Shown here: in pieces, positions 1-47,688 of the stretch
How positions within the stretch are numbered: the first letter of the stretch is position 1
How the letters are laid out: every line of letters starts with the position of its first letter
Source: Minisyncoccia bacterium
GTDB taxonomy: Bacteria; Patescibacteriota; Minisyncoccia; SW-4-49-11
Assembly (NCBI GenBank): GCA_044341565.1
Contig: JBIIRM010000008.1
Location: forward strand, 1-47,688
Length of the DNA stretch: 47,688 bases
Reading direction: 5' to 3'
Notes under the pieces: model-generated
What the model was told of the DNA's origin: nothing
Database searches by the model: none
Seen by the model: only the letters and a program-made list of their open reading frames with translations
Made by a program: the position numbers and the translations under genes

Positions 1-114
1 CCAGGGTCCTCTGGAGGGAGAATAGCCTTATATTATGGAAGTAATATCTTTAGTGGAACCCTCACTGCAAATGGAGGAGTTGGAGGAGCAGGAGCAGGAA
101 CAATATATCAATAA
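1..114 (+). CDS. 3' end of an upstream CDS (partial), Gly-rich C-terminus
   Basis: Frame 1 reads open from the window edge (PGSSGGRIALYYGSNIFSGTLTANGGVGGAGAGTIYQ) to TAA at 112-114. There is no start codon in the window and no recognisable family. Confidence 0.3.
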   Translation, partial: PGSSGGRIALYYGSNIFSGTLTANGGVGGAGAGTIYQ

Positions 115-127
115 TAAGAATAATAAT

Positions 128-661
128 ATGAAAAAGAAGCTAATCATCGGAATAATCATTATCCTAGTATTAGGGGGAGGTTTGTATTTAGGATATAGTC
201 AAGGATATTTTAACTCTATTATTCCTAATATAGCAAAAGATAATTACCAGTATAAAAGTGAAGAATTAAAGAAAATGTCAGAAGAGGCAGGGATAAATTT
301 AGAGAAAGGAATGGTAGAGCAGCCCAAACAAGAGATACCTTTAGTATATGAGAAACAAAAAGAAGAAGAACTCATAAATAGGAATAGCCCAATATATAAA
401 GGAAAATTAACTATCAATGAAGCTAACAATAAAGAATGGTTAGTAAGAGTAGGAATTCCAACCGAGAAAGATAAAAAGTATGGTATATGGAAACAAGAAG
501 GAAGAACCCCAATAGTATTTATGGAAGAATTAAAATCTTCAGGATATGAAGAATGGGAATACAAAAGTGAAGGGAAGCAGGAATTAAAAGGAGGATTTTA
601 TATTGGAGTTATAGGTGATAATAATACGATTATTGATACCTTATATACGATACAAAAATAA
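128..661 (+). CDS. hypothetical membrane-anchored protein, N-terminal TM helix and Lys/Glu-rich ectodomain
   Basis: The ORF track gives 35..661. An internal ATG at 128 begins MKKKLIIGIIIILVLGGGLYLG, a typical signal-anchor. The 35..127 extension overlaps the upstream gene's 3' end, so 128 is the more plausible start. Confidence 0.5.
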   Translation: MKKKLIIGIIIILVLGGGLYLGYSQGYFNSIIPNIAKDNYQYKSEELKKMSEEAGINLEKGMVEQPKQEIPLVYEKQKEEELINRNSPIYKGKLTINEANNKEWLVRVGIPTEKDKKYGIWKQEGRTPIVFMEELKSSGYEEWEYKSEGKQELKGGFYIGVIGDNNTIIDTLYTIQK

Positions 662-695
662 TATTTCATACTAAATAAAGAAGTACAATAAAAAG

Positions 696-2771
696 ATGCA
701 AAAGCGGATAAAAGGATTTACATTATTAGAAATACTATTAGTAATAGCTGTAATAGGGATATTGGCAGCAATAGTATTGATAGCCATAAATCCAAATCGA
801 CAATTAGCCCAAGCAAGGAATGCAGAGAGAAGAGTAGATCTCAATACATTAAATAAAGGATTAGAACAAATATTAATCGATACGGGTTCATATCCTGCAG
901 GAATAACAGATAGTTATCAAGAAGTATGTGCGACAGGAAATAAAAGTAGTACAACTCCCTTAACAGATGCCCCGAGTGTAGATTGTGCGGGGAAACTAGA
1001 CTTAAGATCATTAATCCCAACATATATAGCAGCAATACCAAGAGACCCTCAATCTACAGGTTCTAGTACAGGATATTATGTAGCAAGAAATAGTAATAAT
1101 AATAGAATAAGTATAAAGAGTACAAATGCAGAACTGTCTCAATCGCTTGCTATTAATGATACAGGACAGAGTATAGGTAGTGGTGGTGATGTGTATTATA
1201 ATAATGTATCACTATTATTGCATATGGAAAATGGGTATACTGATTCTAGCCCCAATAATATTTCTGTTACTCCGGGTACTCCAACTACTTTTGCATATGA
1301 TCCATATTATAAATTTGGTGCAGGATCAGTTGTTTTGAATAATACAACAGATGCTTTTGTAGCAACACATCCAACAGCATTTGCAGTTACAGCAAATGAA
1401 GATTATACAATAGAATTTTGGCTAAAACCAAGTAGTACAGGAGGCTTTCAATATTTGGTATATTGTTATGGATCACTAGTAATATTTAATAACTCAGGTG
1501 GGATTCGTGTTGAACAAAATGGAGGTAATTTTGGATTAGAGGGAGGTAGTTTTGTTGTGGGACAATGGTATCATATTGTTACTACGAAATCTTCTGGTAC
1601 GATGCGATTATTTGTTGATGGGGTTTTAGTTTCAACAACGACTTCTAATACCACAGCTTCTAATCAGACAACTGCAGGTCTAAACCCTGGTCCATTTAGA
1701 TCAGCCAATGGAACTATTGTGGATGAAATTCGATTTACAAAAGGAGTAGCTCGATATACATCTAATTTTACACCTCCAACAGCACAATTTCCTGACTCTT
1801 TTTCAAGCTCACCTCCAACAGCTCCAACTGGATTAGCTGTCAATAATATAGATAATAATCAGATTACTTTAACGTGGAACTCTTCATTGAATTCAGAGAT
1901 AACCAATTATGTAATACAATATAGTAGTGATAATGGTGCAACATGGACTACTTCCACAAACCCAGTTTCAAGTTTACCTCGAAAAACAGTACAGGGATTA
2001 ATAAACGGGTCTACATATTTGTTTAGAGTAGCAGGGGTGAATGCCAATGGAACTGGTTCATATAGTGCTCCAACTAGTGCCTATACCTTACCTGAACTGG
2101 ACACATATTATGCTAATACTCCTACATTACTTCATTTTGATGGAAGTAATGGGAGTACTACATTTACGAATTCAGGGAATACAGCTATGACATTTACTCC
2201 AGCTGGGGGAGCCTCTATTAGTACTGCACAAAGTCAATTAGGTGGAGCTAGTGGACTTCTAAATGGTACAAATGCATGGATTCAAGCTCCATATAGTTCT
2301 ACTTTAGATTTTGATGGAGCCTTCACTTTTGAAGGATACTTTAGATTATCGAGTTTACCTGGTAGTATGATACTTTATTCTCGGGCGCAATCAACATGGG
2401 GTATTCCTATAGAGTCAGCTTTTTACCTCACATCTCCTACAAATGTTAATTTGTATTATGGACTCAGAGGATCCTGGATGCAACTAAGAAGTTTTACATT
2501 ACCGCAAACGCTTGTTACTAATCAATGGTATCATATTGCTATTACAAGAGATAGTAATAGTTTGTTAAGAGTATGGTTAGATGGTATCTCATCATCTAAT
2601 TTATATACTGATAATATAAATTTATCAGGAGCACATCCTCTCTATATTGGAGCATTTTTTGACGGTAGCTCATTGTTTAACGGTAATTTGGATGAATTTA
2701 GATTTACAAAAGGAGTTGCACGATATACTGCTCCATTTGTACCTCCTATAGCTCCATTTGCAAATAATTAA
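696..2771 (+). CDS. large type IV pilin-like (prepilin N-terminal methylation motif) protein with FN3 and two LamG/concanavalin-A-like lectin domains
   Basis: The N-terminus MQKRIKG|FTLLEILLVIAVIGILAAIVL is a canonical class III (PilD-processed) leader with G/F-T-L-x-E. The segment PTAPTGLAVNN..ITLTWN..YVIQYSSDNGATWT looks FN3-like. Two segments follow the pattern YTIEFW.KP...WYHI....S....R..VDG, and each ends in RFTKGVARYT. Confidence 0.7.
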   Translation: MQKRIKGFTLLEILLVIAVIGILAAIVLIAINPNRQLAQARNAERRVDLNTLNKGLEQILIDTGSYPAGITDSYQEVCATGNKSSTTPLTDAPSVDCAGKLDLRSLIPTYIAAIPRDPQSTGSSTGYYVARNSNNNRISIKSTNAELSQSLAINDTGQSIGSGGDVYYNNVSLLLHMENGYTDSSPNNISVTPGTPTTFAYDPYYKFGAGSVVLNNTTDAFVATHPTAFAVTANEDYTIEFWLKPSSTGGFQYLVYCYGSLVIFNNSGGIRVEQNGGNFGLEGGSFVVGQWYHIVTTKSSGTMRLFVDGVLVSTTTSNTTASNQTTAGLNPGPFRSANGTIVDEIRFTKGVARYTSNFTPPTAQFPDSFSSSPPTAPTGLAVNNIDNNQITLTWNSSLNSEITNYVIQYSSDNGATWTTSTNPVSSLPRKTVQGLINGSTYLFRVAGVNANGTGSYSAPTSAYTLPELDTYYANTPTLLHFDGSNGSTTFTNSGNTAMTFTPAGGASISTAQSQLGGASGLLNGTNAWIQAPYSSTLDFDGAFTFEGYFRLSSLPGSMILYSRAQSTWGIPIESAFYLTSPTNVNLYYGLRGSWMQLRSFTLPQTLVTNQWYHIAITRDSNSLLRVWLDGISSSNLYTDNINLSGAHPLYIGAFFDGSSLFNGNLDEFRFTKGVARYTAPFVPPIAPFANN

Positions 2772-2829
2772 ATATGCATTGAGTCAATCTACTCAGTATG
2801 ATATACTATATCTATTGAATAGATACTAT

Positions 2830-3207
2830 ATGATAAGTGTATTTACGAAAATAAGAAATAAAGAAATCCCAGGAATTATATTTGATGATAATGGTGATTT
2901 TTTTGTAATACATAGTAATAATCCTGCTCAATTGGGACATTTACTCGTAATTCCTTATCAAGAAATAGATTATATTTTTGATTTAGAGACAGATTCTTAC
3001 CATAAATTATGGGATTATGTAAAGCAAATAGCAACTCGATTACAAAATATTACAGGAGCTAAAAAAATAGGAATTAGAGTAGAGGGATTAGAGGTAGCTC
3101 ACACACATATTCATCTTATCCCTATTAATCAGGCAGGGGATTTAGAAAATTCTACTCAAATTAGTGAAGAGAATATACAGCAATTATACCAACAATTCAA
3201 ACAATAA
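2830..3207 (+). CDS. HIT family (histidine triad) hydrolase
   Basis: The HxHxHxx triad is present as VAHTHIHLIP near the C-terminus. The ORF track starts at 2758 and the internal Met at 2830 avoids overlap with the upstream gene. The start is uncertain. Confidence 0.6.
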   Translation: MISVFTKIRNKEIPGIIFDDNGDFFVIHSNNPAQLGHLLVIPYQEIDYIFDLETDSYHKLWDYVKQIATRLQNITGAKKIGIRVEGLEVAHTHIHLIPINQAGDLENSTQISEENIQQLYQQFKQ

Positions 3208-3208
3208 T

Positions 3209-5365
3209 ATGCCAAAAAAGAAAACAACAGCCAATAAACCAAAAATCAAATCAGAAGCAAAGCGTTCCATTGTAGGAGTTATATTAATTGCCATTGCTTT
3301 ACTGAGTTTTTTGTCATTCTTCTCATCAGCGGGAGTATTCGGGAAGGGACTTAATGGGGGTATTGGATTTCTTTTTGGTGTAGGTAAATTCATATTACCA
3401 TTTGCATTACTTTATATAGGGCTTACATTATTAGCTCGGCCAAAGGATAGGGGATTATATTATTTTCAACTATTCGTATTAATTATGGGACTATTATTAT
3501 TCTTAGGATTAATACAATTAATACAATTCTCAGATGCAAAAGAATCATTAGCTGAGGCCCAAAAAGGGCTTGGGGGTGGCTATATAGGTCATTATGTAAG
3601 TGTAGGAACGCAATATATATTTGGGTATTGGGGCGCTTTTGTAGCATTAATCACAGGATTTATTACAGCAGGTATTATTGTGATGAATCAATCTATTCAT
3701 CTTGACGGTATAGTAGATTGGATAAAAGAAGTATTTGCTCCTAATAATAGCGAAAATACTATTGCTATTGCTCCCACAGATACATCAGAGGTAAAGGCAG
3801 AAAATACTCGAATATTTCATCAAGATGCAGAAGATGAGGATAAATTAGATAACAAAAAAGTTGCTGATAAGGGGAATATTATTCCAAAAACTCCTGAATG
3901 GATGACAGAAAGTTTATTTAATTTACCCACAGTTGACTTACTAGAAAAAGGAAAAACAGATGATATTGCCCAAAGTGGAGATACCAAAAAAAGCTCAGAA
4001 ATTATTAAAAGTACTTTATCCACATTTGGTATTGAGGTGGAAATGGGGAAAATTGATGTGGGTCCATCAGTAACTCGATTTATGTTACGCCCTTCCAATG
4101 GAATTAAATTATCTCGTATTACATCATTACAAAGTGATTTGGCTCTTGCAATGGCAGCACAGGCTATTCGTATAGAAGCACCTATTCCGGGAATGTCATA
4201 TGTTGGGGTAGAAACTCCAAATGCTAAGCGGGCTACTGTCAGAATTCGCAATATTTTTGAATCAAAAGAATTTAATGAAAATGATTTCCATTTGCCACTT
4301 GCACTTGGACTTGATGTTATGAATAAAGTTATTGTATTTCCGCTAGAGAAAATGCCTCATTTATTAATTGCAGGAGCAACAGGAGCAGGTAAATCTATGG
4401 GATTGAATGCTATGATATTGAGTATGCTATACAAAAATCCTCCATCCAAGCTTAAATTTATTTTTATTGATCCAAAACGAGTAGAATTATCTACATATAA
4501 TGGTATTCCTCATCTCCTAACCCCTGCTATTGTGAGTCCTGAAAAGGCAATGAATGCTCTTAATTGGTGTGTAACAGAAATGGAAAGACGATATGAAGTA
4601 TTGGCTCGTATGGGTTCTCGTAATATTTTTACCTATAATGAAAAAATTGCCTCAGGAACTATTAAAGCTGGAGAAGATGAACAAGAATATGAAATTATGC
4701 CATTTATTGTAGTAGTAATTGATGAACTTGCTGATTTGATGAGTAGTCATAAAAAAGAAGTTGAGGGCTCTATTGTGCGTATTGCACAAATGGCAAGAGC
4801 AGTCGGAATACATCTTATTCTTGCTACACAAAGACCATCAACTGATGTTATTACGGGTCTAATTAAAGCTAATTTACCTTCTCGAGTAAGTTTTCAAGTA
4901 GCTTCCCAAATTGATTCAAGAACTGTTTTGGATATGATGGGAGCAGAAAAATTATTAGGAATGGGGGATATGCTATTCCTAGGGGGAGATCTTGGTAAGC
5001 CGCAGCGTATACAAGGGGCTTTTGTACCAGAGCATGAAGTAAAGGCAGTGGTAGAATGGCTAAAAAGTCAAGGGGAAAACGAATATAATCTAGCTATTAC
5101 AGAAACTGATACTCCAAAACAAATATATCATGATGGGGGAGTTGATTATGGGGAGGGAACAGATCAATTATTCGAACAGGCAAAAGATTTAGTATTACAA
5201 ACAGGCAAAGGTTCAGCCTCATTATTACAAAGAAGATTAAAGGTTGGATATGCCAGGGCCGCCCGATTATTAGATGAATTAGAAGAAGCAGGAATAGTTG
5301 GTCCGGCTGAAGGTTCAAAACCTCGAGAAGTATTTTCAGATGGACATATTGAAGAAAATGAGTAA
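3209..5365 (+). CDS. ftsK: DNA translocase FtsK/SpoIIIE
   Basis: Four N-terminal TM helices are followed by Walker A GATGAGKS, Walker B VVIDELADLM, and a C-terminal gamma domain (LLQRRLKVGYARAARLLDELEEAGIVGP). The ORF track starts at 3164 and the Met at 3209 abuts the stop of the HIT gene. Confidence 0.85.
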   Translation: MPKKKTTANKPKIKSEAKRSIVGVILIAIALLSFLSFFSSAGVFGKGLNGGIGFLFGVGKFILPFALLYIGLTLLARPKDRGLYYFQLFVLIMGLLLFLGLIQLIQFSDAKESLAEAQKGLGGGYIGHYVSVGTQYIFGYWGAFVALITGFITAGIIVMNQSIHLDGIVDWIKEVFAPNNSENTIAIAPTDTSEVKAENTRIFHQDAEDEDKLDNKKVADKGNIIPKTPEWMTESLFNLPTVDLLEKGKTDDIAQSGDTKKSSEIIKSTLSTFGIEVEMGKIDVGPSVTRFMLRPSNGIKLSRITSLQSDLALAMAAQAIRIEAPIPGMSYVGVETPNAKRATVRIRNIFESKEFNENDFHLPLALGLDVMNKVIVFPLEKMPHLLIAGATGAGKSMGLNAMILSMLYKNPPSKLKFIFIDPKRVELSTYNGIPHLLTPAIVSPEKAMNALNWCVTEMERRYEVLARMGSRNIFTYNEKIASGTIKAGEDEQEYEIMPFIVVVIDELADLMSSHKKEVEGSIVRIAQMARAVGIHLILATQRPSTDVITGLIKANLPSRVSFQVASQIDSRTVLDMMGAEKLLGMGDMLFLGGDLGKPQRIQGAFVPEHEVKAVVEWLKSQGENEYNLAITETDTPKQIYHDGGVDYGEGTDQLFEQAKDLVLQTGKGSASLLQRRLKVGYARAARLLDELEEAGIVGPAEGSKPREVFSDGHIEENE

Positions 5366-5987
5366 AGAGAAAATTACATTAGGATATGTCCTTACAAAAT
5401 ATCGGCTAAAGTCGAATTTAACCACGGAACAATTAGCTGATAAATTATCTATTGAAGAAAAATATCTAATTGCTCTTGAAAAAGGAGATTATCATGAATT
5501 TACTTCATTAAATCAACCCTTTCCCATTATTAAGAGGCTAAGTTATGTATTTGGACTTAAATATAATGTTTTAATCGAATTATATCATCAAGAATATGAA
5601 ATTTATATACATCAATTAGATCAAAAAAAAGCAAAACCTAAACTGATTATTAGTCATACTATGATGAGAATGTTTATAGGTATTACTATAGGATTGATTG
5701 TCGTAATATATTTAGGAATACAAGTATATCAATTAGGATATACTCCGGTATTAACACTTAATAATAAAGATAGCTATGAAATTAATAATAATACAGAATA
5801 TACTTTGACAGGAGATATATCAAGAGCGGGACAATTGACTTTAAATGGACAAAAGGTTACACTTAAAGAAGATGGGAAATTTGAAGTTATATTATCCCTA
5901 AGAGATGGAGAAAATAGATTAGAATTACAAGTTTCAAAAGATAATAAACCATTAAAAACAACACAAAAAATTGTGTATAAACAATAA
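5358..5987 (+). CDS. XRE-type HTH membrane protein (RodZ-like topology)
   Basis: An N-terminal HTH (LTTEQLADKLSIEEKYLIALEKGDY) is followed by a single TM helix (IGITIGLIVVIYLGI) and an extracytoplasmic tail. The likely start MSKEK at 5358 overlaps the ftsK stop by 8 nt, and the track ORF begins at 5298. Confidence 0.45.
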   Translation: MSKEKITLGYVLTKYRLKSNLTTEQLADKLSIEEKYLIALEKGDYHEFTSLNQPFPIIKRLSYVFGLKYNVLIELYHQEYEIYIHQLDQKKAKPKLIISHTMMRMFIGITIGLIVVIYLGIQVYQLGYTPVLTLNNKDSYEINNNTEYTLTGDISRAGQLTLNGQKVTLKEDGKFEVILSLRDGENRLELQVSKDNKPLKTTQKIVYKQ

Positions 5988-5992
5988 ATACT

Positions 5993-7234
5993 ATGTCAAT
6001 CAAGCATATTTTTGGCTATGAAATATTAGACTCAAGGGGAAATCCTACTACTGCGAGTTTAGTAGAATTAGAAGATGGGAGCAAGGCGATAGCCTATGTG
6101 CCTTCAGGAGCATCAACCGGAGCTCATGAGGCAGTTGAACTTCGAGATGGAGATGAAAAACGATATCAGGGTCAGGGAGTATTGCGAGCAGTACATAATA
6201 TTAATACAGAAATTGCAACAGCTCTCATCGGTAAAGATAATTCAAAGCAAAGAGAATTAGATAATCTTTTAATAGCATTAGATGGTACTCCAAATAAGGC
6301 GAAACTCGGTGCTAATGCTATATTAGCTGTATCCCTAGCTCTTGCTCGTGCTACAGCAATTTCCCAAAAAAAAGAATTATATCAATATATTCGAGAATTA
6401 TATGGTAATGATATGGGGGTAGATAAGGTATTCCCACAAATTGGATTTAATGTATTGAATGGAGGTAAACATGCTGATTCAGGTCTAGATATCCAAGAAT
6501 ATATGATAATACCTCAAAAAGATTCAATAGCTGAGAATATTCGTGTTGCCTCTGAAATTTATCATACTCTCAAAAAGATTTTGGCAAAACAAGGACAAGT
6601 AACAGCTGTTGGTGATGAAGGTGGTTTTGCACCTCATTTAGATAATAATGAAGAGGGTCTCAAATTATTAGTACAAGCCATTACAGAAGCAGGATATATT
6701 CCAGGAACAGATTGTAGTATTGCCCTAGATGCTGCTGCTACTGAGTTTTTCTCAGCTGACAGCAATTTGTATACTCTTGATAAAAAACAGCATACAGCTT
6801 CAGAACTGGCAGAAATATATCATAATTGGATACAACAATATCCTATTGTCTCCCTAGAAGATCCTTTTGCAGAAGATGATTTTGCTTCTTGGCAAGCATT
6901 TAGGCAAAAAATGAGTCCGGAACTTCGATTAGTAGGGGATGATTTATTAGTGACGAATACTCAGCGTATTCAAGAAGCTATTGATAAGCAATTATGTAAT
7001 TCTGTTCTCATTAAACCAAATCAAATTGGGACTTTGACTGAAGTAATTGATGCTATTCAATTAGCACATCAAAATCAATTCACCACCATGATATCACATC
7101 GTAGTGGGGAGACTATTGATACCTTTATATCAGATTTAGCAGTTGCAAGTCGCTCAGCCTATATGAAGGCTGGAGCTCCAGCCAGAGCCGAAAGGGTAAG
7201 TAAATATAATCGATTATTAGAAATATCTTATTAA
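5993..7234 (+). CDS. eno: enolase (phosphopyruvate hydratase)
   Basis: The N-terminus MSIKHIFGYEILDSRGNPTT is the classic enolase start. The enolase signature region (LIKPNQIGTLTE) is present and the protein is full length at about 413 aa. Confidence 0.95.
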   Translation: MSIKHIFGYEILDSRGNPTTASLVELEDGSKAIAYVPSGASTGAHEAVELRDGDEKRYQGQGVLRAVHNINTEIATALIGKDNSKQRELDNLLIALDGTPNKAKLGANAILAVSLALARATAISQKKELYQYIRELYGNDMGVDKVFPQIGFNVLNGGKHADSGLDIQEYMIIPQKDSIAENIRVASEIYHTLKKILAKQGQVTAVGDEGGFAPHLDNNEEGLKLLVQAITEAGYIPGTDCSIALDAAATEFFSADSNLYTLDKKQHTASELAEIYHNWIQQYPIVSLEDPFAEDDFASWQAFRQKMSPELRLVGDDLLVTNTQRIQEAIDKQLCNSVLIKPNQIGTLTEVIDAIQLAHQNQFTTMISHRSGETIDTFISDLAVASRSAYMKAGAPARAERVSKYNRLLEISY

Positions 7235-7235
7235 T

Positions 7236-8207
7236 ATGATAGCAAGAAAAGCATATAGGATTTTACTTGTAGATGATGATGAACTAGTTCGGAGTATATA
7301 CTCAGAAAGATTAGCTCAAGAACCTGATTTTGTAATTGATACTGCAATAGATGGGGCTGATGGGCTTACTAAAATACAAGAAAATGATTATGATTTAATA
7401 TTCTCAGGAATACAAATGCCAAATCTCACAGGATTTGAATTATTTGAAAAATTACAAGGGAATGCAGAATGGATAACAATTCCATTTATAATATTTAGCC
7501 ATTTAGGAAGAATAGAAGATGTTCAAAGAGCTCATGATTTAGGTGTACAGCATTTTATTGTGAGAGGACAGGCAACCCCTAATGATATTACGCAAAAAAT
7601 TCGAGATATTCTCGTTGAAAGTGAGGAGTTGAAAATAGGAGCTATTACCCGATCACATATACTCATTGTAGAAGATGATCCAATTATACTCTCAACTTAT
7701 ATTGGACGATTTCAGGCAGAATCAAATTTTATGGTTGACTCTGCTGTGGATGGGGCAGATGCTTTAGCTAAAATCAAGCAAAATGTATATGATTTGATAT
7801 TTTCAGGAATACAAATGCCGAATCTTACAGGATTTCAATTATTCGAAGTCCTACAACAAGATGAAAAATACAAAAAAATCCCAGTAGTACTATTTAGTCA
7901 TTTAGGAAGAATAGAAGATATTGAAAATGCACATAGATTAGGGGTAAAACATGTCATTGTGAGAGGAGAAACTACCCCAAATGATGTGGTAAATAAAATA
8001 CAGGATATTCTTGATGTTAAAGATAAGAATTATAATTTGAGTATTAGTAAGAATTCTCCTGATTATGCAGAATTCATCAAGTTATTTTTTGGAGTAGATT
8101 GTGTAGAATATCAAGATATGGATACAACTCCTATTACTATTACTCTACAACAATCATCAGAACCCTATATATTTACTATAGAATTGAATTGTAAAAACCC
8201 CAAATAA
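7236..8207 (+). CDS. tandem double receiver (REC)-like domain protein, both domains atypical
   Basis: Two internally duplicated CheY-like domains are present, LLVDDDELV... and ILIVEDDPII.... In both, the position of the phospho-acceptor Asp reads DLIFSGIQMP, where the CheY D57 equivalent is Gly. There is no output domain. Confidence 0.65.
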   Translation: MIARKAYRILLVDDDELVRSIYSERLAQEPDFVIDTAIDGADGLTKIQENDYDLIFSGIQMPNLTGFELFEKLQGNAEWITIPFIIFSHLGRIEDVQRAHDLGVQHFIVRGQATPNDITQKIRDILVESEELKIGAITRSHILIVEDDPIILSTYIGRFQAESNFMVDSAVDGADALAKIKQNVYDLIFSGIQMPNLTGFQLFEVLQQDEKYKKIPVVLFSHLGRIEDIENAHRLGVKHVIVRGETTPNDVVNKIQDILDVKDKNYNLSISKNSPDYAEFIKLFFGVDCVEYQDMDTTPITITLQQSSEPYIFTIELNCKNPK

Positions 8208-8213
8208 AATTAT

Positions 8214-10043
8214 ATGCAATCAAAATATAAATGGCATATAAAGCCAGCTATTACAAAAGATATCATCAATAGCTATCCAGAATTAAATCCTATTATTTTA
8301 CAATTATTATGGAATAGAGATATTCAGGCTACCAAGGATATAGATAATTTTATTAATTCTGATTATCAAGATTTATTGAATCCATTTTTGATATTGGATA
8401 TGCAAAAAAGCATAGATAGAATTATTGAAGCTTTACAGAAAAAAGAAAAAATTATTATTTTTGGAGATTATGATGCCGATGGAGTAACAGGAAGTACTAT
8501 TTTGTATCAGGGGCTAAAAACAGTATATTTTGCTTTGAATCAAAAAGGTGGATTCCAATTAGGAGATAAAGATATTACAGAATTTGATACATATGTTGAG
8601 GTATATATTCCAGATAGACATAAAGAAGGATATGGATTAAAAGATGAGGGAGTGGCCTATATTTTGTCTCAAAAGCCCAATATAGTTATTACCGTTGATT
8701 GTGGAGTAAGAAGTGCTAAGGAAATTGAAATAATACAAGAATCAGGAATTGATGTCATTGTAGTAGATCATCATTCGGTACCCGAAGAAATGCCTCCAGC
8801 ATTTGGAATTATTGTACCAAAACGAAAAGGAGATCCTTATCCCTTTAAAGAATTATGTGGAGCTGGACTCGCCTTTAAGGTTATTACTGCTCTTTTGAGT
8901 GAGGTCAGAACCAAAATAGGATATGACAGTATACCATTGGGATATGAAAAATGGCTTTTAGATTTAGCTGCTATTGGAACTATTGCTGATATGGTACCAC
9001 TTGTGGGGGAGAATAGAATTCTCGTTAGATATGGGCTTTATGTGCTCGCTAAGACTCGAAATATAGGGCTACAAGCCTTGATTGAAGAAACAGGTATTAT
9101 GCCTGAAGTTGATGAAATAGATGGTGTGGAGTCAGCTAATATTAGTGTATATTCAGTAGGATTTCAAATAGCTCCTCGTATTAATGCTGCGGGAAGAATT
9201 GCACATGCTAATCAAGCTTTTAAACTTTTTACTACGCAGGATATAACTGAGGCACAACATTTGGCTCAAGAATTACAAAAGCTCAATGATCATAGAAAAA
9301 GTCTTACTGATACAGTTCTCAAAGAAGTGGAAGCAAAATTAGCCCAATATGATGATATTTCTCAATTAGCAGTTATTTTTGAAGGAGATAAAAATTGGTC
9401 AATTGGTGTATTGGGGATAGTTGCTTCAAGATTAGTAGAAAAATATTATAGGCCAGTGATTTTGTATCAGGAACAGCCCCATCATAATGTCGCCTCAGCT
9501 CGAAGTATTCCAGAATTTAATATTGCTGATGCGGTACAAAATATGCAAGATATTATTATTTCAGGAGGAGGACATAGTCAAGCAGCAGGATTATCATTTG
9601 ATACTCATCAAACTGATGCTGTCAAAGAATCATTGCAAAGTCAAATTCGTAAGCAAGTTGATATTAATAGTTTATCCCCCTATAAAAAAGTAGATATAGA
9701 ATTATCAGCCGAAGCTGTAGACTGGGATTTATATGATACCTTTTATAAATTGGCTCCATTTGGTATGCAAAATCCAAATCCAGTATTTTTGGTGCGTAAA
9801 TTAAGAATAACTGATATTAAACCACTTGGAAAAGAACAAAATCATGTCAAATTACAATTGATATCAGAAGCTCAAGCAGGAAGGCCATTAACTATTTCTG
9901 CCATTGGATTTAATTTTGCTTATGTTTTGGATAAACTGCATCGTAATGATATTATTGATCTTGTATTTCGTCTAGAAATCAATGAATGGGGAGGCAATAG
10001 AGAATTGCAACTTCATATTATTGATTTGGCTTCTAGCGAATAA
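8214..10043 (+). CDS. recJ: single-stranded-DNA-specific exonuclease RecJ (DHH/DHHA1)
   Basis: The DHH family motifs GDYDADGVTGS and VVDHHS are present. The length and C-terminal region are RecJ-like. Confidence 0.8.
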   Translation: MQSKYKWHIKPAITKDIINSYPELNPIILQLLWNRDIQATKDIDNFINSDYQDLLNPFLILDMQKSIDRIIEALQKKEKIIIFGDYDADGVTGSTILYQGLKTVYFALNQKGGFQLGDKDITEFDTYVEVYIPDRHKEGYGLKDEGVAYILSQKPNIVITVDCGVRSAKEIEIIQESGIDVIVVDHHSVPEEMPPAFGIIVPKRKGDPYPFKELCGAGLAFKVITALLSEVRTKIGYDSIPLGYEKWLLDLAAIGTIADMVPLVGENRILVRYGLYVLAKTRNIGLQALIEETGIMPEVDEIDGVESANISVYSVGFQIAPRINAAGRIAHANQAFKLFTTQDITEAQHLAQELQKLNDHRKSLTDTVLKEVEAKLAQYDDISQLAVIFEGDKNWSIGVLGIVASRLVEKYYRPVILYQEQPHHNVASARSIPEFNIADAVQNMQDIIISGGGHSQAAGLSFDTHQTDAVKESLQSQIRKQVDINSLSPYKKVDIELSAEAVDWDLYDTFYKLAPFGMQNPNPVFLVRKLRITDIKPLGKEQNHVKLQLISEAQAGRPLTISAIGFNFAYVLDKLHRNDIIDLVFRLEINEWGGNRELQLHIIDLASSE

Positions 10044-10088
10044 GAATACAGTTGCTCTTTTGTCAAAAACCCTTATAATAAAGAGTAT

Positions 10089-10410
10089 CCAAGGAGAATG
10101 GTAATCGCGCATATCCATATATATGGTGAGTGAGGAAAGTCTGGACACCTATTACTTTGTAATAAATGATAGTGGGTAATACCCACCATTGAGCTTGCTC
10201 AATCGGGATAGTATCGCAGAAACAAGACATTTGAGTATATCTCATCTAAGGTGAAAAGAGATAAACCCTATCAGGTGCAAGGCCGTGCTTTTCTGTATTG
10301 AAAAGAGTGCCGCCAAGAATATGCTGGTAACAGTATATCAAGATAAATGATTACCTATGTATATTTGCTTGCAAGTATGCATAACAGAATCCAGCTTATA
10401 TTCTTCTTGG
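10089..10410 (+). ncRNA. rnpB: RNase P RNA (bacterial type, compact)
   Basis: The 5' P4 strand GAGGAAAGUCUGGACACC matches the conserved AGGAAAGUCCGGGCUCC. The 3' P4 strand ACAGAAUCCAGCUUAUA matches ACAGAACCCGGCUUA. The P1 helix pairs ccaaggagaat (10089-10099) with attcttcttgg (10400-10410). It lies in a 390-bp gene-free gap. Confidence 0.6.
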
Positions 10411-10435
10411 ATAATTCTATAAACAATTACTATAT

Positions 10436-11851
10436 ATGAATAGATTCGAGTTATTATTTAGTGCTATACGAGTACCCATAGATTTTTTTGTCATTCTTTT
10501 GGCAGGAATATTATCTTATCAATTACGTATATCTGAATTTGCAATAGAGGTTCGTCCCATACCATATGATTTCAGTAGTGACTGGTATAATGGATTTGTT
10601 ATTGTATTTGCATTAGTAACCGTAATTATCCTTGCAATATCAGGAATGTATAGTGTCAGGAAAACTCCAGGAATTGTGAGCGAATTTTATCGTATTTTGA
10701 GTTCTGTATCAATCACAATTTTAATTATTATTTTATATTATTTCTTTTATTCTCGTGATTTATTCTCATCAAGATTTTTGATTATTTCCCTTTGGGCATT
10801 AGCTATTATCTTATTATTAATTGGAAGATTATTAGTACATAGCATACAGGATGCTATTGTAAGGCATTATAAATGGGGAATACATAGAGTTGTTATTATT
10901 ACAGGAGAAGATATAGCTGGTAAATTAGTACTTGATGCACTTAATACTAAAGACGGTATAGGATATCAAATAGTAGAAACACAAAAAGTATTGAATCTGA
11001 AAGGCTTAAGGCATTTAGCATTGACTAAACAAATTGACGAAGTAATTTTAGCAGATACCAAATTACCACAAGATCAATTAATTACAGTAAATTATCTGTG
11101 TGAGGAATATAAAATTGATTTTCAATATATCCCCAATATATTCGATATATATACACAGGTAGAGGTAAAAAATCTCTCAGGAGTATTATTATTTAGAGTA
11201 AAGCGTACAACCTTAGAAGGATGGGGAAGTATCTGGAAGAGATTATTCGATATTATTGTTGCTACATTAGCTATTATTATCCTCTCCCCAATTTATCTTA
11301 TTACCATTATTGCAATAAAACTTGATTCACCAGGACCAATTCTCTATAAAAGTCGTAGAGTGGGAGTAGCAAAAAAACCATTTGATGTATACAAATTCCG
11401 GAGTATGTATGAGGAATTATGTACGGATGAAGATAATGCAGAATCTATTGCCTTAGAGCAGAAAATATTAGCAGAAAAAGGTATCAAAAAAGGTCCCGTC
11501 AATAAAATTAAAGATGACCCTCGTGTTACTAAATTAGGGAAATTTATTCGTAAAACCAGTATAGATGAATTACCGCAATTCTTTAATGTACTCGTAGGAA
11601 GTATGAGTCTTGTAGGTCCTCGCCCTCATCAACCACGAGAAGTAGATAAATATAAACAACATCATAAAAAAGTACTCACAATCAAACCTGGAATAACCGG
11701 TATGGCGCAAGTTAATGGCCGCTCAGACTTGAGTTTTGAAGAAGAAGTATTATATGATACCTTTTATATAGAGAATTGGAGTATATGGCTGGATATTATT
11801 ATACTACTCAAAACGCCTTGGGCAATCATAGCTCCCCGCAAAGCTGATTAA
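10436..11851 (+). CDS. undecaprenyl-phosphate sugar phosphotransferase (bacterial sugar transferase, WbaP/EpsL-like)
   Basis: The N-terminal TM block and the C-terminal catalytic domain carry the hallmark motif [21 protein letters not shown]. Confidence 0.85.
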
Positions 11852-11911
11852 AAAATTGAGAATTATATATCAATATGATATAATAAAAATAATGTAAAAT
11901 AAATAGATATT

Positions 11912-14900
11912 ATGGGAGAATCATTTAGACAAATACCCGAAGATTATAGAGAGCCTAATGAACATGATAGAGGTTTAGAAAATGGTCAAGGACTTATAGA
12001 ATTTGTTTCTGCTTCAGTCAAAAAAAGGAATAGATTTAATAAGGAATTAGGGCCAGTCATTGGTATTACGGACACAGATAATTTGGCTAAATTAAGACGT
12101 AAACTTCAAGAAGAATTGACAATCCCACAGTTAAATGGTAATACATTAGATTTAGAAACAGTAAATTTTTTACGTAATCGTTATGGTTTTGATGCTTTAG
12201 GACAAGAAGAATATGAGGTACAGCAAAGCCAGACACAGGAAGTTGAAAATAGTGTTGAACAGTTAGCTCCAGAAGAAAAAATTAGTCTTAACTCCCTAAA
12301 TTCAGAACAAACTCAAATAGTAGAAGAGGAAACAGGAATAACTCCTGAAATACCAGCTGAGCAAGAATTGGTATCAGAAGTATTGTCACCCATACAGGAC
12401 CAACAAGATCAAATTACCCCTATTGCGGAAGAATCAATTCTTCAAAATCCTGAGCAAGTTGCTCCAAAAGAAGAATTGACTTCTGAAAATCCAGATGTAC
12501 AGGGAATGTTGGCTGAGGTCACAGCTATTGTAGAGGCGGAACAACAGGAGGAAGAAAAATTAGATGTACCTGAAGGAGGAGAAAATAAAGGAGAAGAGAC
12601 TGAAAGATTAACACAAGAAGCTCGTGAAACTATTGCTATATATCAAAAATTTGGACAAGAGCATCCTATTTTTACAAGAGATCAGGCAACGCAAGAGCGA
12701 TATCGTCAATTAGAAGCTGAAGCTTGGGGAGCTCAGAATAGACTTGCTCATATGAATGGGGGAGAAATTTTTGCTTTACCACAAAAAAGAGATATAGAAT
12801 TATCACATCCAGAAGCAAAAGACACAAAAGACTATCTGGAATCATTAGAATATGGATTTGATGAGAAGGGTAATATTATTACCATTAAACATCATAATAA
12901 AAATATAGAATTGAATCGACCTTATAGTGTGGCAAATTTGATAGATAAAGCTCGACCAGCACAAATACTTACTGATATTAATTTAGATAATATCGATACA
13001 GATCTACATCGTATAGGATATGTATTACCGGGTTTGAATCCCCAAACCCCAGACTTTATTGTGAGTACACTCAGCAAAGATGAATTTATACAAGGAGTGA
13101 TTGTTGATGATATTGTTCCCGAACAAGTAGTAACACCTGAAGCTAATCCAGAGATACAAGCTTCTAGTGTTTTATTTCCGCCCGAGCCAACGGCAGAACA
13201 ATTACCAATCACCCCAGTACCAGAAGTTAATCTTGAAGTAGAAAACTCTACGCTTGAAGTTGTGATAAGTCCAGAAATAGAACAAGCACCAATAAATCCA
13301 GATTTGGGAAGTTTATATTATCAAGAAATTCAATTATGGAATAATATTCAAGCATTAAAAGAGCGAAGAGAGCAAAAAGAAGCTAAAGAAGAAGATATTG
13401 ATACACAAATTGAAAAAGCCGAGTCAGATTATCAAAGTTTTATAAACACATTATGGGGAAGTGAATTGGGAAGACGTTTTGTCCAATTTCTTGATTTGCG
13501 TACAGAGAGTGCATATACTGAAGAGCAAAATAATAAATATGGTAGAGATAAAGGTTTATTAGAGAAAATTCGTGATAAATTCTCAAGAGAAGATGTATCA
13601 GATACAGAAGAATTAAGTCCTAAAGATCAGGAACTTAAGGCTAGAAATGAATATAATCAAGCTTTACAAGAATTAATTAGAACTGAATCAGCTATTGGAT
13701 TAGAATCAGAAATACAAACATTATTTGCAACTGAAGTACAGCGTTTGCGAGATGAAAGAATAGTACAATCTCAGGAATTACAAGAATGGGATCAAACAGG
13801 ACTTGAAAAAATAGCTAATTCAACTAAAGAAAAACTATTCAACTGGTATATTAAACATAAAAATACTATTGGTAAAGTTAATCTTGCATTATTTGCAACA
13901 AGTACAACACTAGCATTAACTGGAGCTGGACTACCTGTAGCAGGAGCATTAGAGGCTGTAAGGCGTACAATAGCATATCCTATGGCTTTTGCTTCTGGAG
14001 TATCAAGTAGAGAACTTATAAGGTCAAAATTTGAAGATGGGGATGTTAATATACTTAATATTATTAAATATAAAGGGGGAATTACTAAACTAGTAGGGGA
14101 GTCTCTACAAGGAAATTATATTCAGGAAGCTCAAGATACTGAACTTACTGCAAAACTTAGTACCCTGGAGTCTTATTATCGGCTTAATGGAGGTAAATTT
14201 ACTGAATTGTCTCAGCAAAAAGCTTATGAGTTGATATTAACTGAATTAGGGCAGAGAGTAGAAAATCAAAAAATTGATGATGTTAAACCAGATATAGAGC
14301 AACCTGAAGAGCAAGAGACTACAGCTAACACAGGATTAGATTATAATATTAATTTAAAAGATAATCCTATAGAACAAAATCCAAACTATGTTAATAGCTT
14401 ATTAGAGACAGTATCAGAAAAGCGTATTACAGAATTACAAAGACTACAAAGGAATAGAACTATTGCAAATGTAGCAGGAACAGTTGTAGCGGGATCACTA
14501 TTAGTCAATTTAGCGGCACATGCTATTAAACTTGATAAACCAGATATTGCAGATACTCCTGATAATCTGTCTGTTGGGACAAGTCCAGAGACTGCTACTC
14601 CAAATCCTACAGAAATATCTCCAGTTAAACCTGATATTCCATCTTCAGAAGGAGCTGAATCTATGAATGAGGTTGCAAAAGAAGCTACTCAGCAATTATC
14701 AACAGAACAATTACAAGATATCTCTGAATTAAGTAAGGGAGAGACTTTATGGGGAGAAATAGCTAAAAAATTAGGAGCGAATGCCAGTGAAGCCCAAATT
14801 CAACAAGGAGTAGAAACATATATGCAATCAACACAAGGTTCAGAAACTATATTTAATTTAGCAAATCAAACTGAGGGGGGAAGAGCTTTATTATCTCAAT

Positions 14901-15859
14901 GGGGGATTGATAATGCAGGAGAACTATCACAAGTATCAAAAACAGATTTATATGAATTATCTCGTCATCTAGGAGTAGGACAATTAAAGGGGTTAGATAC
15001 ATTAGATATTACTAATCTCCCTCCTCTTGATGAGGTATCAACTCCTACAGGATTAACTCCTCCTGAAAGTCCTAGTTCTGGAGTAACTCCTCCTGGACCT
15101 GGAGCCGAGTCTATTCCTCCAACTGATACTAATACTTTTGCTCGAGAAGTATCTCATACATTGCGTTTAGAGAATACCTCTCTCGATGATAATCAAGTTA
15201 AAGATATTTTGGAAGCATATCATTCCACTGAGCAGGGACGTAATTCTATGTATGAATTAATATTATCCGCTCCTGAAGGAGATACCTATTTATCTAATTT
15301 AGGTATTAAGACTATAGAAGATTTTTCAAATCTATCAGAGGATCAATTATATGAGCTTTCCCAGAGTATTGATTTAAACAAGCTTGAAGGATTTAATTTC
15401 AATAATATTATCTTATCTCGATTTGAAGATGCTCCAAACTCCATTCCATTGATAAAAGGAACCGGAGCTTTATCCCAAGTAAACCAGTATATTGATTTGT
15501 ATGCGGGAGCATTGCCATATAATTCTACTTTGGGACAAGAAGTATTAACTACATATTTGAATACCCCAGAAGGAAAAGATTGGCTATATGATGCTATTGT
15601 AAATAATCCAGATACATTAAATGGAAATCAAGGTATTCAAATTGCAAAAGAATATTTCCGACAAAAGGGTATACAACAGGGAACAGATATTGATTGGACA
15701 CTCTTAAGTGGAGATAAAAAAAATCCCACCTCAATTTTCTGGAGAGAGACCTCTTTGACAGGAGGAAGAAAAATCCCACCATTATCTACTCTTTTGAAAC
15801 CAGGTACAATGCCAGGTATCAAGAAAGCACTTGAGCAAGTATTAACATTAAAACAATAA
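11912..15859 (+). CDS. giant hypothetical protein (1315 aa), acidic coiled-coil rich with internal TM helices and repeated helical motifs
   Basis: The N-terminal 600 aa is Glu/Gln-rich low complexity. Hydrophobic segments occur at LALFATSTTLALTGAGLPVAGAL and IANVAGTVVAGSLLVNLAAHAI. A Pro/Thr-rich linker (PPLDEVSTPTGLTPPESPSSGVTPPGPG) is present. A motif xELSxxxxxLYELSxxLG recurs. No recognisable enzyme motif was found. Confidence 0.55.
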   Translation: MGESFRQIPEDYREPNEHDRGLENGQGLIEFVSASVKKRNRFNKELGPVIGITDTDNLAKLRRKLQEELTIPQLNGNTLDLETVNFLRNRYGFDALGQEEYEVQQSQTQEVENSVEQLAPEEKISLNSLNSEQTQIVEEETGITPEIPAEQELVSEVLSPIQDQQDQITPIAEESILQNPEQVAPKEELTSENPDVQGMLAEVTAIVEAEQQEEEKLDVPEGGENKGEETERLTQEARETIAIYQKFGQEHPIFTRDQATQERYRQLEAEAWGAQNRLAHMNGGEIFALPQKRDIELSHPEAKDTKDYLESLEYGFDEKGNIITIKHHNKNIELNRPYSVANLIDKARPAQILTDINLDNIDTDLHRIGYVLPGLNPQTPDFIVSTLSKDEFIQGVIVDDIVPEQVVTPEANPEIQASSVLFPPEPTAEQLPITPVPEVNLEVENSTLEVVISPEIEQAPINPDLGSLYYQEIQLWNNIQALKERREQKEAKEEDIDTQIEKAESDYQSFINTLWGSELGRRFVQFLDLRTESAYTEEQNNKYGRDKGLLEKIRDKFSREDVSDTEELSPKDQELKARNEYNQALQELIRTESAIGLESEIQTLFATEVQRLRDERIVQSQELQEWDQTGLEKIANSTKEKLFNWYIKHKNTIGKVNLALFATSTTLALTGAGLPVAGALEAVRRTIAYPMAFASGVSSRELIRSKFEDGDVNILNIIKYKGGITKLVGESLQGNYIQEAQDTELTAKLSTLESYYRLNGGKFTELSQQKAYELILTELGQRVENQKIDDVKPDIEQPEEQETTANTGLDYNINLKDNPIEQNPNYVNSLLETVSEKRITELQRLQRNRTIANVAGTVVAGSLLVNLAAHAIKLDKPDIADTPDNLSVGTSPETATPNPTEISPVKPDIPSSEGAESMNEVAKEATQQLSTEQLQDISELSKGETLWGEIAKKLGANASEAQIQQGVETYMQSTQGSETIFNLANQTEGGRALLSQWGIDNAGELSQVSKTDLYELSRHLGVGQLKGLDTLDITNLPPLDEVSTPTGLTPPESPSSGVTPPGPGAESIPPTDTNTFAREVSHTLRLENTSLDDNQVKDILEAYHSTEQGRNSMYELILSAPEGDTYLSNLGIKTIEDFSNLSEDQLYELSQSIDLNKLEGFNFNNIILSRFEDAPNSIPLIKGTGALSQVNQYIDLYAGALPYNSTLGQEVLTTYLNTPEGKDWLYDAIVNNPDTLNGNQGIQIAKEYFRQKGIQQGTDIDWTLLSGDKKNPTSIFWRETSLTGGRKIPPLSTLLKPGTMPGIKKALEQVLTLKQ

Positions 15860-15860
15860 T

Positions 15861-16277
15861 ATGGCAAATCCAGAAGACAATATTATCGCATTATTAGGAC
15901 TAGAAGATTTACCTGTTGAGAATAGAGCTCAATTAGTGGATGAATTAACCCAAATTCTTGAAGTTCGTGTACTCAGTGCCGCTTATGATACATTGAGTGA
16001 AGATCAGGCAAAACATTTAGATACACTACTTAATGAGAATAATCCAGAAGTAGTCACTACCTATATTCAAGAAAATGTTCCAACTCTTAGTGATATATTT
16101 GCCAATCAAATAGAAGTATTAAAAGAGGAATTAGTACAACATAAAGAGAAAATCACCAAGAATTTGACACAAGAATTAGAACTTGAGCATAATCACGATG
16201 AAGATGATGGACATACTCATGAACATGGAGAAGATCATATTCACACAGAATCAGGTGACGAAAATCCTACAGAATAA
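15861..16277 (+). CDS. small acidic hypothetical protein with His/Asp/Glu-rich C-terminal tail
   Basis: The ATG overlaps the stop of the giant gene (ATAATATGG). The C-terminus reads EHNHDEDDGHTHEHGEDHIHTESGDE, a potential metal-binding tail. Confidence 0.4.
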   Translation: MANPEDNIIALLGLEDLPVENRAQLVDELTQILEVRVLSAAYDTLSEDQAKHLDTLLNENNPEVVTTYIQENVPTLSDIFANQIEVLKEELVQHKEKITKNLTQELELEHNHDEDDGHTHEHGEDHIHTESGDENPTE

Positions 16278-17408
16278 TTATCCAATTACTGGTATAGAGA
16301 ATCTAGGTTCGGGGCTTGATTTACGAGATTTTTTGGCTTCAAATGTATTGAGATAAGCATAGTGATATTTATGTACTTGTCCTTCAATAGATAATATATC
16401 TTGAATTATTGGCATATATTCTGAGGCTATGCGCTTGAGAATAGGATACATATCCTCAATAATATTGAGCCCGGTTACAATAGAGCTATAATTATAAGGA
16501 GTAAAGAATATTCCATTTGCTTTTATTAATTCTTGATTATATTCTCCTTTTGAAGCAAGAACAGGAATCCCAGCAATTAGAGCTAGGGATAGAGGATATT
16601 TATCTTCATTATTCGGAGAAATTTCTACAAATATATGAGCATTTTGAATCAGAGACTGTTCGGTATTCCCGCTTAATTCTCCTACAAAAAGCATAGTATC
16701 ATTTTGATAAGACTCACGTATAGATGGCTTTACTTTACCCAGTACAATAACAGGAAGATTCAGATTATGTTTGCGATATGCCTTTAACCATAATTCTAAA
16801 CTTTCAGAATCTCTATATTGCCCATTATGAACCAGAATATATTCTTGAGGATATAAATCTTTGAAATTATTTTGAGAATTTACAATAGAAGCAGTATCAA
16901 TTCCTGTTGGTATACTATATACTTTTGATTTAAAAGAAGCGTTTAGGAGAGTTTGTAATTCTGGATTATCTATAATCAAAGAATCAGAAAACTGAGCAGA
17001 TATATAAGAGAGTAGCATATAGCGTCGTCTATTCTTTTTGCTATTGACAAAAGTATATTGATGATAATCAAAAATAACCCTTACTTGAGGCATTTGTAAT
17101 GATACCCAAAAAGCCACCCAAGCATATTCTAGCGATCTAATATGTACAATATCAAGATTTTCTATTTTCCGGAGCTCACGAATAATGGACTTAACTTTAG
17201 GTTGACTGGGAATAATATGAATATTCTTATATTCCGTTAATTGGGTGTAATTAGGGTCTGAGAGCACATATACAGAATGTCCTCGTCTTGCCAATTGAGT
17301 CGCTACAATTTCACAATTATACTCATTTCTATCTCGAGTATTTTGATAAGGAATTCCTCTGGTACCAACAAATGCTATGACCATATGGGATATTAGTTCT
17401 ACAGACAA
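16278..17408 (-). CDS. glycosyltransferase family 1 (GT4-like)
   Basis: The N-terminus IAFVGTRGIPYQ is typical of GT4 enzymes. The C-terminal half has the GT-B fold pattern with conserved Glu and Lys positions. It is convergent with the upstream gene with zero spacing. Confidence 0.6.
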   Translation of the reverse strand: MSVELISHMVIAFVGTRGIPYQNTRDRNEYNCEIVATQLARRGHSVYVLSDPNYTQLTEYKNIHIIPSQPKVKSIIRELRKIENLDIVHIRSLEYAWVAFWVSLQMPQVRVIFDYHQYTFVNSKKNRRRYMLLSYISAQFSDSLIIDNPELQTLLNASFKSKVYSIPTGIDTASIVNSQNNFKDLYPQEYILVHNGQYRDSESLELWLKAYRKHNLNLPVIVLGKVKPSIRESYQNDTMLFVGELSGNTEQSLIQNAHIFVEISPNNEDKYPLSLALIAGIPVLASKGEYNQELIKANGIFFTPYNYSSIVTGLNIIEDMYPILKRIASEYMPIIQDILSIEGQVHKYHYAYLNTFEAKKSRKSSPEPRFSIPVIG

Positions 17409-17460
17409 AAACTATAGCATAAAATAGCAGTTTTGTCAATTTCTGATATTATTTTTCCAC

Positions 17461-17960
17461 CCCTTTCCCTGCTACCCCTCAATTTATCTCCCGTAGGGAG
17501 AGAGGGGAATTAGCTAAGTCCACACCCGTCGACTTTGTCGACACCCTCGCCGGCGAGGCCTGCCTGCGGTAGGCAGGGACAGTTTTATTGTCCTCCCTTG
17601 GGGGAGCTTTGGTTCCTCCTATATTTGTTTAGGAGGGGGTGCCCGTAATAGACTGAAGGTCTGGGAAAGGGGTCGGGAAAACAGAAGTTTTCCCGTGGAG
17701 GAAGGTTGGGAAACCGTGAGGTTTCACAGGAGCAAATCCCATTTGCGACGGGGGAGGGAGGATAGAGTTTAAGTTTGTATTTTATCCACCCCGTCCAGCA
17801 AAGCTGTCCACCCCTCAAGAGGGGAATATATACAATGTACTGTCCTAAAAATTCCCCTCATGGGTTGTGAGTAGATAGGAGTCAGTATATAACAAAGTGC
17901 TTTGTCCGAAAAATTCCCCTCTTGAGGGGTGCCGTCGCTAGACGGCGGGGTGGAAAGTAT
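17461..17960. repeat. GC-rich hairpin-dense intergenic repeat element, copy A (largest; contains all modules)
   Basis: A roughly 55-60% GC island in a roughly 35% GC genome. Its palindromes and stems include gtcgactttgtcgac, ccctcgccggcgagg, cctgcctgcggtaggcagg, ggacagttttattgtcc, ttcctcctata..taggagg, gggaaaac..gttttccc, gcaaatcccatttgc and cccctcttgagggg. The core 17664-17755 recurs at 38596-38660 and 47131-47302. Confidence 0.6.
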
Positions 17961-18925
17961 TACAATAACTCTCTATTCACAAAATACACCCCTGCATATC
18001 CATTCGCAAAGCTATCAGCAGTAATAGTATTTTTCCCCTCTACAGTTAATTCTTTGACCGCAATATTACCTATTTTTGTCCCAATAATCAGATTGTGACT
18101 GACAGAATCTAATTGCCAATATCCTGGCTTAAGTTTAATATCAGATATATGCTCAAGATCTAATCTATCCAATACTACTTTTTTGTCCGTATTGAGATAG
18201 GTATATACTTGTGGCCAAATAGTATAAGCTCTATAGGCATTATTAATGTCCTCGGCTGATTGACTCTCCCAATCAATAAGCCCATCCATTTTTTGAACCA
18301 TTTTCACAAAACTAGCTTTAGCATCATCTTGAACCCAGGGAGTAATTTCTCCATTCATAAAAGGAATAAGATTTTGTCTCAATATATCAGCCGCAACAGT
18401 GATAATTTTTGCCTCAAGTTCAATATAGGTATCGGTAGGAGATATAGTGATTTCCTCTTGAGCAATAATAGGTCCATGATCCATCAAATGATCAATTTCC
18501 ATCAAACTAACAGCAGTACTCTTGTCTCCATTACGGAGGCTCGCCTGTATAGGAGATGGCCCACGATACTGAGGTAGTCTTGAAGGATGAATATTCAACA
18601 CTCGATGAGGCATAATATCTAATATAGCTTGCGGAATAATTTTACCATAGGCAATAATTAGCCAAATATCAGCAGATAATCCTCGCAATAATTCACTAGT
18701 CTCAGGAGCTTTGAGAGAATGAGGACTATACACGGGAATAGAATGACTTTCCCCAAATACTTTGAGAGGACTAGGAGTTAATATTCTTTTACGCCCCTGC
18801 GGAGTATCAGGAGTAGTAATAATAGCCACAATATCAGCCCAATCGAGTAGAGACTCAGCAATAGCAACCGTAAGCTGAGGAGTACCCCAAACTACAATAC
18901 GGGGTTTAGACATACATTTTCCCAC
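17960..18925 (-). CDS. fmt: methionyl-tRNA formyltransferase
   Basis: The N-terminus (MSKPRIVVWGTPQ) has a formyltransferase-type Rossmann fold. The motifs NIHPSRLPQYRGPSPIQ and the C-terminal Fmt domain are present. The start may be the internal Met at 18913. Confidence 0.85.
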   Translation of the reverse strand: MGKCMSKPRIVVWGTPQLTVAIAESLLDWADIVAIITTPDTPQGRKRILTPSPLKVFGESHSIPVYSPHSLKAPETSELLRGLSADIWLIIAYGKIIPQAILDIMPHRVLNIHPSRLPQYRGPSPIQASLRNGDKSTAVSLMEIDHLMDHGPIIAQEEITISPTDTYIELEAKIITVAADILRQNLIPFMNGEITPWVQDDAKASFVKMVQKMDGLIDWESQSAEDINNAYRAYTIWPQVYTYLNTDKKVVLDRLDLEHISDIKLKPGYWQLDSVSHNLIIGTKIGNIAVKELTVEGKNTITADSFANGYAGVYFVNRELL

Positions 18926-19424
18926 TTTGTTTTAGCTTTACAGGAAGAGCCTTATCTGCGAATAATACGCCATCAAGATGATCAATTTCATGTTGCAGAA
19001 TTCGAGCAAAAATTCCAAAAGCCTTACCAGCAATTTTCTCACCTTTTAGATTAAGCCCCGTAAATTCAATACTCGTAGGACGAATCACATCAGCAAAATA
19101 TTCAGGTAAAGACAAACACCCCTCTTCCATAGTAGCAGTATCCTTACTTAAAGCGGTTAATTCAGGATTAATAATTACATAATGTTGATCCAGAGCACAA
19201 TCCTCAAATCCTGACTCTTCAAAATGATCTCCTGGGACATTAATCAAAATCAATCGCACATTATGTCCGACTTGTGGAGCAGCAAGCCCCATACCATGAT
19301 GAGGTCTAATACTAGATTTCATATCTCGAGCTAATTTATGAATATCTCGAGTAATAGAATCAATAGGTTCAGATTTGGTACGGAGAATAGGATTTTTAAG
19401 CCCTGTTTCAATATCAAGAATCAT
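18906..19424 (-). CDS. def: peptide deformylase
   Basis: All three deformylase motifs are present: GLAAPQVG, EGCLS and HEIDHLDG. Confidence 0.9.
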   Translation of the reverse strand: MILDIETGLKNPILRTKSEPIDSITRDIHKLARDMKSSIRPHHGMGLAAPQVGHNVRLILINVPGDHFEESGFEDCALDQHYVIINPELTALSKDTATMEEGCLSLPEYFADVIRPTSIEFTGLNLKGEKIAGKAFGIFARILQHEIDHLDGVLFADKALPVKLKQSGKMYV

Positions 19425-19483
19425 ATAATGCTATAACAATTTGTTACTATATTATAGCATAAATGAGGCAAAAAAGCAAGATG

Positions 19484-21421
19484 CTATACCAAATTCGGGG
19501 GATTGATTTCAATTTCCTGCCCATATTCTAATATGGGTACTAATTTGCGTTTGATAGAGGTGGCTTGTTTGGGTGAGGTTTGTATAGTGAGGGTAAAGCG
19601 ATACAGACCCTTGCCTCGAGCAATATATTTTTCTAAAGGTCCAAGAGCTCGTATATGTATACTAGACAAAGCCTCTTTGATGCGGAGAGCCTGTGCGAGA
19701 GATTTGGATCTGATATGATGTTGTGAATGTATGGCGATAATCTCATATTGCGGGGGATAATGATAGAGATTGCGATTCTCATATTCTTGTTCCCATAACT
19801 CGGCAATGGGGTGATTGAGTATGGTATGAATATGTGAGGGGCTTTCCTCATCACGATTCCAAGCGGTAAATGTCTGTATTAGAGTTTTATCACTATGCAT
19901 TATGAGCTCGGATAAAACCTGTATTGACTTTTCTCGAATAGTATAATCAGGGAAATTGACCAGGGATTCAGCTGAGGGAATAATGGTGAGAGTTTTCGGT
20001 ATTATATCTAGAAATTTATGTATCATACGCGTGGTGAGGAGAATTGCGGGTTTCACCTGATTAAAATTATCTATAATACTTTGCTGATGTTCCAAGTTAC
20101 TGGCGGTATCACTAGAAAGTACAAAATGGGGGGTGTTGGGGAATAAGGATTTACTAAAATCTTCAATTTTCTCAATTCCAATTCCTCCTTGATGTAAATT
20201 GAGGGATTTGCATTGTGGGCAAATATGTATCATCTTAAACCATTTATGTGAGCTATGGGATAATAATACTTGATTCTCGGTATAATTGGGTATGGCTTTT
20301 GGTAAAGTGTCTACACGATGTACTGTGAGTAAAGTTCCTGTTTTGGGGTCTCTGAGGTGATATCCACAATCTCGGCAAGATACATACAGGGATTCTCCTC
20401 GGCGATTGACATATATAATGGCGGATTGATTATTTTGTAGAGACTTCTGTATAGCTTTTTGGGCTGGTATTGATAATAAATCTCTATTTCCCTTATAGAA
20501 TTCGGTTTGCATTTCAATCAAATTGATTTTGGATTTAGGGATATGGGGATATAACTCAGTAGGGAGGCTAAGATTATGAGACTCTAGGATTGCAAGTGTA
20601 CTAATGCTCGGAATAGTAGAAGCAAGAGTAATATTGGCTTGATATAATTTAGCAACTTCTAAGGCGATACTGGTTGTATGATAATGAGGTTTGGTATCAA
20701 AAGAATAATAGGCTTCAGATGACTCATCTTCTATAATAATATGAGTTAAATGCTGAAAGGGTAAGAATATACTACTTCTGGTACCAATAATAATCTTAGC
20801 TTCTCCTGATTTAACTTGAGACCAAGCGGCTCTATGGGCGGTAATGCCAAGTTGTGAGCTGATGAGTAGGGGATTGAAGTCCGCAAATTCAAGAGCAAAA
20901 CTCTCGAGGCTAATAGTATCGGGTACTAATATCAGTATTTGGCCTATAGTTGATTTGAGAATAGTATGATAGTGTTTGATTCTTTTGGAGAGGGTCCCGA
21001 GGAATACTTTTGGGATATAATGAGGCCCTAACTCTATCTCTGGAGAGGCTACATTGAGTATATTTGGATAACGTTTTATTTTGTTTGATAATTTTGGCAG
21101 GAATAATTTAATAATATTGCCAAGAGCATGGGCATAATAATTACTCATCCATTGGGCTAAGTTTAATTGTTGGCTTGTTAATAGGCTATTATCAGAAAAT
21201 CGCTTACGAATTGGCTTGGGACTAAAGCTTGCAAATTTCTTTAAATCTTGTTTAGCATTTGTCAGCTCTTGACAAAAGTAAACTATTGCGGTAATATCTG
21301 TGTTACGAACTTCCACAACAATCAATGTTCCGGGGAGAATATTCTCGGAAGCATAATAGGTCAAAGTTTGGCTTATTTGACCAGGAAGTTTGATAAGAGG
21401 GACAACTTGCAAAATATACAT
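19484..21421 (-). CDS. priA: primosomal protein N' (PriA) homolog with degenerate ATPase motifs
   Basis: The helicase-core region (ILILVPDTISL...IIIGTRSSIF...IIIEDESSEAYY) and the Cys4 zinc-finger region (CRDCGYHL...CPQCKS) both align to PriA by eye. The Walker A position reads GTLSKRIK instead of GxxGxGKT. The DExH position reads EDES. The fmt-def-priA neighbourhood is conserved. Confidence 0.65.
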   Translation of the reverse strand: MYILQVVPLIKLPGQISQTLTYYASENILPGTLIVVEVRNTDITAIVYFCQELTNAKQDLKKFASFSPKPIRKRFSDNSLLTSQQLNLAQWMSNYYAHALGNIIKLFLPKLSNKIKRYPNILNVASPEIELGPHYIPKVFLGTLSKRIKHYHTILKSTIGQILILVPDTISLESFALEFADFNPLLISSQLGITAHRAAWSQVKSGEAKIIIGTRSSIFLPFQHLTHIIIEDESSEAYYSFDTKPHYHTTSIALEVAKLYQANITLASTIPSISTLAILESHNLSLPTELYPHIPKSKINLIEMQTEFYKGNRDLLSIPAQKAIQKSLQNNQSAIIYVNRRGESLYVSCRDCGYHLRDPKTGTLLTVHRVDTLPKAIPNYTENQVLLSHSSHKWFKMIHICPQCKSLNLHQGGIGIEKIEDFSKSLFPNTPHFVLSSDTASNLEHQQSIIDNFNQVKPAILLTTRMIHKFLDIIPKTLTIIPSAESLVNFPDYTIREKSIQVLSELIMHSDKTLIQTFTAWNRDEESPSHIHTILNHPIAELWEQEYENRNLYHYPPQYEIIAIHSQHHIRSKSLAQALRIKEALSSIHIRALGPLEKYIARGKGLYRFTLTIQTSPKQATSIKRKLVPILEYGQEIEINPPNLV

Positions 21422-21565
21422 ACATATAGTATACTCTATTAACAGTAAAAGTGAATATACAATTTATACATTCACACAAAAGAACAGAATTAATCTCTAA
21501 CAGATATAATGCCTGTCATTTACTGTTATCTAATTAATCATTTATATATTATGAAGAAGTATCAT

Positions 21566-22006
21566 ATGACCCAATCAGGGCTAGAAAAGGCACAAGTAGA
21601 ACTTGAGGCTCTTTTGGTACGACGCAAGGAAATTGTTGAAAAAATTAAATTTGCTAAGGAACAAGGGGATTTGAAAGAGAATTCAGAGTATCATGAAGCT
21701 AAAAATGATATGGCTTTTAATGAATCTAAGATTCTAGAGTTAGAAGATTTGATTCGAAATGCAGAAATTATTGAGGCTCCAAAGCAATCTCAATTTGTAT
21801 CAATAGGGTCTCGTATCAAAGTAAAAGGGAAAAGAGGAGAAAGAGAATTCCTTATTGTAGGAGCTTCTGAAGCTAATCCAGCTGAGAGTAAAATTTCAGA
21901 TGAATCTCCACTTGGATCTGCTTTTATACATCGCAGTGTTGGAGAAGAAGTAGAAGTAGCAACTCCTGCTGGAAATCAACAATATACTATTATTGAAATC
22001 GCATAA
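21566..22006 (+). CDS. greA: transcription elongation factor GreA
   Basis: An N-terminal coiled coil is followed by the C-terminal FKBP-like domain (ISDESPLGSAFIHRSVGEEVEVATPAGNQQYTIIEI). The track ORF begins at 21509 and MTQSG at 21566 is the likely start. Confidence 0.85.
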   Translation: MTQSGLEKAQVELEALLVRRKEIVEKIKFAKEQGDLKENSEYHEAKNDMAFNESKILELEDLIRNAEIIEAPKQSQFVSIGSRIKVKGKRGEREFLIVGASEANPAESKISDESPLGSAFIHRSVGEEVEVATPAGNQQYTIIEIA

Positions 22007-22060
22007 TTTAGTCCTGATTCGTTTGCACAAATAGATAGTATTTGGTATTATAACAATAAT

Positions 22061-23542
22061 ATGAGTAAATCATTTTTTGTTACCACACCAATTTATTATC
22101 TGAATGGGGAACCTCATCTCGGGCATTATTATGCAACCACTATTGCTGATGTATTAGCACGCTATAATCGTAAATTTGGAGAGGGGGCTTTTTTCTTAAC
22201 TGGAACCGATGAACATGGACAAAAAGTAGCCGAAGCAGCAAACAAAGATAATATAACTCCCCAAGAATATACCGATAAATTATCTGCTATTTGGGAAGGA
22301 GTTTGGAAAGATTTGGATATTAGCTATGATTATTTTATTCGCACCACTAATCCTACTCATAAGGCTTTATGTCAATTTGTTATTCAAACATTATTAGAAA
22401 CTGATGATATATACCCACAAGAATATGAGGCATTATATTGTGTAGGAGCTGAGTCTTTTGTCACTCAATCTGAATTGAGAGTGGGGGGATTATGTCCTGA
22501 TCATGATGAGAAGCCACAAATTGTATTAGAAAAGAATTACTTTTTCCGATTAAATAAGTATAAGGATAGAGTTTTACAGCTTATAGATGATGGTAAGATT
22601 AATATTGTACCAGAATCTCGACGCAATGAGGCAATTGAGCTATTGAAAAATCCAGAAGTGGGAGATTTTTCGGTAACCCGAGAAAAAGTAAGCTGGGGTA
22701 TACCAGTGCCATTTGATACTAGTCAAACATTATATGTTTGGATTGATGCTTTATTTAATTATATGTCTGGAATATTGGCGAGTCAAAATATAGATATTAA
22801 GGATTTATCTATAGGAGAGATTTTAGCTAAAATTGGAGATATTTGGCCACCAGATTTGCATATTATTGGTAAGGATATTTTGAAATTCCATGCAGTATAT
22901 TGGCCAGCCTTCCTTTTGGCCTTCGGAATACCAGAAGAGAATTTACCGAAGACAATTCTCATCACAGGATTTTTCCTCTCTGATGGGCGTAAAATGAGTA
23001 AAAGTATTGGAAATGTAATAGTTCCTCAAGATATTATTACATATTTTGATGAGATAACGGATGGACTTGGGAATGATATTTTGAGATATGTGATCCTGAG
23101 AGAAATGCGAATTGGGAATGATGGAGATATTACCAAGGAGAAAATTATTGGAATTTATCAATCGGAACTTGTCAATAAATTTGGCAATACTTTTAGTCGT
23201 GTAATTGGAATGGCAAAGAAATATGACGTGCAAGTACAGCCTGAATCAAGTGCAGTCTTTCAAGATTATCATAATGCTTTTCAAAAATATGATATTTATG
23301 GTACAATACATAGTATATTTGAGCAGATCAATATCATTGGTCAAGAAATAGAGTCTCATAAACCCTGGGAATTATATAAAGAGGGAAAAACTGAGGAATT
23401 ATTTACTCTTATGCAGAATTGGCTAAAGTCTCTTCATCAAATTACAGAGATAATTGAACCAATAATGCCATCAACCGCAAATTTGATGAAGAAGCTACTT
23501 GCAGGAGAGAGTATTCACATATTCCCACGCATAGAAAAGTAA
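22061..23542 (+). CDS. metG: methionyl-tRNA synthetase (short form without C-terminal tRNA-binding domain)
   Basis: The class I motifs HLGH (PHLGHYY) and KMSKS are both present. The protein is 493 aa. Confidence 0.9.
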   Translation: MSKSFFVTTPIYYLNGEPHLGHYYATTIADVLARYNRKFGEGAFFLTGTDEHGQKVAEAANKDNITPQEYTDKLSAIWEGVWKDLDISYDYFIRTTNPTHKALCQFVIQTLLETDDIYPQEYEALYCVGAESFVTQSELRVGGLCPDHDEKPQIVLEKNYFFRLNKYKDRVLQLIDDGKINIVPESRRNEAIELLKNPEVGDFSVTREKVSWGIPVPFDTSQTLYVWIDALFNYMSGILASQNIDIKDLSIGEILAKIGDIWPPDLHIIGKDILKFHAVYWPAFLLAFGIPEENLPKTILITGFFLSDGRKMSKSIGNVIVPQDIITYFDEITDGLGNDILRYVILREMRIGNDGDITKEKIIGIYQSELVNKFGNTFSRVIGMAKKYDVQVQPESSAVFQDYHNAFQKYDIYGTIHSIFEQINIIGQEIESHKPWELYKEGKTEELFTLMQNWLKSLHQITEIIEPIMPSTANLMKKLLAGESIHIFPRIEK

Positions 23543-23547
23543 AAAGT

Positions 23548-24528
23548 ATGAATTGGTTTCGAAGACAAACAGTAATATTCAAAATAGGGATAATCATTAT
23601 CTTGATTTTGGGATGTATTGTATTACTGAGAGGAGGTAATATTAAAAAAATAGAAGTTGCTCAGACAGGGACATATACTTATACGGGTGCTACTAATTAT
23701 ACTAATACATGTACAGGTGGTTTTGTGTGTACCAATATTGCTTATAATGATATTAATAATAAACCAGTTAATGTGGTTGTTTTTTCGGATAAACTAACTA
23801 CTCCTTCCCCAGTAGATTTAGTTGATGTTTTAGTGGTATATCATGGAACAGTGGATACCAATGATAAAATTGAAGGGGCTGCAAAACAAACTTTGGCACA
23901 GTTTAAAAATATATTAAGTTCCCAAAATAAAGATATGCTTATAATAAGTGTTGCTTACCCTGAAGGGGATTTATTAATGGGGGATAATGTTACAGCTTCA
24001 TTAGCTGCATTAGATTGGGCTTTGGATAAAACTGGAGTTAATGGTGCTAGTAAAACATTAGGGGTGAATATTAATAAGGTATTTATTGCTGGACACTCGC
24101 AAGGTGGATATACTGTGGTTCGTTTGAATAGTCTTAGAGAAACAGCAGGAGTAATTGCAAATGCACCCGGACCTATTGATTTAGTATATCGATGTGGTCT
24201 TGATGAGGCTACTAAAAATGGGAAGTCTAGTAAGACTTGTGTCAATTTATATAATGAGTATGGTTCGGTATCTACTAATCCCAATCCATACAAAGATAGA
24301 TCTCTCTCTGGTTTTACTAATAATTTTAAATCTGATATATTATTGAATCAAGGAATGCAAGATGATGAAATTCAGATTTATCTTTGGCCAGGATTCAAAC
24401 AACAGGTGAAAGATTGCACAACCTGTAAAGAGACAAAATTTGTAGAAGTGCAGGGAAAACACGCATCATTATTCGTCAATCCTATTTCAATACAAGAGTT
24501 TAATACATTTATATCTACTCGTAGATAA
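23548..24528 (+). CDS. secreted alpha/beta-hydrolase-fold esterase/lipase-like protein
   Basis: An N-terminal signal-anchor (IGIIIILILGCIVLL) is followed by the nucleophile elbow GHSQGG. Several Cys pairs are present. Confidence 0.5.
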   Translation: MNWFRRQTVIFKIGIIIILILGCIVLLRGGNIKKIEVAQTGTYTYTGATNYTNTCTGGFVCTNIAYNDINNKPVNVVVFSDKLTTPSPVDLVDVLVVYHGTVDTNDKIEGAAKQTLAQFKNILSSQNKDMLIISVAYPEGDLLMGDNVTASLAALDWALDKTGVNGASKTLGVNINKVFIAGHSQGGYTVVRLNSLRETAGVIANAPGPIDLVYRCGLDEATKNGKSSKTCVNLYNEYGSVSTNPNPYKDRSLSGFTNNFKSDILLNQGMQDDEIQIYLWPGFKQQVKDCTTCKETKFVEVQGKHASLFVNPISIQEFNTFISTRR

Positions 24529-24803
24529 TTACTATCTTGATTTTAGTATATATTACTCTCAGTAATATATACTAAAAGAACAGAAGCTCCTTTTGTTCCA
24601 TATAATGGGGGTACATGAGAGGGATTCTCAATAGAAGAACCTATTAATTATTGGGTAAAAAGGAATCGAACGACTCAAATACCAATAATTACTAATTTCC
24701 CTGATATTAATAAAAAAGATAAAAGTATATATATAGATGGTGTGTGAGGTATGGAATTTCTTAAAAAATAAATCGAAGTAAAAGGCTTCTCATCTCATAC
24801 AAC

Positions 24804-24835
24804 TTCTAGCAAAATTATAGAATATATGGTATAAT
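24804..24835 (+). promoter_or_regulatory. candidate extended -10 promoter for gatB
   Basis: TGGTATAAT (extended -10, TGnTATAAT) lies at 24827-24835, 33 nt upstream of the gatB ATG. The -35 is weak (ttctag). Confidence 0.35.
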
Positions 24836-24867
24836 GAGGTATAAAATAATACCTATACAGTGTTTAT

Positions 24868-26355
24868 ATGAGAGAATACGAAGCAGTGATCGGGATGGAA
24901 GTACATGTCGAGTCCAAAACAAATTCTAAAATGTTCTGCTCCTGTATAAATGGGAGAGGATTAGAAGATAAGCCTAATATCAATATTTGTCCTATTTGTA
25001 CTGGGCATCCTGGGACACTACCAGTTCCTAATCGTGAGGCTTTGGTTAAAATAACTCGATTTGGGCAAGCTTTAAATTGTCAAATTTCTGATTATACTTG
25101 GTTTGAACGTAAAAGTTATTTTTATCCCGATTTGCCAAAGGGTTATCAGATTACCCAATATGAAAGACCTATTTGTTATGAGGGTGATATTGAAATATTA
25201 ACCTCAAAAGGTCCAAAGCATATTCGTATTACCCGAATTCATATGGAAGAGGATACGGGTAAATTATCTCATATTAATGGGAAAACCGTTGTGGATTATA
25301 ATAGAGCGGGACTTCCTTTGATGGAACTTGTGACTGAGCCTGATATTCGAAATGCCGAGGAGGCAAAAATATTCTGTGAAGAATTGCAATTAATATTGCG
25401 TTATCTTGATATCTCAGATGGAGATATGGATAAAGGACAAATGCGCTGTGAGGTCAATATTTCTCTTCGAGAAAAGGGGACTGAAGCTTTTGGAACTAAG
25501 GTGGAAATTAAAAATTTAAATTCATTTCGTGTAGTAGAGCAAGCTATTGAATATGAAATTATCCGTCAAACTGAGGTTATATCACAGGGTGGAGAAATAG
25601 TGCAGGAAACCAGAGGTTGGGATGATGCTAAATCTATTACCTTTAGTCAGCGTAAAAAAGAAAATGCACATGATTATCGATACTTTGTAGAGCCTGATAT
25701 TCCTCCTTTTGAGACGGCAGATATTGTGACTGATGCAGCCTCTATTACTGCTGAACTTCCTATTGCAAAGAGAAAGCGATTCATGGATGAATATCAATTA
25801 GCTATACAGCAGGTTGAGATTTTAGTCCGTAATAAGGCTCTAGCTGATTATTTTGAACAGACAATATCTGAATTAAAAGCTTGGACAGAAGCTGAGACTA
25901 AAGAATTTACTGCTGAAGAGACTGCTAAATTAATCAAATTATCTGCTAATTATCTTCTGACTGAGCTAATTAAGCATTATTCTGAGAAAGGTTTGACATT
26001 TGATAATTCTCCTATTAGTCCTGAGAATTATGCTGAATTTATCAAAATTGTATTTAGTGGAGAGGTATCATCTACAGGAGCACAGACATTATTATTCCAA
26101 ATGATTGAGACGGGTTCAGACCCTAGTGATATTGTGGAATCTCAAGGATTAAAGCAAGTAAATGATACGAATGCTCTGCAGGGAATTGTAGATCAAGTCA
26201 TTACCGAAAACCCCAAAGTAGTGCTAGACTATCAGAATGGGAATGAAAATGTGTTACAATTCTTAATAGGGCAGGTAATGCGCTATTCTAAGGGTAGTGC
26301 TAATCCACAAATTGCAAGACAAATTCTTCACGATACTATTACTCAGAATAAATAA
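24868..26355 (+). CDS. gatB: Asp-tRNA(Asn)/Glu-tRNA(Gln) amidotransferase subunit B
   Basis: The N-terminus YEAVIGMEVHVESKTNSKMFCSC is a characteristic GatB start. The C-terminal YqeY-like domain is present. Confidence 0.9.
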   Translation: MREYEAVIGMEVHVESKTNSKMFCSCINGRGLEDKPNINICPICTGHPGTLPVPNREALVKITRFGQALNCQISDYTWFERKSYFYPDLPKGYQITQYERPICYEGDIEILTSKGPKHIRITRIHMEEDTGKLSHINGKTVVDYNRAGLPLMELVTEPDIRNAEEAKIFCEELQLILRYLDISDGDMDKGQMRCEVNISLREKGTEAFGTKVEIKNLNSFRVVEQAIEYEIIRQTEVISQGGEIVQETRGWDDAKSITFSQRKKENAHDYRYFVEPDIPPFETADIVTDAASITAELPIAKRKRFMDEYQLAIQQVEILVRNKALADYFEQTISELKAWTEAETKEFTAEETAKLIKLSANYLLTELIKHYSEKGLTFDNSPISPENYAEFIKIVFSGEVSSTGAQTLLFQMIETGSDPSDIVESQGLKQVNDTNALQGIVDQVITENPKVVLDYQNGNENVLQFLIGQVMRYSKGSANPQIARQILHDTITQNK

Positions 26356-26361
26356 TCAGAT

Positions 26362-26952
26362 ATGCAGATTCAATGGCAAAATAATACGACAATTACAATA
26401 AAAGGAAAAGATTATCGGGTGATTATCAATCCTATTGAGGCTGAGGAGGGGAAATTTATTATACCTCAAAAAGAAAATGATTTATTGATTTCTACGAAAG
26501 CTGTGACAATAGCTGATGTGAAGGGATTTCATATTAATGGGGCTGGAGAATATTCTTATCAGGGAGTTACAGTCAGAGCTGCTGCAATTCGGCAAATTGA
26601 AGATGAAGATAAAATTAATCTTATTTCTCTTTCCGTAGAAAATATATTAGTGGCAATAGTATTTGGTATCAAAAAAGAATTAACTTCAGAGGATTTAGAA
26701 TTCATAGGGAGCCCAGATATTCTTGTATTATCATTGAGTGAATCATTTGGATCAGAGAAATCTCTCCATCTTATTAATGCTATTGAGCCTCGTATTGTAA
26801 TCCCGGTATATACACAGGATTCACAATTACAGGGATTAGTGAGTGAATATGGGGTAAAACAAGAGCCTCAAGATGATTTTAGTATCAAAAAATCAGAGCT
26901 TCCATTCGATACTGTCGAAATAAAACCTCTTATACAGCAGATTAAATCTTAA
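26362..26952 (+). CDS. hypothetical protein
   Basis: The ORF is tightly packed between gatB and gyrA with codon usage like its neighbours. No motif was recognised by eye. Confidence 0.4.
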
Positions 26953-26957
26953 AGACT

Positions 26958-29453
26958 ATGGCAGACGATACCAAAATTTCAACAATTGAGAATATAGGAA
27001 CTATTGAGCTTACAGATATTGTGGCTGAGATGGAGCGCGCCTATATTGATTATTCAATGAGCGTAATTGTAGATAGAGCTCTTCCTGATGTAAGAGATGG
27101 ATTAAAACCAGTGCACAGAAGAATTTTGTATGCTATGCATGAACTTGGTTTGAGGCCAGAAGCAAAATTCCGTAAATCAGCTACCATAGTTGGAGAAGTA
27201 CTCGGAAAATACCATCCTCATGGAGATACTGCTGTATATGATTCTTTGGTTCGTATGGCACAAGATTTCTCTTTGAGATATACCTTGGTAAAAGGACAGG
27301 GAAACTTTGGATCTATGGATGGTGACTCAGCTGCAGCTATGCGATATACTGAGGCTAAAATGGACAAAATTGCTCGAGAAATGCTTGTCGATATTGATAA
27401 GAAAACTGTCAATTTTATTCCTAATTATGATGGAAGTATAGAAGAGCCAACAGTATTACCAGCGAGAGTTCCTAATCTTCTTATTAATGGAGGAACAGGA
27501 ATTGCTGTAGGTATGGCAACTAATATTCCACCTCATAATTTAAAAGAAATTGTAGGAGCAACTATTGCTTTGATTGAAAATCCAGAAATTACTATTGAAG
27601 AATTATTACATTTTGTTAAGGGACCAGATTTCCCAACTGGAGGAGAATTATATAATATTGAAAATATTCGGCAAGTATATGCTACTGGAAGAGGACCTCT
27701 TGTTACTCGAGCTAAAGCTGAAATTGTAGAGCGAACCAAAAAGGGAAATGCTTTTGATATTATTGTCTCAGAAATGACATATCAAACCAATAAATCTACT
27801 TTGATTGAGAAAATGGCTAATATGGTCAGGGATAAAAAACTTGATGGTATTAAGGATATTCGAGATGAATCTGATAGAGATGGAGTAAGAGTAGTAATTG
27901 AGCTTAAATCTGATGCTTATCCACAAAAAGTTCTCAATAAATTATACAAATTAACTGATTTACAAAAAACCTATCATGTGAATATGTTGGCTCTTTGTGA
28001 TGGTATTGAACCTAAAACCTTATCATTAAAGCAAGCCCTACAATATTATATTATTCATCGTAAAGAAGTTGTAACCCGAAAAACTGAATTCGAATTACAA
28101 CAGGCTAAAGATAGAGCTCATATTTTGGAAGGACTCAAAAAAGCTCTTGATTTTATTGATGAAGTTATTACAATTATTCGAGGATCTGAGAGTAAAGAAC
28201 TTGCTAAAGTAAATTTGATTAAGCGTTTTGAATTCAGCACATTACAAGTTCAAGCTATTCTCGATATGAGATTACAAACTCTGGCTGGATTAGAGCGACA
28301 AAAAATCCTTGATGAATTAGCAGAATTATTAATCCTTATCAAAGAACTGGAATCAATTCTTGGTTCAGAAGAAAGAATTTCCCAAATTATTAAAGATGAT
28401 TTGAAACAAGTATCCGAGCAATATGGTGATGAGCGAAAAACTCGTGTATTCCAAGAAGAGTTAGGAGATTTTAAAGAAACAGACTTTATTCCTAATGAGG
28501 ATACTATTATTATTTTGACTAAGGATGGATATATTAAGCGAGTAGACCCTAAAGAATATCGTTCTCAAAGACGAGGTGGGGTTGGAATTTCTGGAGTTAA
28601 AACTCGAGAAGATGATTCGGTATCAATTTTCCTCCATACCATTACCCATGCAAAATTATTATTCTTTACTAATGATGGAAGAGTATTGAAATTGAAGGCT
28701 TATGAAATCCCACAAGGATCTCGTATTGCCAAAGGTCAATCTATTGTGAATTTCTTGGAACTTACGAAAGATGAGCAAATTCAATCCATTTTACCAACTG
28801 AGGATGCTTCAGATAGCTTTGTATCCATTGTTACCAAATTTGGTATTATCAAGAAAAGTGCAATGTCAGTATATTCCAATGTGAGAAAGGGTGGAATTAT
28901 TGCTATTAATCTCAAGGACAAAGATAGTCTTATACAGGCAACTATTACTCATCCTGATGATGATGTGATTTTATTTACAGCTCAAGGAAAAGCTATACGA
29001 TTTTCTCAAGAAGAATTAAGACCAATGGGAAGAACTGCATCTGGAGTAAAAGCAATTACATTAAAACCTGATGACTCAGTATTATCTATGCAAACAATTC
29101 GTTCTGGAGATGAGCAAGGATGGCTTGTGATTGCAACAGCCCAAGGATATGGTAAAAAAAGTAAATTAAGTCATTATAAAGTACAAAGACGAGGTGGGGG
29201 AGGAGTAAAGGTTTCTAAAATTACCACTAAAACTGGTCTTGTTATGGGAGCTCAAGTAGTAACCCCAGATAGTAAGGAATTGATCGCTATTTCTCTAGGG
29301 GGGAATATTATTAAGCTTAATATTCAAAAAGATATTCCGACCCTTTCCAGAGATACACAAGGGGTAAAAATTATGAGACTTAATAAAGATGATACTATTG
29401 CTTCAATCGCTGTTACTACGGAAGATGAAAAAGAAGAAGAAATAGAATCATAG
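26958..29453 (+). CDS. gyrA: DNA gyrase subunit A
   Basis: The motifs [14 protein letters not shown] and [20 protein letters not shown] are present, with the active-site Tyr in [11 protein letters not shown]-terminal beta-pinwheel repeats are present. Confidence 0.95.
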
Positions 29454-29516
29454 AAATAGTTGACGATTTATAGGAATAACTATATACTAGATACAGGTAT
29501 AAAATAAAATCTCATT

Positions 29517-30059
29517 ATGTTAGAAACCACTACTCGATTTCTATCACCTCGTGAAATAGTACAGCAATTTGATTTAGAAGTTGGTATGAAAATTGCTGAT
29601 TTTGGATCAGGGGCAGGAGATTTTTCTATTGCCATTGCTCAATATATTCAGCCTACAGGGAAAGTCTTTGCAATTGATGTGATGGAATCAGCTCATCAAT
29701 CTCTTAGAAGTAAATATAAAATTCAAGGAATTACGAATATTGAACTGATTTTGACTAATCTAGAGACTGAAACAGGTTCTACTTTACCAAAAGAATCAGT
29801 AGATAGAGTAATGATACATAATATTTTATTTCAAGTAAATGATAAAAAACATTTGCTCAAAGAAGCTCATAAAATCTTAAAAGATAAAGGAAAATTAGTT
29901 GTAATAGAATGGGATATTTCAAGTCCAATAGGACCTCTTAAATCATCAAGAATTCCAGAGAGAGAATTAGTGTCCCTGATACAGAATAATGGTTTTGAAA
30001 TTGATCATAAAATTGACTCAGGAAAATACCATTATGGATATATATTTAATAAATCATAA
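29517..30059 (+). CDS. class I SAM-dependent methyltransferase
   Basis: The SAM-binding motif I is present as IADFGSGAGDFS. The protein is small (180 aa) with a Methyltransf_11/25-like layout. Confidence 0.6.
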   Translation: MLETTTRFLSPREIVQQFDLEVGMKIADFGSGAGDFSIAIAQYIQPTGKVFAIDVMESAHQSLRSKYKIQGITNIELILTNLETETGSTLPKESVDRVMIHNILFQVNDKKHLLKEAHKILKDKGKLVVIEWDISSPIGPLKSSRIPERELVSLIQNNGFEIDHKIDSGKYHYGYIFNKS

Positions 30060-30061
30060 AT

Positions 30062-31408
30062 ATGGCAGGGAATAATTCTCTTGATTCATTTACCAAAAAT
30101 CGCAACGTAATTATTATTGCTGGTGTCGCTATATTAGCTATTGTTATATTGATGCTTGGTAATGCGCTTGGATTCAAAATTGGAGGTGAGAAAAAAGTAC
30201 AAAAAGCAAATTTGGTAGTATGGGGAGTCTGGGATGAAAGTGAGACAATGACGAAATTGGGAAGTGATTTTCGTAAAATATATCCTAATGTAAGTATAGA
30301 ATATCGTAAATTCAAGCCACAAGATTATGAGACAGAACTTATTAATGCTTTAGCTGAGGGACGAGGTCCAGATATATTGGCAATGGAGAGAACTTGGCTT
30401 GGTAAACATAAGAATAAGTTAGCCCCAATGCCAGAAGAAATTATGACACTCAAAGAGTATCAAGATACTTTTGTAGATGTGGTTAATCAAGATTTTATTG
30501 ATGAGGGTAAAATATATGGATTCTCTCTATACACCGATACTTTAGCATTATTATATAACAAAGATGCTTTTAATGATGCTGGAATTGCAAATCCACCAGT
30601 AACTTGGGAAGAATTACAAAGTATAGTACCCAAATTAACTAAAATAGATCAATTTGGTGAGATTAAACAGGCGGGAGTTGCATTAGGTACAGGAGATAAT
30701 ATAAATCGTTCACCAGATGTTTTGATGGCATTAATGTTACAGTCTGGAGCTCAATTTACTGACCCTAAAGATACTAGTAGAATTACTTTTTCTCAAAGTA
30801 AAAATGTCAATGGACAAAATATAAATCCTGCTCAATTATCTTTAGCTTATTATACCGATTTTGCTAATCCTCGAAAAGGAGTATATACCTGGAATTCAAC
30901 CTTAAATAATTCAATAGATGCTTTTTATGAAAGAGAAGTTGCTATGATATTTGGATATTCATATCAGGTAGAAGCAATTAAAGCAAAAGCCCCAAGACTT
31001 AATTTTGCAGTAGCTCCTCTCCCTCAGGTATCTACAGATTCTGGCCTTGCTAATTTTGCAAATTATTGGGGATATGGAGTAAGTGGTCAATCTAAATACC
31101 CAAAAGAAGCCTTTGCATTCCTCAAATCAGCCACTGAAAAGGAAAATGCTCAAGAGTATTTCTTGAAAACCAAGCGCCCAACAGCCAGAAGAGATTTAGT
31201 AGATACACAATCACAAGACATTGATTATGGAGTATTTGTAAAACAAATATTACAAGCTAAAACCTGGAGACAACCCGATAATAATTCAGTAGATAAAATA
31301 TTTATCAATGCTATTAATGGAGTAAATTCAGGATTACTTGACTATAGTAAAGCTATTTCGCAAGCTCAAACAGAAATACAGACATTAGCTGATAATGTGA
31401 AAAAATGA
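30062..31408 (+). CDS. extracellular solute-binding protein (family 1, sugar-type), membrane-anchored by N-terminal TM helix
   Basis: The TM anchor IIIAGVAILAIVILML is followed by a MalE-like SBP_bac_1 pattern (VVWGVWDESE...PDILAMER...). No permease or ATPase gene lies adjacent. Confidence 0.55.
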   Translation: MAGNNSLDSFTKNRNVIIIAGVAILAIVILMLGNALGFKIGGEKKVQKANLVVWGVWDESETMTKLGSDFRKIYPNVSIEYRKFKPQDYETELINALAEGRGPDILAMERTWLGKHKNKLAPMPEEIMTLKEYQDTFVDVVNQDFIDEGKIYGFSLYTDTLALLYNKDAFNDAGIANPPVTWEELQSIVPKLTKIDQFGEIKQAGVALGTGDNINRSPDVLMALMLQSGAQFTDPKDTSRITFSQSKNVNGQNINPAQLSLAYYTDFANPRKGVYTWNSTLNNSIDAFYEREVAMIFGYSYQVEAIKAKAPRLNFAVAPLPQVSTDSGLANFANYWGYGVSGQSKYPKEAFAFLKSATEKENAQEYFLKTKRPTARRDLVDTQSQDIDYGVFVKQILQAKTWRQPDNNSVDKIFINAINGVNSGLLDYSKAISQAQTEIQTLADNVKK

Positions 31409-32730
31409 AATATATAAAGTTCAGTATAGTTTTTGGTATAATATTCTTAGTAGTTTCATTTTTTAGTATTAACTATACTAATGCACAGAGTGCAGATGGA
31501 GCTTGTAGTGCAGGGGCAACATCATTAGAGCAAAACTGTACTTTTCAAAATGGAAGCTCTCGTTTAAATGGAAAATGCCAGGTTAAAGATAAAAATAATC
31601 CAGGTTTAGGATTAACTTGTCGTACTAGCTTAGGATCATCCTGCTCAGGTGATACTTGTCAAAATGGATTAGCCTGTATTAATCAGGTTTGTTCCAGTCC
31701 AAGAGGGGCTAAAACTCAAGGTCAATCTTGTTCAGGGAATGGAAATGAATGTATTGCAGGTCTTGAATGTAGAAATTTTATATGTACAAAAGAAGCTGCC
31801 ATTACTGGTGGAGGGTCTGGGCAAACTGGAGGTGGTCAAGTCGGTACCCCTGGAGGCTCAACAGGGGCAGAAACAGGCCTTGTTAAATGTGGAGTGAGTC
31901 GAGATTGTACTATTTGTGATATATTTATCTTAATTCGAGATATCTTTAATTTTGCTTTAGGGCTACTAGCCTCACTCGCGGTATTAAGTGTTGTTATTGG
32001 TGGGGTCTATGTGTTGACTTCAGCAGGTAATCCTGGAGCGGTAAGTACAGGATATGGCATTATTACCAATGCAGTAATTGGACTATTACTCGTAATGGCA
32101 AGCTTTCTCTTATTTAGTTTCCTTCTTGTGGGGCTTGGATTTCAAGAACAAAATTTCTCAGCTGTACTTACTTTTCAACCAGGTAAAGTATTCGAGGTAA
32201 AATGTGATAATGCTAGTACTTTTAATGATAATGGATCAAATGGAGGAGGGTCTGCTGTACTGGGTAATGGTGGGAGTAACTCATCAACTATAAGTTGTGC
32301 GAGTTTAAATGATTCGGTTAAGGCGGATTTAAATAATGCTAGTTCTCAGACGGGTGTTCCTTCTGAACTATTGGCTGGAATTATGCAAAGAGAATGTCCT
32401 GCAGCCTTTAATAATGCTAATGCTTGTCCAAATGAAAATGGCTCTGGAGCAGCTGGAGCAGGTCAATTTTTACAAAGTAGCTGGAATGAGCTGGGATGTA
32501 GTGGAAGTAGAACGAATCGAAGAGATGCCCTTGTTTGTATGGGGAAACATTTAAAACGGTATAATAAATGTTCTAGTCAATGTAATGGATATTCTAATTT
32601 TTCATCCAGAGCTTGTTCTGATTGTGTGGCAGGAGATTATTGTGGTGCATGTTCAGGTTCATCAGCTTGTGGAGGTAATTATTGTGATGGGGTGTGGAGT
32701 AACTATCAAAAATTTAAAACATGTAAATAA
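31405..32730 (+). CDS. Cys-rich secreted protein, VirB2/TrbC-like two-helix segment, C-terminal lytic transglycosylase (SLT/VirB1-like) domain
   Basis: A signal peptide is followed by repeated C-x-C modules (CSGDTCQNGLACINQVCSS; CSGNGNECIAGLECRNFIC). The hydrophobic hairpin ALGLLASLAVLSVVIGGVYVLTSAGNPGAVSTGYGIITNAVIGLLLVMASFLLF is homologous to the downstream pilin paralogs. The C-terminus LLAGIMQRE...SGAAGAGQFLQSSW resembles SLT motifs (catalytic E, then GAxGLMQ). Confidence 0.5.
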   Translation: MKYIKFSIVFGIIFLVVSFFSINYTNAQSADGACSAGATSLEQNCTFQNGSSRLNGKCQVKDKNNPGLGLTCRTSLGSSCSGDTCQNGLACINQVCSSPRGAKTQGQSCSGNGNECIAGLECRNFICTKEAAITGGGSGQTGGGQVGTPGGSTGAETGLVKCGVSRDCTICDIFILIRDIFNFALGLLASLAVLSVVIGGVYVLTSAGNPGAVSTGYGIITNAVIGLLLVMASFLLFSFLLVGLGFQEQNFSAVLTFQPGKVFEVKCDNASTFNDNGSNGGGSAVLGNGGSNSSTISCASLNDSVKADLNNASSQTGVPSELLAGIMQRECPAAFNNANACPNENGSGAAGAGQFLQSSWNELGCSGSRTNRRDALVCMGKHLKRYNKCSSQCNGYSNFSSRACSDCVAGDYCGACSGSSACGGNYCDGVWSNYQKFKTCK

Positions 32731-32734
32731 TAAT

Positions 32735-33841
32735 ATGAATAAAATCTTCAGTCTATTTTTACTAATAGCATCTTTCTATTCTATTTCTCCAGTATATGCA
32801 GATACTAGTATATACTCAAGTTTCTTATATCCAAGTTTTGCTGTAAATAATGAAATTTTATATTTTGATCAATATGCAGGAGCTATTGTGAAACAAAATG
32901 TTATTACTGGTGAGAAGTCAGAGATATTTGATTTAATACCTTCTGCTACTAACTTAGTATCAATTTCTCCTGAACAATCTAAAATATTACTTTATCCTCC
33001 TAATATATCATTTCCAAAATATCAAGCACCATTTTTTGATAGTTCAAGAAAATCTCCCGATAATCAATGGTGGGTATATGATTTTAATACAACAAATAAA
33101 ATACTACTAGATGATAAAATTAATTTAGTTGGCTGGTATTCTGATAATGAAATTATATATGTATTTAATAATAAAGATATCACAGTTGCCCCAACCAATG
33201 ACCTATCTAAATTTAATATTCTATACTCTAATATACCATCTAATGTGGATATTAATAAACAAATTATAGCAAATGATAACCATCAAATAATTCCATTAGT
33301 TGATGGTTATCTTGTGGGAAATAAGAAAAACTTTGTATATCAAAAAAGTACTAATTATCAAATTTCAGCCAATCCAAAATTGAATTATTTTTTGGAATAT
33401 AATAATAGTCAGATAAAAGTTTTTGATTGGGATAGTAAGCAAGTAGGTAGTATTATTAATATCAGTAACAGGAAAGCTTTGTTACTGAATAATGATACTA
33501 TAGCTATATTGGCTACAAATGGTAATTTGATACAATATAATTTACAAGGGCAGGAGCAATCAAATGTATCATTAAATCCAATAGTTACTGATATATATTC
33601 GGTTGATCAATCTGGAAATGAACTATTAATTAATCAAAATAATCAAATACGTACTTATAATTTATTAAAAAAAGAGCAGGGAACCATCCTATTATCCACC
33701 AATACTCCTACTCCTAATACTGACACAAATTCAGAGACAGAACAATCCAACACATTAGGGAATATTGCTATTTTAATAGGAGGAATAGTATTCCTTGCTG
33801 GGGGACTGGGGCTATTTATTTGGAAATTAAGAAAAAGATGA
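32735..33841 (+). CDS. secreted protein with C-terminal TM anchor, hypothetical
   Basis: The track ORF starts at 32585. The Met at 32735 gives a clean signal peptide (MNKIFSLFLLIASFYSISPVYA) directly after the upstream stop. The body is Asn/Ile-rich and probably beta-rich. The C-terminal anchor is IAILIGGIVFLAGGLGLFIWKLRKR. Confidence 0.45.
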   Translation: MNKIFSLFLLIASFYSISPVYADTSIYSSFLYPSFAVNNEILYFDQYAGAIVKQNVITGEKSEIFDLIPSATNLVSISPEQSKILLYPPNISFPKYQAPFFDSSRKSPDNQWWVYDFNTTNKILLDDKINLVGWYSDNEIIYVFNNKDITVAPTNDLSKFNILYSNIPSNVDINKQIIANDNHQIIPLVDGYLVGNKKNFVYQKSTNYQISANPKLNYFLEYNNSQIKVFDWDSKQVGSIINISNRKALLLNNDTIAILATNGNLIQYNLQGQEQSNVSLNPIVTDIYSVDQSGNELLINQNNQIRTYNLLKKEQGTILLSTNTPTPNTDTNSETEQSNTLGNIAILIGGIVFLAGGLGLFIWKLRKR

Positions 33842-33871
33842 TATAATTAAAAATAATTAAATACAGATACT

Positions 33872-34711
33872 ATGAAATTAATCATATCTACAGCATTTGG
33901 AATTGTCTTTGCACTAGTATTCTTTAGTAATTCTAATATAACACTTGCTCAATGTGGAAGTGGTCCAAGCTGTACAGGGAATTTTGTTTGTGTGAACGCA
34001 GATGGTACTCCTAAATGTTTGCTAAATCAGGTTAGTAATAATGGTTTATGTGAGGGCGACTCTTCTGTGAAATGTTCAGCAAATCAAGCTTGTATTCAAA
34101 ATAATGCAACAGAAATTGTATGTGCCCCTTTAGCGGGATCATCAGCTAATACAAATTTACCAGGTTCTGGAAGTACAACAACTTGTCCAACCTGTAAATC
34201 TGGTGAAACATGTATTAAGAGTGCAGCAGGACCACTCGTATGTAGATCCGCCGCTACAAATTGTACTCCTGCTTGTACAACAGGTAAGGTGTGTGTTAAA
34301 GCAACGCCAACAGCAACTACTGGAACTTGTGTAGATAATGCGCCTACTCAAGCTGCTGGAGGAGCTGGTGGTAATGGTGCTGGAGGGAATGGATCTTCAG
34401 GAGGAAGTGGTGGTGGCTTATTAGAAGGTCTCAATGCTTTTGGTAGTGCAGATTCTGGACTTAATACAGAGGGAACTCTCATTGGGTTTATTTCTAATAT
34501 TATTCGTTGGATATTAGGACTTCTTGGAACTGTGTTCTTTGTAATCATAGTTTTACAAGGGTATCTTTATATGACATCTTCAGGAGATGCGAGTAAAACA
34601 GCAGCAGCTACGGGGGCTATTACTAATGCAGTAATAGGACTACTGATTATTATGGGAGCTTTCCTCATTACTAATTTTGTGACAAGTGGTTTGATTGCCG
34701 CTGGGTCTTAA
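33872..34711 (+). CDS. Cys-rich and Gly-rich secreted protein with C-terminal VirB2/TrbC-like pilin domain
   Basis: A signal peptide is followed by four roughly 25-aa Cys modules (CGSGPSCTGNFVCVN...; CPTCKSGETCIKS...) and a linker GGAGGNGAGGNGSSGGSGGG. The C-terminus is ...IRWILGLLGTVFFVIIVLQGYLYMTSSGDASK...NAVIGLLIIMGAFLITNFV. Confidence 0.5.
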   Translation: MKLIISTAFGIVFALVFFSNSNITLAQCGSGPSCTGNFVCVNADGTPKCLLNQVSNNGLCEGDSSVKCSANQACIQNNATEIVCAPLAGSSANTNLPGSGSTTTCPTCKSGETCIKSAAGPLVCRSAATNCTPACTTGKVCVKATPTATTGTCVDNAPTQAAGGAGGNGAGGNGSSGGSGGGLLEGLNAFGSADSGLNTEGTLIGFISNIIRWILGLLGTVFFVIIVLQGYLYMTSSGDASKTAAATGAITNAVIGLLIIMGAFLITNFVTSGLIAAGS

Positions 34712-34721
34712 TATCTTATAT

Positions 34722-35069
34722 ATGATAGAAGCATTTATATCCAATTTCATCATAGTAACAGCTAAAGCCCAGGAGACATCGCCTCCTCCTATATTAGCTA
34801 TACCTACAGGAACAGGAGTGGGGGAGCAAGGAGATCTGTTTACTTTTGTGTCAGCTATTGTGCAATGGGGATTGGGATTAATAGGGATAGTATTATTTGT
34901 ACTTATACTCTTTTCTGGATTCCAATATGCAACAGCAGGGGGCGACTCTAAAAAAACTGAAGAAGCTATTAGTAGAATTACTTCTGCAGTAATCGGAGTA
35001 TTCATTGTAGGGGTGGCTTTTATACTATCCAATGCAGTATTAGGATTTGTTTTTAGTCTAGGATCTTAA
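34722..35069 (+). CDS. VirB2/TrbC-like pilin family protein
   Basis: The core reads VQWGLGLIGIVLFVLILFSGFQYATAGGDSKKTEEAISRITSAVIGVFIVGVAFILSNAV. The track ORF starts at 34695, overlapping the upstream gene. Confidence 0.5.
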   Translation: MIEAFISNFIIVTAKAQETSPPPILAIPTGTGVGEQGDLFTFVSAIVQWGLGLIGIVLFVLILFSGFQYATAGGDSKKTEEAISRITSAVIGVFIVGVAFILSNAVLGFVFSLGS

Positions 35070-35169
35070 TATACTGACTTATCCACAATAGTATCACTTG
35101 CATAGTAATATAAGATATGATAGTATAAAAACATAGAACATATTATTCAATAATTATTAAGATATTCTT

Positions 35170-35553
35170 ATGAATACTTCCCAGATAAAATCAATAGCAA
35201 CAAGAGCATTATTACCTGTATTAGTATTAGCTCCTACTTTAGCTGGAGCTGCAACTCCCATAAAAGATACTAGAGTCATAGGTGAAATACCTCAAGTAGC
35301 TGGTACTAATCAATCTACTGACCTTGTGGCTACAGTACAAGTGGTTATTCAATGGGCATTAGGATTTATCGGAATTGTAATATTCATTATTTTCTTATTT
35401 GCAGGATTTGAATATGCAACAGCAGGAGGAGATGAAGGAAAAGCAAAAACTGCACAGTCTCGAATGATTAACGCGGTAATTGGACTTATTATTATATTCT
35501 TTGCCTTTGTAGCTTCAAATGCAATATTGTCATTCGTATTCCCAGGAAATTAA
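35170..35553 (+). CDS. VirB2/TrbC-like pilin family protein
   Basis: A signal peptide is followed by the core IQWALGFIGIVIFIIFLFAGFEYATAGGDEGKAKTAQSRMINAVIGLIIIFFAFVASNAIL, two TM helices separated by a short loop. Confidence 0.55.
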   Translation: MNTSQIKSIATRALLPVLVLAPTLAGAATPIKDTRVIGEIPQVAGTNQSTDLVATVQVVIQWALGFIGIVIFIIFLFAGFEYATAGGDEGKAKTAQSRMINAVIGLIIIFFAFVASNAILSFVFPGN

Positions 35554-35580
35554 TCAAATTGATAGATACTATGAAACAAT

Positions 35581-35606
35581 AAAAAGGGATTATATCCCTT
35601 TTTATT
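35581..35606 (+). terminator. rho-independent terminator-like hairpin
   Basis: The sequence aaaaaggga-ttata-tcccttttt is followed by a T run, 28 nt after the upstream stop. Confidence 0.5.
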
Positions 35607-35697
35607 GTTTAGAGAATACATATTCAAATAGTATAATCTTCTTGTCAGATAATAGAATACTTGATATACTTGTAATATATAGAATAGTAAAATAGAT

Positions 35698-36114
35698 ATG
35701 AGAGTCTTATTGATTATAATAGCTTTATTGATGGGGGTATTTGTATTAAGTTCTAATATATCTCTAGCTCAAAGAGCCCCTGATGCCACTCTCCCTGGTC
35801 CAGGAACAATCCCAATTAATACCGGAATAGCTGAGGGACCAAGCTTGATAGAAACAGTGTCTATTATTATAAGGTGGATATTAGGATTTATTGGAATTAT
35901 AATATTTATTATATTCCTATATGCAGGATTTGAATATGCAACAGCAGGAGGGGATGAGAAGCAGGCTGAATCAGCTCAAAAAAGAATGGTAAATGCAATC
36001 ATAGGACTGATTATTATATTCTTTGCATTTGTATTGTCGAATGCAGTATTAAGCTTTGTATTTCCTCCAGACGATACAGTAGATGATCCTAATATGCCAT
36101 TAAATGTAAATTAG
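35698..36114 (+). CDS. VirB2/TrbC-like pilin family protein
   Basis: A signal peptide is followed by IRWILGFIGIIIFIIFLYAGFEYATAGGDEKQAESAQKRMVNAIIGLIIIFFAFVLSNAVL. The motif is near-identical to that of the 35170 gene. Confidence 0.55.
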   Translation: MRVLLIIIALLMGVFVLSSNISLAQRAPDATLPGPGTIPINTGIAEGPSLIETVSIIIRWILGFIGIIIFIIFLYAGFEYATAGGDEKQAESAQKRMVNAIIGLIIIFFAFVLSNAVLSFVFPPDDTVDDPNMPLNVN

Positions 36115-36115
36115 T

Positions 36116-36556
36116 ATGAAATATCTATCAATAGTAATAATTGCAATAATGATACTAATGAGTAATCCTTTTATTAGCTTTGCAGGTACCCCATCAGGGG
36201 GAGGAACTACTCCAGCTACGGGTGGTACTCCATCAGGGGGAGGAACTACTCCAGCTACGGGTGGTACTCCCACAACCCCAACTGACAATACTTCTGCTCA
36301 AAGTGTAGGATTTGTGAATCCAATTCGATTTAATTCTATCCCTGAGCTTATAGCAGGTATTATCAATGCTCTCTTGGGTATACTCGGAGCTATTACTGTG
36401 GCAATATTAGTGATGTCAGGATTTAAATATATGACAGCTTCTAATCCAGGAGCAGTAGGGCAAGCTTTAGATGGTATTAGGAATGCAATTGTAGGACTTA
36501 TGATTATTATGGGGGCTTTTCTCATCACACAATATATTATATCTGCTTTGGTGTAA
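36116..36556 (+). CDS. VirB2/TrbC-like pilin family protein with Pro/Thr/Gly-rich tandem-repeat N-region
   Basis: A signal peptide is followed by (TPSGGGTTPATGG)x2 and then the core LIAGIINALLGILGAITVAILVMSGFKYMTASNPGAVGQALDGIRNAIVGLMIIMGAFLIT. Its start is 1 nt after the upstream stop. Confidence 0.5.
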   Translation: MKYLSIVIIAIMILMSNPFISFAGTPSGGGTTPATGGTPSGGGTTPATGGTPTTPTDNTSAQSVGFVNPIRFNSIPELIAGIINALLGILGAITVAILVMSGFKYMTASNPGAVGQALDGIRNAIVGLMIIMGAFLITQYIISALV

Positions 36557-36574
36557 ATATTAGATAAAGAAAAA

Positions 36575-36598
36575 CACCCTGTACTTTCGTAAAGGGTG
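36575..36598. terminator. bidirectional terminator hairpin between convergent genes
   Basis: The stem-loop caccct-gtactttcgtaa-agggtg sits between the + strand gene ending at 36556 and the - strand gene ending at 36613. Confidence 0.4.
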
Positions 36599-36612
36599 CT
36601 ATGTATCTATAC

Positions 36613-37323
36613 TCAGCGAGCTTGTATCACTGGGTATCCAGATTGCCCACCTGGCATCTTCTGGTAATATTCATAATCATTATTAACATCTGCTCCGATA
36701 TTAAATTTCCTTTTAATATCGGGAGTATATTGTTTACCAAATACTCCTAGGGATATTTTGATCCTTTTCCCAGAAAGTGATGAAGGTAAATCGTGGCATT
36801 TAGCGTAAGGCTCAATAACCCTCCAATTGTCACCAATGGTAACCTCTTGATTTATCCAGTGTTTCTCTGGATGGCCAGTCTGTTTGAAGCAGACCTTGAG
36901 AGGTCGTGCTGGGAGATCATACTCACCATCACGATTGATCACGATGGGAGTCATTTCCCCGGGGGGATTGAGTTGTGCCTGCCTTGCACTATGTATGCTC
37001 TGGTTGAAGTTAGCTGAGCAATAGTTCAAGAGGAGAATTACTCCAATCACAGTAGCAGCAAACCTGAGCTTGCTATTGAGTACCGCTGCAATTATAGTAA
37101 TGGCCATCAAAAAGAATATCTCACCATCAGAAATACTTCCTCCGATGAGAATCATTTTGGCCCCCAACCAAAGACCAGCCAAACTAATCAGTAAAACTGA
37201 CCAGTTCAGTCCGCGAGCTTTACTCCACAAATTCCCAGAACTTGCCGGAGATGGGGAGGAGTTTGTGGATGATGAGGTGTTTGAGCCTCTAGATCCACGG
37301 GACCCGTATTGACGATTTGTCAT
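36613..37323 (-). CDS. hypothetical membrane protein (Ser/Arg-rich N-terminus, 3 TM helices, C-terminal soluble domain)
   Basis: The ORF has markedly higher GC (about 45%) than its surroundings. The N-terminus is MTNRQYGSRGSRGSNTSSSTNSS. The TM segments include VLLISLAGLWLGAKMILIGG. Confidence 0.5.
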   Translation of the reverse strand: MTNRQYGSRGSRGSNTSSSTNSSPSPASSGNLWSKARGLNWSVLLISLAGLWLGAKMILIGGSISDGEIFFLMAITIIAAVLNSKLRFAATVIGVILLLNYCSANFNQSIHSARQAQLNPPGEMTPIVINRDGEYDLPARPLKVCFKQTGHPEKHWINQEVTIGDNWRVIEPYAKCHDLPSSLSGKRIKISLGVFGKQYTPDIKRKFNIGADVNNDYEYYQKMPGGQSGYPVIQAR

Positions 37324-37390
37324 GATAAAATGAACGAATTACTTTCTATATATAGCATATTTTAGGTAAAATGTCAATATTTATAGACAA

Positions 37391-37418
37391 TAAAAAAGCC
37401 GTGACATTGTCACGGCTT
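37391..37418 (-). terminator. rho-independent terminator (minus strand)
   Basis: On the minus strand the hairpin agccgtgaca-atg-tcacggct is followed by TTTTTTATT, just downstream of the stop of the 37435..38460 gene. Confidence 0.55.
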
Positions 37419-37434
37419 GGTAATATGCTGCTGA

Positions 37435-38460
37435 TCAGTCTTTGGAAGCTTCGAGAGCTCCCAGGACTTGATTTGCTATATCTTGCCCTTTACCCCCTCC
37501 ATGGAAAATAACTTTGGCATTGGTACCAAGAGTTTTTTCCAAAATAGGATATTGGGCGAGTTTAGCAAAAAGCTGTTGCTCTGAGATATCAGAGCCCATT
37601 GCTCCAGCTTTAATTGCAGCTGTGAATCCTTTGGTTTCAGCCAATAGATTCTCATTCTGTTGCTTAATAACCAGACCACGGGCTGTCTCGCGATCGAGAT
37701 CAGCTTTTTGCTCAGCTTTTGCTATGGCAGATTTATTCTTGGCATCATTGACCTCGGACGGTAACTCTAAATCATCTATATTTATTGCAGATAGCTCAAT
37801 ACCAATATTATCTAGTTTCTTCAGAATGGTCTTACCAAGAGCAAGAGCTTCAATATCCTCTGTAGTATCCATACCCTTAATACGAGATCCATCTTGCTCC
37901 AGACCAAGAGCTTGAAGTAATTGATCAGGAGTCATTGTAGATATTTGAATATCCTGAACCTCTTTACCCGCAGCTATATGCTTGGAGTATTCTTGATAGG
38001 TATGTTGTTGCAGTACTAGACGAATATAAGGGTTCAAGATGCGTTCAGTTGCCTGACGTTCATCCTGATCCTCTGCATTATAGTGCAAGTTATAAACATG
38101 CTTTATTTTTTCCTGCAGAGTATTTCCTTTAATTTGAGCAATTACGCTAACTCTTGCTTCTAGAGTAACATCAGCCAATTCTAATTTGGCAAAGTCATCA
38201 GTACTAGGAGCATCAGATCTATCCTGAGGGGCTACTTTTCTAGGCCCGTCATGTCTAAAAAGATAGACAGGAAACTGGTTGGTTTCATACCATCCAGCTA
38301 ATTTTGATCCCGGTACAATCAGATGAGGTCCCGGAGTAGCAATTTTGGAAAGAATTCCACTCCCATTATGATTTGGACGGCTTCCTAACCATGAAATCAC
38401 ATGAACTTCATCATCAGGTACAATCCAGATAGGGGGGATAAAGAAAGAATCAAAGGCCAT
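37435..38460 (-). CDS. SPFH/band-7 (flotillin-like) domain protein, tentative
   Basis: The C-terminal half is Ala/Glu/Lys-rich helical (AKAEQKADLDRETARGLVIKQQNENLLAE). The protein ends in a KVIFHGGGKG-type motif like flotillin/YqiK. GC is elevated at about 45%. Confidence 0.35.
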   Translation of the reverse strand: MAFDSFFIPPIWIVPDDEVHVISWLGSRPNHNGSGILSKIATPGPHLIVPGSKLAGWYETNQFPVYLFRHDGPRKVAPQDRSDAPSTDDFAKLELADVTLEARVSVIAQIKGNTLQEKIKHVYNLHYNAEDQDERQATERILNPYIRLVLQQHTYQEYSKHIAAGKEVQDIQISTMTPDQLLQALGLEQDGSRIKGMDTTEDIEALALGKTILKKLDNIGIELSAINIDDLELPSEVNDAKNKSAIAKAEQKADLDRETARGLVIKQQNENLLAETKGFTAAIKAGAMGSDISEQQLFAKLAQYPILEKTLGTNAKVIFHGGGKGQDIANQVLGALEASKD

Positions 38461-38576
38461 TTTGTGAATGAACGAGGGACTTCTTATTCATAACACAAAA
38501 TCATAAATTTGTCAACTCATAATAACAGGTGTATATACATAAAATTATTCCGACTCAGGTCAATGAGTACTTATAA

Positions 38577-38786
38577 TGTCCTCCCTTGGGGGAGGTGGGG
38601 AAAGGGGTCGGGAAAACGAGAGGTTTCACAGGAGCAAATTTTATTTGCGACGGAGGAGGATAATTCAAAAAGTCCACACCCACCGCTAACGCGGTACCCC
38701 CTCGCCAGCGAGTGACAGATTTAATATCCTCCCCCGGGGGAGGATAAAATAGTACAGGCGACTGAAAGGTCGCCCCTACAAAATTG
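38577..38786. repeat. GC-rich hairpin-dense intergenic repeat element, copy B
   Basis: This copy contains, in order, cctcccttgggggagg, the gggaaaggggtcgggaaaac..ggtttcacaggagcaaatTTtatttgcgacgg core, aagtccacaccc, ccctcgccagcgag, cctcccccgggggagg and ggcgactgaaaggtcgcc. Its order is shuffled relative to copy A. Confidence 0.6.
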
Positions 38787-38821
38787 ATAATTCACAACTA
38801 TTACTTCATCTCAACCTTGTA

Positions 38822-38850
38822 TTGACAAATAGCACTATATATACTACAAT
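38822..38850 (+). promoter_or_regulatory. sigma70-type promoter of the rpsL-rpsG-fusA operon
   Basis: TTGACA (38822-38827), a 17-nt spacer and TACAAT (38845-38850) lie about 80 nt upstream of the rpsL ATG. Confidence 0.5.
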
Positions 38851-38931
38851 AGAACAAGTTCCCAAAAGAGGTGTGCTTTTGAGTGTCTTTAGGTGTAAAG
38901 ATGCTCACCCCGCTAATTATAATTATTATTT

Positions 38932-39345
38932 ATGCCTACTATACAACAATTAGTACGAAAAGGTCGTAAGACCGGAGTAAAGAAAACCAAGTCCCCAGCA
39001 TTGGCTAGAACTTTTAATGTTCTCAAAAACAAGCCTATGGAGAGTAATTCTCCTTTCAAAAGAGGAGTATGTGTGAAAGTTACTACTACCACTCCAAAAA
39101 AACCTAACTCAGCTTTACGTAAAATTGCAAGAGTTCGATTATCTAATGGACAAGAAGTTACTGCGTATATTCCAGGAATGGGACATAATCTTCAAGAGCA
39201 TTCAGTAGTAATGCTAAGAGGAGGGCGAGTAAAAGATTTGCCTGGAGTACGATATCATATTGTTCGAGGAGTATTAGATACTGCTGGAGTAGATGGACGA
39301 TCTCAAGAGCGAAGTAAATATGGGGTAAAAAAGCCGAAGAAATAA
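38932..39345 (+). CDS. rpsL: 30S ribosomal protein S12
   Basis: [13 protein letters not shown]...[10 protein letters not shown] is the canonical S12 sequence. Confidence 0.95.
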
Positions 39346-39369
39346 GGTTAATTAAGATATTGTAATATT

Positions 39370-39837
39370 ATGGCTAGAAGAAAGCGCAATTATACCAGAG
39401 AAATCGAACTTGATCCACGATACAAGAATCTTTTGGTTTCTCAATTCATCAACTATATTATGTTGGATGGTAAAAAGTCAGTAGCTCGAAATGTATTTTA
39501 TGGAGCTATGGATATTATTGAGAAAGATTATTCACAAGAACCATTAAATGTATTCAATACTGCGGTAAAGAATGTATCTCCTGCCGTTGAGGTAAAATCT
39601 CGAAGAGTTGGGGGTGCTAATTATCAAGTACCGGTAGAAGTTCGACCAGAACGAAAAACTTCTCTTGCTTTTCGATGGATTCTGGATGCTGTACGTAAGA
39701 AAAAAGGTAAGTCAACTGATAAAAAATTAGCTGAAGAGTTAATGGATGCTTTCAATAAAACTGGTTCTGTTATCAAGAAAAAAGATGATACCCAGAGAAT
39801 GGCGGAAGCAAACCGAGCTTTTGCTCATTTGAGATAA
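39370..39837 (+). CDS. rpsG: 30S ribosomal protein S7
   Basis: MARRKR...NYQVPVEVRPERK is canonical S7, immediately downstream of rpsL. Confidence 0.95.
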   Translation: MARRKRNYTREIELDPRYKNLLVSQFINYIMLDGKKSVARNVFYGAMDIIEKDYSQEPLNVFNTAVKNVSPAVEVKSRRVGGANYQVPVEVRPERKTSLAFRWILDAVRKKKGKSTDKKLAEELMDAFNKTGSVIKKKDDTQRMAEANRAFAHLR

Positions 39838-39926
39838 TTGAAATACTGCTAAGAATCCTGCCTATGAATATCATGGTCAGGATTTGAGCGGTGAGTATAC
39901 TAATTAGTAATTAATAATCAAATACC

Positions 39927-42047
39927 ATGGCCAAAGATCACAAAGATATTCCTCTTGATGATGTTCGTAATATTGGAATTATTGCGCATATTGATGCAGG
40001 TAAAACTACTACTACGGAGCGAATTTTGTATTTCACTGGATTAAAGCATAAAATTGGTGAGGTTCATGATGGTGCGGCTGAAATGGATTGGATGGCACAA
40101 GAGCGAGAGCGAGGAATTACTATTACCTCAGCAGCTACTACGTGTTTTTGGAAAGATCATAGAATTAATATTATTGATACTCCTGGCCATGTTGATTTTA
40201 CTATGGAAGTGGAGCGATCTCTTCGTGTACTTGATGGTGCTGTTACTGTATTCGATGGAAAATCCGGTGTAGAACCACAATCTGAGACAGTTTGGCGACA
40301 AGCTGATCGATATAATGTACCGCGAATTTGTTTTGTGAATAAAATTAATCAAACGGGAGGGGATTTTTATAAATCATTTGCATCTATTCAAGAGCGACTA
40401 TCTAAGGATGCAGTAGTTATTGCTCTTCCTATTGGATTTGAGCAAGGTATACGAGGGCTTGTAGATTTGGTAGAGAATAAAGCTTATGTCTATGCTGATG
40501 AAGCTGGTATGACTGAAATTGTTGAGGCTGAAATCCCCGCAGATATGCTCGAGCAAGTAGAAGAATATCGACAAGTATTAATGGAGAAAGTCTCAGAAGT
40601 AGATGATAGACTTATTGAATTATTCTTGAATGATGGTGTGCTCTCAACTGAAGAGATGAAATATGCTATTCGACGAGGAACTCTAGAATCAAAGATTTTC
40701 CCCGTACTTGGAGGAGATTCTCGAACTGCTATTGTACGAAAACTTCTTGATGCTGTTATTGATTATCTTCCATCCCCATTAGATATTGATGCCGCTAAGG
40801 GTACTGATGTTAATGATGAGGAAAAAGAATTAGAAAGAAAGGCAGACAAGAATGAGCCATTTGCAGGACTTGCTTTCAAAATTGCAACTGACCCTTATAT
40901 TGGACAATTAGTATTTTTCCGTGTATATTCTGGAACTCTTAAGAGTGGAAGTTATGTGTATAATTCAACCAAGGGGGAGAAAGAGCGAATTTCTCGACTT
41001 GTTTTGATGCATGCTAATTCTCGAACCGAAGTAGATGAATTATCTGCAGGAGAAATTGGAGCTATTGTAGGACTTAAGAATACTACTACTGGAGATACTC
41101 TTTGTGATGAGAAAGATCCTATTATTTTGGAGAAAATTGTTATCCCAGAACCTGTTATTCAGATTAAACTTGAGCCAAAGACTAAGGTAGATCAAGAAAA
41201 AATGAGTTTAGCTCTTCACAAATTATCTGATGAAGATCCAACTCTTAAAGTTAGCTCTGATGAAGTGACAGGAGATACCCTTATTGCAGGAATGGGAGAG
41301 CTTCATCTTGATATTATTGTGGATCGTATGAAGCGAGAATTTGGTGTAGAAGTAAATGTAGGACAACCACAAGTAGCCTATAAAGAAACTATTCAAAGTT
41401 CTGCTGAAGCACAAGGGAAATATATCAAACAATCAGGAGGAAAAGGACAATATGGAGATGTATATCTTCGAGTTGAGTCATTTGATCCTGAAACAACTGA
41501 AATTGATCCAAAGAAACCACAACATTATATTTTTGGAAATGAATTAAAGGGAGGATCTATTCCATCTGAATATGTGCCTGCTATTGAAAAGGGAGTAAAA
41601 GAATCTATAGATCGTGGTGTTATAGCTGGATATCCATTGATTAATATCAAGGCAACCGTATATGATGGATCATATCATGATGTTGACTCCTCTGAATCAG
41701 CTTTCAAAATTGCAGGTTCTATGGCTCTTTCAGCCGCTGTAAAAAAAGCAAATCCTATTATTCTTGAGCCAATTATGGCTGTCGAAGTAACTATCCCAGA
41801 ACAATATATGGGAGATGTAGTAGGAGATTTGAATTCACGACGAGGACTTATTGAAGAAATGAATGATAGAACTGGTGGACTTAAAGTTGTATCAGCAAAA
41901 GTACCTCTATCTTCAATGTTCGGATATGTGACTACACTTCGGTCTATGACACAAGGACGAGGAAATGCAGTGATGGAATTCAATGATTATCAGCCAGTTC
42001 CTAGCAATGTACAACAAGATATTATTGCCAAGAGAACAGCGAAATAA
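39927..42047 (+). CDS. fusA: elongation factor G
   Basis: The N-terminus [21 protein letters not shown] and the GTPase motifs DTPGHVDF and NKID are present. All five EF-G domains are present. Confidence 0.95.
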
Positions 42048-42071
42048 TAGTGTAAATCTATAAACCTAAAA

Positions 42072-42100
42072 AGCCTGAGAATAAAAACTCAGGTTTTTTG
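42072..42100 (+). terminator. rho-independent terminator after fusA
   Basis: The hairpin agcctgag-aataaaaa-ctcaggt is followed by TTTTTTG, 25 nt after the fusA stop. Confidence 0.55.
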
Positions 42101-42117
42101 GTATATACTCACTATAG

Positions 42118-42210
42118 GTAATCCTCCTCCGTTCCTCCTATATATAATAGGAGGAACACCTCCCCCCAAGGGAGGACAGAAATTTTGTCCCTCGCCAGCG
42201 AGGGACAATA
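42118..42210. repeat. GC-rich hairpin-dense intergenic repeat element, copy C (short)
   Basis: This copy contains ttcctcctatatataataggaggaa, cctccccccaagggagg, ggacagaaattttgtcc and gtccctcgccagcgagggac. These are the same modules found in copies A and B. Confidence 0.55.
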
Positions 42211-42253
42211 ATACGTTTATGCTATACTGTAAGTATTACTATAATTATCCTTT

Positions 42254-43393
42254 ATGCCACTTGCAGATAGAGTCAGGCCCATCGATCTGAATACCTTTAT
42301 AGGGCAAAAACACCTTGTAGGAGAAGGTAAACCCCTCTACCTGTGTATTACACAGCAATTACCACAATCTTTTATTTTGTGGGGTCCCCCTGGAGTGGGT
42401 AAAACCACTTTAGCCCGTATATACAGTAATGCAATTGATGGTAAATTATATGAAGTCTCAGCGGTCAGAGCAGGGAAAAAAGATATAGAAGCAATTATCA
42501 AAGATAATACGGAACAGCAAAAGATTTTATTCCTGGATGAGATACATCGTTTTAATAAAGCTCAGCAAGATTATTTACTTCCTTTTGTGGAAGACGGGAC
42601 TTTGATTTTGATTGGAGCTACCACAGAGAATCCAAGTTTTGAAATTATAGCCGCCCTACAATCTCGTTGTATTATTTATACCCTTATAGCACTCACCGTA
42701 GAGGAAATACAAGATATATTAGCTCAGGCGGGATTAAAGGATACTGCTATAAGTGAGTATATTGCTCAATATACTAATGGAGATGCCCGCAAGGCTTTGG
42801 GAATTTATGAGAGAGCTAAATCTATGTATTCAGATACTCTAAGTATTGAGAATATTGAAGCTATTTTGAAGGATACCAATCTTAGATATGATAGGGCAGG
42901 GGAGGAGCATTATGATGTTATTAGTGCTTTTATCAAAAGTATGAGAGCCAGCCAAGTGGATGCAGCTTTATATTATCTTGCTCGTATGTTAGAAGGGGGC
43001 GAAGACCCTAAATTTATTGCACGTAGAATGATTATATTTGCAAGTGAGGATATTGGTATGGCTCTTCCCACAGCTCTTGTGATTGCCAATGAAGTATTCC
43101 GAACAGTAGAAGTAGTGGGATTACCGGAGGCTTCTATTAATCTCGCGCATGGAGTAGTATATTTAGCTCAAGCCCCCAAGGATAGACGAGTATATGATGC
43201 TATTAAAGATGCTCAAAGAGAAGTGAAACAGTCAGGGAACCTTACAATACCATTAAATATTCGCAATGCTCCTACTAATTTGATGAAAGATTTGGGCTAT
43301 GGCAAAGAGTATGAATTGTATGATACAGAAAGTTATCTCCCAGAAAAAATACAGAATAAAGCTTTTTGGAAAAAATCTAAAAAAGAGAAGTAA
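42254..43393 (+). CDS. rarA: replication-associated recombination protein A (AAA+ ATPase RarA/MgsA)
   Basis: MPLADRVRPIDLNTFIGQKHLVGEGKPL... is followed by Walker A GPPGVGKTT, Walker B LFLDEIHRF, and a C-terminal MgsA helical domain. Confidence 0.85.
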   Translation: MPLADRVRPIDLNTFIGQKHLVGEGKPLYLCITQQLPQSFILWGPPGVGKTTLARIYSNAIDGKLYEVSAVRAGKKDIEAIIKDNTEQQKILFLDEIHRFNKAQQDYLLPFVEDGTLILIGATTENPSFEIIAALQSRCIIYTLIALTVEEIQDILAQAGLKDTAISEYIAQYTNGDARKALGIYERAKSMYSDTLSIENIEAILKDTNLRYDRAGEEHYDVISAFIKSMRASQVDAALYYLARMLEGGEDPKFIARRMIIFASEDIGMALPTALVIANEVFRTVEVVGLPEASINLAHGVVYLAQAPKDRRVYDAIKDAQREVKQSGNLTIPLNIRNAPTNLMKDLGYGKEYELYDTESYLPEKIQNKAFWKKSKKEK

Positions 43394-43445
43394 ATAAAAA
43401 AGAGAGTTTATCGGCTCCCTTTTTTCTTTTTGATATTCTCAAGAT

Positions 43446-46163
43446 TTAATTGAAGTCTTTTTTACGGAATATTTTTCTCCATACAAATCGTCGAGTATGA
43501 GCCAAGGCAACATAGAATACCGGATAGGCAAATATTACCAATAGGGTACTAGATGCGAGTCCGAATACCAATGCATAGGCAAGCCCTTCCCAGAACGGGT
43601 CAGCAAAGGCGAGAGGCAGTATACCAACAATAGTTGAGAGAGAAGTAGTAATCAAAGCTCGGAAACGATATTTGATTGCCCCAGAAATTGATTCTCGAAT
43701 AGATCCCGTTTCTGCTAAGACTGTATTAGAATAGTCGAGTAAGAGAATAGTATTATTAACTACAATACCGACAAGCCCCGTAATACCAATTAAGGCAAAG
43801 AAGCTCAGAGGATTATTGGTCAAATAGAGTCCAAAGAATAATCCAGGGAATGAGAATGGTACGGCCATTAAGATAAGGAATGGTTGACTCAAGGAATTGA
43901 ATTGCAATACCAAGAGTATATACATAATGATAATAGCCGCAATAAGAGCAAATATTGCTGATTGGAAGGAGTCAAGATTTTCTCCTTGTTGTCCTAGATC
44001 AAATGCAACTCCATCTTTAGCTAAATCATATTTAGCACGGAATTCATCAGTATCAAATTTTTCTTTGATAGCAGTTTGAGCTTCTAATACCAAATTAGTA
44101 TTCTCAGGGTCAGATACTGCAACTTGTACAGAAGCATAACGTCGGCCATCTTTTCGGGTAATAGTATCAATATTATTGATAATGACATCTTTGATTTCAC
44201 CACCATCTAATTTGATATCTTGAGTAAAGTCTCGAATTTCTTTGGTTGAATTCTCAAGAGTTTTTTGGTCATCTGAGAATACTTGGAAAGTAATTTGATA
44301 ATCATCGGTTGGAGGCCCAGCTCCAGATATACCAGCCTTTACTTTCAAATCCTTAAGCTTTACATTATCTGCAATTTTATCATTAATTTCTGCTACCATA
44401 GTTGCAGAAGTTTTCTCTCTTTCTCCAAGAGGAGTAAGAGTAATATACATCAATACACCAGATGCATCTGCATTAAAGTAGGTAATATCATCAATATAAT
44501 CTGCATTGGTATCCTTTATGATTTTCTCAATTTCCTTAGTGGTATCAATAGATTTCTGAAGATCACGATTATCTTTTAATATAGAAGTAACCGTAATCTC
44601 ATTGGTGTCTTTGGCTGGAGCAAAAATAGCAAATTTGAGCTTACTTGCAGTAAATATTCCTCCTCCGATAAGTGCTATCGTCAAAACAAATATTATCGTA
44701 CTACGCCATATATTATTAAGATACCAATTGGTATACTGATACACCTTAATATTAATCCAATCAATAATACCAGGAACAAAATAGAGAACATTATATAATG
44801 CTTTACTAATACCTTTTCTTTTTACTTTAACTCCAGTCTCAGCCTCATAATGAGGTAATACCAGATTTGCAAAGAAAGGAATCAGAGTAAGACTTACAAT
44901 AAGAGATAAAGCTAAAGTCAAGATAACGGTAATAGGAATAAGCTTAATAAATTCTCCTAAAGTACCAGATACAAGAGCAATAGGAATAAAGGCTAGAATG
45001 GTAGTAACAGTTCCTGATATATCAGCTAGCCCAACAGTATTAATGGCCTTTATAACCGCTTGTTTACCTCGGTGTCCCGCTTTACGGGCATTATCAATAG
45101 CATCAATCACAAGAATAGCATCATCGGCGATTAATCCAATCACCAGAATCAGTCCAAATAAAGTCAGGGTATTAAGAGAATATCCAATCAGATATAATCC
45201 TAAAGAAGTAAGTGCAATAGAGACAGGGATAAACACCGCAATTACAATAGAAGCTCTCCAGTTAACAATTAATATCATAATAATCATTACTGCAAGAAGC
45301 CCAGATATAGCACTTTCCTGGAGTAAAGATAATTGAGCTTTGAGTGAATTAGAAGCATCTCCACCCCCAAATATCACATCATATCCATCTAAATCCCCTG
45401 AATCTTTGAGCTTTTGAACTTTATCTTGAATAGCCTGTGAGAATTCAATAGTACCAACATTAGTGTCTCTGACAGCACCAATAAGAATGGCATCAGTAAA
45501 TACTAATTTATTATCAGCATTACGATGAGCAGATCTTCCAAATTTAATTTGCTCTAAATTAGATTCTCCCGTAATAGGATTCGTTTGAACTTCTTGTAAA
45601 TCAATTACATTTGTTCGAATAACTGAATTAACAGCATCTATTTCCTTTGCTACAAAATTAGCTTTATCTTGTAATTCTTGAGTAGATTTCCCATTGCTAA
45701 TCAAACTGAATACAAGGTCATTTTCTCCATCAAAAGAAGCAGCATTAATAGTGACAAAAGAAGGCTTGGTATCCTTGGGTAGGGTAGCGCCATTAACTGC
45801 ATCCTCTAATAATTTAGCCCCAGCCTTAGAAGTTGTACCTTCTTTGAACTCGACTGTAATATTAGAGAAATTATCAGTGCTGGTAGAGGTAATAGCTTTA
45901 ATCTCCTGTATACTTCCAATAGCCGATTTAATTGGGCCGGTAACATCTTTATCTACAAGCCCTTTGTCATTAACAAAATAAGGCGTTTGAATAAGGGCAA
46001 CCGGAACCTCAATAGTAGGGAAGCCTTCTCGTTTAAGGAATGTGGTATAAGCCGCAGTTCCAATTGCAAGAATACCCACTAATAAAAGAACAGTAATTCG
46101 CCATTTATTCAGGAAGAATAAGGCAATTTTTGTTAATGCATCTGGTTTATTGGATGTATCCAT
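43446..46163 (-). CDS. RND superfamily (AcrB/MMPL-like) transporter permease
   Basis: The 905-aa protein has two 6-TM bundles, each preceded by a large periplasmic-type loop. The N-terminus (FFLNKWRITVLLLVGILAIGTAAYTTFLKREGFPTIEVP) is typical of RND pumps. No adjacent MFP or OMF gene was found. Confidence 0.7.
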   Translation of the reverse strand: MDTSNKPDALTKIALFFLNKWRITVLLLVGILAIGTAAYTTFLKREGFPTIEVPVALIQTPYFVNDKGLVDKDVTGPIKSAIGSIQEIKAITSTSTDNFSNITVEFKEGTTSKAGAKLLEDAVNGATLPKDTKPSFVTINAASFDGENDLVFSLISNGKSTQELQDKANFVAKEIDAVNSVIRTNVIDLQEVQTNPITGESNLEQIKFGRSAHRNADNKLVFTDAILIGAVRDTNVGTIEFSQAIQDKVQKLKDSGDLDGYDVIFGGGDASNSLKAQLSLLQESAISGLLAVMIIMILIVNWRASIVIAVFIPVSIALTSLGLYLIGYSLNTLTLFGLILVIGLIADDAILVIDAIDNARKAGHRGKQAVIKAINTVGLADISGTVTTILAFIPIALVSGTLGEFIKLIPITVILTLALSLIVSLTLIPFFANLVLPHYEAETGVKVKRKGISKALYNVLYFVPGIIDWINIKVYQYTNWYLNNIWRSTIIFVLTIALIGGGIFTASKLKFAIFAPAKDTNEITVTSILKDNRDLQKSIDTTKEIEKIIKDTNADYIDDITYFNADASGVLMYITLTPLGEREKTSATMVAEINDKIADNVKLKDLKVKAGISGAGPPTDDYQITFQVFSDDQKTLENSTKEIRDFTQDIKLDGGEIKDVIINNIDTITRKDGRRYASVQVAVSDPENTNLVLEAQTAIKEKFDTDEFRAKYDLAKDGVAFDLGQQGENLDSFQSAIFALIAAIIIMYILLVLQFNSLSQPFLILMAVPFSFPGLFFGLYLTNNPLSFFALIGITGLVGIVVNNTILLLDYSNTVLAETGSIRESISGAIKYRFRALITTSLSTIVGILPLAFADPFWEGLAYALVFGLASSTLLVIFAYPVFYVALAHTRRFVWRKIFRKKDFN

Positions 46164-46308
46164 ACTGATAATTAATTACTACATAGAGTTGCTGCATTCA
46201 GTATATACGATATATAGGTTTCTAGCAAACAAAATAATAGATTGCTAAATGAAAAAGAGGAGCTCATATTGAGCTCCTTGGTGAGAGGGGGGTAGAGCGC
46301 ATCCTTAT

Positions 46309-46563
46309 TCAGTCAGGCTCATAGAATGCACTGGAGTAGGGGAGGGCTTCAGTAAGGTTGAATGCCTCTTTTCGAGACATGGAGTTCAATTGCCGTGTGC
46401 GACAACAGCTACAGAATCTTCCATTTTGTTCGAATACCCGCACTTCTCCATGAACTCGAATGTGGATATCTGCGCCTACCCAGCGTGAGACTTGATTTGT
46501 GCAATTAGGCGTTGCACATGGGGCATTGAGTACATAATCAAGAATCCGATCAAGAAATGACAT
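46309..46563 (-). CDS. small Cys-rich hypothetical protein (possible zinc-binding)
   Basis: The 84-aa protein has the Cys pattern C..C-x4-C...C-x-CC (PCATPNCTN...FCSCCRT). Local GC is higher than in its neighbours. No family was recognised. Confidence 0.3.
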   Translation of the reverse strand: MSFLDRILDYVLNAPCATPNCTNQVSRWVGADIHIRVHGEVRVFEQNGRFCSCCRTRQLNSMSRKEAFNLTEALPYSSAFYEPD

Positions 46564-46635
46564 GACAGAAAGTCGAGTTTACAAAAATAACCATACCATA
46601 TTTTTGCAAAAATGTCAATATGTATAAACAATTTA

Positions 46636-46890
46636 TTATTTTGTATATATAAATCTCTGGATAGCAAGAGTCGACCAAAGTATAACTGATATCACGGTCA
46701 CAGCAGTAGATAACCAAAGTTCGAGAGAAGCAAAAGATAAACCAATTGCAGTTAAAGACAGAGCATAAGGAATAGAAGTCCAATAGCGAACTGGTCCTAT
46801 TTTGGTCTTAAAGCCCAATACAACCTGAGGTATCAGAGATAGGGAAATAATAATGCTCGCAATAGTAATAACAATATCTTGTATATTCAT
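46636..46890 (-). CDS. SemiSWEET/PQ-loop family small transporter (3 TM)
   Basis: The 84-aa protein has three TM helices and a PQ motif in TM1 (LSLIPQVVLGFKTK). This size and topology are typical of bacterial SemiSWEETs. Confidence 0.5.
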   Translation of the reverse strand: MNIQDIVITIASIIISLSLIPQVVLGFKTKIGPVRYWTSIPYALSLTAIGLSFASLELWLSTAVTVISVILWSTLAIQRFIYTK

Positions 46891-46974
46891 AAAATAATTT
46901 AGTATATATGTATAGTAAACCGATATATAACTCTAGTCAATAAATCAAATATCTGATAAAATAATCAAGATAAT

Positions 46975-47060
46975 GGAGAGTTCGCATAGTTGGTCTAGTG
47001 CGCACGCTTGGAAAGCGTGTATACCGCAAGGTATCAAGAGTTCGAATCTCTTACTCTCCG
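46975..47060 (+). tRNA. tRNA-Ser (anticodon GGA), class II with long variable arm
   Basis: The acceptor stem pairs GGAGAGT with ACTCTCC. The anticodon stem-loop is CACGC-TTGGAAA-GCGTG, giving anticodon GGA. The long variable arm is TATACCGCAAGGTAT. The T-arm is CAAGAGTTCGAATCTCTTA. CCA is not encoded. Confidence 0.8.
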
Positions 47061-47067
47061 CAAAAAT

Positions 47068-47098
47068 TAAAAATAGGGGTTTTTGCCCCTATTTTTAA
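47068..47098 (+). terminator. rho-independent terminator after tRNA-Ser
   Basis: The hairpin aaaaatagggg-tttttg-cccctattttt has an 11-bp stem with a T-rich tail. Confidence 0.55.
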
Positions 47099-47130
47099 TT
47101 TCCGTGAGTTAGTAAAGAGAAATTCGAACT

Positions 47131-47410
47131 CGGGAAGGGGTCGGGAAACGGAAGTTTCCTGTGGCGGAAGTAATCAATACCCCTAGATAGGAAGGCAATG
47201 AGGAGCTTGCTCCGAATGTCGGAAACCGTGGGTGTCCGAGATGGGGTTGTAGGGGTATTGAGGGAACTGAGGGGGTTTCAAAGAGCAAATCCCATTTGCG
47301 ACGAGTTCGGAATCTCTTACTATCTATATTCCGACACTCGGGAATAAATCCCTCGCTGCCTTCCTGCACGGGGGATTTTGCCTTCATACATACGATGTAT
47401 GAAATCCTGA
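47131..47410. repeat. GC-rich hairpin-dense intergenic repeat element, copy D, containing a duplicate of the tRNA-Ser 3' end
   Basis: The segments gggaaggggtcgggaaacggaagtttcctgtgg...ggaaaccgtgggtg...ggtttcaaagagcaaatcccatttgcgacg are homologous to the copy A core. The sequence gagttcggaatctcttactatc (47303-47324) is a 20/22 match to the tRNA-Ser 3' end (47038-47059). Confidence 0.6.
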
Positions 47411-47512
47411 AGGAGTTATTTAGATTCAAACTTCATTTTTAATTGGACTAAATAAATTTTAGTTGGTATTCTATTTATTAGGTGGTATATCAGTTAATCT
47501 AAAAATAATTTT

Positions 47513-47688
47513 ATGTTGAATATATTGTTTTTAATATTACCATTGGCGATAGTAGATAGCTTAAATCCCTTTACTATTGCAACACATGTTTTTTTATTAA
47601 CCACAAAGAATCCTTTGCCAAAGGCAATTTTTCATATTATTGGTATCTATTTAATGTATTTGATAGGTGGTATTTTAATATTTTTAGG
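47513..47688 (+). CDS. 5' end of a membrane protein gene (partial, runs off the window)
   Basis: The ATG at 47513 opens a frame that is still open at the window end (MLNILFLILPLAIVDSLNPFTIATHVFLLTTKNPLPKAIFHIIGIYLMYLIGGILIFL). It is hydrophobic and AT-rich like the host genes. Confidence 0.3.
   Translation, partial: MLNILFLILPLAIVDSLNPFTIATHVFLLTTKNPLPKAIFHIIGIYLMYLIGGILIFL

Follow-up and report, generated by a model that had tools for sequence, protein, structure and literature searches.

Several described systems share features with the repeat family considered here. In the CTX-phage type of IMEX, the recombinase is not carried by the element, and two inverted target-like sites ~90 nt apart fold into a stem that mimics the double-stranded target; this folded single-stranded hairpin attP is reportedly integrated by host XerCD. 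The junction after integration consists of the inverted site, ~90 nt, the hybrid site, and the chromosome. Tyrosine integrases have as their hallmark direct repeats of a tRNA 3′ end together with replacement gene ends. The locus examined here, a contig of a Minisyncoccia bacterium, contains four GC-rich islands (A to D), which are copies of an undescribed family of tiny, gene-less, hairpin-forming elements. The family looks like a new kind of miniature mobile element.

Like REP/BIME and MITE sequences, the elements are short, gene-less, hairpin-forming intergenic repeats that occur in many copies, with a shifting order and orientation of modules. The set used for this comparison (E. coli BIMEs, pneumococcal BOX, Neisseria Correia, and Rickettsia RPE) also resembles them in the GC-rich islands within an AT-rich genome and in the terminator-like character of some modules, and yeast mitochondrial GC clusters are a compositional analogue. 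They differ from REP and MITE sequences in that a three-hairpin core, rather than a species-level palindrome, is conserved across the phylum, and in that the presumed ancestral form is gene-end specific and has target-derived arms. The REP palindrome with its GTAG/CTAC head (20–40 nt) is matched by a single module at 38755–38779 (GTAGGGGCGACC..GTCGCC), and not by the core or the other modules. The elements depart from MITEs in that the copies in the window have neither common termini nor consistent terminal inverted repeats or a fixed target duplication, and no parent IS was found; the terminal inverted repeat of the JBIKVS subfamily was discarded, its 21-nt end motif being absent from the window. 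Integron attC sites offer a further parallel as folded single-strand recombination sites with small cassettes, and units alternate with accessory genes in some loci (RhuM in L058, L012, and L033; MazF in L035). However, the elements have no R''/L''-L'/R' organisation and no GTTRRRY, their ends being (G)GGAA.. and ..GACG; they are strongly conserved in sequence, whereas attC sites are conserved in structure alone, and no IntI was present in the loci.

Islands of the window and their three-hairpin core

The window, i.e., the whole 47,688-nt stretch of contig JBIIRM010000008.1 analysed here, has a GC content of ~35%. Composition in 300-nt bins showed that the four islands are its GC peaks (0.50 and 0.46 across 17401–18000; 0.49 at 47101–47400), as stated in the original prediction. 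A repeat search found a 54-nt block common to islands A, B, and D (starting at 17704, 38606, and 47257), and it also picked up a CCTCCC..GGGAGG block and an inverted match between islands A and C. The modules previously named were located by a regular-expression scan of the window: the 5′ part of the core, the GAGCAAAT..ATTTGC hairpin, AAGTCCACACCC, CCCTCGCCRGCGAGGG, GGACAG..TGTCC, CCTCCC..GGGAGG, and TCCTCC..GGAGGA. All of them were confined to the four islands, where the chance expectation per module was 0 to 0.13 (200 block shuffles), so the claim that the islands have modules in common is upheld. The further claim that they are four copies of one family is confirmed, with the correction that the core was matched by a covariance model in A (17657–17766), B (38552–38668), and D (47125–47319) only; island C consists of accessory hairpins without the core. 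Nor are the islands of one type, since D represents a different subfamily that is attached to tRNA-Ser and has an insertion of ~100 nt in hairpin 2. ORFs across the islands gave no Pfam match, and their counterparts in other genomes clustered with one another only, in keeping with the earlier view that the islands lack coding capacity and that these ORFs are artefacts.

The conserved core of ~90 nt found in islands A, B, and D comprises a G-rich leader, three hairpins, and GACG. Core A (17663–17750, plus strand; covariance model, 132 bits; fold z-score −2.2) is composed of the leader GGGAAAGGGGTC (17663–17674), hairpin 1 formed by GGGAAAAC and GTTTTCCC (17675–17694), the linker GTGGAGGAAGG (17695–17705), hairpin 2 (17706–17729), hairpin 3 with the sequence GAGCAAAT-CCC-ATTTGC (17730–17746), and the terminal GACG (17747–17750). 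Double changes were observed at 19 of the 23 pairs; shuffles gave 4.2 ± 1.5 and slid controls no more than 11, and this covariation backs the hairpins of the proposed structured element. The G-U pairs are located on the G-rich strand, and many of the tetraloops belong to the GNRA type. Conservation of the core, its unpaired G-rich or purine-rich linkers included, far exceeds that of the flanking genes. Core B (38598–38652, plus strand; 59.7 bits) equals core A minus 33 nt, with a spacing of 28 nt instead of 61; the length of the internal deletion had been given as 30 nt, and the relationship itself was correctly recognized. Flanked by the repeats GGGAAAAC and GGGAAACC, the deletion has brought together the 5′ arm of hairpin 1 and the 3′ arm of hairpin 2, and the ortholog in a related genome with ~91% identical flanks (L056:2419-2528) is full length.

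Two other readings of the core region were rejected. A 19-codon frame present in some copies is broken by indels of 1–2 nt and by a non-conservative, variable loop, and the long-range pairs obtained with RNAalifold for a single fold of the ~240-nt dispersed unit showed no compensatory change and were uninformative.

Island A (17457–17957, plus strand) consists of GC-rich hairpin modules arranged as a mosaic around a single full-length core, and it lies between the stop codon of fmt (17960, minus strand) and the promoter of a glycosyltransferase gene (17439–17411, minus strand; promoter scan, 11/12 matches; flanking genes by Pfam). Sequence inspection and the module scan showed that its left terminal module (17457–17516, minus strand; CCACCCC...CCCCTC..GAGGGGAATT) is an inverted copy of the right terminal module (17908–17957, plus strand; AAAAATTCCCCTCTTGAGGGG-hairpin-GGGGTGGA). 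A further inverted copy is found at 17785–17827, and the left module also occurs in five other loci (L005, L016, L027, L030, and L055). On the minus strand, the right module is terminator-like and just downstream of fmt (stem 17929–17916, then a T run). Island B (38577–38781, plus strand) is situated upstream of the rpsL promoter (38822–38850) and contains a CCTCCC..GGGAGG hairpin, the deleted core, AAGTCCACACCC, CCCTCGCCAGCGAG, a second CCTCCC..GGGAGG hairpin, and the REP-like hairpin; orthologous counterparts are present in L056 and L008. The REP-like accessory hairpin (38755–38779, minus strand; GTAGGGGCGACC-TTTCA-GTCGCCTG) combines a GTAG head with a palindrome and is followed by a T run, and it recurs in L006, L008, L027, L055, and L070. 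Island C (42118–42210, no strand assigned) corresponds, in reverse complement, to the left part of island A, with the hairpins TCCTCC..GGAGGA (42133–42155), CCTCCC..GGGAGG (42159–42175), GGACAG..TGTCC (42174–42190), and CCCTCGCCAGCGAGGG (42189–42204).

The element is phylum-wide in CPR/Patescibacteria. About 50 true core copies were found in CPR MAGs, with at least 17 in one MAG, and the core was present in at least 120 metagenome contigs. Copies thus occur beyond the window and the islands did not prove to be known RNAs, clearly contrary to the outcome that would have refuted the original prediction. Rfam 15 gave no match to them at gathering or permissive thresholds, in line with the statement that no known family could be assigned: at gathering thresholds the whole window returned only RNase P (10089–10414) and tRNA-Ser, permissive scans of 17400–18000 and 46950–47480 yielded noise (E-values of at least 0.002, bits far below gathering), and eight related loci yielded tRNAs only. 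The searchable literature contained nothing on MITE, REP, or such elements in CPR bacteria.

ARAGORN found no tmRNA, and a tmRNA or tRNA-like gene was rejected on the basis of the negative ARAGORN and Rfam results and the absence of the acceptor 5′ strand from most units. As a curiosity, GGATTCGAAC-GGGA resembles the 5′ region of tmRNA. Some motifs resembled the S-domain of E. coli RNase P; kinship with RNase P RNA was dismissed, the window's own RNase P RNA being AT-rich and unrelated. A phage origin was also rejected, because IMG/VR contained no match to the exact 5′ core pattern and its one match to the hairpin-3 pattern was chance-like (covariance model E-value 0.7).

Units at tRNA genes and protein-gene ends

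Outside the window's lineage, the core is mostly tRNA-linked. The order within a unit is tRNA, spacer, antisense copy of the tRNA 3′ part, core, and sense copy of the tRNA 3′ end. The tRNAs that serve as targets are of at least 18 identities. Comparison of 50 units showed that the antisense arm matches the tRNA from about G53 toward the 3′ end and terminates 0–3 nt 5′ of the core in nearly all cases, and that the sense repeat is 15–30 nt long. Repeats of the tRNA 3′ end of at least 11 nt were found in 34–36 units, metagenome and genome units combined; the duplicated target varies in length from ~9 to 65 nt, and the tRNA-to-core spacer from 19 to 133 nt. A same-strand tRNA lies at most 200 nt upstream in 51 of 78 units, and an opposite-strand tRNA in none of the 78. 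No unit is inverted relative to its tRNA, and an invertible switch was rejected for this reason. One core subtype (85–90% identical) adjoins different tRNAs, with arms that match the local tRNA, and for L011 and an L182-type unit folding predicts that the arms form a stem closing the core. Tandem units stand behind one tRNA in L022, L040, and L031. Units are followed by terminators, as genes are, and the core of L101 lies immediately next to tRNA-Ala, in the position of a 5′ leader. Most arms begin 5–13 nt short of the tRNA terminus; the arm of L031 (TGGCGGGGACG) is the exact complement of the tRNA 3′ terminus, with TGG opposite CCA, and this holds in part for L117 (TGGTT) and L022.

Judged from its sequence, island D is a classical tRNA-Ser unit of the tRNA-linked form, all parts of which are on the plus strand. 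Its target gene, tRNA-Ser(GGA), was located at 46975–47061 by ARAGORN and Rfam. The gene is followed by an A-run, a hairpin, and a T-run (47062–47101), which resemble a bidirectional terminator and form one long palindrome with the 3′ end of tRNA-Ser and the left arm; the same layout is seen in L011, L028, L031, and L117. The left arm (47102–47131) is a degenerate antisense copy of the last ~25 nt of tRNA-Ser and ends in ATTCGAACTC, abutting the core. Core D (47132–47303; covariance model, 56 bits) belongs to the tRNA-linked subfamily and has the leader GGGAAGGGGTC, a 7-bp hairpin 1, and hairpin 3 at 47283–47299; the structured insertion in hairpin 2 (47171–47273) is found also in L069 and L081. 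The right arm (47303–47324) is a sense copy of the tRNA-Ser 3′ end, reading GAGTTCGGAATCTCTTACTATC compared with GAGTTCGAATCTCTTACTCTC in tRNA-Ser (47038–47058). Beyond it lies the 'X' module (47325–47432), a second, unrelated conserved structured element without an Rfam match, which also travels with tRNA 3′ ends: its homologues are found directly after tRNA-Ser in L039 and L026, and others in L031, L022, and L114.

Some copies are located at the 5′ ends of conserved protein genes, where an orphan N-terminal fragment stands beside the intact gene. Such fragments derive from EF-G (twice), a TypA-like GTPase, L11, and a TrxB-like protein. The two gene copies of L125 are identical next to the junction; farther away they differ, with the ORF preserved, a pattern that would be expected of a foreign replacement end brought in by the element. 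Orthologous sites are polymorphic. Island C is missing from the orthologous fusA-mgsA spacer of L008; the site of island B is occupied in three genomes, and in L008 its core is inverted and its modules are reshuffled; the site of island A is occupied in L030, again with an inverted core; and the same tRNA-Ser shows three different arrangements in the window, L011, and L039. The suggestion of mobility in the original prediction gains support from these presence/absence differences and rearrangements, from the duplicated target, and from the orphan gene fragments in other genomes. Excised forms, circular junctions, and empty tRNA sites were not observed. In most cases, an island occupies the stretch between a terminator and the promoter that follows. 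The dispersed copies tend to share the orientation of the flanking genes (20 to 4) and show no replication-strand bias relative to GC skew (12/21 and 15/25), which hints at selection on a transcript.

No gene is linked to the family. ORF clustering around 170 copies gave housekeeping or accessory genes only and yielded no candidate enzyme, and neither an integrase nor a recurrent gene was found between tRNA and core in any of ~78 units. The ~970 clustered ORFs of the 8-kb loci included no recurring transposase-like family, none of these loci contained a RAYT gene, and no reverse transcriptase was found near any copy. Searches of Pfam and PHROGs with small or GC-rich neighbouring ORFs were empty. 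The dispersed copies neighbour MazF, RhuM, NYN, and methyltransferase genes, and in L019 an ORF with 54% GC abuts the unit in a genome with 30% GC.

Candidate origins of the family

We consider that the islands probably belong to a gene-less, non-autonomous integrative element family specific to CPR/Patescibacteria, which is mobilised in trans and whose target-derived arms close a structured core. In the ancestral, widespread form, the core would be placed at a highly conserved part of a gene, in most cases the T-arm/3′ end of a tRNA and occasionally the 5′ end of a conserved protein gene, bracketed by an antisense copy of the target on the 5′ side and a sense copy on the 3′ side. Such arms mean that the core can be closed into a long stem-loop. 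The interrupted gene would be kept intact by a replacement gene end and a short spacer on the other side of the unit. The unit thus resembles a miniature integrative element made up of hardly more than an attachment site. Insertion may be carried out by machinery encoded elsewhere that recognises the folded core, possibly as a single-strand intermediate, with the site chosen by the target-matching stem and with a geometry analogous to that of CTX-phage-type hairpin integration. In the window's lineage, a derived subfamily may have lost the gene-derived arms, multiplied in terminator-to-promoter spacers, and been joined by further GC-rich hairpin modules, among them REP-like and terminator-like ones. 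The outcome would be BIME-like mosaics that rearrange, invert, and decay, of which islands A and B would be examples and C a core-less one. Because copies A and B have no target-derived arms, core homology is their sole tie to the integrative form.

The likeness to the CTX type lies in the order of parts (antisense arm, ~90-nt core, sense arm, and flank), in the lack of a carried recombinase, and in the inverted, stem-capable target-like arms that flank the core in 50 units. In contrast, the arms here follow the local tRNA or gene rather than a dif consensus, and there are no phage genes; the targets are varied and comprise tRNAs of at least 18 identities, GTPase P-loop codons, L11, and TrxB; and the element is no longer than 150–250 bp, its 90-nt spacer being a conserved, covarying three-hairpin structure. 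Tyrosine-integrase islands (tycheposons, P4-like islands, and SXT at prfC) are similar in that a tRNA 3′ direct repeat flanks the insert and the gene is kept intact, as in the window, where 47303–47324 repeats 47038–47058 and the tRNA is intact; they also share tandem arrays behind one tRNA and the T-loop, anticodon-loop, and acceptor sublocations. They differ in that here no integrase or gene is present in cis and the insert is about the size of an attP, an extra antisense target copy abuts a structured core, and one core subtype serves many targets. A bolder form of this proposal, which we regard as speculative and rather doubtful, is a protein-less, homology-programmed integrating module, in which the arms would be an exchangeable guide for a folded DNA or RNA core and a host- or trans-encoded enzyme. 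The arms would be re-derived from each new target, which could be any sufficiently conserved sequence (tRNA T-arms, GTPase P-loop codons, and L11).

The conservation of the core could equally reflect a cellular RNA function. It is conceivable, although unlikely in our view, that the core serves CPR bacteria mainly as a functional structured RNA and is copied by ordinary duplication. In one version, a cis module would be co-transcribed with tRNAs or mRNAs, with the antisense arm pairing alternately with the tRNA 3′ half or the downstream sense copy, and would control tRNA maturation or stability or mimic or sequester tRNA 3′ ends. The extreme conservation extending to the unpaired purine-rich linkers, the covariation, the G-U pairs on one strand, the frequent GNRA-type tetraloops, the fixed orientation to the tRNA, the co-orientation of dispersed copies with genes, the terminators after units, and the 5′ leader position in L101 all agree with such a function. 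An RNA alone, however, leaves unexplained the orphan EF-G, L11, and TrxB N-terminal fragments beside opposite-strand copies, the presence/absence and inversion at orthologous sites, the internally deleted or degenerate copies, and the same core subtype beside unrelated tRNAs, and the post-terminator, pre-promoter position of most islands also argues against it. We think it very unlikely that the units are scars of integrase-mediated prophage or island integration that have lost everything except the attachment-site arms. Tycheposon islands carry partial tRNAs (bioRxiv 10.1101/2020.12.28.424599), and the direct repeats of tRNA 3′ ends with replacement gene ends, the tandem units, the GC-rich ORF abutting the L019 unit, and the MazF, RhuM, NYN, and methyltransferase neighbours would be consistent with scars. 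But the spacers are short and devoid of an integrase or recurrent gene, a uniform reduction to one and the same minimal unit across hundreds of lineages is improbable, hairpin covariation is not expected of double-stranded arm sites, and classical attP sites have no antisense arm.

The antisense arm covers the same tRNA region as retroviral primer-binding sites. The unit might accordingly be a retroelement that moves through an RNA intermediate, with the neighbouring tRNA 3′ end as the primer and a reverse transcriptase encoded elsewhere, and the arms complementary to the tRNA 3′ terminus, as in L031 and L117, and the variable length of the duplicated target are compatible with this idea. We judge it highly improbable, since most arms stop short of the tRNA terminus, protein-gene targets offer no tRNA primer, no reverse transcriptase gene neighbours any copy, and group II introns are reported to be absent from Patescibacteria. 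As for the accessory GC-rich hairpins (CCTCCC..GGGAGG, CCCTCGCC..GCGAGGG, GTAGGGGCGAC..GTCGCC, and others), they may represent an independent REP/BIME-type system that is moved by a REP-associated transposase and merely co-localised with the core. The REP-typical head and palindrome of the 38755–38779 module, the BIME-like occurrence of modules in both orientations and changing order, the core-less modules of island C, and the terminator-like nature of several modules point in this direction. This possibility seems quite unlikely in view of the absence of RAYT genes from the 8-kb loci and the nearly constant presence of cores beside the modules in the loci examined, and it does not address the core and the tRNA-linked units.

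Meaning for streamlined genomes

CPR genomes are among the smallest and most streamlined known, yet they contain dozens of copies of a gene-less structured element. For annotation, the elements matter in that they generate spurious ORFs and orphan tRNA, EF-G, and L11 fragments and probably break assemblies, and the covariance model is a ready marker for CPR contigs. If the integrative interpretation is true, the family would be an undescribed and very widespread class of miniature integrative element, in which the site is chosen by target-derived arms rather than by a fixed recognition sequence, interrupted genes are repaired, and the machinery is encoded elsewhere. This combination of target-derived arms, gene repair, and borrowed machinery would open to direct testing both the persistence and movement of mobile DNA in reduced genomes and the identity of the exploited host enzyme. 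If the homology-programmed reading were also true, it would represent a natural reprogrammable insertion system that operates without a dedicated linked gene across a whole phylum of reduced genomes.

The core and its copies

The sharpest GC peaks of the window (0.46–0.50 in 300-nt bins, with about 35% overall) coincided with the four islands, A to D, of the original prediction. In a mechanical repeat search of the window, a block of 54 nt came up three times (17704, 38606 and 47257); the search also recovered the CCTCCC..GGGAGG block and, in inverted orientation, a match of 30 nt linking islands A and C. In addition, a regex scan found every previously named module confined to the four islands, the expectation from 200 composition-preserving shuffles being 0 to 0.13 per module. 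These analyses bear out the predicted sharing of modules. A covariance model derived from 40 element copies detected exactly three cores in the window: A (17657–17766, 132 bits), B (38552–38668, 60 bits) and D (47125–47319, 56 bits). The proposed four-copy family thus holds for the modules but not for the core; island C (42118–42210) consists of four accessory hairpins without a core and corresponds, in reverse complement, to island A's left part. Copy B had been described as copy A with a 30-nt internal deletion, and indeed 33 nt are missing between the repeats GGGAAAAC and GGGAAACC, fusing hairpin 1 to hairpin 2. The ortholog of copy B in L056 (L numbers denote loci of other genomes or metagenomes) is full length, with flanks about 91% identical. 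The islands had also been called non-coding, in agreement with our finding that island-spanning ORFs have no family match and that their counterparts in other genomes cluster solely with one another.

The core comprises a leader, GGGAA(A)GGGGTC; hairpin 1, GGGAAA(A)C-tetraloop-GTTT(T)CCC; a linker, GTGGNGGAAGG; hairpin 2, ..GAAACC-tetraloop-GGTTTC..; hairpin 3, which is GAGCAAAT-NNN-ATTTGC in the window's lineage; and a 3' GACG. The tetraloops are frequently, not universally, of the GNRA type (GGGA, GGAA, GTGA, and GAGA). Among 73 model hits, both-side changes occurred in 19 of the 23 core pairs, compared with 4.2 ± 1.5 in column shuffles and at most 11 when partners were slid by 1–3 columns, and paired cells amounted to 91.6% overall; these numbers lean towards structure because the alignment was fitted to the model. 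Compensatory exchanges are also clear by eye in divergent copies, for example in L022. The G-U pairs lie on the G-rich strand, and single-sequence folds were moderately better than shuffles on both strands (z −2 to −3). The very stable mini-hairpin GCGAAGC recurs as hairpin 3 in many metagenome units (e.g., L100, L103, L118, L088, and L156).

The exact hairpin 3 pattern matched 72 loci in GTDB contigs (one genome per species). By our own arithmetic, chance alone would give about 17 matches to a pattern of this size in 596 Gb. The full core was present in about 50 of the 72, all in MAGs of the Patescibacteria (CPR; Paceibacteria/Parcubacteria and relatives), with copy numbers in a single MAG reaching at least 17; the non-CPR matches lacked the rest of the core. 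The 5'-domain pattern matched at least 120 metagenome contigs and nothing in IMG/VR. Of all the loci, L039 was the most closely related to the window (94% identity over 4 kb).

tRNA-linked and dispersed forms

The element is usually linked to a gene end. Of 78 units in the metagenome sample, 51 had a same-strand tRNA within 200 nt upstream, and none had an opposite-strand tRNA there; the tRNAs span at least 18 amino-acid identities. The layout was constant across the parsed units: tRNA, spacer, antisense arm, core, T-loop-like motif, and sense arm. The tRNA–core spacer (19–133 nt) often carries an A-run, hairpin, T-run terminator. The antisense arm copies the tRNA from about G53 towards the 3' end and ends, typically in ..GAAC, 0–3 nt before the core in nearly all units. 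The motif 3' of the core is GTTCGAAT or GTGAGAT, and the sense arm (15–30 nt) comprises the T-stem 3' strand, the acceptor 3' strand and often CCA. Both arms are specific to the adjoining tRNA, and pairing between them could close the core. The junction can also lie in the anticodon loop (L022 unit 1) or the acceptor strand (L031). Island D is such a unit, at tRNA-Ser(GGA), with a terminator hairpin (47062–47101), an antisense arm (47102–47131), a core (47132–47303) whose hairpin 2 holds an insertion of about 100 nt common to L069 and L081, and a sense arm (47303–47324) matching 47038–47058.

Several further observations concern these tRNA sites. In many metagenome units, the GCGAAGC mini-hairpin also forms an insert that separates the T-loop-like motif from the sense arm (GTGAGAT-AGCGAAGCG-T-stem). 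In L100 (oriented 11204–11360), where ARAGORN found no gene, non-tRNA sequence precedes the tRNA 3' end GCAGGTTCGATCCCTGCCTCCGGAGCA and the core unit follows as usual; this is probably an intron-containing tRNA of a type described from Patescibacteria (PMC13011429). A second, unrelated conserved structured module, without an Rfam match, occupies 47325–47432 of the window (AAAATCCCCC...GTCTCGGACACC.ACGGTTTCCGACACTCGG...CACGGGGGATTTT) and recurs in L039 (4400–4530), L026 (after tRNA-Ser), L031 (1160–1240), L022 (3' of unit 3) and L114. It directly follows tRNA 3' ends, terminates in the T-loop-like ATTCGAA, and varies in its place relative to the core unit among close relatives. A third small structured cargo (GGAGCCCGGTGTGAGTTTCCCTGAAAGGGAAGGCGAACACAGCGAGACGGGGTCGCGG...) lies between tRNA-Ser(CGA) and the core unit of L040 (about 1510–1690); it is bracketed likewise, by GGAGATTCGAAAGTC and a tRNA-Ser 3' fragment, suggesting that the arm architecture is common to several element families.

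Islands A and B belong to a derived subfamily without gene-derived arms, in which the core is set among other GC-rich hairpins that vary in orientation and order. Some of these accessory hairpins are terminator-like, and one (38755–38779; GTAG plus a palindrome) is REP-like. One module stands at both edges of island A, in opposite orientations (17457–17516 and 17908–17957). The dispersed islands follow the upstream gene and directly precede strong promoter matches (11/12 each), those of a glycosyltransferase gene (17439–17411, minus strand) and rpsL (38822–38850). The core was co-oriented with same-direction neighbours in 20 cases and opposed in 4 (two-sided binomial about 0.0015, our own arithmetic), copy A being an exception, and core orientation was not associated with GC skew. 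A longer dispersed element occurs in L002, L025, L045, L052, L059, and L003, the JBIKVS01 and CAZYEN01 copies. It is apparently bounded by an inverted pair of about 20 nt, GATGAGAAACATCGTAGACAA ... TTGTCTACGATCATCTCATC, with some 450 nt between the two; the right-hand one lies just upstream of a promoter. This end motif is absent from the window.

Other features of the window include a 370-nt segment (46263–46632, about 44% GC) missing from the 94%-identical L039, with a terminator-like hairpin (46278–46258) and an 84-aa minus-strand ORF (46309–46563) matching nothing in Pfam or PHROGs. A 40-nt direct repeat (37352–37391 and 46593–46632, 85% identical) precedes two unrelated minus-strand genes and contains a strong promoter match (46618–46590, minus strand, TTGACA-17-TATGGT). 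The repeat families D1, D3, D6, and D9 are explained by a series of paralogs at 31405–36556 that share T4SS-pilin-type C-terminal domains (Pfam PF18895); one paralog contains a perfect 39-nt tandem duplication (36185–36262).

Probable insertion into target genes

Some tRNA-less units sit at the 5' ends of opposite-strand genes for conserved proteins, namely EF-G at its AH(I/V)DAGK codons (L125 and L107), a TypA-like GTPase at the same motif (L093), ribosomal protein L11 (L127), and a TrxB-like flavoprotein (L165). Every one of these sites has an orphan N-terminal fragment, complete with a start codon, on the sense-arm side and the intact gene on the opposite side, and the antisense arm matches the junction. 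The gene copies in L125 share about 25 identical nucleotides at the junction and farther out differ at many positions with the reading frame unbroken, a pattern that is the one expected from recombination with a foreign replacement end, unlike that of a decaying duplication. Furthermore, cores of a single distinctive subtype (85–90% identical) stand beside different tRNAs (Asn, Gly, and Phe, or Trp, Gln, Gly, and Arg), the arms matching the local gene.

Occupancy also differs among relatives. In L008, the fusA–mgsA spacer lacks island C; the window, L056, and L008 all carry an island upstream of the rpsL promoter, with the L008 core inverted and its modules rearranged; the spacer downstream of fmt in L030 is occupied by an inverted core; and one tRNA-Ser has three arrangements in the window, L011, and L039. 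Clustering of about 970 ORFs around about 170 copies found no recurrent adjacent gene family in the metagenome loci. Near dispersed copies, the clustering yielded accessory genes only: those for NYN domain proteins and, in arrays of genes plus elements, for MazF/PemK and RhuM. The element loci revealed neither an enzyme nor an excised form nor an empty tRNA site.

In the arrays, core elements alternate with RhuM genes (L058:1500–5700, L012:2400–5100, and L033:900–3800) or MazF/PemK toxin genes (L035:2400–3950), and genomes with the array at one and the same dus-adjacent locus differ in gene copy number; the arrays look like cassettes or products of unequal crossing-over between elements. In L019 (4788–5348), a 186-aa ORF of no known family (54% GC in a genome of about 30%) abuts a unit of core plus tRNA-Ser fragment, both adjoined by a D12 adenine methyltransferase gene. 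The ORF may mark the border of a foreign island.

Possible mechanism and relation to known elements

The observations are consistent with an integrative element that has no genes and consists of little beyond an attachment site. One side would supply a replacement gene end with a spacer, and the other the conserved structured core between an inverted pair of target copies. The junctions read antisense site, about 90 nt, hybrid site, and chromosome, the same order that CTX phage leaves when its folded single-stranded attP integrates. Because of this resemblance, we favour a folded single-strand intermediate that would be recognised via the core, with the stem giving the site choice. The orientation bias and the strongly conserved unpaired linkers keep alive an RNA-level role of the core, replacing mobility or added to it. 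Classical integrase scars and a tRNA-primed retroelement are less likely readings, as is a separate REP/BIME system to which the accessory hairpins would belong. The original REP/MITE-like or structured-RNA reading is supported.

Searches of Rfam 15, at gathering and permissive thresholds, and of the searchable literature returned no comparable element, in line with the earlier inability to assign it to a known family. Among known systems it comes closest to tRNA-targeting integrative islands, CTX-type hairpin integration and REP/BIME or MITE repeats. The combination of a phylum-wide three-hairpin core, target-derived antisense and sense arms, gene-end restoration, and no linked gene appears to be undescribed. 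A new homology-programmed insertion mechanism is a minority possibility; we place the element among the miniature non-autonomous mobile elements.

Follow-up and report, generated by a model that had tools for sequence, protein, structure and literature searches.

Organization of the locus

The window, that is, the whole 47.7-kb stretch of DNA analysed here, carries six pilin ORFs on the + strand between 31405 and 36556, numbered genes 1–6 in their order along it. Gene 1, the lead pilin (31405–32730, 441 aa), is followed by an interleaved gene for a non-pilin surface protein (32735–33841, 368 aa), the N-terminally decorated gene 2 (33872–34711, 279 aa), the three short pilins of gene 3 (34722–35069, 115 aa), gene 4 (35170–35553, 127 aa) and gene 5 (35698–36114, 138 aa), and the N-terminally decorated gene 6 (36116–36556, 146 aa), all on the same strand. 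An earlier sequence-only reading had described six same-strand genes sharing a homologous core, and this part of its observation stands: in addition to the ORF positions and the PF18895 matches given below, a search with an HMM of the six cores recovers exactly six ORFs from the window.

The start of the array, which the same reading placed at 31405, has to be moved upstream. A gene for a membrane-anchored, sugar-type solute-binding protein of family 1 (SBP; 30062–31408, + strand) ends in a 4-nt overlap (ATGA) with the start of gene 1. Its product scores 100.9 bits with SBP_bac_1 and 92.6 bits with SBP_bac_8 in Pfam, and its nearest solved relatives are maltose/oligosaccharide-binding proteins. 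The −4 overlap recurs in all related loci of Paceibacteria that have the junction on record. Among metagenome loci picked solely by similarity to the SBP, same-strand pilin genes follow it in 70/70, whatever the variable upstream neighbours, and the downstream ORFs match PF18895 in all ten cases tested by Pfam, the gathering score being reached or exceeded in five. The SBP is the conserved head and partner of the pilin array.

Directly upstream, separated from the SBP gene by 2 nt, lies the gene for a SAM-dependent methyltransferase of 180 aa (29517–30059, + strand), with which the operon may begin. The methyltransferase families are those recorded on the 94–96% identical L003 and L004 orthologues, and they were also found on a homologue of this product; of the 80 SBP-selected loci, 44 have a methyltransferase homologue immediately ahead of the SBP. 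A promoter-like site at 29460–29488 is a consensus match only.

The two-helix core

All six pilins match PF18895 (T4SS_pilin, gathering score 26.6), with 26.3, 37.9, 41.9, 35.9, 39.8 and 39.5 bits for genes 1–6, so that gene 1 falls slightly under the gathering score. NCBIfam NF045849, the "pilin-like conjugal transfer protein" of Mycoplasma ICEs, gives sub-threshold or threshold matches in five of the six, the best placed being gene 5 (40.6 bits; cut-off 40). PF04956 (TrbC/VirB2) is the second commonest Pfam match among related cores (18/47, best E 4.6e-5); these matches are weak, and the threshold is passed by one relative in an equivalent array and, in the Pfam search, by none of the window proteins. 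The assignment to a VirB2/TrbC-type pilin family, as first proposed, is borne out by these three profiles. The link does not extend to solved structures: neither sequence nor fold comparison connected the core to solved VirB2/TraA pilins, no PDB pilin was retrieved, and hhalign against Agrobacterium VirB2 gave a probability of 5.7%. Weak matches of the cores to TctB/DctQ were also seen and are probably compositional.

In every pilin a signal-like N-terminus precedes two hydrophobic helices; for gene 3 the signal is weak with the ATG start at 34722, and an alternative TTG start lies at 34695. The AF2 model of gene 5 (pLDDT 75) contains a signal helix at residues 2–18 and a hairpin of helices 50–81 and 87–121. 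Core identity among the window paralogs ranges from 19 to 74%. The loop between the helices, predicted to be cytoplasmic, carries a motif kept over 37,466 cluster representatives. In the window it reads GFEYATAGGD in genes 4 and 5, GFQYATAGGD in gene 3, GYLYMTSSGD in gene 2, GFKYMTASNPG in gene 6 and VYVLTSAGNPG in gene 1, which agrees with the motifs reported earlier across the six genes.

Lead, decorated and short members

The view that all six proteins end in the core fails for gene 1. Here the core occupies aa 171–244 of 441 (nt 31915–32136), preceded by a signal peptide, three Cys-rich modules and a Gly-rich linker, and followed by a conserved linker and a lysozyme/lytic-transglycosylase-like domain at about aa 295–441 (nt 32287–32727; its size is elsewhere put at roughly 190 aa). 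The fold is lysozyme-like: every one of the top 50 PDB hits in Foldseek is an enzyme of the lysozyme superfamily, in nearly all cases a lytic transglycosylase or a lysozyme (best E-value 0.014), and the AF2 model has mean pLDDT values of 65–88 in blocks 301–380. At the sequence level the match to SLT_2 is below threshold (15.6 vs 24.3 bits; E 0.084 for the whole protein, 0.0097 for the C-terminal part alone), and the PHROG "transglycosylase" matches aa 302–363 with E 1.8e-4. Homologues of gene 1 carry an SLT_3/SLT or JGI-named "muramidase" domain in the same position; a profile comparison of the gene 1 domain with the SLT_3-type domain gave nothing. The hydrolase domain is swappable, with at least five sequence types occurring among close relatives. 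Gene 1 is best described as a putative pilin–muramidase fusion, in which enzyme activity would follow from the predicted fold.

Cysteines are confined to gene 1 (30) and gene 2 (16), the other four genes having none. In gene 2, the signal peptide is followed by four 4-Cys modules, a Gly-rich linker and the core at aa 203–275; the four units, of 20–25 aa and with the spacing C-x2-7-C-x5-C-x8-11-C, correspond to the Cys modules of about 25 aa noted before. Gene 2 of relatives is 215 aa long and has two modules only. In gene 6, the expected Pro/Thr/Gly tandem repeat is present between the signal peptide and the core (aa 72–146), at 36185–36270, with a period of 39 nt, 2.2 copies and 97% matches. 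In relatives, where gene 6 measures 251–296 aa, a Cys-rich N-domain of 100–150 aa replaces the repeat. Genes 3–5 carry no cargo, their mature proteins consisting of about 25 aa plus the hairpin, and they are the most conserved members; the core of gene 3 is 100% identical to that of L003, and gene 4, the most conserved of all, has a core 100% identical in L003 and L004.

The product of 32735–33841 is, as had been recognized, secreted and C-terminally anchored by its features: a signal-peptide-like N-terminus, an ectodomain of no recognised family, a Thr/Pro/Asn linker and a TM helix near the C-terminus, with KLRKR after it. It has 15 homologues only, with a Pfam domain in none. The L003 counterpart carries a replacement ectodomain (227 aa) on an identical C-terminal anchor.

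Variation between close relatives

In genomes whose flanking proteins are 90–100% identical, the cores are 84–100% identical and the outward-facing modules are replaced. Most cores show dN/dS values of 0.04–0.11, corresponding to purifying selection; the outward-facing parts either diverge faster (0.26–0.66) or are replaced outright. For one pair of genomes, dS along the array runs from 0.02 to 1.0, and this range between the same two genomes indicates a recombination mosaic. The comparison across related genomes, which the sequence-only reading had suggested, shows N-domains that differ (genes 2 and 6) over conserved cores, and module swapping fits that reading's idea of a surface repertoire that varies and serves contact with a host, likewise put forward in PMC12102498. 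Its interpretation, supported in the family call and the repertoire, missed the gene 1 fusion and the SBP head, and it treated as an open question a class of array that is already in print.

Secretion machinery

As stated earlier, the window encodes no VirB4, VirB6 or VirD4, over 31 kb upstream and 11 kb downstream of the array; the FtsK at 3164–5365 is a housekeeping translocase, since alpha and gamma domains are present. None of these three VirB/VirD components was found within 10 kb in syntenic Paceibacteria loci reaching that far, or at a distance of up to 6 kb among the 80 SBP-headed loci. The dependence of the array on a T4SS is therefore assumed. Elsewhere, in three loci of Saccharimonadales and SR1 (L029, L030, L033), VirB4-like ATPases lie 6–8 kb away from members of the core family, and the SBP is absent from these three arrays. 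In S. epibionticum the pilins are essential, and their genes are located within the T4SS cluster (PMC10633639; PMC12857230); in Paceibacterales cultures T4SS pilins rank with the most strongly expressed genes of unknown function (PMC10936435). According to the literature consulted, a pilus has yet to be observed in any Patescibacterium.

Interpretation

Taken together, the locus is best explained, with a probability of roughly 0.55, as a T4SS-type pilin operon of the Patescibacteria forming a surface filament or conduit with decorated subunits and an SBP at its head. The operon is chromosomal, belongs to an ultra-small bacterium of the Paceibacteria (Parcubacteria, Patescibacteria) and comprises the membrane-anchored sugar-type SBP, six PF18895 VirB2-like paralogs and one unrelated surface protein. 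Each pilin would be exported by Sec, cleaved after an A-x-A-like site and left in the membrane as a helical hairpin with both ends outward and the G-G-D/N...K/R loop in the cytoplasm. The short, strongly conserved products of genes 3–5 would be the bulk subunits, extracted and assembled by a VirB4-type machine whose genes lie in another part of the genome, and those of genes 1, 2 and 6 minor subunits presenting outward-facing modules. Of these, the gene 1 domain may open peptidoglycan, whether in the cell's own wall, to allow passage, or in that of the host, and the Cys-rich or Pro/Thr-rich modules of genes 2 and 6 may be adhesive. The translationally coupled SBP would bind a saccharide, which may be a glycan of the cell wall or of the host surface, and either target the apparatus or capture products released by it. 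Strain-to-strain recombination, exchanging the outward-facing modules, would tune host specificity.

A possible but clearly weaker explanation is that the core mainly anchors or oligomerises surface enzymes and adhesins in the membrane, with the short paralogs forming a small organising oligomer and no extended pilus. The core stands at the N-terminus of proteins of 585–711 aa and 1,742–3,089 aa in other Patescibacteria (Uhrbacteria, Falkowbacteria and Magasanikibacteria-type loci), and it is fused to a weakly matching NlpC/P60-like domain in L100. Bulky domains on both sides of the gene 1 hairpin, together with these long proteins, are more readily reconciled with an anchor than with a packed pilus subunit. 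C-terminal extensions such as the muramidase-like domain are also position-specific (17/68 lead vs 3/123 later pilins), and Gram-positive-type T4SSs normally lack a pilus (PMC12102498). However, genes 3–5 are cargo-free and yet the most conserved, the widely kept loop motif suggests a function beyond anchoring, and arrays of other lineages adjoin VirB4 and are essential there.

It is rather unlikely that the SBP and hairpins form a T4SS-independent surface module for saccharide capture or uptake, in which the lead-pilin hydrolase frees host wall fragments, the SBP binds them and a hairpin oligomer acts as scaffold or conduit. The strict SBP-then-pilin order, the maltose/oligosaccharide type of the SBP, the separation of SBP-headed from VirB4-linked arrays, and the lack of an ABC permease or ATPase beside the SBP in the window gene annotation are consistent with such a module, but a two-helix hairpin serving as an SBP-dependent transporter has no precedent, and the weak TctB/DctQ matches are probably compositional. 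Moreover, VirB4 may be elsewhere in these genomes, because the flanks covered span 6–10 kb; pilin genes are distant from virB4 in about 800 of 1,948 virB4-bearing assemblies (PMC12102498). A cassette of phage origin, for lysis or for bacteriocin/immunity, in which holin-like two-helix proteins accompany an endolysin, is very improbable: small two-TM proteins do adjoin a muramidase-like domain, and a PHROG "transglycosylase" matches gene 1, but this sole PHROG match lies outside the core, the five pilin genes without an enzyme domain (33872–36556) have none, no profile gives a holin or immunity-protein assignment (the check proposed at the outset), phage genes are lacking nearby, the neighbourhood is conserved and housekeeping in the related species examined, and all members combine cleavable signal-like N-termini with a T4SS pilin family match.

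Comparison with known systems

The preferred reading, a decorated T4SS-type pilin operon, has its closest parallels within the phylum, where an array of this kind is already published. VirB2-like arrays are known from the S. epibionticum ML1 T4SS locus (SEML1_0006-0019) and as the "Sec-secreted array" of N. lyticus TM7x, and 441 have been counted in 383 assemblies (PMC10633639, PMC7427843, PMC12102498); the six-pilin array of Southlakia epibionticum is essential (PMC10633639). The window array resembles these in its PF18895 membership, tandem same-strand paralogs (six, as in S. epibionticum and TM7x), low paralog identity (published mean 25%, maximum 54%), interleaved non-pilin gene, chromosomal location and lack of a nearby relaxase. 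In contrast, it neither lies within nor adjoins a VirB4/VirB6 cluster, is headed by a translationally coupled SBP, has a lead pilin fused to a lysozyme-like domain and includes two members with Cys-rich or Pro/Thr-rich N-terminal ectodomains. These four features were not found in the main texts of the array literature searched for them. In the literature searched, the SBP–pilin pairing, the swappable peptidoglycan-hydrolase domain and module replacement over conserved cores are apparently unpublished.

With the VirB2/TrbC/TraA pilins (Agrobacterium T-pilus, RP4 TrbC, F TraA; PF04956), the window proteins share a long signal peptide, a small mature protein and two hydrophobic helices with a short charged loop between them, although the host is a monoderm, unlike those Gram-negative systems. 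Classical pilins of this type are not known to carry enzyme or Cys-rich domains. As with the VirB1, PrgK and TraG(pIP501) hydrolases, a lytic-transglycosylase/lysozyme-like domain accompanies T4SS-type genes, presumably for local wall opening, but here it neither forms a protein by itself nor brings a TM anchor of its own, being fused C-terminally to a pilin core; VirB1 homologues are absent from most VirB2-bearing genomes (PMC12102498). Five of the six pilins match the Mbov_0395 family of Mycoplasma ICEs (NF045849) over about 70 residues, whereas members of that family are encoded singly, on mobile elements of bacteria that lack a wall, and the window holds a chromosomal six-gene array with decorations. 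Finally, the virB2 paralogs of Bartonella and Anaplasma phagocytophilum are likewise tandem diverged copies, proposed to provide surface variation or a broader host range (cited in PMC12102498). They belong to classical VirB operons of Gram-negative intracellular pathogens and vary by point divergence, whereas the window array varies by swapping attached domains.

Family, Core and Topology of the Six Pilins

The sequence-only reading described six consecutive genes on one strand, and six plus-strand open reading frames are confirmed at 31405–32730, 33872–34711, 34722–35069, 35170–35553, 35698–36114 and 36116–36556 (genes 1–6). Its assignment of the products to a pilin family is also right: in a Pfam check of each paralog, genes 2–6 match PF18895 (T4SS_pilin) with 35.9–41.9 bits, all above the gathering score of 26.6, and gene 1, with 26.3 bits, lies slightly under it, a PF18895 match being on record for most of its close homologues. 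The class itself had already been published. NCBIfam NF045849 ('pilin-like conjugal transfer protein' of Mycoplasma ICEs) is matched by five of the six pilins. A hidden Markov model built from the six cores, i.e., the two-helix hairpin common to these tandem same-strand paralogs, matches exactly six ORFs in the 47.7-kb window, and core identity between the paralogs (n = 6) ranges from 19 to 74%. Weak matches of the cores to TctB, DctQ and AA_permease were treated as compositional.

The proposed two-helix topology agrees with a hydropathy scan, in which each pilin starts with a signal-like segment and contains two helices of strong hydrophobicity; the N-terminus of gene 3 is signal-like only weakly if its ATG start is taken. 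The AF2 model of gene 5 is a helical hairpin (residues 50–81 and 87–121, pLDDT 75), and that of gene 1 places the hairpin at residues 167–205 and 210–243. The loop motifs, the tandem repeat and the cysteine modules noted earlier are all present, the repeat being a 39-nt one in gene 6 (36185–36270) and the modules four-Cys units of 20–25 residues. Two points of the earlier description need to be modified. The statement that all paralogs end in the core fails for gene 1, where the core covers residues 171–244 of 441 and a conserved linker leads on to another domain. Furthermore, the unit does not start at 31405; it begins further upstream and includes the gene of a solute-binding protein (SBP, 30062–31408).

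The family is very large: 37,466 cluster representatives are retrieved at E ≤ 0.001 with a profile built from gene 5 plus homologues. Many of these representatives contain 2–10 core copies per predicted protein (P0193, P0194, P0198, P0208, P0264 and P0289), for example six copies in 552 residues and ten in 966. Such multi-core proteins may be genuine poly-pilin fusions, or else gene calling with a wrong genetic code has merged arrays into one protein.

The Lysozyme-like Domain of the Lead Pilin

The C-terminal domain of gene 1, the lead pilin, does not reach the SLT/lysozyme family threshold (SLT_2, 15.6 bits vs 24.3), and the sequence matches of this part are weak (SLT_2, E 0.0097; PHROG 'transglycosylase', E 1.8e-4 on residues 302–363). 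In the AF2 model, the blocks spanning residues 301–380 have mean pLDDT values of 65–88. When the modeled domain is compared with the PDB by Foldseek, the top 50 matches all belong to the lysozyme superfamily, lytic transglycosylases (Slt, MltE, MltC, MltF) and lysozymes (g-type, invertebrate) making up nearly all of them beside a single chitinase, with probabilities mostly of 0.9–1.0, a few of 0.72–0.89, and E-values of only 0.014–0.3. The predicted structure points to a lysozyme-like fold.

The homologues of gene 1 (n = 57) have the core and the linker SAVLTFQPGKVFEVKCDNASTFNDNG in common, after which they carry at least five unrelated-looking types of C-domain sequence. In two of them (P0011 and P0047), SLT_3 and SLT are above threshold at the same position as the gene 1 C-domain, and another C-domain type bears the JGI name 'muramidase (phage lysozyme)'. 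With shallow alignments (Neff 1.4), no match was obtained by hhalign between the gene 1 C-domain and the SLT_3-type domain of the homologues, nor in a PDB profile search with the gene 1 C-domain at the same depth. The alignment of this domain exhibits a conserved glutamate in IMQRECP, followed about 20 residues later by AGQF; both resemble the E-S...GLMQ motifs of family-1 lytic transglycosylases, which would make this glutamate the candidate catalytic residue.

Gene 1 is a pilin-muramidase fusion, with a putative enzyme role. C-terminal extensions of at least 100 residues are a lead-pilin feature (17 of 68 lead pilins vs 3 of 123 later ones), and one such extension gives a weak NlpC/P60 match. 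VirB1 is absent from most genomes with VirB2 (PMC12102498), and the lead pilin of this clade appears to carry a VirB1-like activity as a fused domain.

The cysteines of gene 1 at positions 162, 168, 171 and 267 are invariant in 20 aligned lead-pilin homologues, three of them placed directly before the first core helix and one directly after the second. They could clamp the outer hairpin ends together by disulfides; such a clamp, if formed, would make gene 1 pack differently from the short pilins (genes 3–5).

The Solute-Binding-Protein Partner

The product of 30062–31408 (+) is a membrane-anchored family-1 SBP (Pfam SBP_bac_1, 100.9 bits vs a threshold of 26) with 463 PDB relatives, the closest solved ones being maltose-, oligosaccharide- and sugar-binding proteins. 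Its stop overlaps the start of gene 1 by 4 nt, and the same overlap is found in every related Paceibacteria locus whose record spans the junction. No ABC permease or ATPase partner was found among the window ORFs scanned or adjoining the SBP.

The association was examined in the reverse direction in 80 metagenome loci picked only by SBP similarity (37–76% identity), with the downstream test limited to the 70 loci that extend at least 500 nt past the SBP stop. A same-strand pilin-core ORF lies downstream of the SBP in 70/70 loci and starts within 300 nt in 68 of them, and none is found upstream of the SBP or on the opposite strand in these 70. These 70 loci contain 1–9 pilin-core ORFs each. Of the downstream ORFs, ten were run against Pfam; PF18895 is detected in 10/10 and reaches the gathering score in five. 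Moreover, in four distant Patescibacteria loci, picked by pilin match only, the sole SBP-like ORF is located directly upstream of the first pilin.

The conserved SBP neighbors in the 80 loci include pilins, a methyltransferase, ComM and others, with no permeases. The upstream neighbor depends on the lineage (methyltransferase, 44 loci; ComM, 25 loci; nucleotidyl transferase, 9 loci), and the SBP-pilin pair is thus kept in different contexts. In the window, the gene of a 180-aa SAM-dependent methyltransferase (29517–30059) ends 2 nt ahead of the SBP gene; it is homologues of this protein that stand directly upstream in the 44 loci, and ComM in the other 25 is a Mg-chelatase-like competence gene. 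A VirB4-like ORF occurs in 0/80 of the SBP-selected loci, and the SBP is absent from the three VirB4-linked arrays. No mention of an SBP-pilin link was found in the literature searched.

Relation to Classical VirB2 and to T4SS Machinery

The tie of the window pilins to classical VirB2 is indirect. The gathering score of PF04956 (TrbC/VirB2, 27.9 bits) is reached by no window protein, the best match being gene 5 (E 0.34 for the full protein, E 0.043 for the core). Among 47 related cores, PF04956 is the second commonest match (18/47, weak, best E 4.6e-5), and one pilin of an equivalent array (L074:7378–8337) passes its threshold with 35.4 bits. A PDB profile search retrieved no pilin, and hhalign against mature Agrobacterium VirB2, a sequence verified against PDB entries 8cue and 8exh, gives a probability of 5.7%.

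The absence of VirB4, VirB6 and VirD4 from the window, as first noted from the sequence, is upheld by the scans, which found none of VirB4, VirB6 and VirB3 in the 47.7 kb; none lies within 10 kb in the syntenic relatives whose records extend that far. The FtsK protein (3164–5365) was ruled out as a coupling protein because its FtsK alpha and gamma domains mark a chromosomal translocase. In other lineages, VirB4-like ATPases (P-loop_TraG, AAA_10, CagE_TrbE_VirB) are located 6–8 kb from the arrays (L029, L030 and L033).

The window, a complete contig of 47,688 bp, is chromosomal and low in GC (32–40%), with FtsK, enolase, RecJ, PriA, MetRS, GatB, GyrA, rpsL-rpsG-fusA, a bacterial class A RNase P RNA (10089–10414, 140 bits) and one tRNA, tRNA-Ser(GGA) (46975–47061), as housekeeping genes; Rfam and tRNA scans gave no match inside or beside the array. 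The 691-aa product of 696–2771 has the N-terminal methylation motif of type IV pilins together with Laminin_G_3 and fibronectin-III domains. It resembles an adhesin carried on a type IV pilus, a pilus system other than that of the array. A 1,315-aa ORF (11912–15859) has no Pfam or NCBIfam match and is directly followed by a DUF5663 protein (15861–16277).

Variation between Close Relatives

Two syntenic loci, L003 (GCA_964585065.1) and L004 (GCA_943354045.1), share all six pilins and the flanking genes with the window, and six is also the copy number in related Paceibacteria loci whose records span the whole array. The flanking proteins are 90–100% identical between the window and these two loci (GyrA 98–99%, S12 99–100%, EF-G 99%), and the pilin cores 84–100%. 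The surface modules are exchanged: the C-domain of gene 1 is replaced in L003; the interleaved non-pilin surface protein (32735–33841, +) has a different ectodomain (368 aa vs 227 aa) on an unchanged anchor; gene 2 contains four Cys modules in the window vs two in the relatives; and the Pro/Thr repeat of gene 6 corresponds to a Cys-rich domain of 100–150 residues in the relatives. A homologue search with the interleaved protein gave 15 lineage-specific relatives only, and no domain. The dN/dS ratio is 0.04–0.11 for most cores vs 0.26–0.66 for the outward-facing parts, and dS between the window and L003 varies along the array from 0.02 to 1.0, which points to a recombination mosaic.

Two minus-strand genes converge on the array (36613–37323 and 37435–38460), one for an SPFH/Band_7 protein, the other for a protein of 236 aa and three TM helices. 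The pair keeps its position in the relatives at an identity of 23–61% and 33–40%, vs 90–100% for the flanking housekeeping genes, which indicates that the hypervariable zone reaches beyond the pilins. Elsewhere, a 326-aa ORF with a weak Peptidase_S9 match (23548–24528) lies inside a 1.26-kb segment (∼23542–24801) that is missing from the otherwise collinear L003 and L004, which marks it as a strain-specific insertion.

Interpretation and Comparison with Known Systems

The array most likely encodes a Sec-exported pool of membrane hairpin subunits from the T4SS-type pilin family of Patescibacteria. Of these, three conserved ones would form the bulk, accompanied by three minor ones displaying a wall-cutting enzyme and adhesive modules, with a saccharide-binding protein leading the array and the surface modules shuffled between strains. 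By analogy with other lineages, assembly may depend on a VirB4 machine encoded elsewhere.

The main rival sees in the hairpin a module for anchoring or oligomerisation and assumes no extended pilus. In loci of Uhrbacteria, Falkowbacteria and Magasanikibacteria type (L020, L022, L024, L026, L027, L028, L031 and L040; for example L020:9815–19084), the PF18895 core is located at about residues 50–150 of paired proteins of 585–891 and 1,742–3,089 aa. The pilin hairpin is therefore also an N-terminal module of giant surface proteins, and its fusion to such proteins in other Patescibacteria speaks for the anchoring alternative. Another, more novel rival is a module of SBP, hydrolase and hairpins that would work independently of a T4SS. 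The PHROGs and Pfam scans lend no support to a lysis or immunity cassette, and the holin/phage and immunity readings were rejected on their outcome.

A wider proposal, which we regard as rather unlikely, can also be made. SBP-headed PF18895 arrays would be a distinct and widespread surface module of Patescibacteria, apart from the VirB4-linked arrays, in which the sugar-binding protein, the pilin-anchored peptidoglycan hydrolase and the hairpin subunits breach the host wall and capture its fragments, perhaps without a T4SS ATPase; these lineages would have their 'missing VirB1' in the fused hydrolase, and host range would be set by the recombining ectodomains. Should SBP-headed arrays turn out not to depend on VirB4, a family of more than 37,000 sequence clusters would need a label other than "T4SS pilin".

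Patescibacteria, which account for much of bacterial diversity, live in attachment to other microbes. On the question of how they hold on to their hosts and feed from them, the locus offers three testable handles: a strictly conserved sugar-binding partner with a screenable ligand, a pilin-anchored cell-wall hydrolase that may account for the seeming absence of VirB1 in most such genomes, and a natural series of swapped surface modules in near-identical genomes, which could be correlated with host range.

The array is real and its family-level class is correct; its kind, VirB2-like pilin arrays, is a published feature of Patescibacteria, described in 2020–2025 (PMC7427843, PMC10633639, PMC12102498). 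The variant worth follow-up is the SBP-headed, VirB4-unlinked organization with its hydrolase-fused lead pilin and module swapping. McLean et al. (2020) described, for Saccharibacteria, arrays of 4–6 genes for small Sec-signal proteins beside VirB4/B6/B2 (PMC7427843), and Wang et al. (2023) found a predicted pilin series within the T4SS cluster of Southlakia epibionticum, the one species tested, to be essential (PMC10633639). Using PF18895, Quinonero-Coronel et al. (2025) reported 441 arrays of 2–11 pilin genes each in 383 assemblies, with pilin genes near virB4 in 1,135 of 1,948 assemblies and many away from it (PMC12102498). In Paceibacterales cultures, T4SS pilins rank with the most strongly expressed genes of unknown function (PMC10936435), and the function of T4SS-type pilin arrays has been called "completely unknown" (PMC11665869). 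A 2025 review describes six VirB2-like pilins as structurally conserved and sequence-divergent, with a pilus as a possibility only (PMC12857230). In contrast to the Se ML1/TM7x pilin arrays, which are located within or next to VirB4/VirB6/VirB3 genes, the window array has no such setting; what it shares with them is the succession of tandem same-strand paralogs with low mutual identity.

Follow-up and report, generated by a model that had tools for sequence, protein, structure and literature searches.

Elements that integrate into tRNA genes are recognised by what they leave at their borders, and under the Islander principle a regenerated tRNA gene (tDNA) and a displaced fragment of the original one mark the two ends of an island (PMC4383910). 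Islander discards candidates below 2 kb (PMC4383910), so units smaller than this are missed by design. Within the tDNA, integrases are known to use the T-loop as one of their crossover subsites (PMC4383910; PMC1762012). CIMEs, kilobases long, derive by deletion from a parent that can still be recognised; like other non-autonomous, att-flanked remnants that are mobilised in trans, they keep att-like direct repeats, have no recombinase of their own and occupy a site used by autonomous elements. Casposons are also inserted at tRNA 3' ends, where they are flanked by a duplicated tRNA end and form tandem arrays. Here we describe a non-coding mini-element of ~265 bp (47062-47324) that is docked on the 3' end of tRNA-Ser(GGA) in a 47,688-nt stretch of Minisyncoccia DNA (hereafter the window), and that is a member of a family of docked units in ultra-small, Paceibacteria-like CPR bacteria.

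The docking target is an intact tRNA-Ser(GGA) gene without an encoded CCA (46975-47061, plus strand; ARAGORN; Rfam RF00005, 55.3 bits), the sequence of which is the same in two independent assemblies. Its functional 3' end, comprising the T-arm from the third stem base, the acceptor 3' strand and the discriminator (GAGTTCGAATCTCTTACTCTCCGC, 47038-47061, plus strand; the proximal copy, a), is followed downstream by a degenerate direct copy (GAGTTCGGAATCTCTTACTATC, 47303-47324, plus strand; the distal copy, a_d). The original prediction had stated that the last 22 nt of this tRNA recur 265 nt downstream, and local alignment reproduced its coordinates, pairing GAGTTC-GAATCTCTTACTCTC (47038-47059) with the distal copy through 20 identities, one inserted G and one mismatch. 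The alignment score of 33 was reached by none of 2000 shuffles of the 451-nt spacer (mean 16.0, SD 2.2, maximum 26), and an ungapped search of the window allowing up to three mismatches matched the tRNA-Ser(GGA) end only to the tRNA itself. The extra G of the distal copy lies in the T-loop, and its homology stops at CTTACT, the ...CTCCGC end having been lost. Between the tRNA and the distal copy lie 241 nt (47062-47302), and Pfam gave no match for the largest open reading frame that spans them (47109-47429, minus strand, 106 aa).

The interval opens with a terminator-like hairpin (AAATTAAAAATAGGGG-TTTTTG-CCCCTATTTTTAATTT, 47064-47101, plus strand), delimited by DNA and RNA folds and by locus comparison, which also showed its sequence to be conserved among units docked at other tRNA-Ser genes. 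Because a consensus terminator scan did not flag this hairpin, we only infer that it acts as the tRNA terminator. Immediately downstream, alignment and folding revealed a left arm, a' (CCGTGAGTTAGTAAAGAGAAATTCGAACTC, 47102-47131, plus strand), which is an inverted copy of the tRNA 3' end and its trailer; its reverse complement (GAGTTCGAATTTCTCTTTACTAACTCACGGAAA) is identical to the tRNA end and trailer at 26 of 33 positions, with an alignment score of 26 that was matched by 2 of 2000 shuffles. Together the tRNA end, the hairpin at its centre and a' make up a palindrome of ~95 nt, and the region 47034-47136 folds with a dG of -27.7 kcal/mol (z = -8.1). In predicted folds, a' pairs either with the proximal copy across the terminator or, once the tRNA is omitted, with the distal copy across the core; the latter fold (47062-47420, z = -5.6) places the a'-distal pairing around the core hairpins in a shape resembling a four-way junction. 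The left arm was present in all ten units tested, each of which kept the strongly folding palindrome (z = -5.5 to -11).

Beyond a' lies the GC-rich core of the docked subfamily (47132-47302, plus strand; regular expression and alignment), an 82-nt three-hairpin sequence (GGGAAGGGGTCGGGAAAC...GAGCAAATCCCATTTGCGAC) that is split by a nested palindromic insert of ~89 nt. Outside this insert, the window core is identical to that of locus L014 at 82 of 82 positions, and it matches the core docked at tRNA-Ser(CGA) in L057 at 161 of 171. Units docked at Ser and at Leu tRNAs, drawn from six MAGs, agree over the 82-nt core with 90-100% identity, for which the 71-95% identity of the neighbouring ACR_tran gene between the window and its syntenic relatives serves as a rough yardstick, its loci coming from a partly different genome set. 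Core stems are invariant and loops variable across species, the few stem changes being G-C to G-U on the tRNA strand, and an alignment of 27 core sequences, too conserved for covariation to speak for or against the structure, contained compensatory changes in none of 19 pairs.

Nested within the window core is module Y (47175-47260, plus strand), which is bounded by the inverted repeats CAATACCCCTA and TAGGGGTATTG and is the reverse complement of module X further downstream; BLAST of its region (47166-47269) matched L021, L030, L037, L056 and L060. Module X (47329-47431, plus strand; BLAST) is GC-rich and palindromic with a hairpin, TTCATACATACGATGTATGAA (47383-47403), and is 96% identical to L039 (4432-4536) and 92% to L026, where it directly follows the tRNA on the opposite side of the core from its position in the window. 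It ends in TAGATTCAAAC (47421-47431, plus strand), a remnant of a second left arm that was recognised by comparing the window with the downstream region of L039, in which a core and a distal fragment, both absent at this point in the window, come after the homologue TAGATTCGAACTC. The two loci have the extra-G distal arm in common and are related by module rearrangement, with no clean insertion. Modules X and Y, together with the window copies A-C of the wider GC-rich family, behave like MITE/REP-type repeats.

The same layout, in the order tRNA, terminator hairpin, inverted tRNA end, GC-rich core and degenerate direct tRNA-end fragment, recurs after tRNA-Ser(GGA), Ser(CGA), Ser(GCT), Leu(GAG) and Asp(GTC) genes in related CPR genomes and metagenomes, in line with the expectation that other copies of the repeat would sit at tRNA 3' ends. 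The core lies 130-330 nt downstream and on the same strand of the Ser(GGA), Ser(CGA), Ser(GCT) and Leu(GAG) genes, tRNA-Asp(GTC) has a related core after it, and docked units measure 130-330 bp. Each docked unit closes with a copy of its own tRNA's 3' end (Ser(GGA), GAGTTCG.AATCTCTTACT; Ser(GCT), GGGTTCGTAATCCCTTTCTCTCCGCCA; Leu(GAG), TCAAGTCTCCCTTCTGCGCAC; Asp(GTC), TCCCCGCCAAGAA with an exact inverted TGGCGGGGACGA), and the Ser, Leu and Asp arms are mutually unrelated in sequence, each tracking the adjacent tRNA. A downstream direct copy of the last 24 nt of the tRNA was found only at docked loci (scores 23-44), control scores being at most 21 upstream and 10-18 for Val, Met, Gln, Lys, Thr, Tyr, His and Ala tRNAs in the same loci. 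The unit at tRNA-Asp excludes the idea that docking is confined to class II tRNAs with a long variable arm.

Direct repeats are 13 nt long at Asp, 18-21 nt in type 3 units and at Leu, and 22-30 nt at Ser. The starts of the fragments fall in the T-loop (start marked by a slash: type 3, GTGACC/GAATCTC; Leu, GCGAC/TCAAGTC; type 4, GCGAT/AATCC), and in Ser type 1 fragments a base is added or changed at TTCG^AAT. At T-loop positions a' agrees with the proximal and not the distal copy. In L057, TTCAAATCTCTC is common to the proximal copy and a', whilst the stem strand of the distal copy reads CCCTT, as in the orthologous tRNA of L040. A noisy automated comparison of the three copies found 60 sites agreeing with the proximal copy, 29 with the distal copy and 31 with neither, counts that were used for T-loop positions only, as sites distinguishing proximal from distal copies are few (three in L057). 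Tandem units, each with its own terminal tRNA-end fragment, were found in L040, L074 and L093, and a second terminator follows the distal copy in L028, L026 and L030. Free copies of the core end in GGGGGAGGGTGGA and lack target-derived arms, so the 22-nt match is no conserved internal module of the repeat. Association with tRNA ends is confined to the 82-nt docked subfamily and does not extend to window copies A-C and ~45 other family copies, and the proposed tie between the entire GC-rich family and a single mobility mechanism therefore goes too far. Two core patterns found no matches in viral contigs, and literature searches returned nothing on such units in CPR bacteria.

At the syntenic site, recognised by an ACR_tran transporter gene followed by tRNA-Ser(GGA), occupancy differs between relatives. 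The site is empty in L100 and L090 (upstream ACR_tran ~72% identity, no unit), and holds a type 1 unit in the window, L039 and L099, a type 3 unit in L087, a type 5 unit, alone or followed by type 3, in L066 and L093, and a serine-recombinase element of ~2 kb in L092. With empty sites, other unit types, tandem units and a serine-recombinase element represented, the arrangement is not the identical one in all relatives that would have told against an integration footprint. L071 (type 1) and L087 (type 3) have a downstream gene in common. Distal to the element the gene slot is variable, being occupied in the window by the start of a SfLAP-family membrane protein gene (47513-47688, plus strand; Pfam PF11139, E = 9.7e-8) and by other genes in the ORF lists of L039 and L014; gene order in the JGI contig was also taken into account. 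In an unbiased set of 35 tRNA-Ser(GGA) loci with enough downstream sequence, 27 had no direct fragment that reached the score cut-off, the majority of them apparently empty and a small number occupied by a serine-recombinase element or by a truncated unit. No empty site at strain-level distance was found among the relatives compared, and an identical-protein lookup with the 84-aa neighbour gene returned the same organism only, without empty-site information.

No tyrosine or serine recombinase, transposase or reverse transcriptase was found among the 28 window ORFs, the neighbours of the unit are housekeeping genes, and no integrase was found among the downstream ORFs of L039 and L014. A tBLASTn search with four serine recombinases and E. 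coli XerD, for which the query sequence may be inexact and is of low sensitivity, gave no match in the window or MAG loci L003-L062, its hits being confined to the serine-recombinase loci themselves (L070, L085, L086, L092 and L094). These elements abut tRNA-Ser(GGA) in L070, L085, L092, L094 and partly L086, and the gene is a real integration hotspot. As direct mobilisers of the docked units, these serine recombinases were rejected: in the L092/L081 pair the element integrates after the tRNA end and shares only CGCAAA (6 nt) with its target, which cannot explain repeats of 20 nt. No distal tRNA fragments of serine-recombinase elements were seen within the available flanks. The window unit itself, with no gene and a repeat of ~20 nt, does not fit a large-serine-recombinase element as L070, L085, L092 and L094 do. 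A role for a' as a retroelement-like primer-binding site was likewise rejected, the match being exact only at tRNA-Asp and interrupted at Ser, with no reverse transcriptase found.

Set against tDNA islands and prophages, the docked units are alike in being bounded by an intact regenerated tRNA and a displaced direct 3' fragment, with boundaries in the T-loop or at the T/acceptor junction, tandem arrays and variable occupancy. They differ in length (130-330 bp against more than 2 kb), in having neither an integrase nor any other gene, and in containing an internal inverted tRNA end and a ~95-nt palindrome, with one core serving several tRNA arms. By the Islander definition, the window unit has the full-length tRNA, the 3' fragment in the same orientation and an empty site in relatives, but no integrase in the interval, and at ~265 bp falls short of 2 kb. 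CIMEs resemble the units in their repeats, their lack of a recombinase and their position at a site that autonomous integrating elements use, but the unit design is conserved rather than haphazard, and no parent element carrying the docked core was found among the loci compared. Casposons share the 3'-end insertion, the duplicated tRNA end and the tandem arrays, yet have duplications of a fixed 14-15 bp, fixed terminal repeats, Cas1 and a polymerase, whereas docked units have repeats of 13-30 nt and no genes.

Among smaller repeats, MITEs (Correia, RUP, Nezha), REP/BIME sequences and Rickettsia palindromic elements are similarly small, non-coding, hairpin-forming, multi-copy and intergenic, with modular nesting. 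The arms of a docked unit, however, copy the adjacent tRNA rather than a fixed transposase-binding sequence, and free copies lack such arms; there are no family-constant terminal inverted repeats, as the arms pair but differ by tRNA, and no target duplication of fixed short length (13-30 nt). No related autonomous insertion sequence encoding a transposase was seen in the window or the loci compared. As a working analogy, the predicted order of half-site, hairpin, complete inverted site, cargo and half-site is also that of integron attC sites and of CTX-type phages (IMEX) at dif, as are head-to-tail arrays, and the a/a' stem would be a duplex mimic of the target. Here the target is a tRNA gene instead of attI or dif, and RYYYAAC/GTTRRRY core sites are missing from the arms (...ATTCGAACTC and GAGTTCGGAATC), in which GTTCGGA does not fit GTTRRRY; nor is there an adjacent intI with attI, no recombinase having been found among the 28 window ORFs. 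Overall, the units look like the integration of genomic islands into tRNA genes in a miniature and gene-less form.

The reading we favour, and hold to be about evenly balanced between right and wrong, is that of an integrative mini-element, not autonomous, from which the tRNA gene would gain a substitute 3' end while its own is displaced. Such an element would integrate site-specifically into the T-loop region of the tRNA gene, like tRNA-targeting genomic islands, bringing a replacement 3' end and terminator that would leave the tRNA intact, and the original 3' end would be pushed to the far side and decay there. The proximal copy (47038-47061) would then be supplied by the element and the distal copy (47303-47324) would be the displaced original end, whilst a hypothetical excision junction would join the end of the core to the tRNA end and terminator (...ATTTGCGACGAGTTCGAATCTCTTACTCTCCGCAAAAATTAAAAATAGGGG). 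A recombinase would have to act in trans, the unit itself being gene-less. We infer that recombination, not another copying process, made the unit, which of the proximal and distal copies was borne by the element, and that a trans-acting recombinase would mobilise it, no integrase having been found in the window or linked to any unit. The original reading of an integration footprint is partly upheld in that other copies are tRNA-associated and the arrangement is not fixed, but it had overlooked the inverted copy, because of which this is not a plain att duplication, and no integrase was found. Counting against the favoured reading, a plain attP/attB model has no need of a', yet a' is present in all ten units, and the presence of the same core (a related one at Asp) with Ser, Leu and Asp arms is beyond what simple site-specific recombination can produce. 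The module rearrangement between the window and L039 also counts against it, and neither circles nor excised copies of the unit have been seen.

By analogy with known single-strand integration, it is conceivable, if quite unlikely, that the unit integrates as a folded single strand, which would make it mobile DNA of a new kind. Once circular, it would fold so that the tRNA-end copy and a' pair across the terminator into a duplex mimic of the tRNA end. A tyrosine recombinase, either the host's own or another acting in trans, would then swap a single strand between this mimic and the tRNA gene, much as happens with CTX phage at dif or with integron cassettes at attI. The conserved 82-nt core with its three hairpins would serve as a scaffold for recognition or replication, and exchange of the arms, acting as addresses, would direct the unit from one tRNA to another. 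Less likely is a variant in which the core would be an RNA scaffold and the two arms guides for both target strands.

Among explanations that dispense with integration, an unlikely one is template-switch duplication without a recombinase, producing a direct-inverted-direct triplication. Synthesis would fold back at the terminator hairpin and reverse-copy the tRNA end to give a', then switch back at the T-arm hairpin, where TTCGAA is palindromic, and recopy the tRNA end as the distal copy, the GC-rich hairpin module being placed between a' and the distal copy later. The order of the three copies is as expected, a hairpin is found at each junction (the terminator loop at one, the T-arm at the other), a' matches the proximal copy and its trailer, and the match of arms to any adjacent tRNA, Leu and Asp included, needs no extra assumptions; the second terminators after the distal copy in three loci also agree with it. 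It would, however, take two rare events per locus, the triplication and the insertion of the 82-nt core in the same place, at no fewer than 12 loci. The terminator common to Ser-docked units across tRNA-Ser genes and genomes points instead to a transferred block, the L057 distal copy carries the T-stem strand of the orthologue rather than the current one, and tandem units with different cores are more easily produced by repeated insertion. A core-less a'/a scaffold was not clearly seen among the loci compared; L083 and L079 offer degenerate hints of one.

To the same low degree probable is a functional structured element that is not mobile, its arms matched to the tRNA by gene conversion and its spread due to homologous recombination, for example a small RNA on either strand sharing the tRNA terminator, or a structure insulating or terminating tRNA transcription. 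The almost invariant core with fixed stems and variable loops, the palindrome kept in every unit tested, the four-way-junction-like fold of 47062-47420 and the G-C to G-U direction of the few stem changes are all consistent with such a function. Against it stand the patchy distribution, the empty syntenic sites, unrelated cores at the same site and the tandem units, as well as the lack of compensatory pairs, of any convincing promoter found at the element and of an Rfam family. In Rfam 15, searches by gathering threshold and by E-value that covered the whole window and a short docked unit in L014 gave tRNA and RNase P RNA as the sole families, and a 281-nt query with E relaxed to 10 likewise gave no match overlapping the element. 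Function and mobility do not exclude each other.

Decidedly unlikely is the proposal, also part of the original prediction, that the unit is the stump of a larger, gene-carrying element in tRNA-Ser, CIME-like in that attL and attR were left and the interior deleted. The tRNA-Ser(GGA) hotspot with its serine-recombinase elements would suit this history, as would the changing gene content beyond the fragment, the L019 locus, where a foreign GC-rich ORF instead of a tRNA precedes a core and tRNA-end fragment of the docked type, and a longer tRNA-half fragment in L082. Independent deletions, however, would not repeat a 130-330 bp design with the 82-nt core, terminator and a' at five tRNA species, and serine-recombinase elements leave an identity of 6 nt and not a 20-nt repeat; given this recurrent and conserved design, a stump is improbable as a general explanation. 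Chance resemblance or convergence on a generic T-loop motif has practically no probability left, for although GTTCGAATC is a widely conserved tRNA motif, TTCGAA is palindromic, short matches are common and control scores reach 18-21, it is refuted by the shuffles, by the control scores and by the Leu and Asp alignments, in that the match runs into the tRNA-specific acceptor strand (CTTACT) and the same relation holds at tRNAs with ends unrelated in sequence.

Such loci also call for care in annotation: the fragments can be mistaken for tRNA pseudogenes, and the units would supply the terminator of the tRNA. Standard island finders drop tRNA-fragment intervals below 2 kb (PMC4383910), and a whole size class of elements would thereby be overlooked. 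If integration holds, these would be the smallest known elements to use the tRNA-gene integration strategy, in which the end of an essential gene is replaced and the insertion thereby made harmless, in bacteria of the CPR, the mobile-element biology of which is barely described. Ultimately, arms that follow the adjacent tRNA around a near-invariant core point either to a copying or retargeting step outside current models or to a functional structure at tRNA 3' ends.

The last 22 nt of tRNA-Ser(GGA) (47038-47059) recur in direct orientation at 47303-47324 (20 identities, with a single inserted G and a single mismatch), and the local score of this copy (33) was reached by none of 2000 shuffles of the 451-nt spacer (mean 16.0, maximum 26); the duplicated tRNA 3' end of the original prediction is therefore correct, coordinates included. 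Overlooked at that stage was an inverted copy at 47102-47131, whose reverse complement (GAGTTCGAATTTCTCTTTACTAACTCACGGAAA) is identical to the tRNA end plus trailer at 26 of 33 positions. The unit docked on the tRNA gene comprises a proximal copy, a, inside the tRNA (47038-47061), a hairpin that is terminator-like by fold (47064-47101), the inverted copy, a', a core (47132-47302) in which 82 nt with three hairpins are split by a nested palindromic insert, Y (47175-47260, ~89 nt), and the distal copy. Downstream lie module X (47329-47431), the reverse complement of Y, with a remnant of a second a' at 47421-47431, and an SfLAP-family gene starting at 47513. When the tRNA 3' part was included in the fold, the tRNA end paired with a' across the terminator-like hairpin, giving a palindromic hairpin (47038-47131; dG -27.7 kcal/mol, z = -8.1), whereas without the tRNA, a' paired with the distal copy instead, in a stem closing around the GC-rich core.

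This tRNA gene (46975-47061, forward strand) is the only one in the window, and misassembly of the region is unlikely because two independent assemblies agree with it, L002 showing no difference through the tRNA and all downstream sequence and L001 none as far as 47228. The window has ~34% G+C and a housekeeping gene content (by Pfam, FtsK, enolase, RecJ, MetRS, GatB, GyrA, GreA, PriA and an MgsA-type ATPase); RNase P RNA is also encoded, and the ORFs at 38932-42047, judged by position and length, look like genes for ribosomal proteins S12 and S7 and for EF-G. Its closest public relatives are MAGs labelled Paceibacteria, Parcubacteria or, for L039, Saccharibacteria, all of the CPR/Patescibacteria radiation. 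At 46263-46632, a 370-bp segment with a Cys-rich 84-aa ORF (46309-46563) stands where L039, the 94.6% identical relative, has 14 nt, and a 40-nt promoter-like repeat with TTGACA is found at 46593-46632 and again at 37352-37391. The paralogous small and medium ORFs at 31405-36556 have common C-terminal T4SS_pilin-like segments (Pfam PF18895 in two) as well as repeated DNA blocks (repeat families D1, D3 and D7), and look like a diversifying surface or pilin protein family.

Scanning one genome per species with the last core hairpin (GAGCAAATYYYATTTGCGAC) returned 60 loci, nearly all in CPR genomes, whose copies fall into two groups by the sequence after GCGAC. In ~45 copies this is GGGGGAGGGTGGA-like, and these are not near tRNAs; in the remainder it is the 3' end of a tRNA, the core lying 130-330 nt downstream of the same-strand tRNA gene whose own end is copied. 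Docking was found at Ser(GGA) (window, L039, L014), Ser(CGA) (L057, L040), Ser(GCT) (L026, L059, L028) and Leu(GAG) (L006, L023, L060). In L030, tRNA-Asp(GTC) carries a related core, with an inverted arm (TGGCGGGGACGA) that is the exact reverse complement of the last 12 nt of the tRNA, CCA included, and a direct repeat (TCCCCGCCAAGAA) identical at 13 of 13 positions. Among all 72 tRNAs of the loci examined, direct downstream copies scoring at least 23 occurred only at docked loci, whereas upstream control scores never exceeded 21 and other tRNAs scored 10-18. Association of further repeat copies with tRNAs thus holds for the docked 82-nt group, to which the tRNA-derived arms are confined, and not for the larger group. 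The proposed tie of the whole GC-rich family to mobility goes too far, the non-tRNA copies showing no link and the free copies no arms: no upstream direct or inverted partner was found for free 87-nt and 107-nt copies, window copy A included. Copies of these two free subfamilies invariably terminate in GGGGGAGGGTGGA-like sequence. Other GC-rich hairpin clusters in the window (17460-17960, 38570-38790 and 42120-42210), none beside a tRNA, are mosaics of a few module types, namely CCTCC/GGAGG hairpins, the 87-nt core and CCCTCGCCAGCGAGGG.

The order of parts is constant in every docked unit: tRNA, AT-rich hairpin centred on a short G+C stretch, a', core and distal fragment. Besides the window's 82-nt core (type 1), at least three further GC-rich cores show this design at tRNA-Ser(GGA): type 3 (L087, the first unit of L040, the second of L093), type 4 (L074, twice in tandem, and L091) and type 5 (L066, L084, the first unit of L093). 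The palindrome of tRNA end, hairpin and a' was strongly folded in 10 of 10 units tested (z -5.5 to -11), spanning four tRNA species and at least three unrelated cores. Distal fragments start in the T-loop, with boundaries (marked by a slash) of GTGACC/GAATCTCTTACTCTCCGC in type 3 (18/18 identical in L087), GCGAC/TCAAGTC in Leu units and GCGAT/AATCC in type 4. Ser type 1 distal fragments retain GAGTTCG, but precisely at TTCG^AAT they have either an added base (G or T) or G replaced by T; in the a' arm the T-loop is normal, as in the proximal copy. Template switching at the terminator and T-arm hairpins, giving direct, inverted and direct copies, accounts for arms matching any tRNA, but we consider it unlikely, since a second event is needed to put the same core into at least 12 loci and neither the terminators shared across different tRNA-Ser genes nor tandem units with different cores are accounted for.

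Between Ser- and Leu-docked units from six MAGs, the 82-nt core is 90-100% identical. Without Y, the window core matches L014 at 82 of 82 positions, and its 171-nt version matches the Ser(CGA)-docked L057, which shares a genome with L014, at 161 of 171. Loops vary and stems are invariant in the core alignment, and because compensatory changes are zero, covariation neither supports nor rejects the core structure; Rfam gave no match to the element. The X/Y palindromic family is found in both orientations (window 47175-47260 and 47329-47431; L026, L030, L039, L060), either nested in the docked core (window, L057, L060), directly after the tRNA (L039, Ser-GGA; L026, Ser-GCT; 92-96% identical) or free-standing (L030), placements suggesting that, on a second and independent level, modules themselves move or invert. 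L019 (reverse strand, 4300-5386) has a docked-type 82-nt core and a tRNA-Ser-like distal fragment, but ahead of them, in place of tRNA and a', lie a foreign-looking, G+C-rich ORF and a truncated core hairpin. A Dam-like methylase gene follows, as it does after the tandem units of L093, and the arrangement may represent the right end of some larger insertion.

The 5' half of tRNA-Ser(GGA), a query blind to downstream content, matched 39 metagenome loci. Direct fragments were present in 8 of the 35 with sufficient downstream sequence (L071, L074, L076, L082, L087, L097 and, in two units, L093) and truncated units in L099 and L091, and in most others the tRNA is followed directly by a simple terminator or a gene. 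An upstream ACR_tran transporter gene is common to the window and nine loci (71-95% identity), and in eight of these the site is orthologous because ACR_tran and tRNA are both present, the ninth (L012) ending before the tRNA. Downstream of this shared pair, the empty site sought in relatives was found in L100 and L090; the others hold a type 1 unit (L039, L099), type 3 (L087), type 5 alone (L066), type 5 then type 3 (L093) or a ~2-kb serine-recombinase element (L092). A downstream 131-aa gene is common to L071 (type 1) and L087 (type 3). L039, the nearest relative, has tRNA, 36 nt, X, a', another core and the same extra-G distal arm, that is, the window's pieces in another order, so that the two differ by module rearrangement and not by one clean insertion. 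The close relatives L014 (4895-5069) and L099 (9377-9560) differ at one docked unit, which in L014 is complete with its distal fragment and accompanied by a 227-aa gene, and in L099 is broken off within the last core hairpin, has no distal fragment and directly adjoins a glutathione peroxidase gene. At +45 to +95 after tRNA-Ser(GGA), L082 has a longer tRNA half-fragment (variable arm plus T-arm, GTGTAGGGCGTCAAATGCCTCGAAAGTTCGAACCTCTC), separated from the gene by 45 nt with no GC-rich core, which may be a different kind of integration scar. That the docked unit is a functional RNA or DNA structure agrees with its near-invariant core and strong folds, but is at odds with such patchy, interchangeable occupancy and seems improbable; function and mobility could coexist. 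Independent island stumps, which leave the conserved design unexplained, are more doubtful still, and chance resemblance of the tRNA-end copies is excluded.

The docked unit is best matched by the established scheme of tRNA-targeting islands, in which the element's attachment site contains the tRNA 3' part, the gene is regenerated and its original 3' fragment ends up on the opposite side of the insert (PMC4383910). Such islands cross over at one of three subsites, namely anticodon loop, T-loop and T/acceptor junction (PMC4383910), with a T-loop example in PMC1762012. By this scheme the element would supply the tRNA 3' part, integration would restore the gene and the old 3' end would move to the distal side. 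The fit rests on the direct orientation of the fragments, their T-loop starts, the tandem units, the occupancy pattern and L057; the variable repeat length (13-30 nt) is expected of an identity block, not of a fixed staggered cut. The L057 tRNA is identical to its L040 orthologue over the first 64 nt and differs in the T-arm, and, at just three informative sites, its a' has the new T-loop and stem strand and its distal fragment retains the orthologue's CCCTT strand. A plain attP x attB model does not explain the presence of a' in every unit, one core with Ser, Leu and Asp arms, or the altered T-loop position 57/58 of distal copies, possibly a scar or else an inactivating change. Folded single-strand integration, borrowed from CTX phage and integron cassettes, is attractive but unproven: pairing of a with a' across the terminator hairpin of a single-stranded circle would build a duplex that copies the end of the tRNA gene, and one strand exchange with the chromosome would yield the observed order of half-site, hairpin, complete inverted site, cargo and half-site. 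The predicted integration footprint is partly borne out, as a small non-coding unit of integration type, qualified by the extra inverted arm, the negative recombinase searches and the unlinked non-tRNA copies. Such units are not described in the literature that could be searched.

No recombinase was present among the 28 window ORFs scanned, and tBLASTn with four serine recombinases and an approximate E. coli XerD query found none in the window or in MAG loci L003-L062. Large serine recombinase genes (Resolvase, Recombinase and Zn_ribbon_recom domains) adjoin tRNA-Ser(GGA) in L070, L085, L092 and L094, with a partial copy in L086. The gene is the first ORF after the tRNA, on the opposite strand and antisense through the tRNA end, its last residues (..RRVRDSNP/S) being encoded by the acceptor and T-arm. 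L092 (6107 to about 8085) and L081 (124-170) form an occupied/empty pair that defines a very small integrative element of ~2 kb, encoding the serine recombinase, a 137-aa ORF and an XRE-type HTH gene whose last codons (..LEVGVDDLIK) are host flank, present at the empty site too. Its insertion point lies immediately behind the tRNA end, CGCAAA being all that element and target have in common, and these recombinases were therefore rejected as the source of the 20-nt repeats. The pair shows that tRNA-Ser(GGA) is a true integration hotspot. According to the Islander paper, tyrosine integrases alone were known to target tRNA genes (PMC4383910), so the CPR serine recombinases found at such a gene may merit attention of their own.
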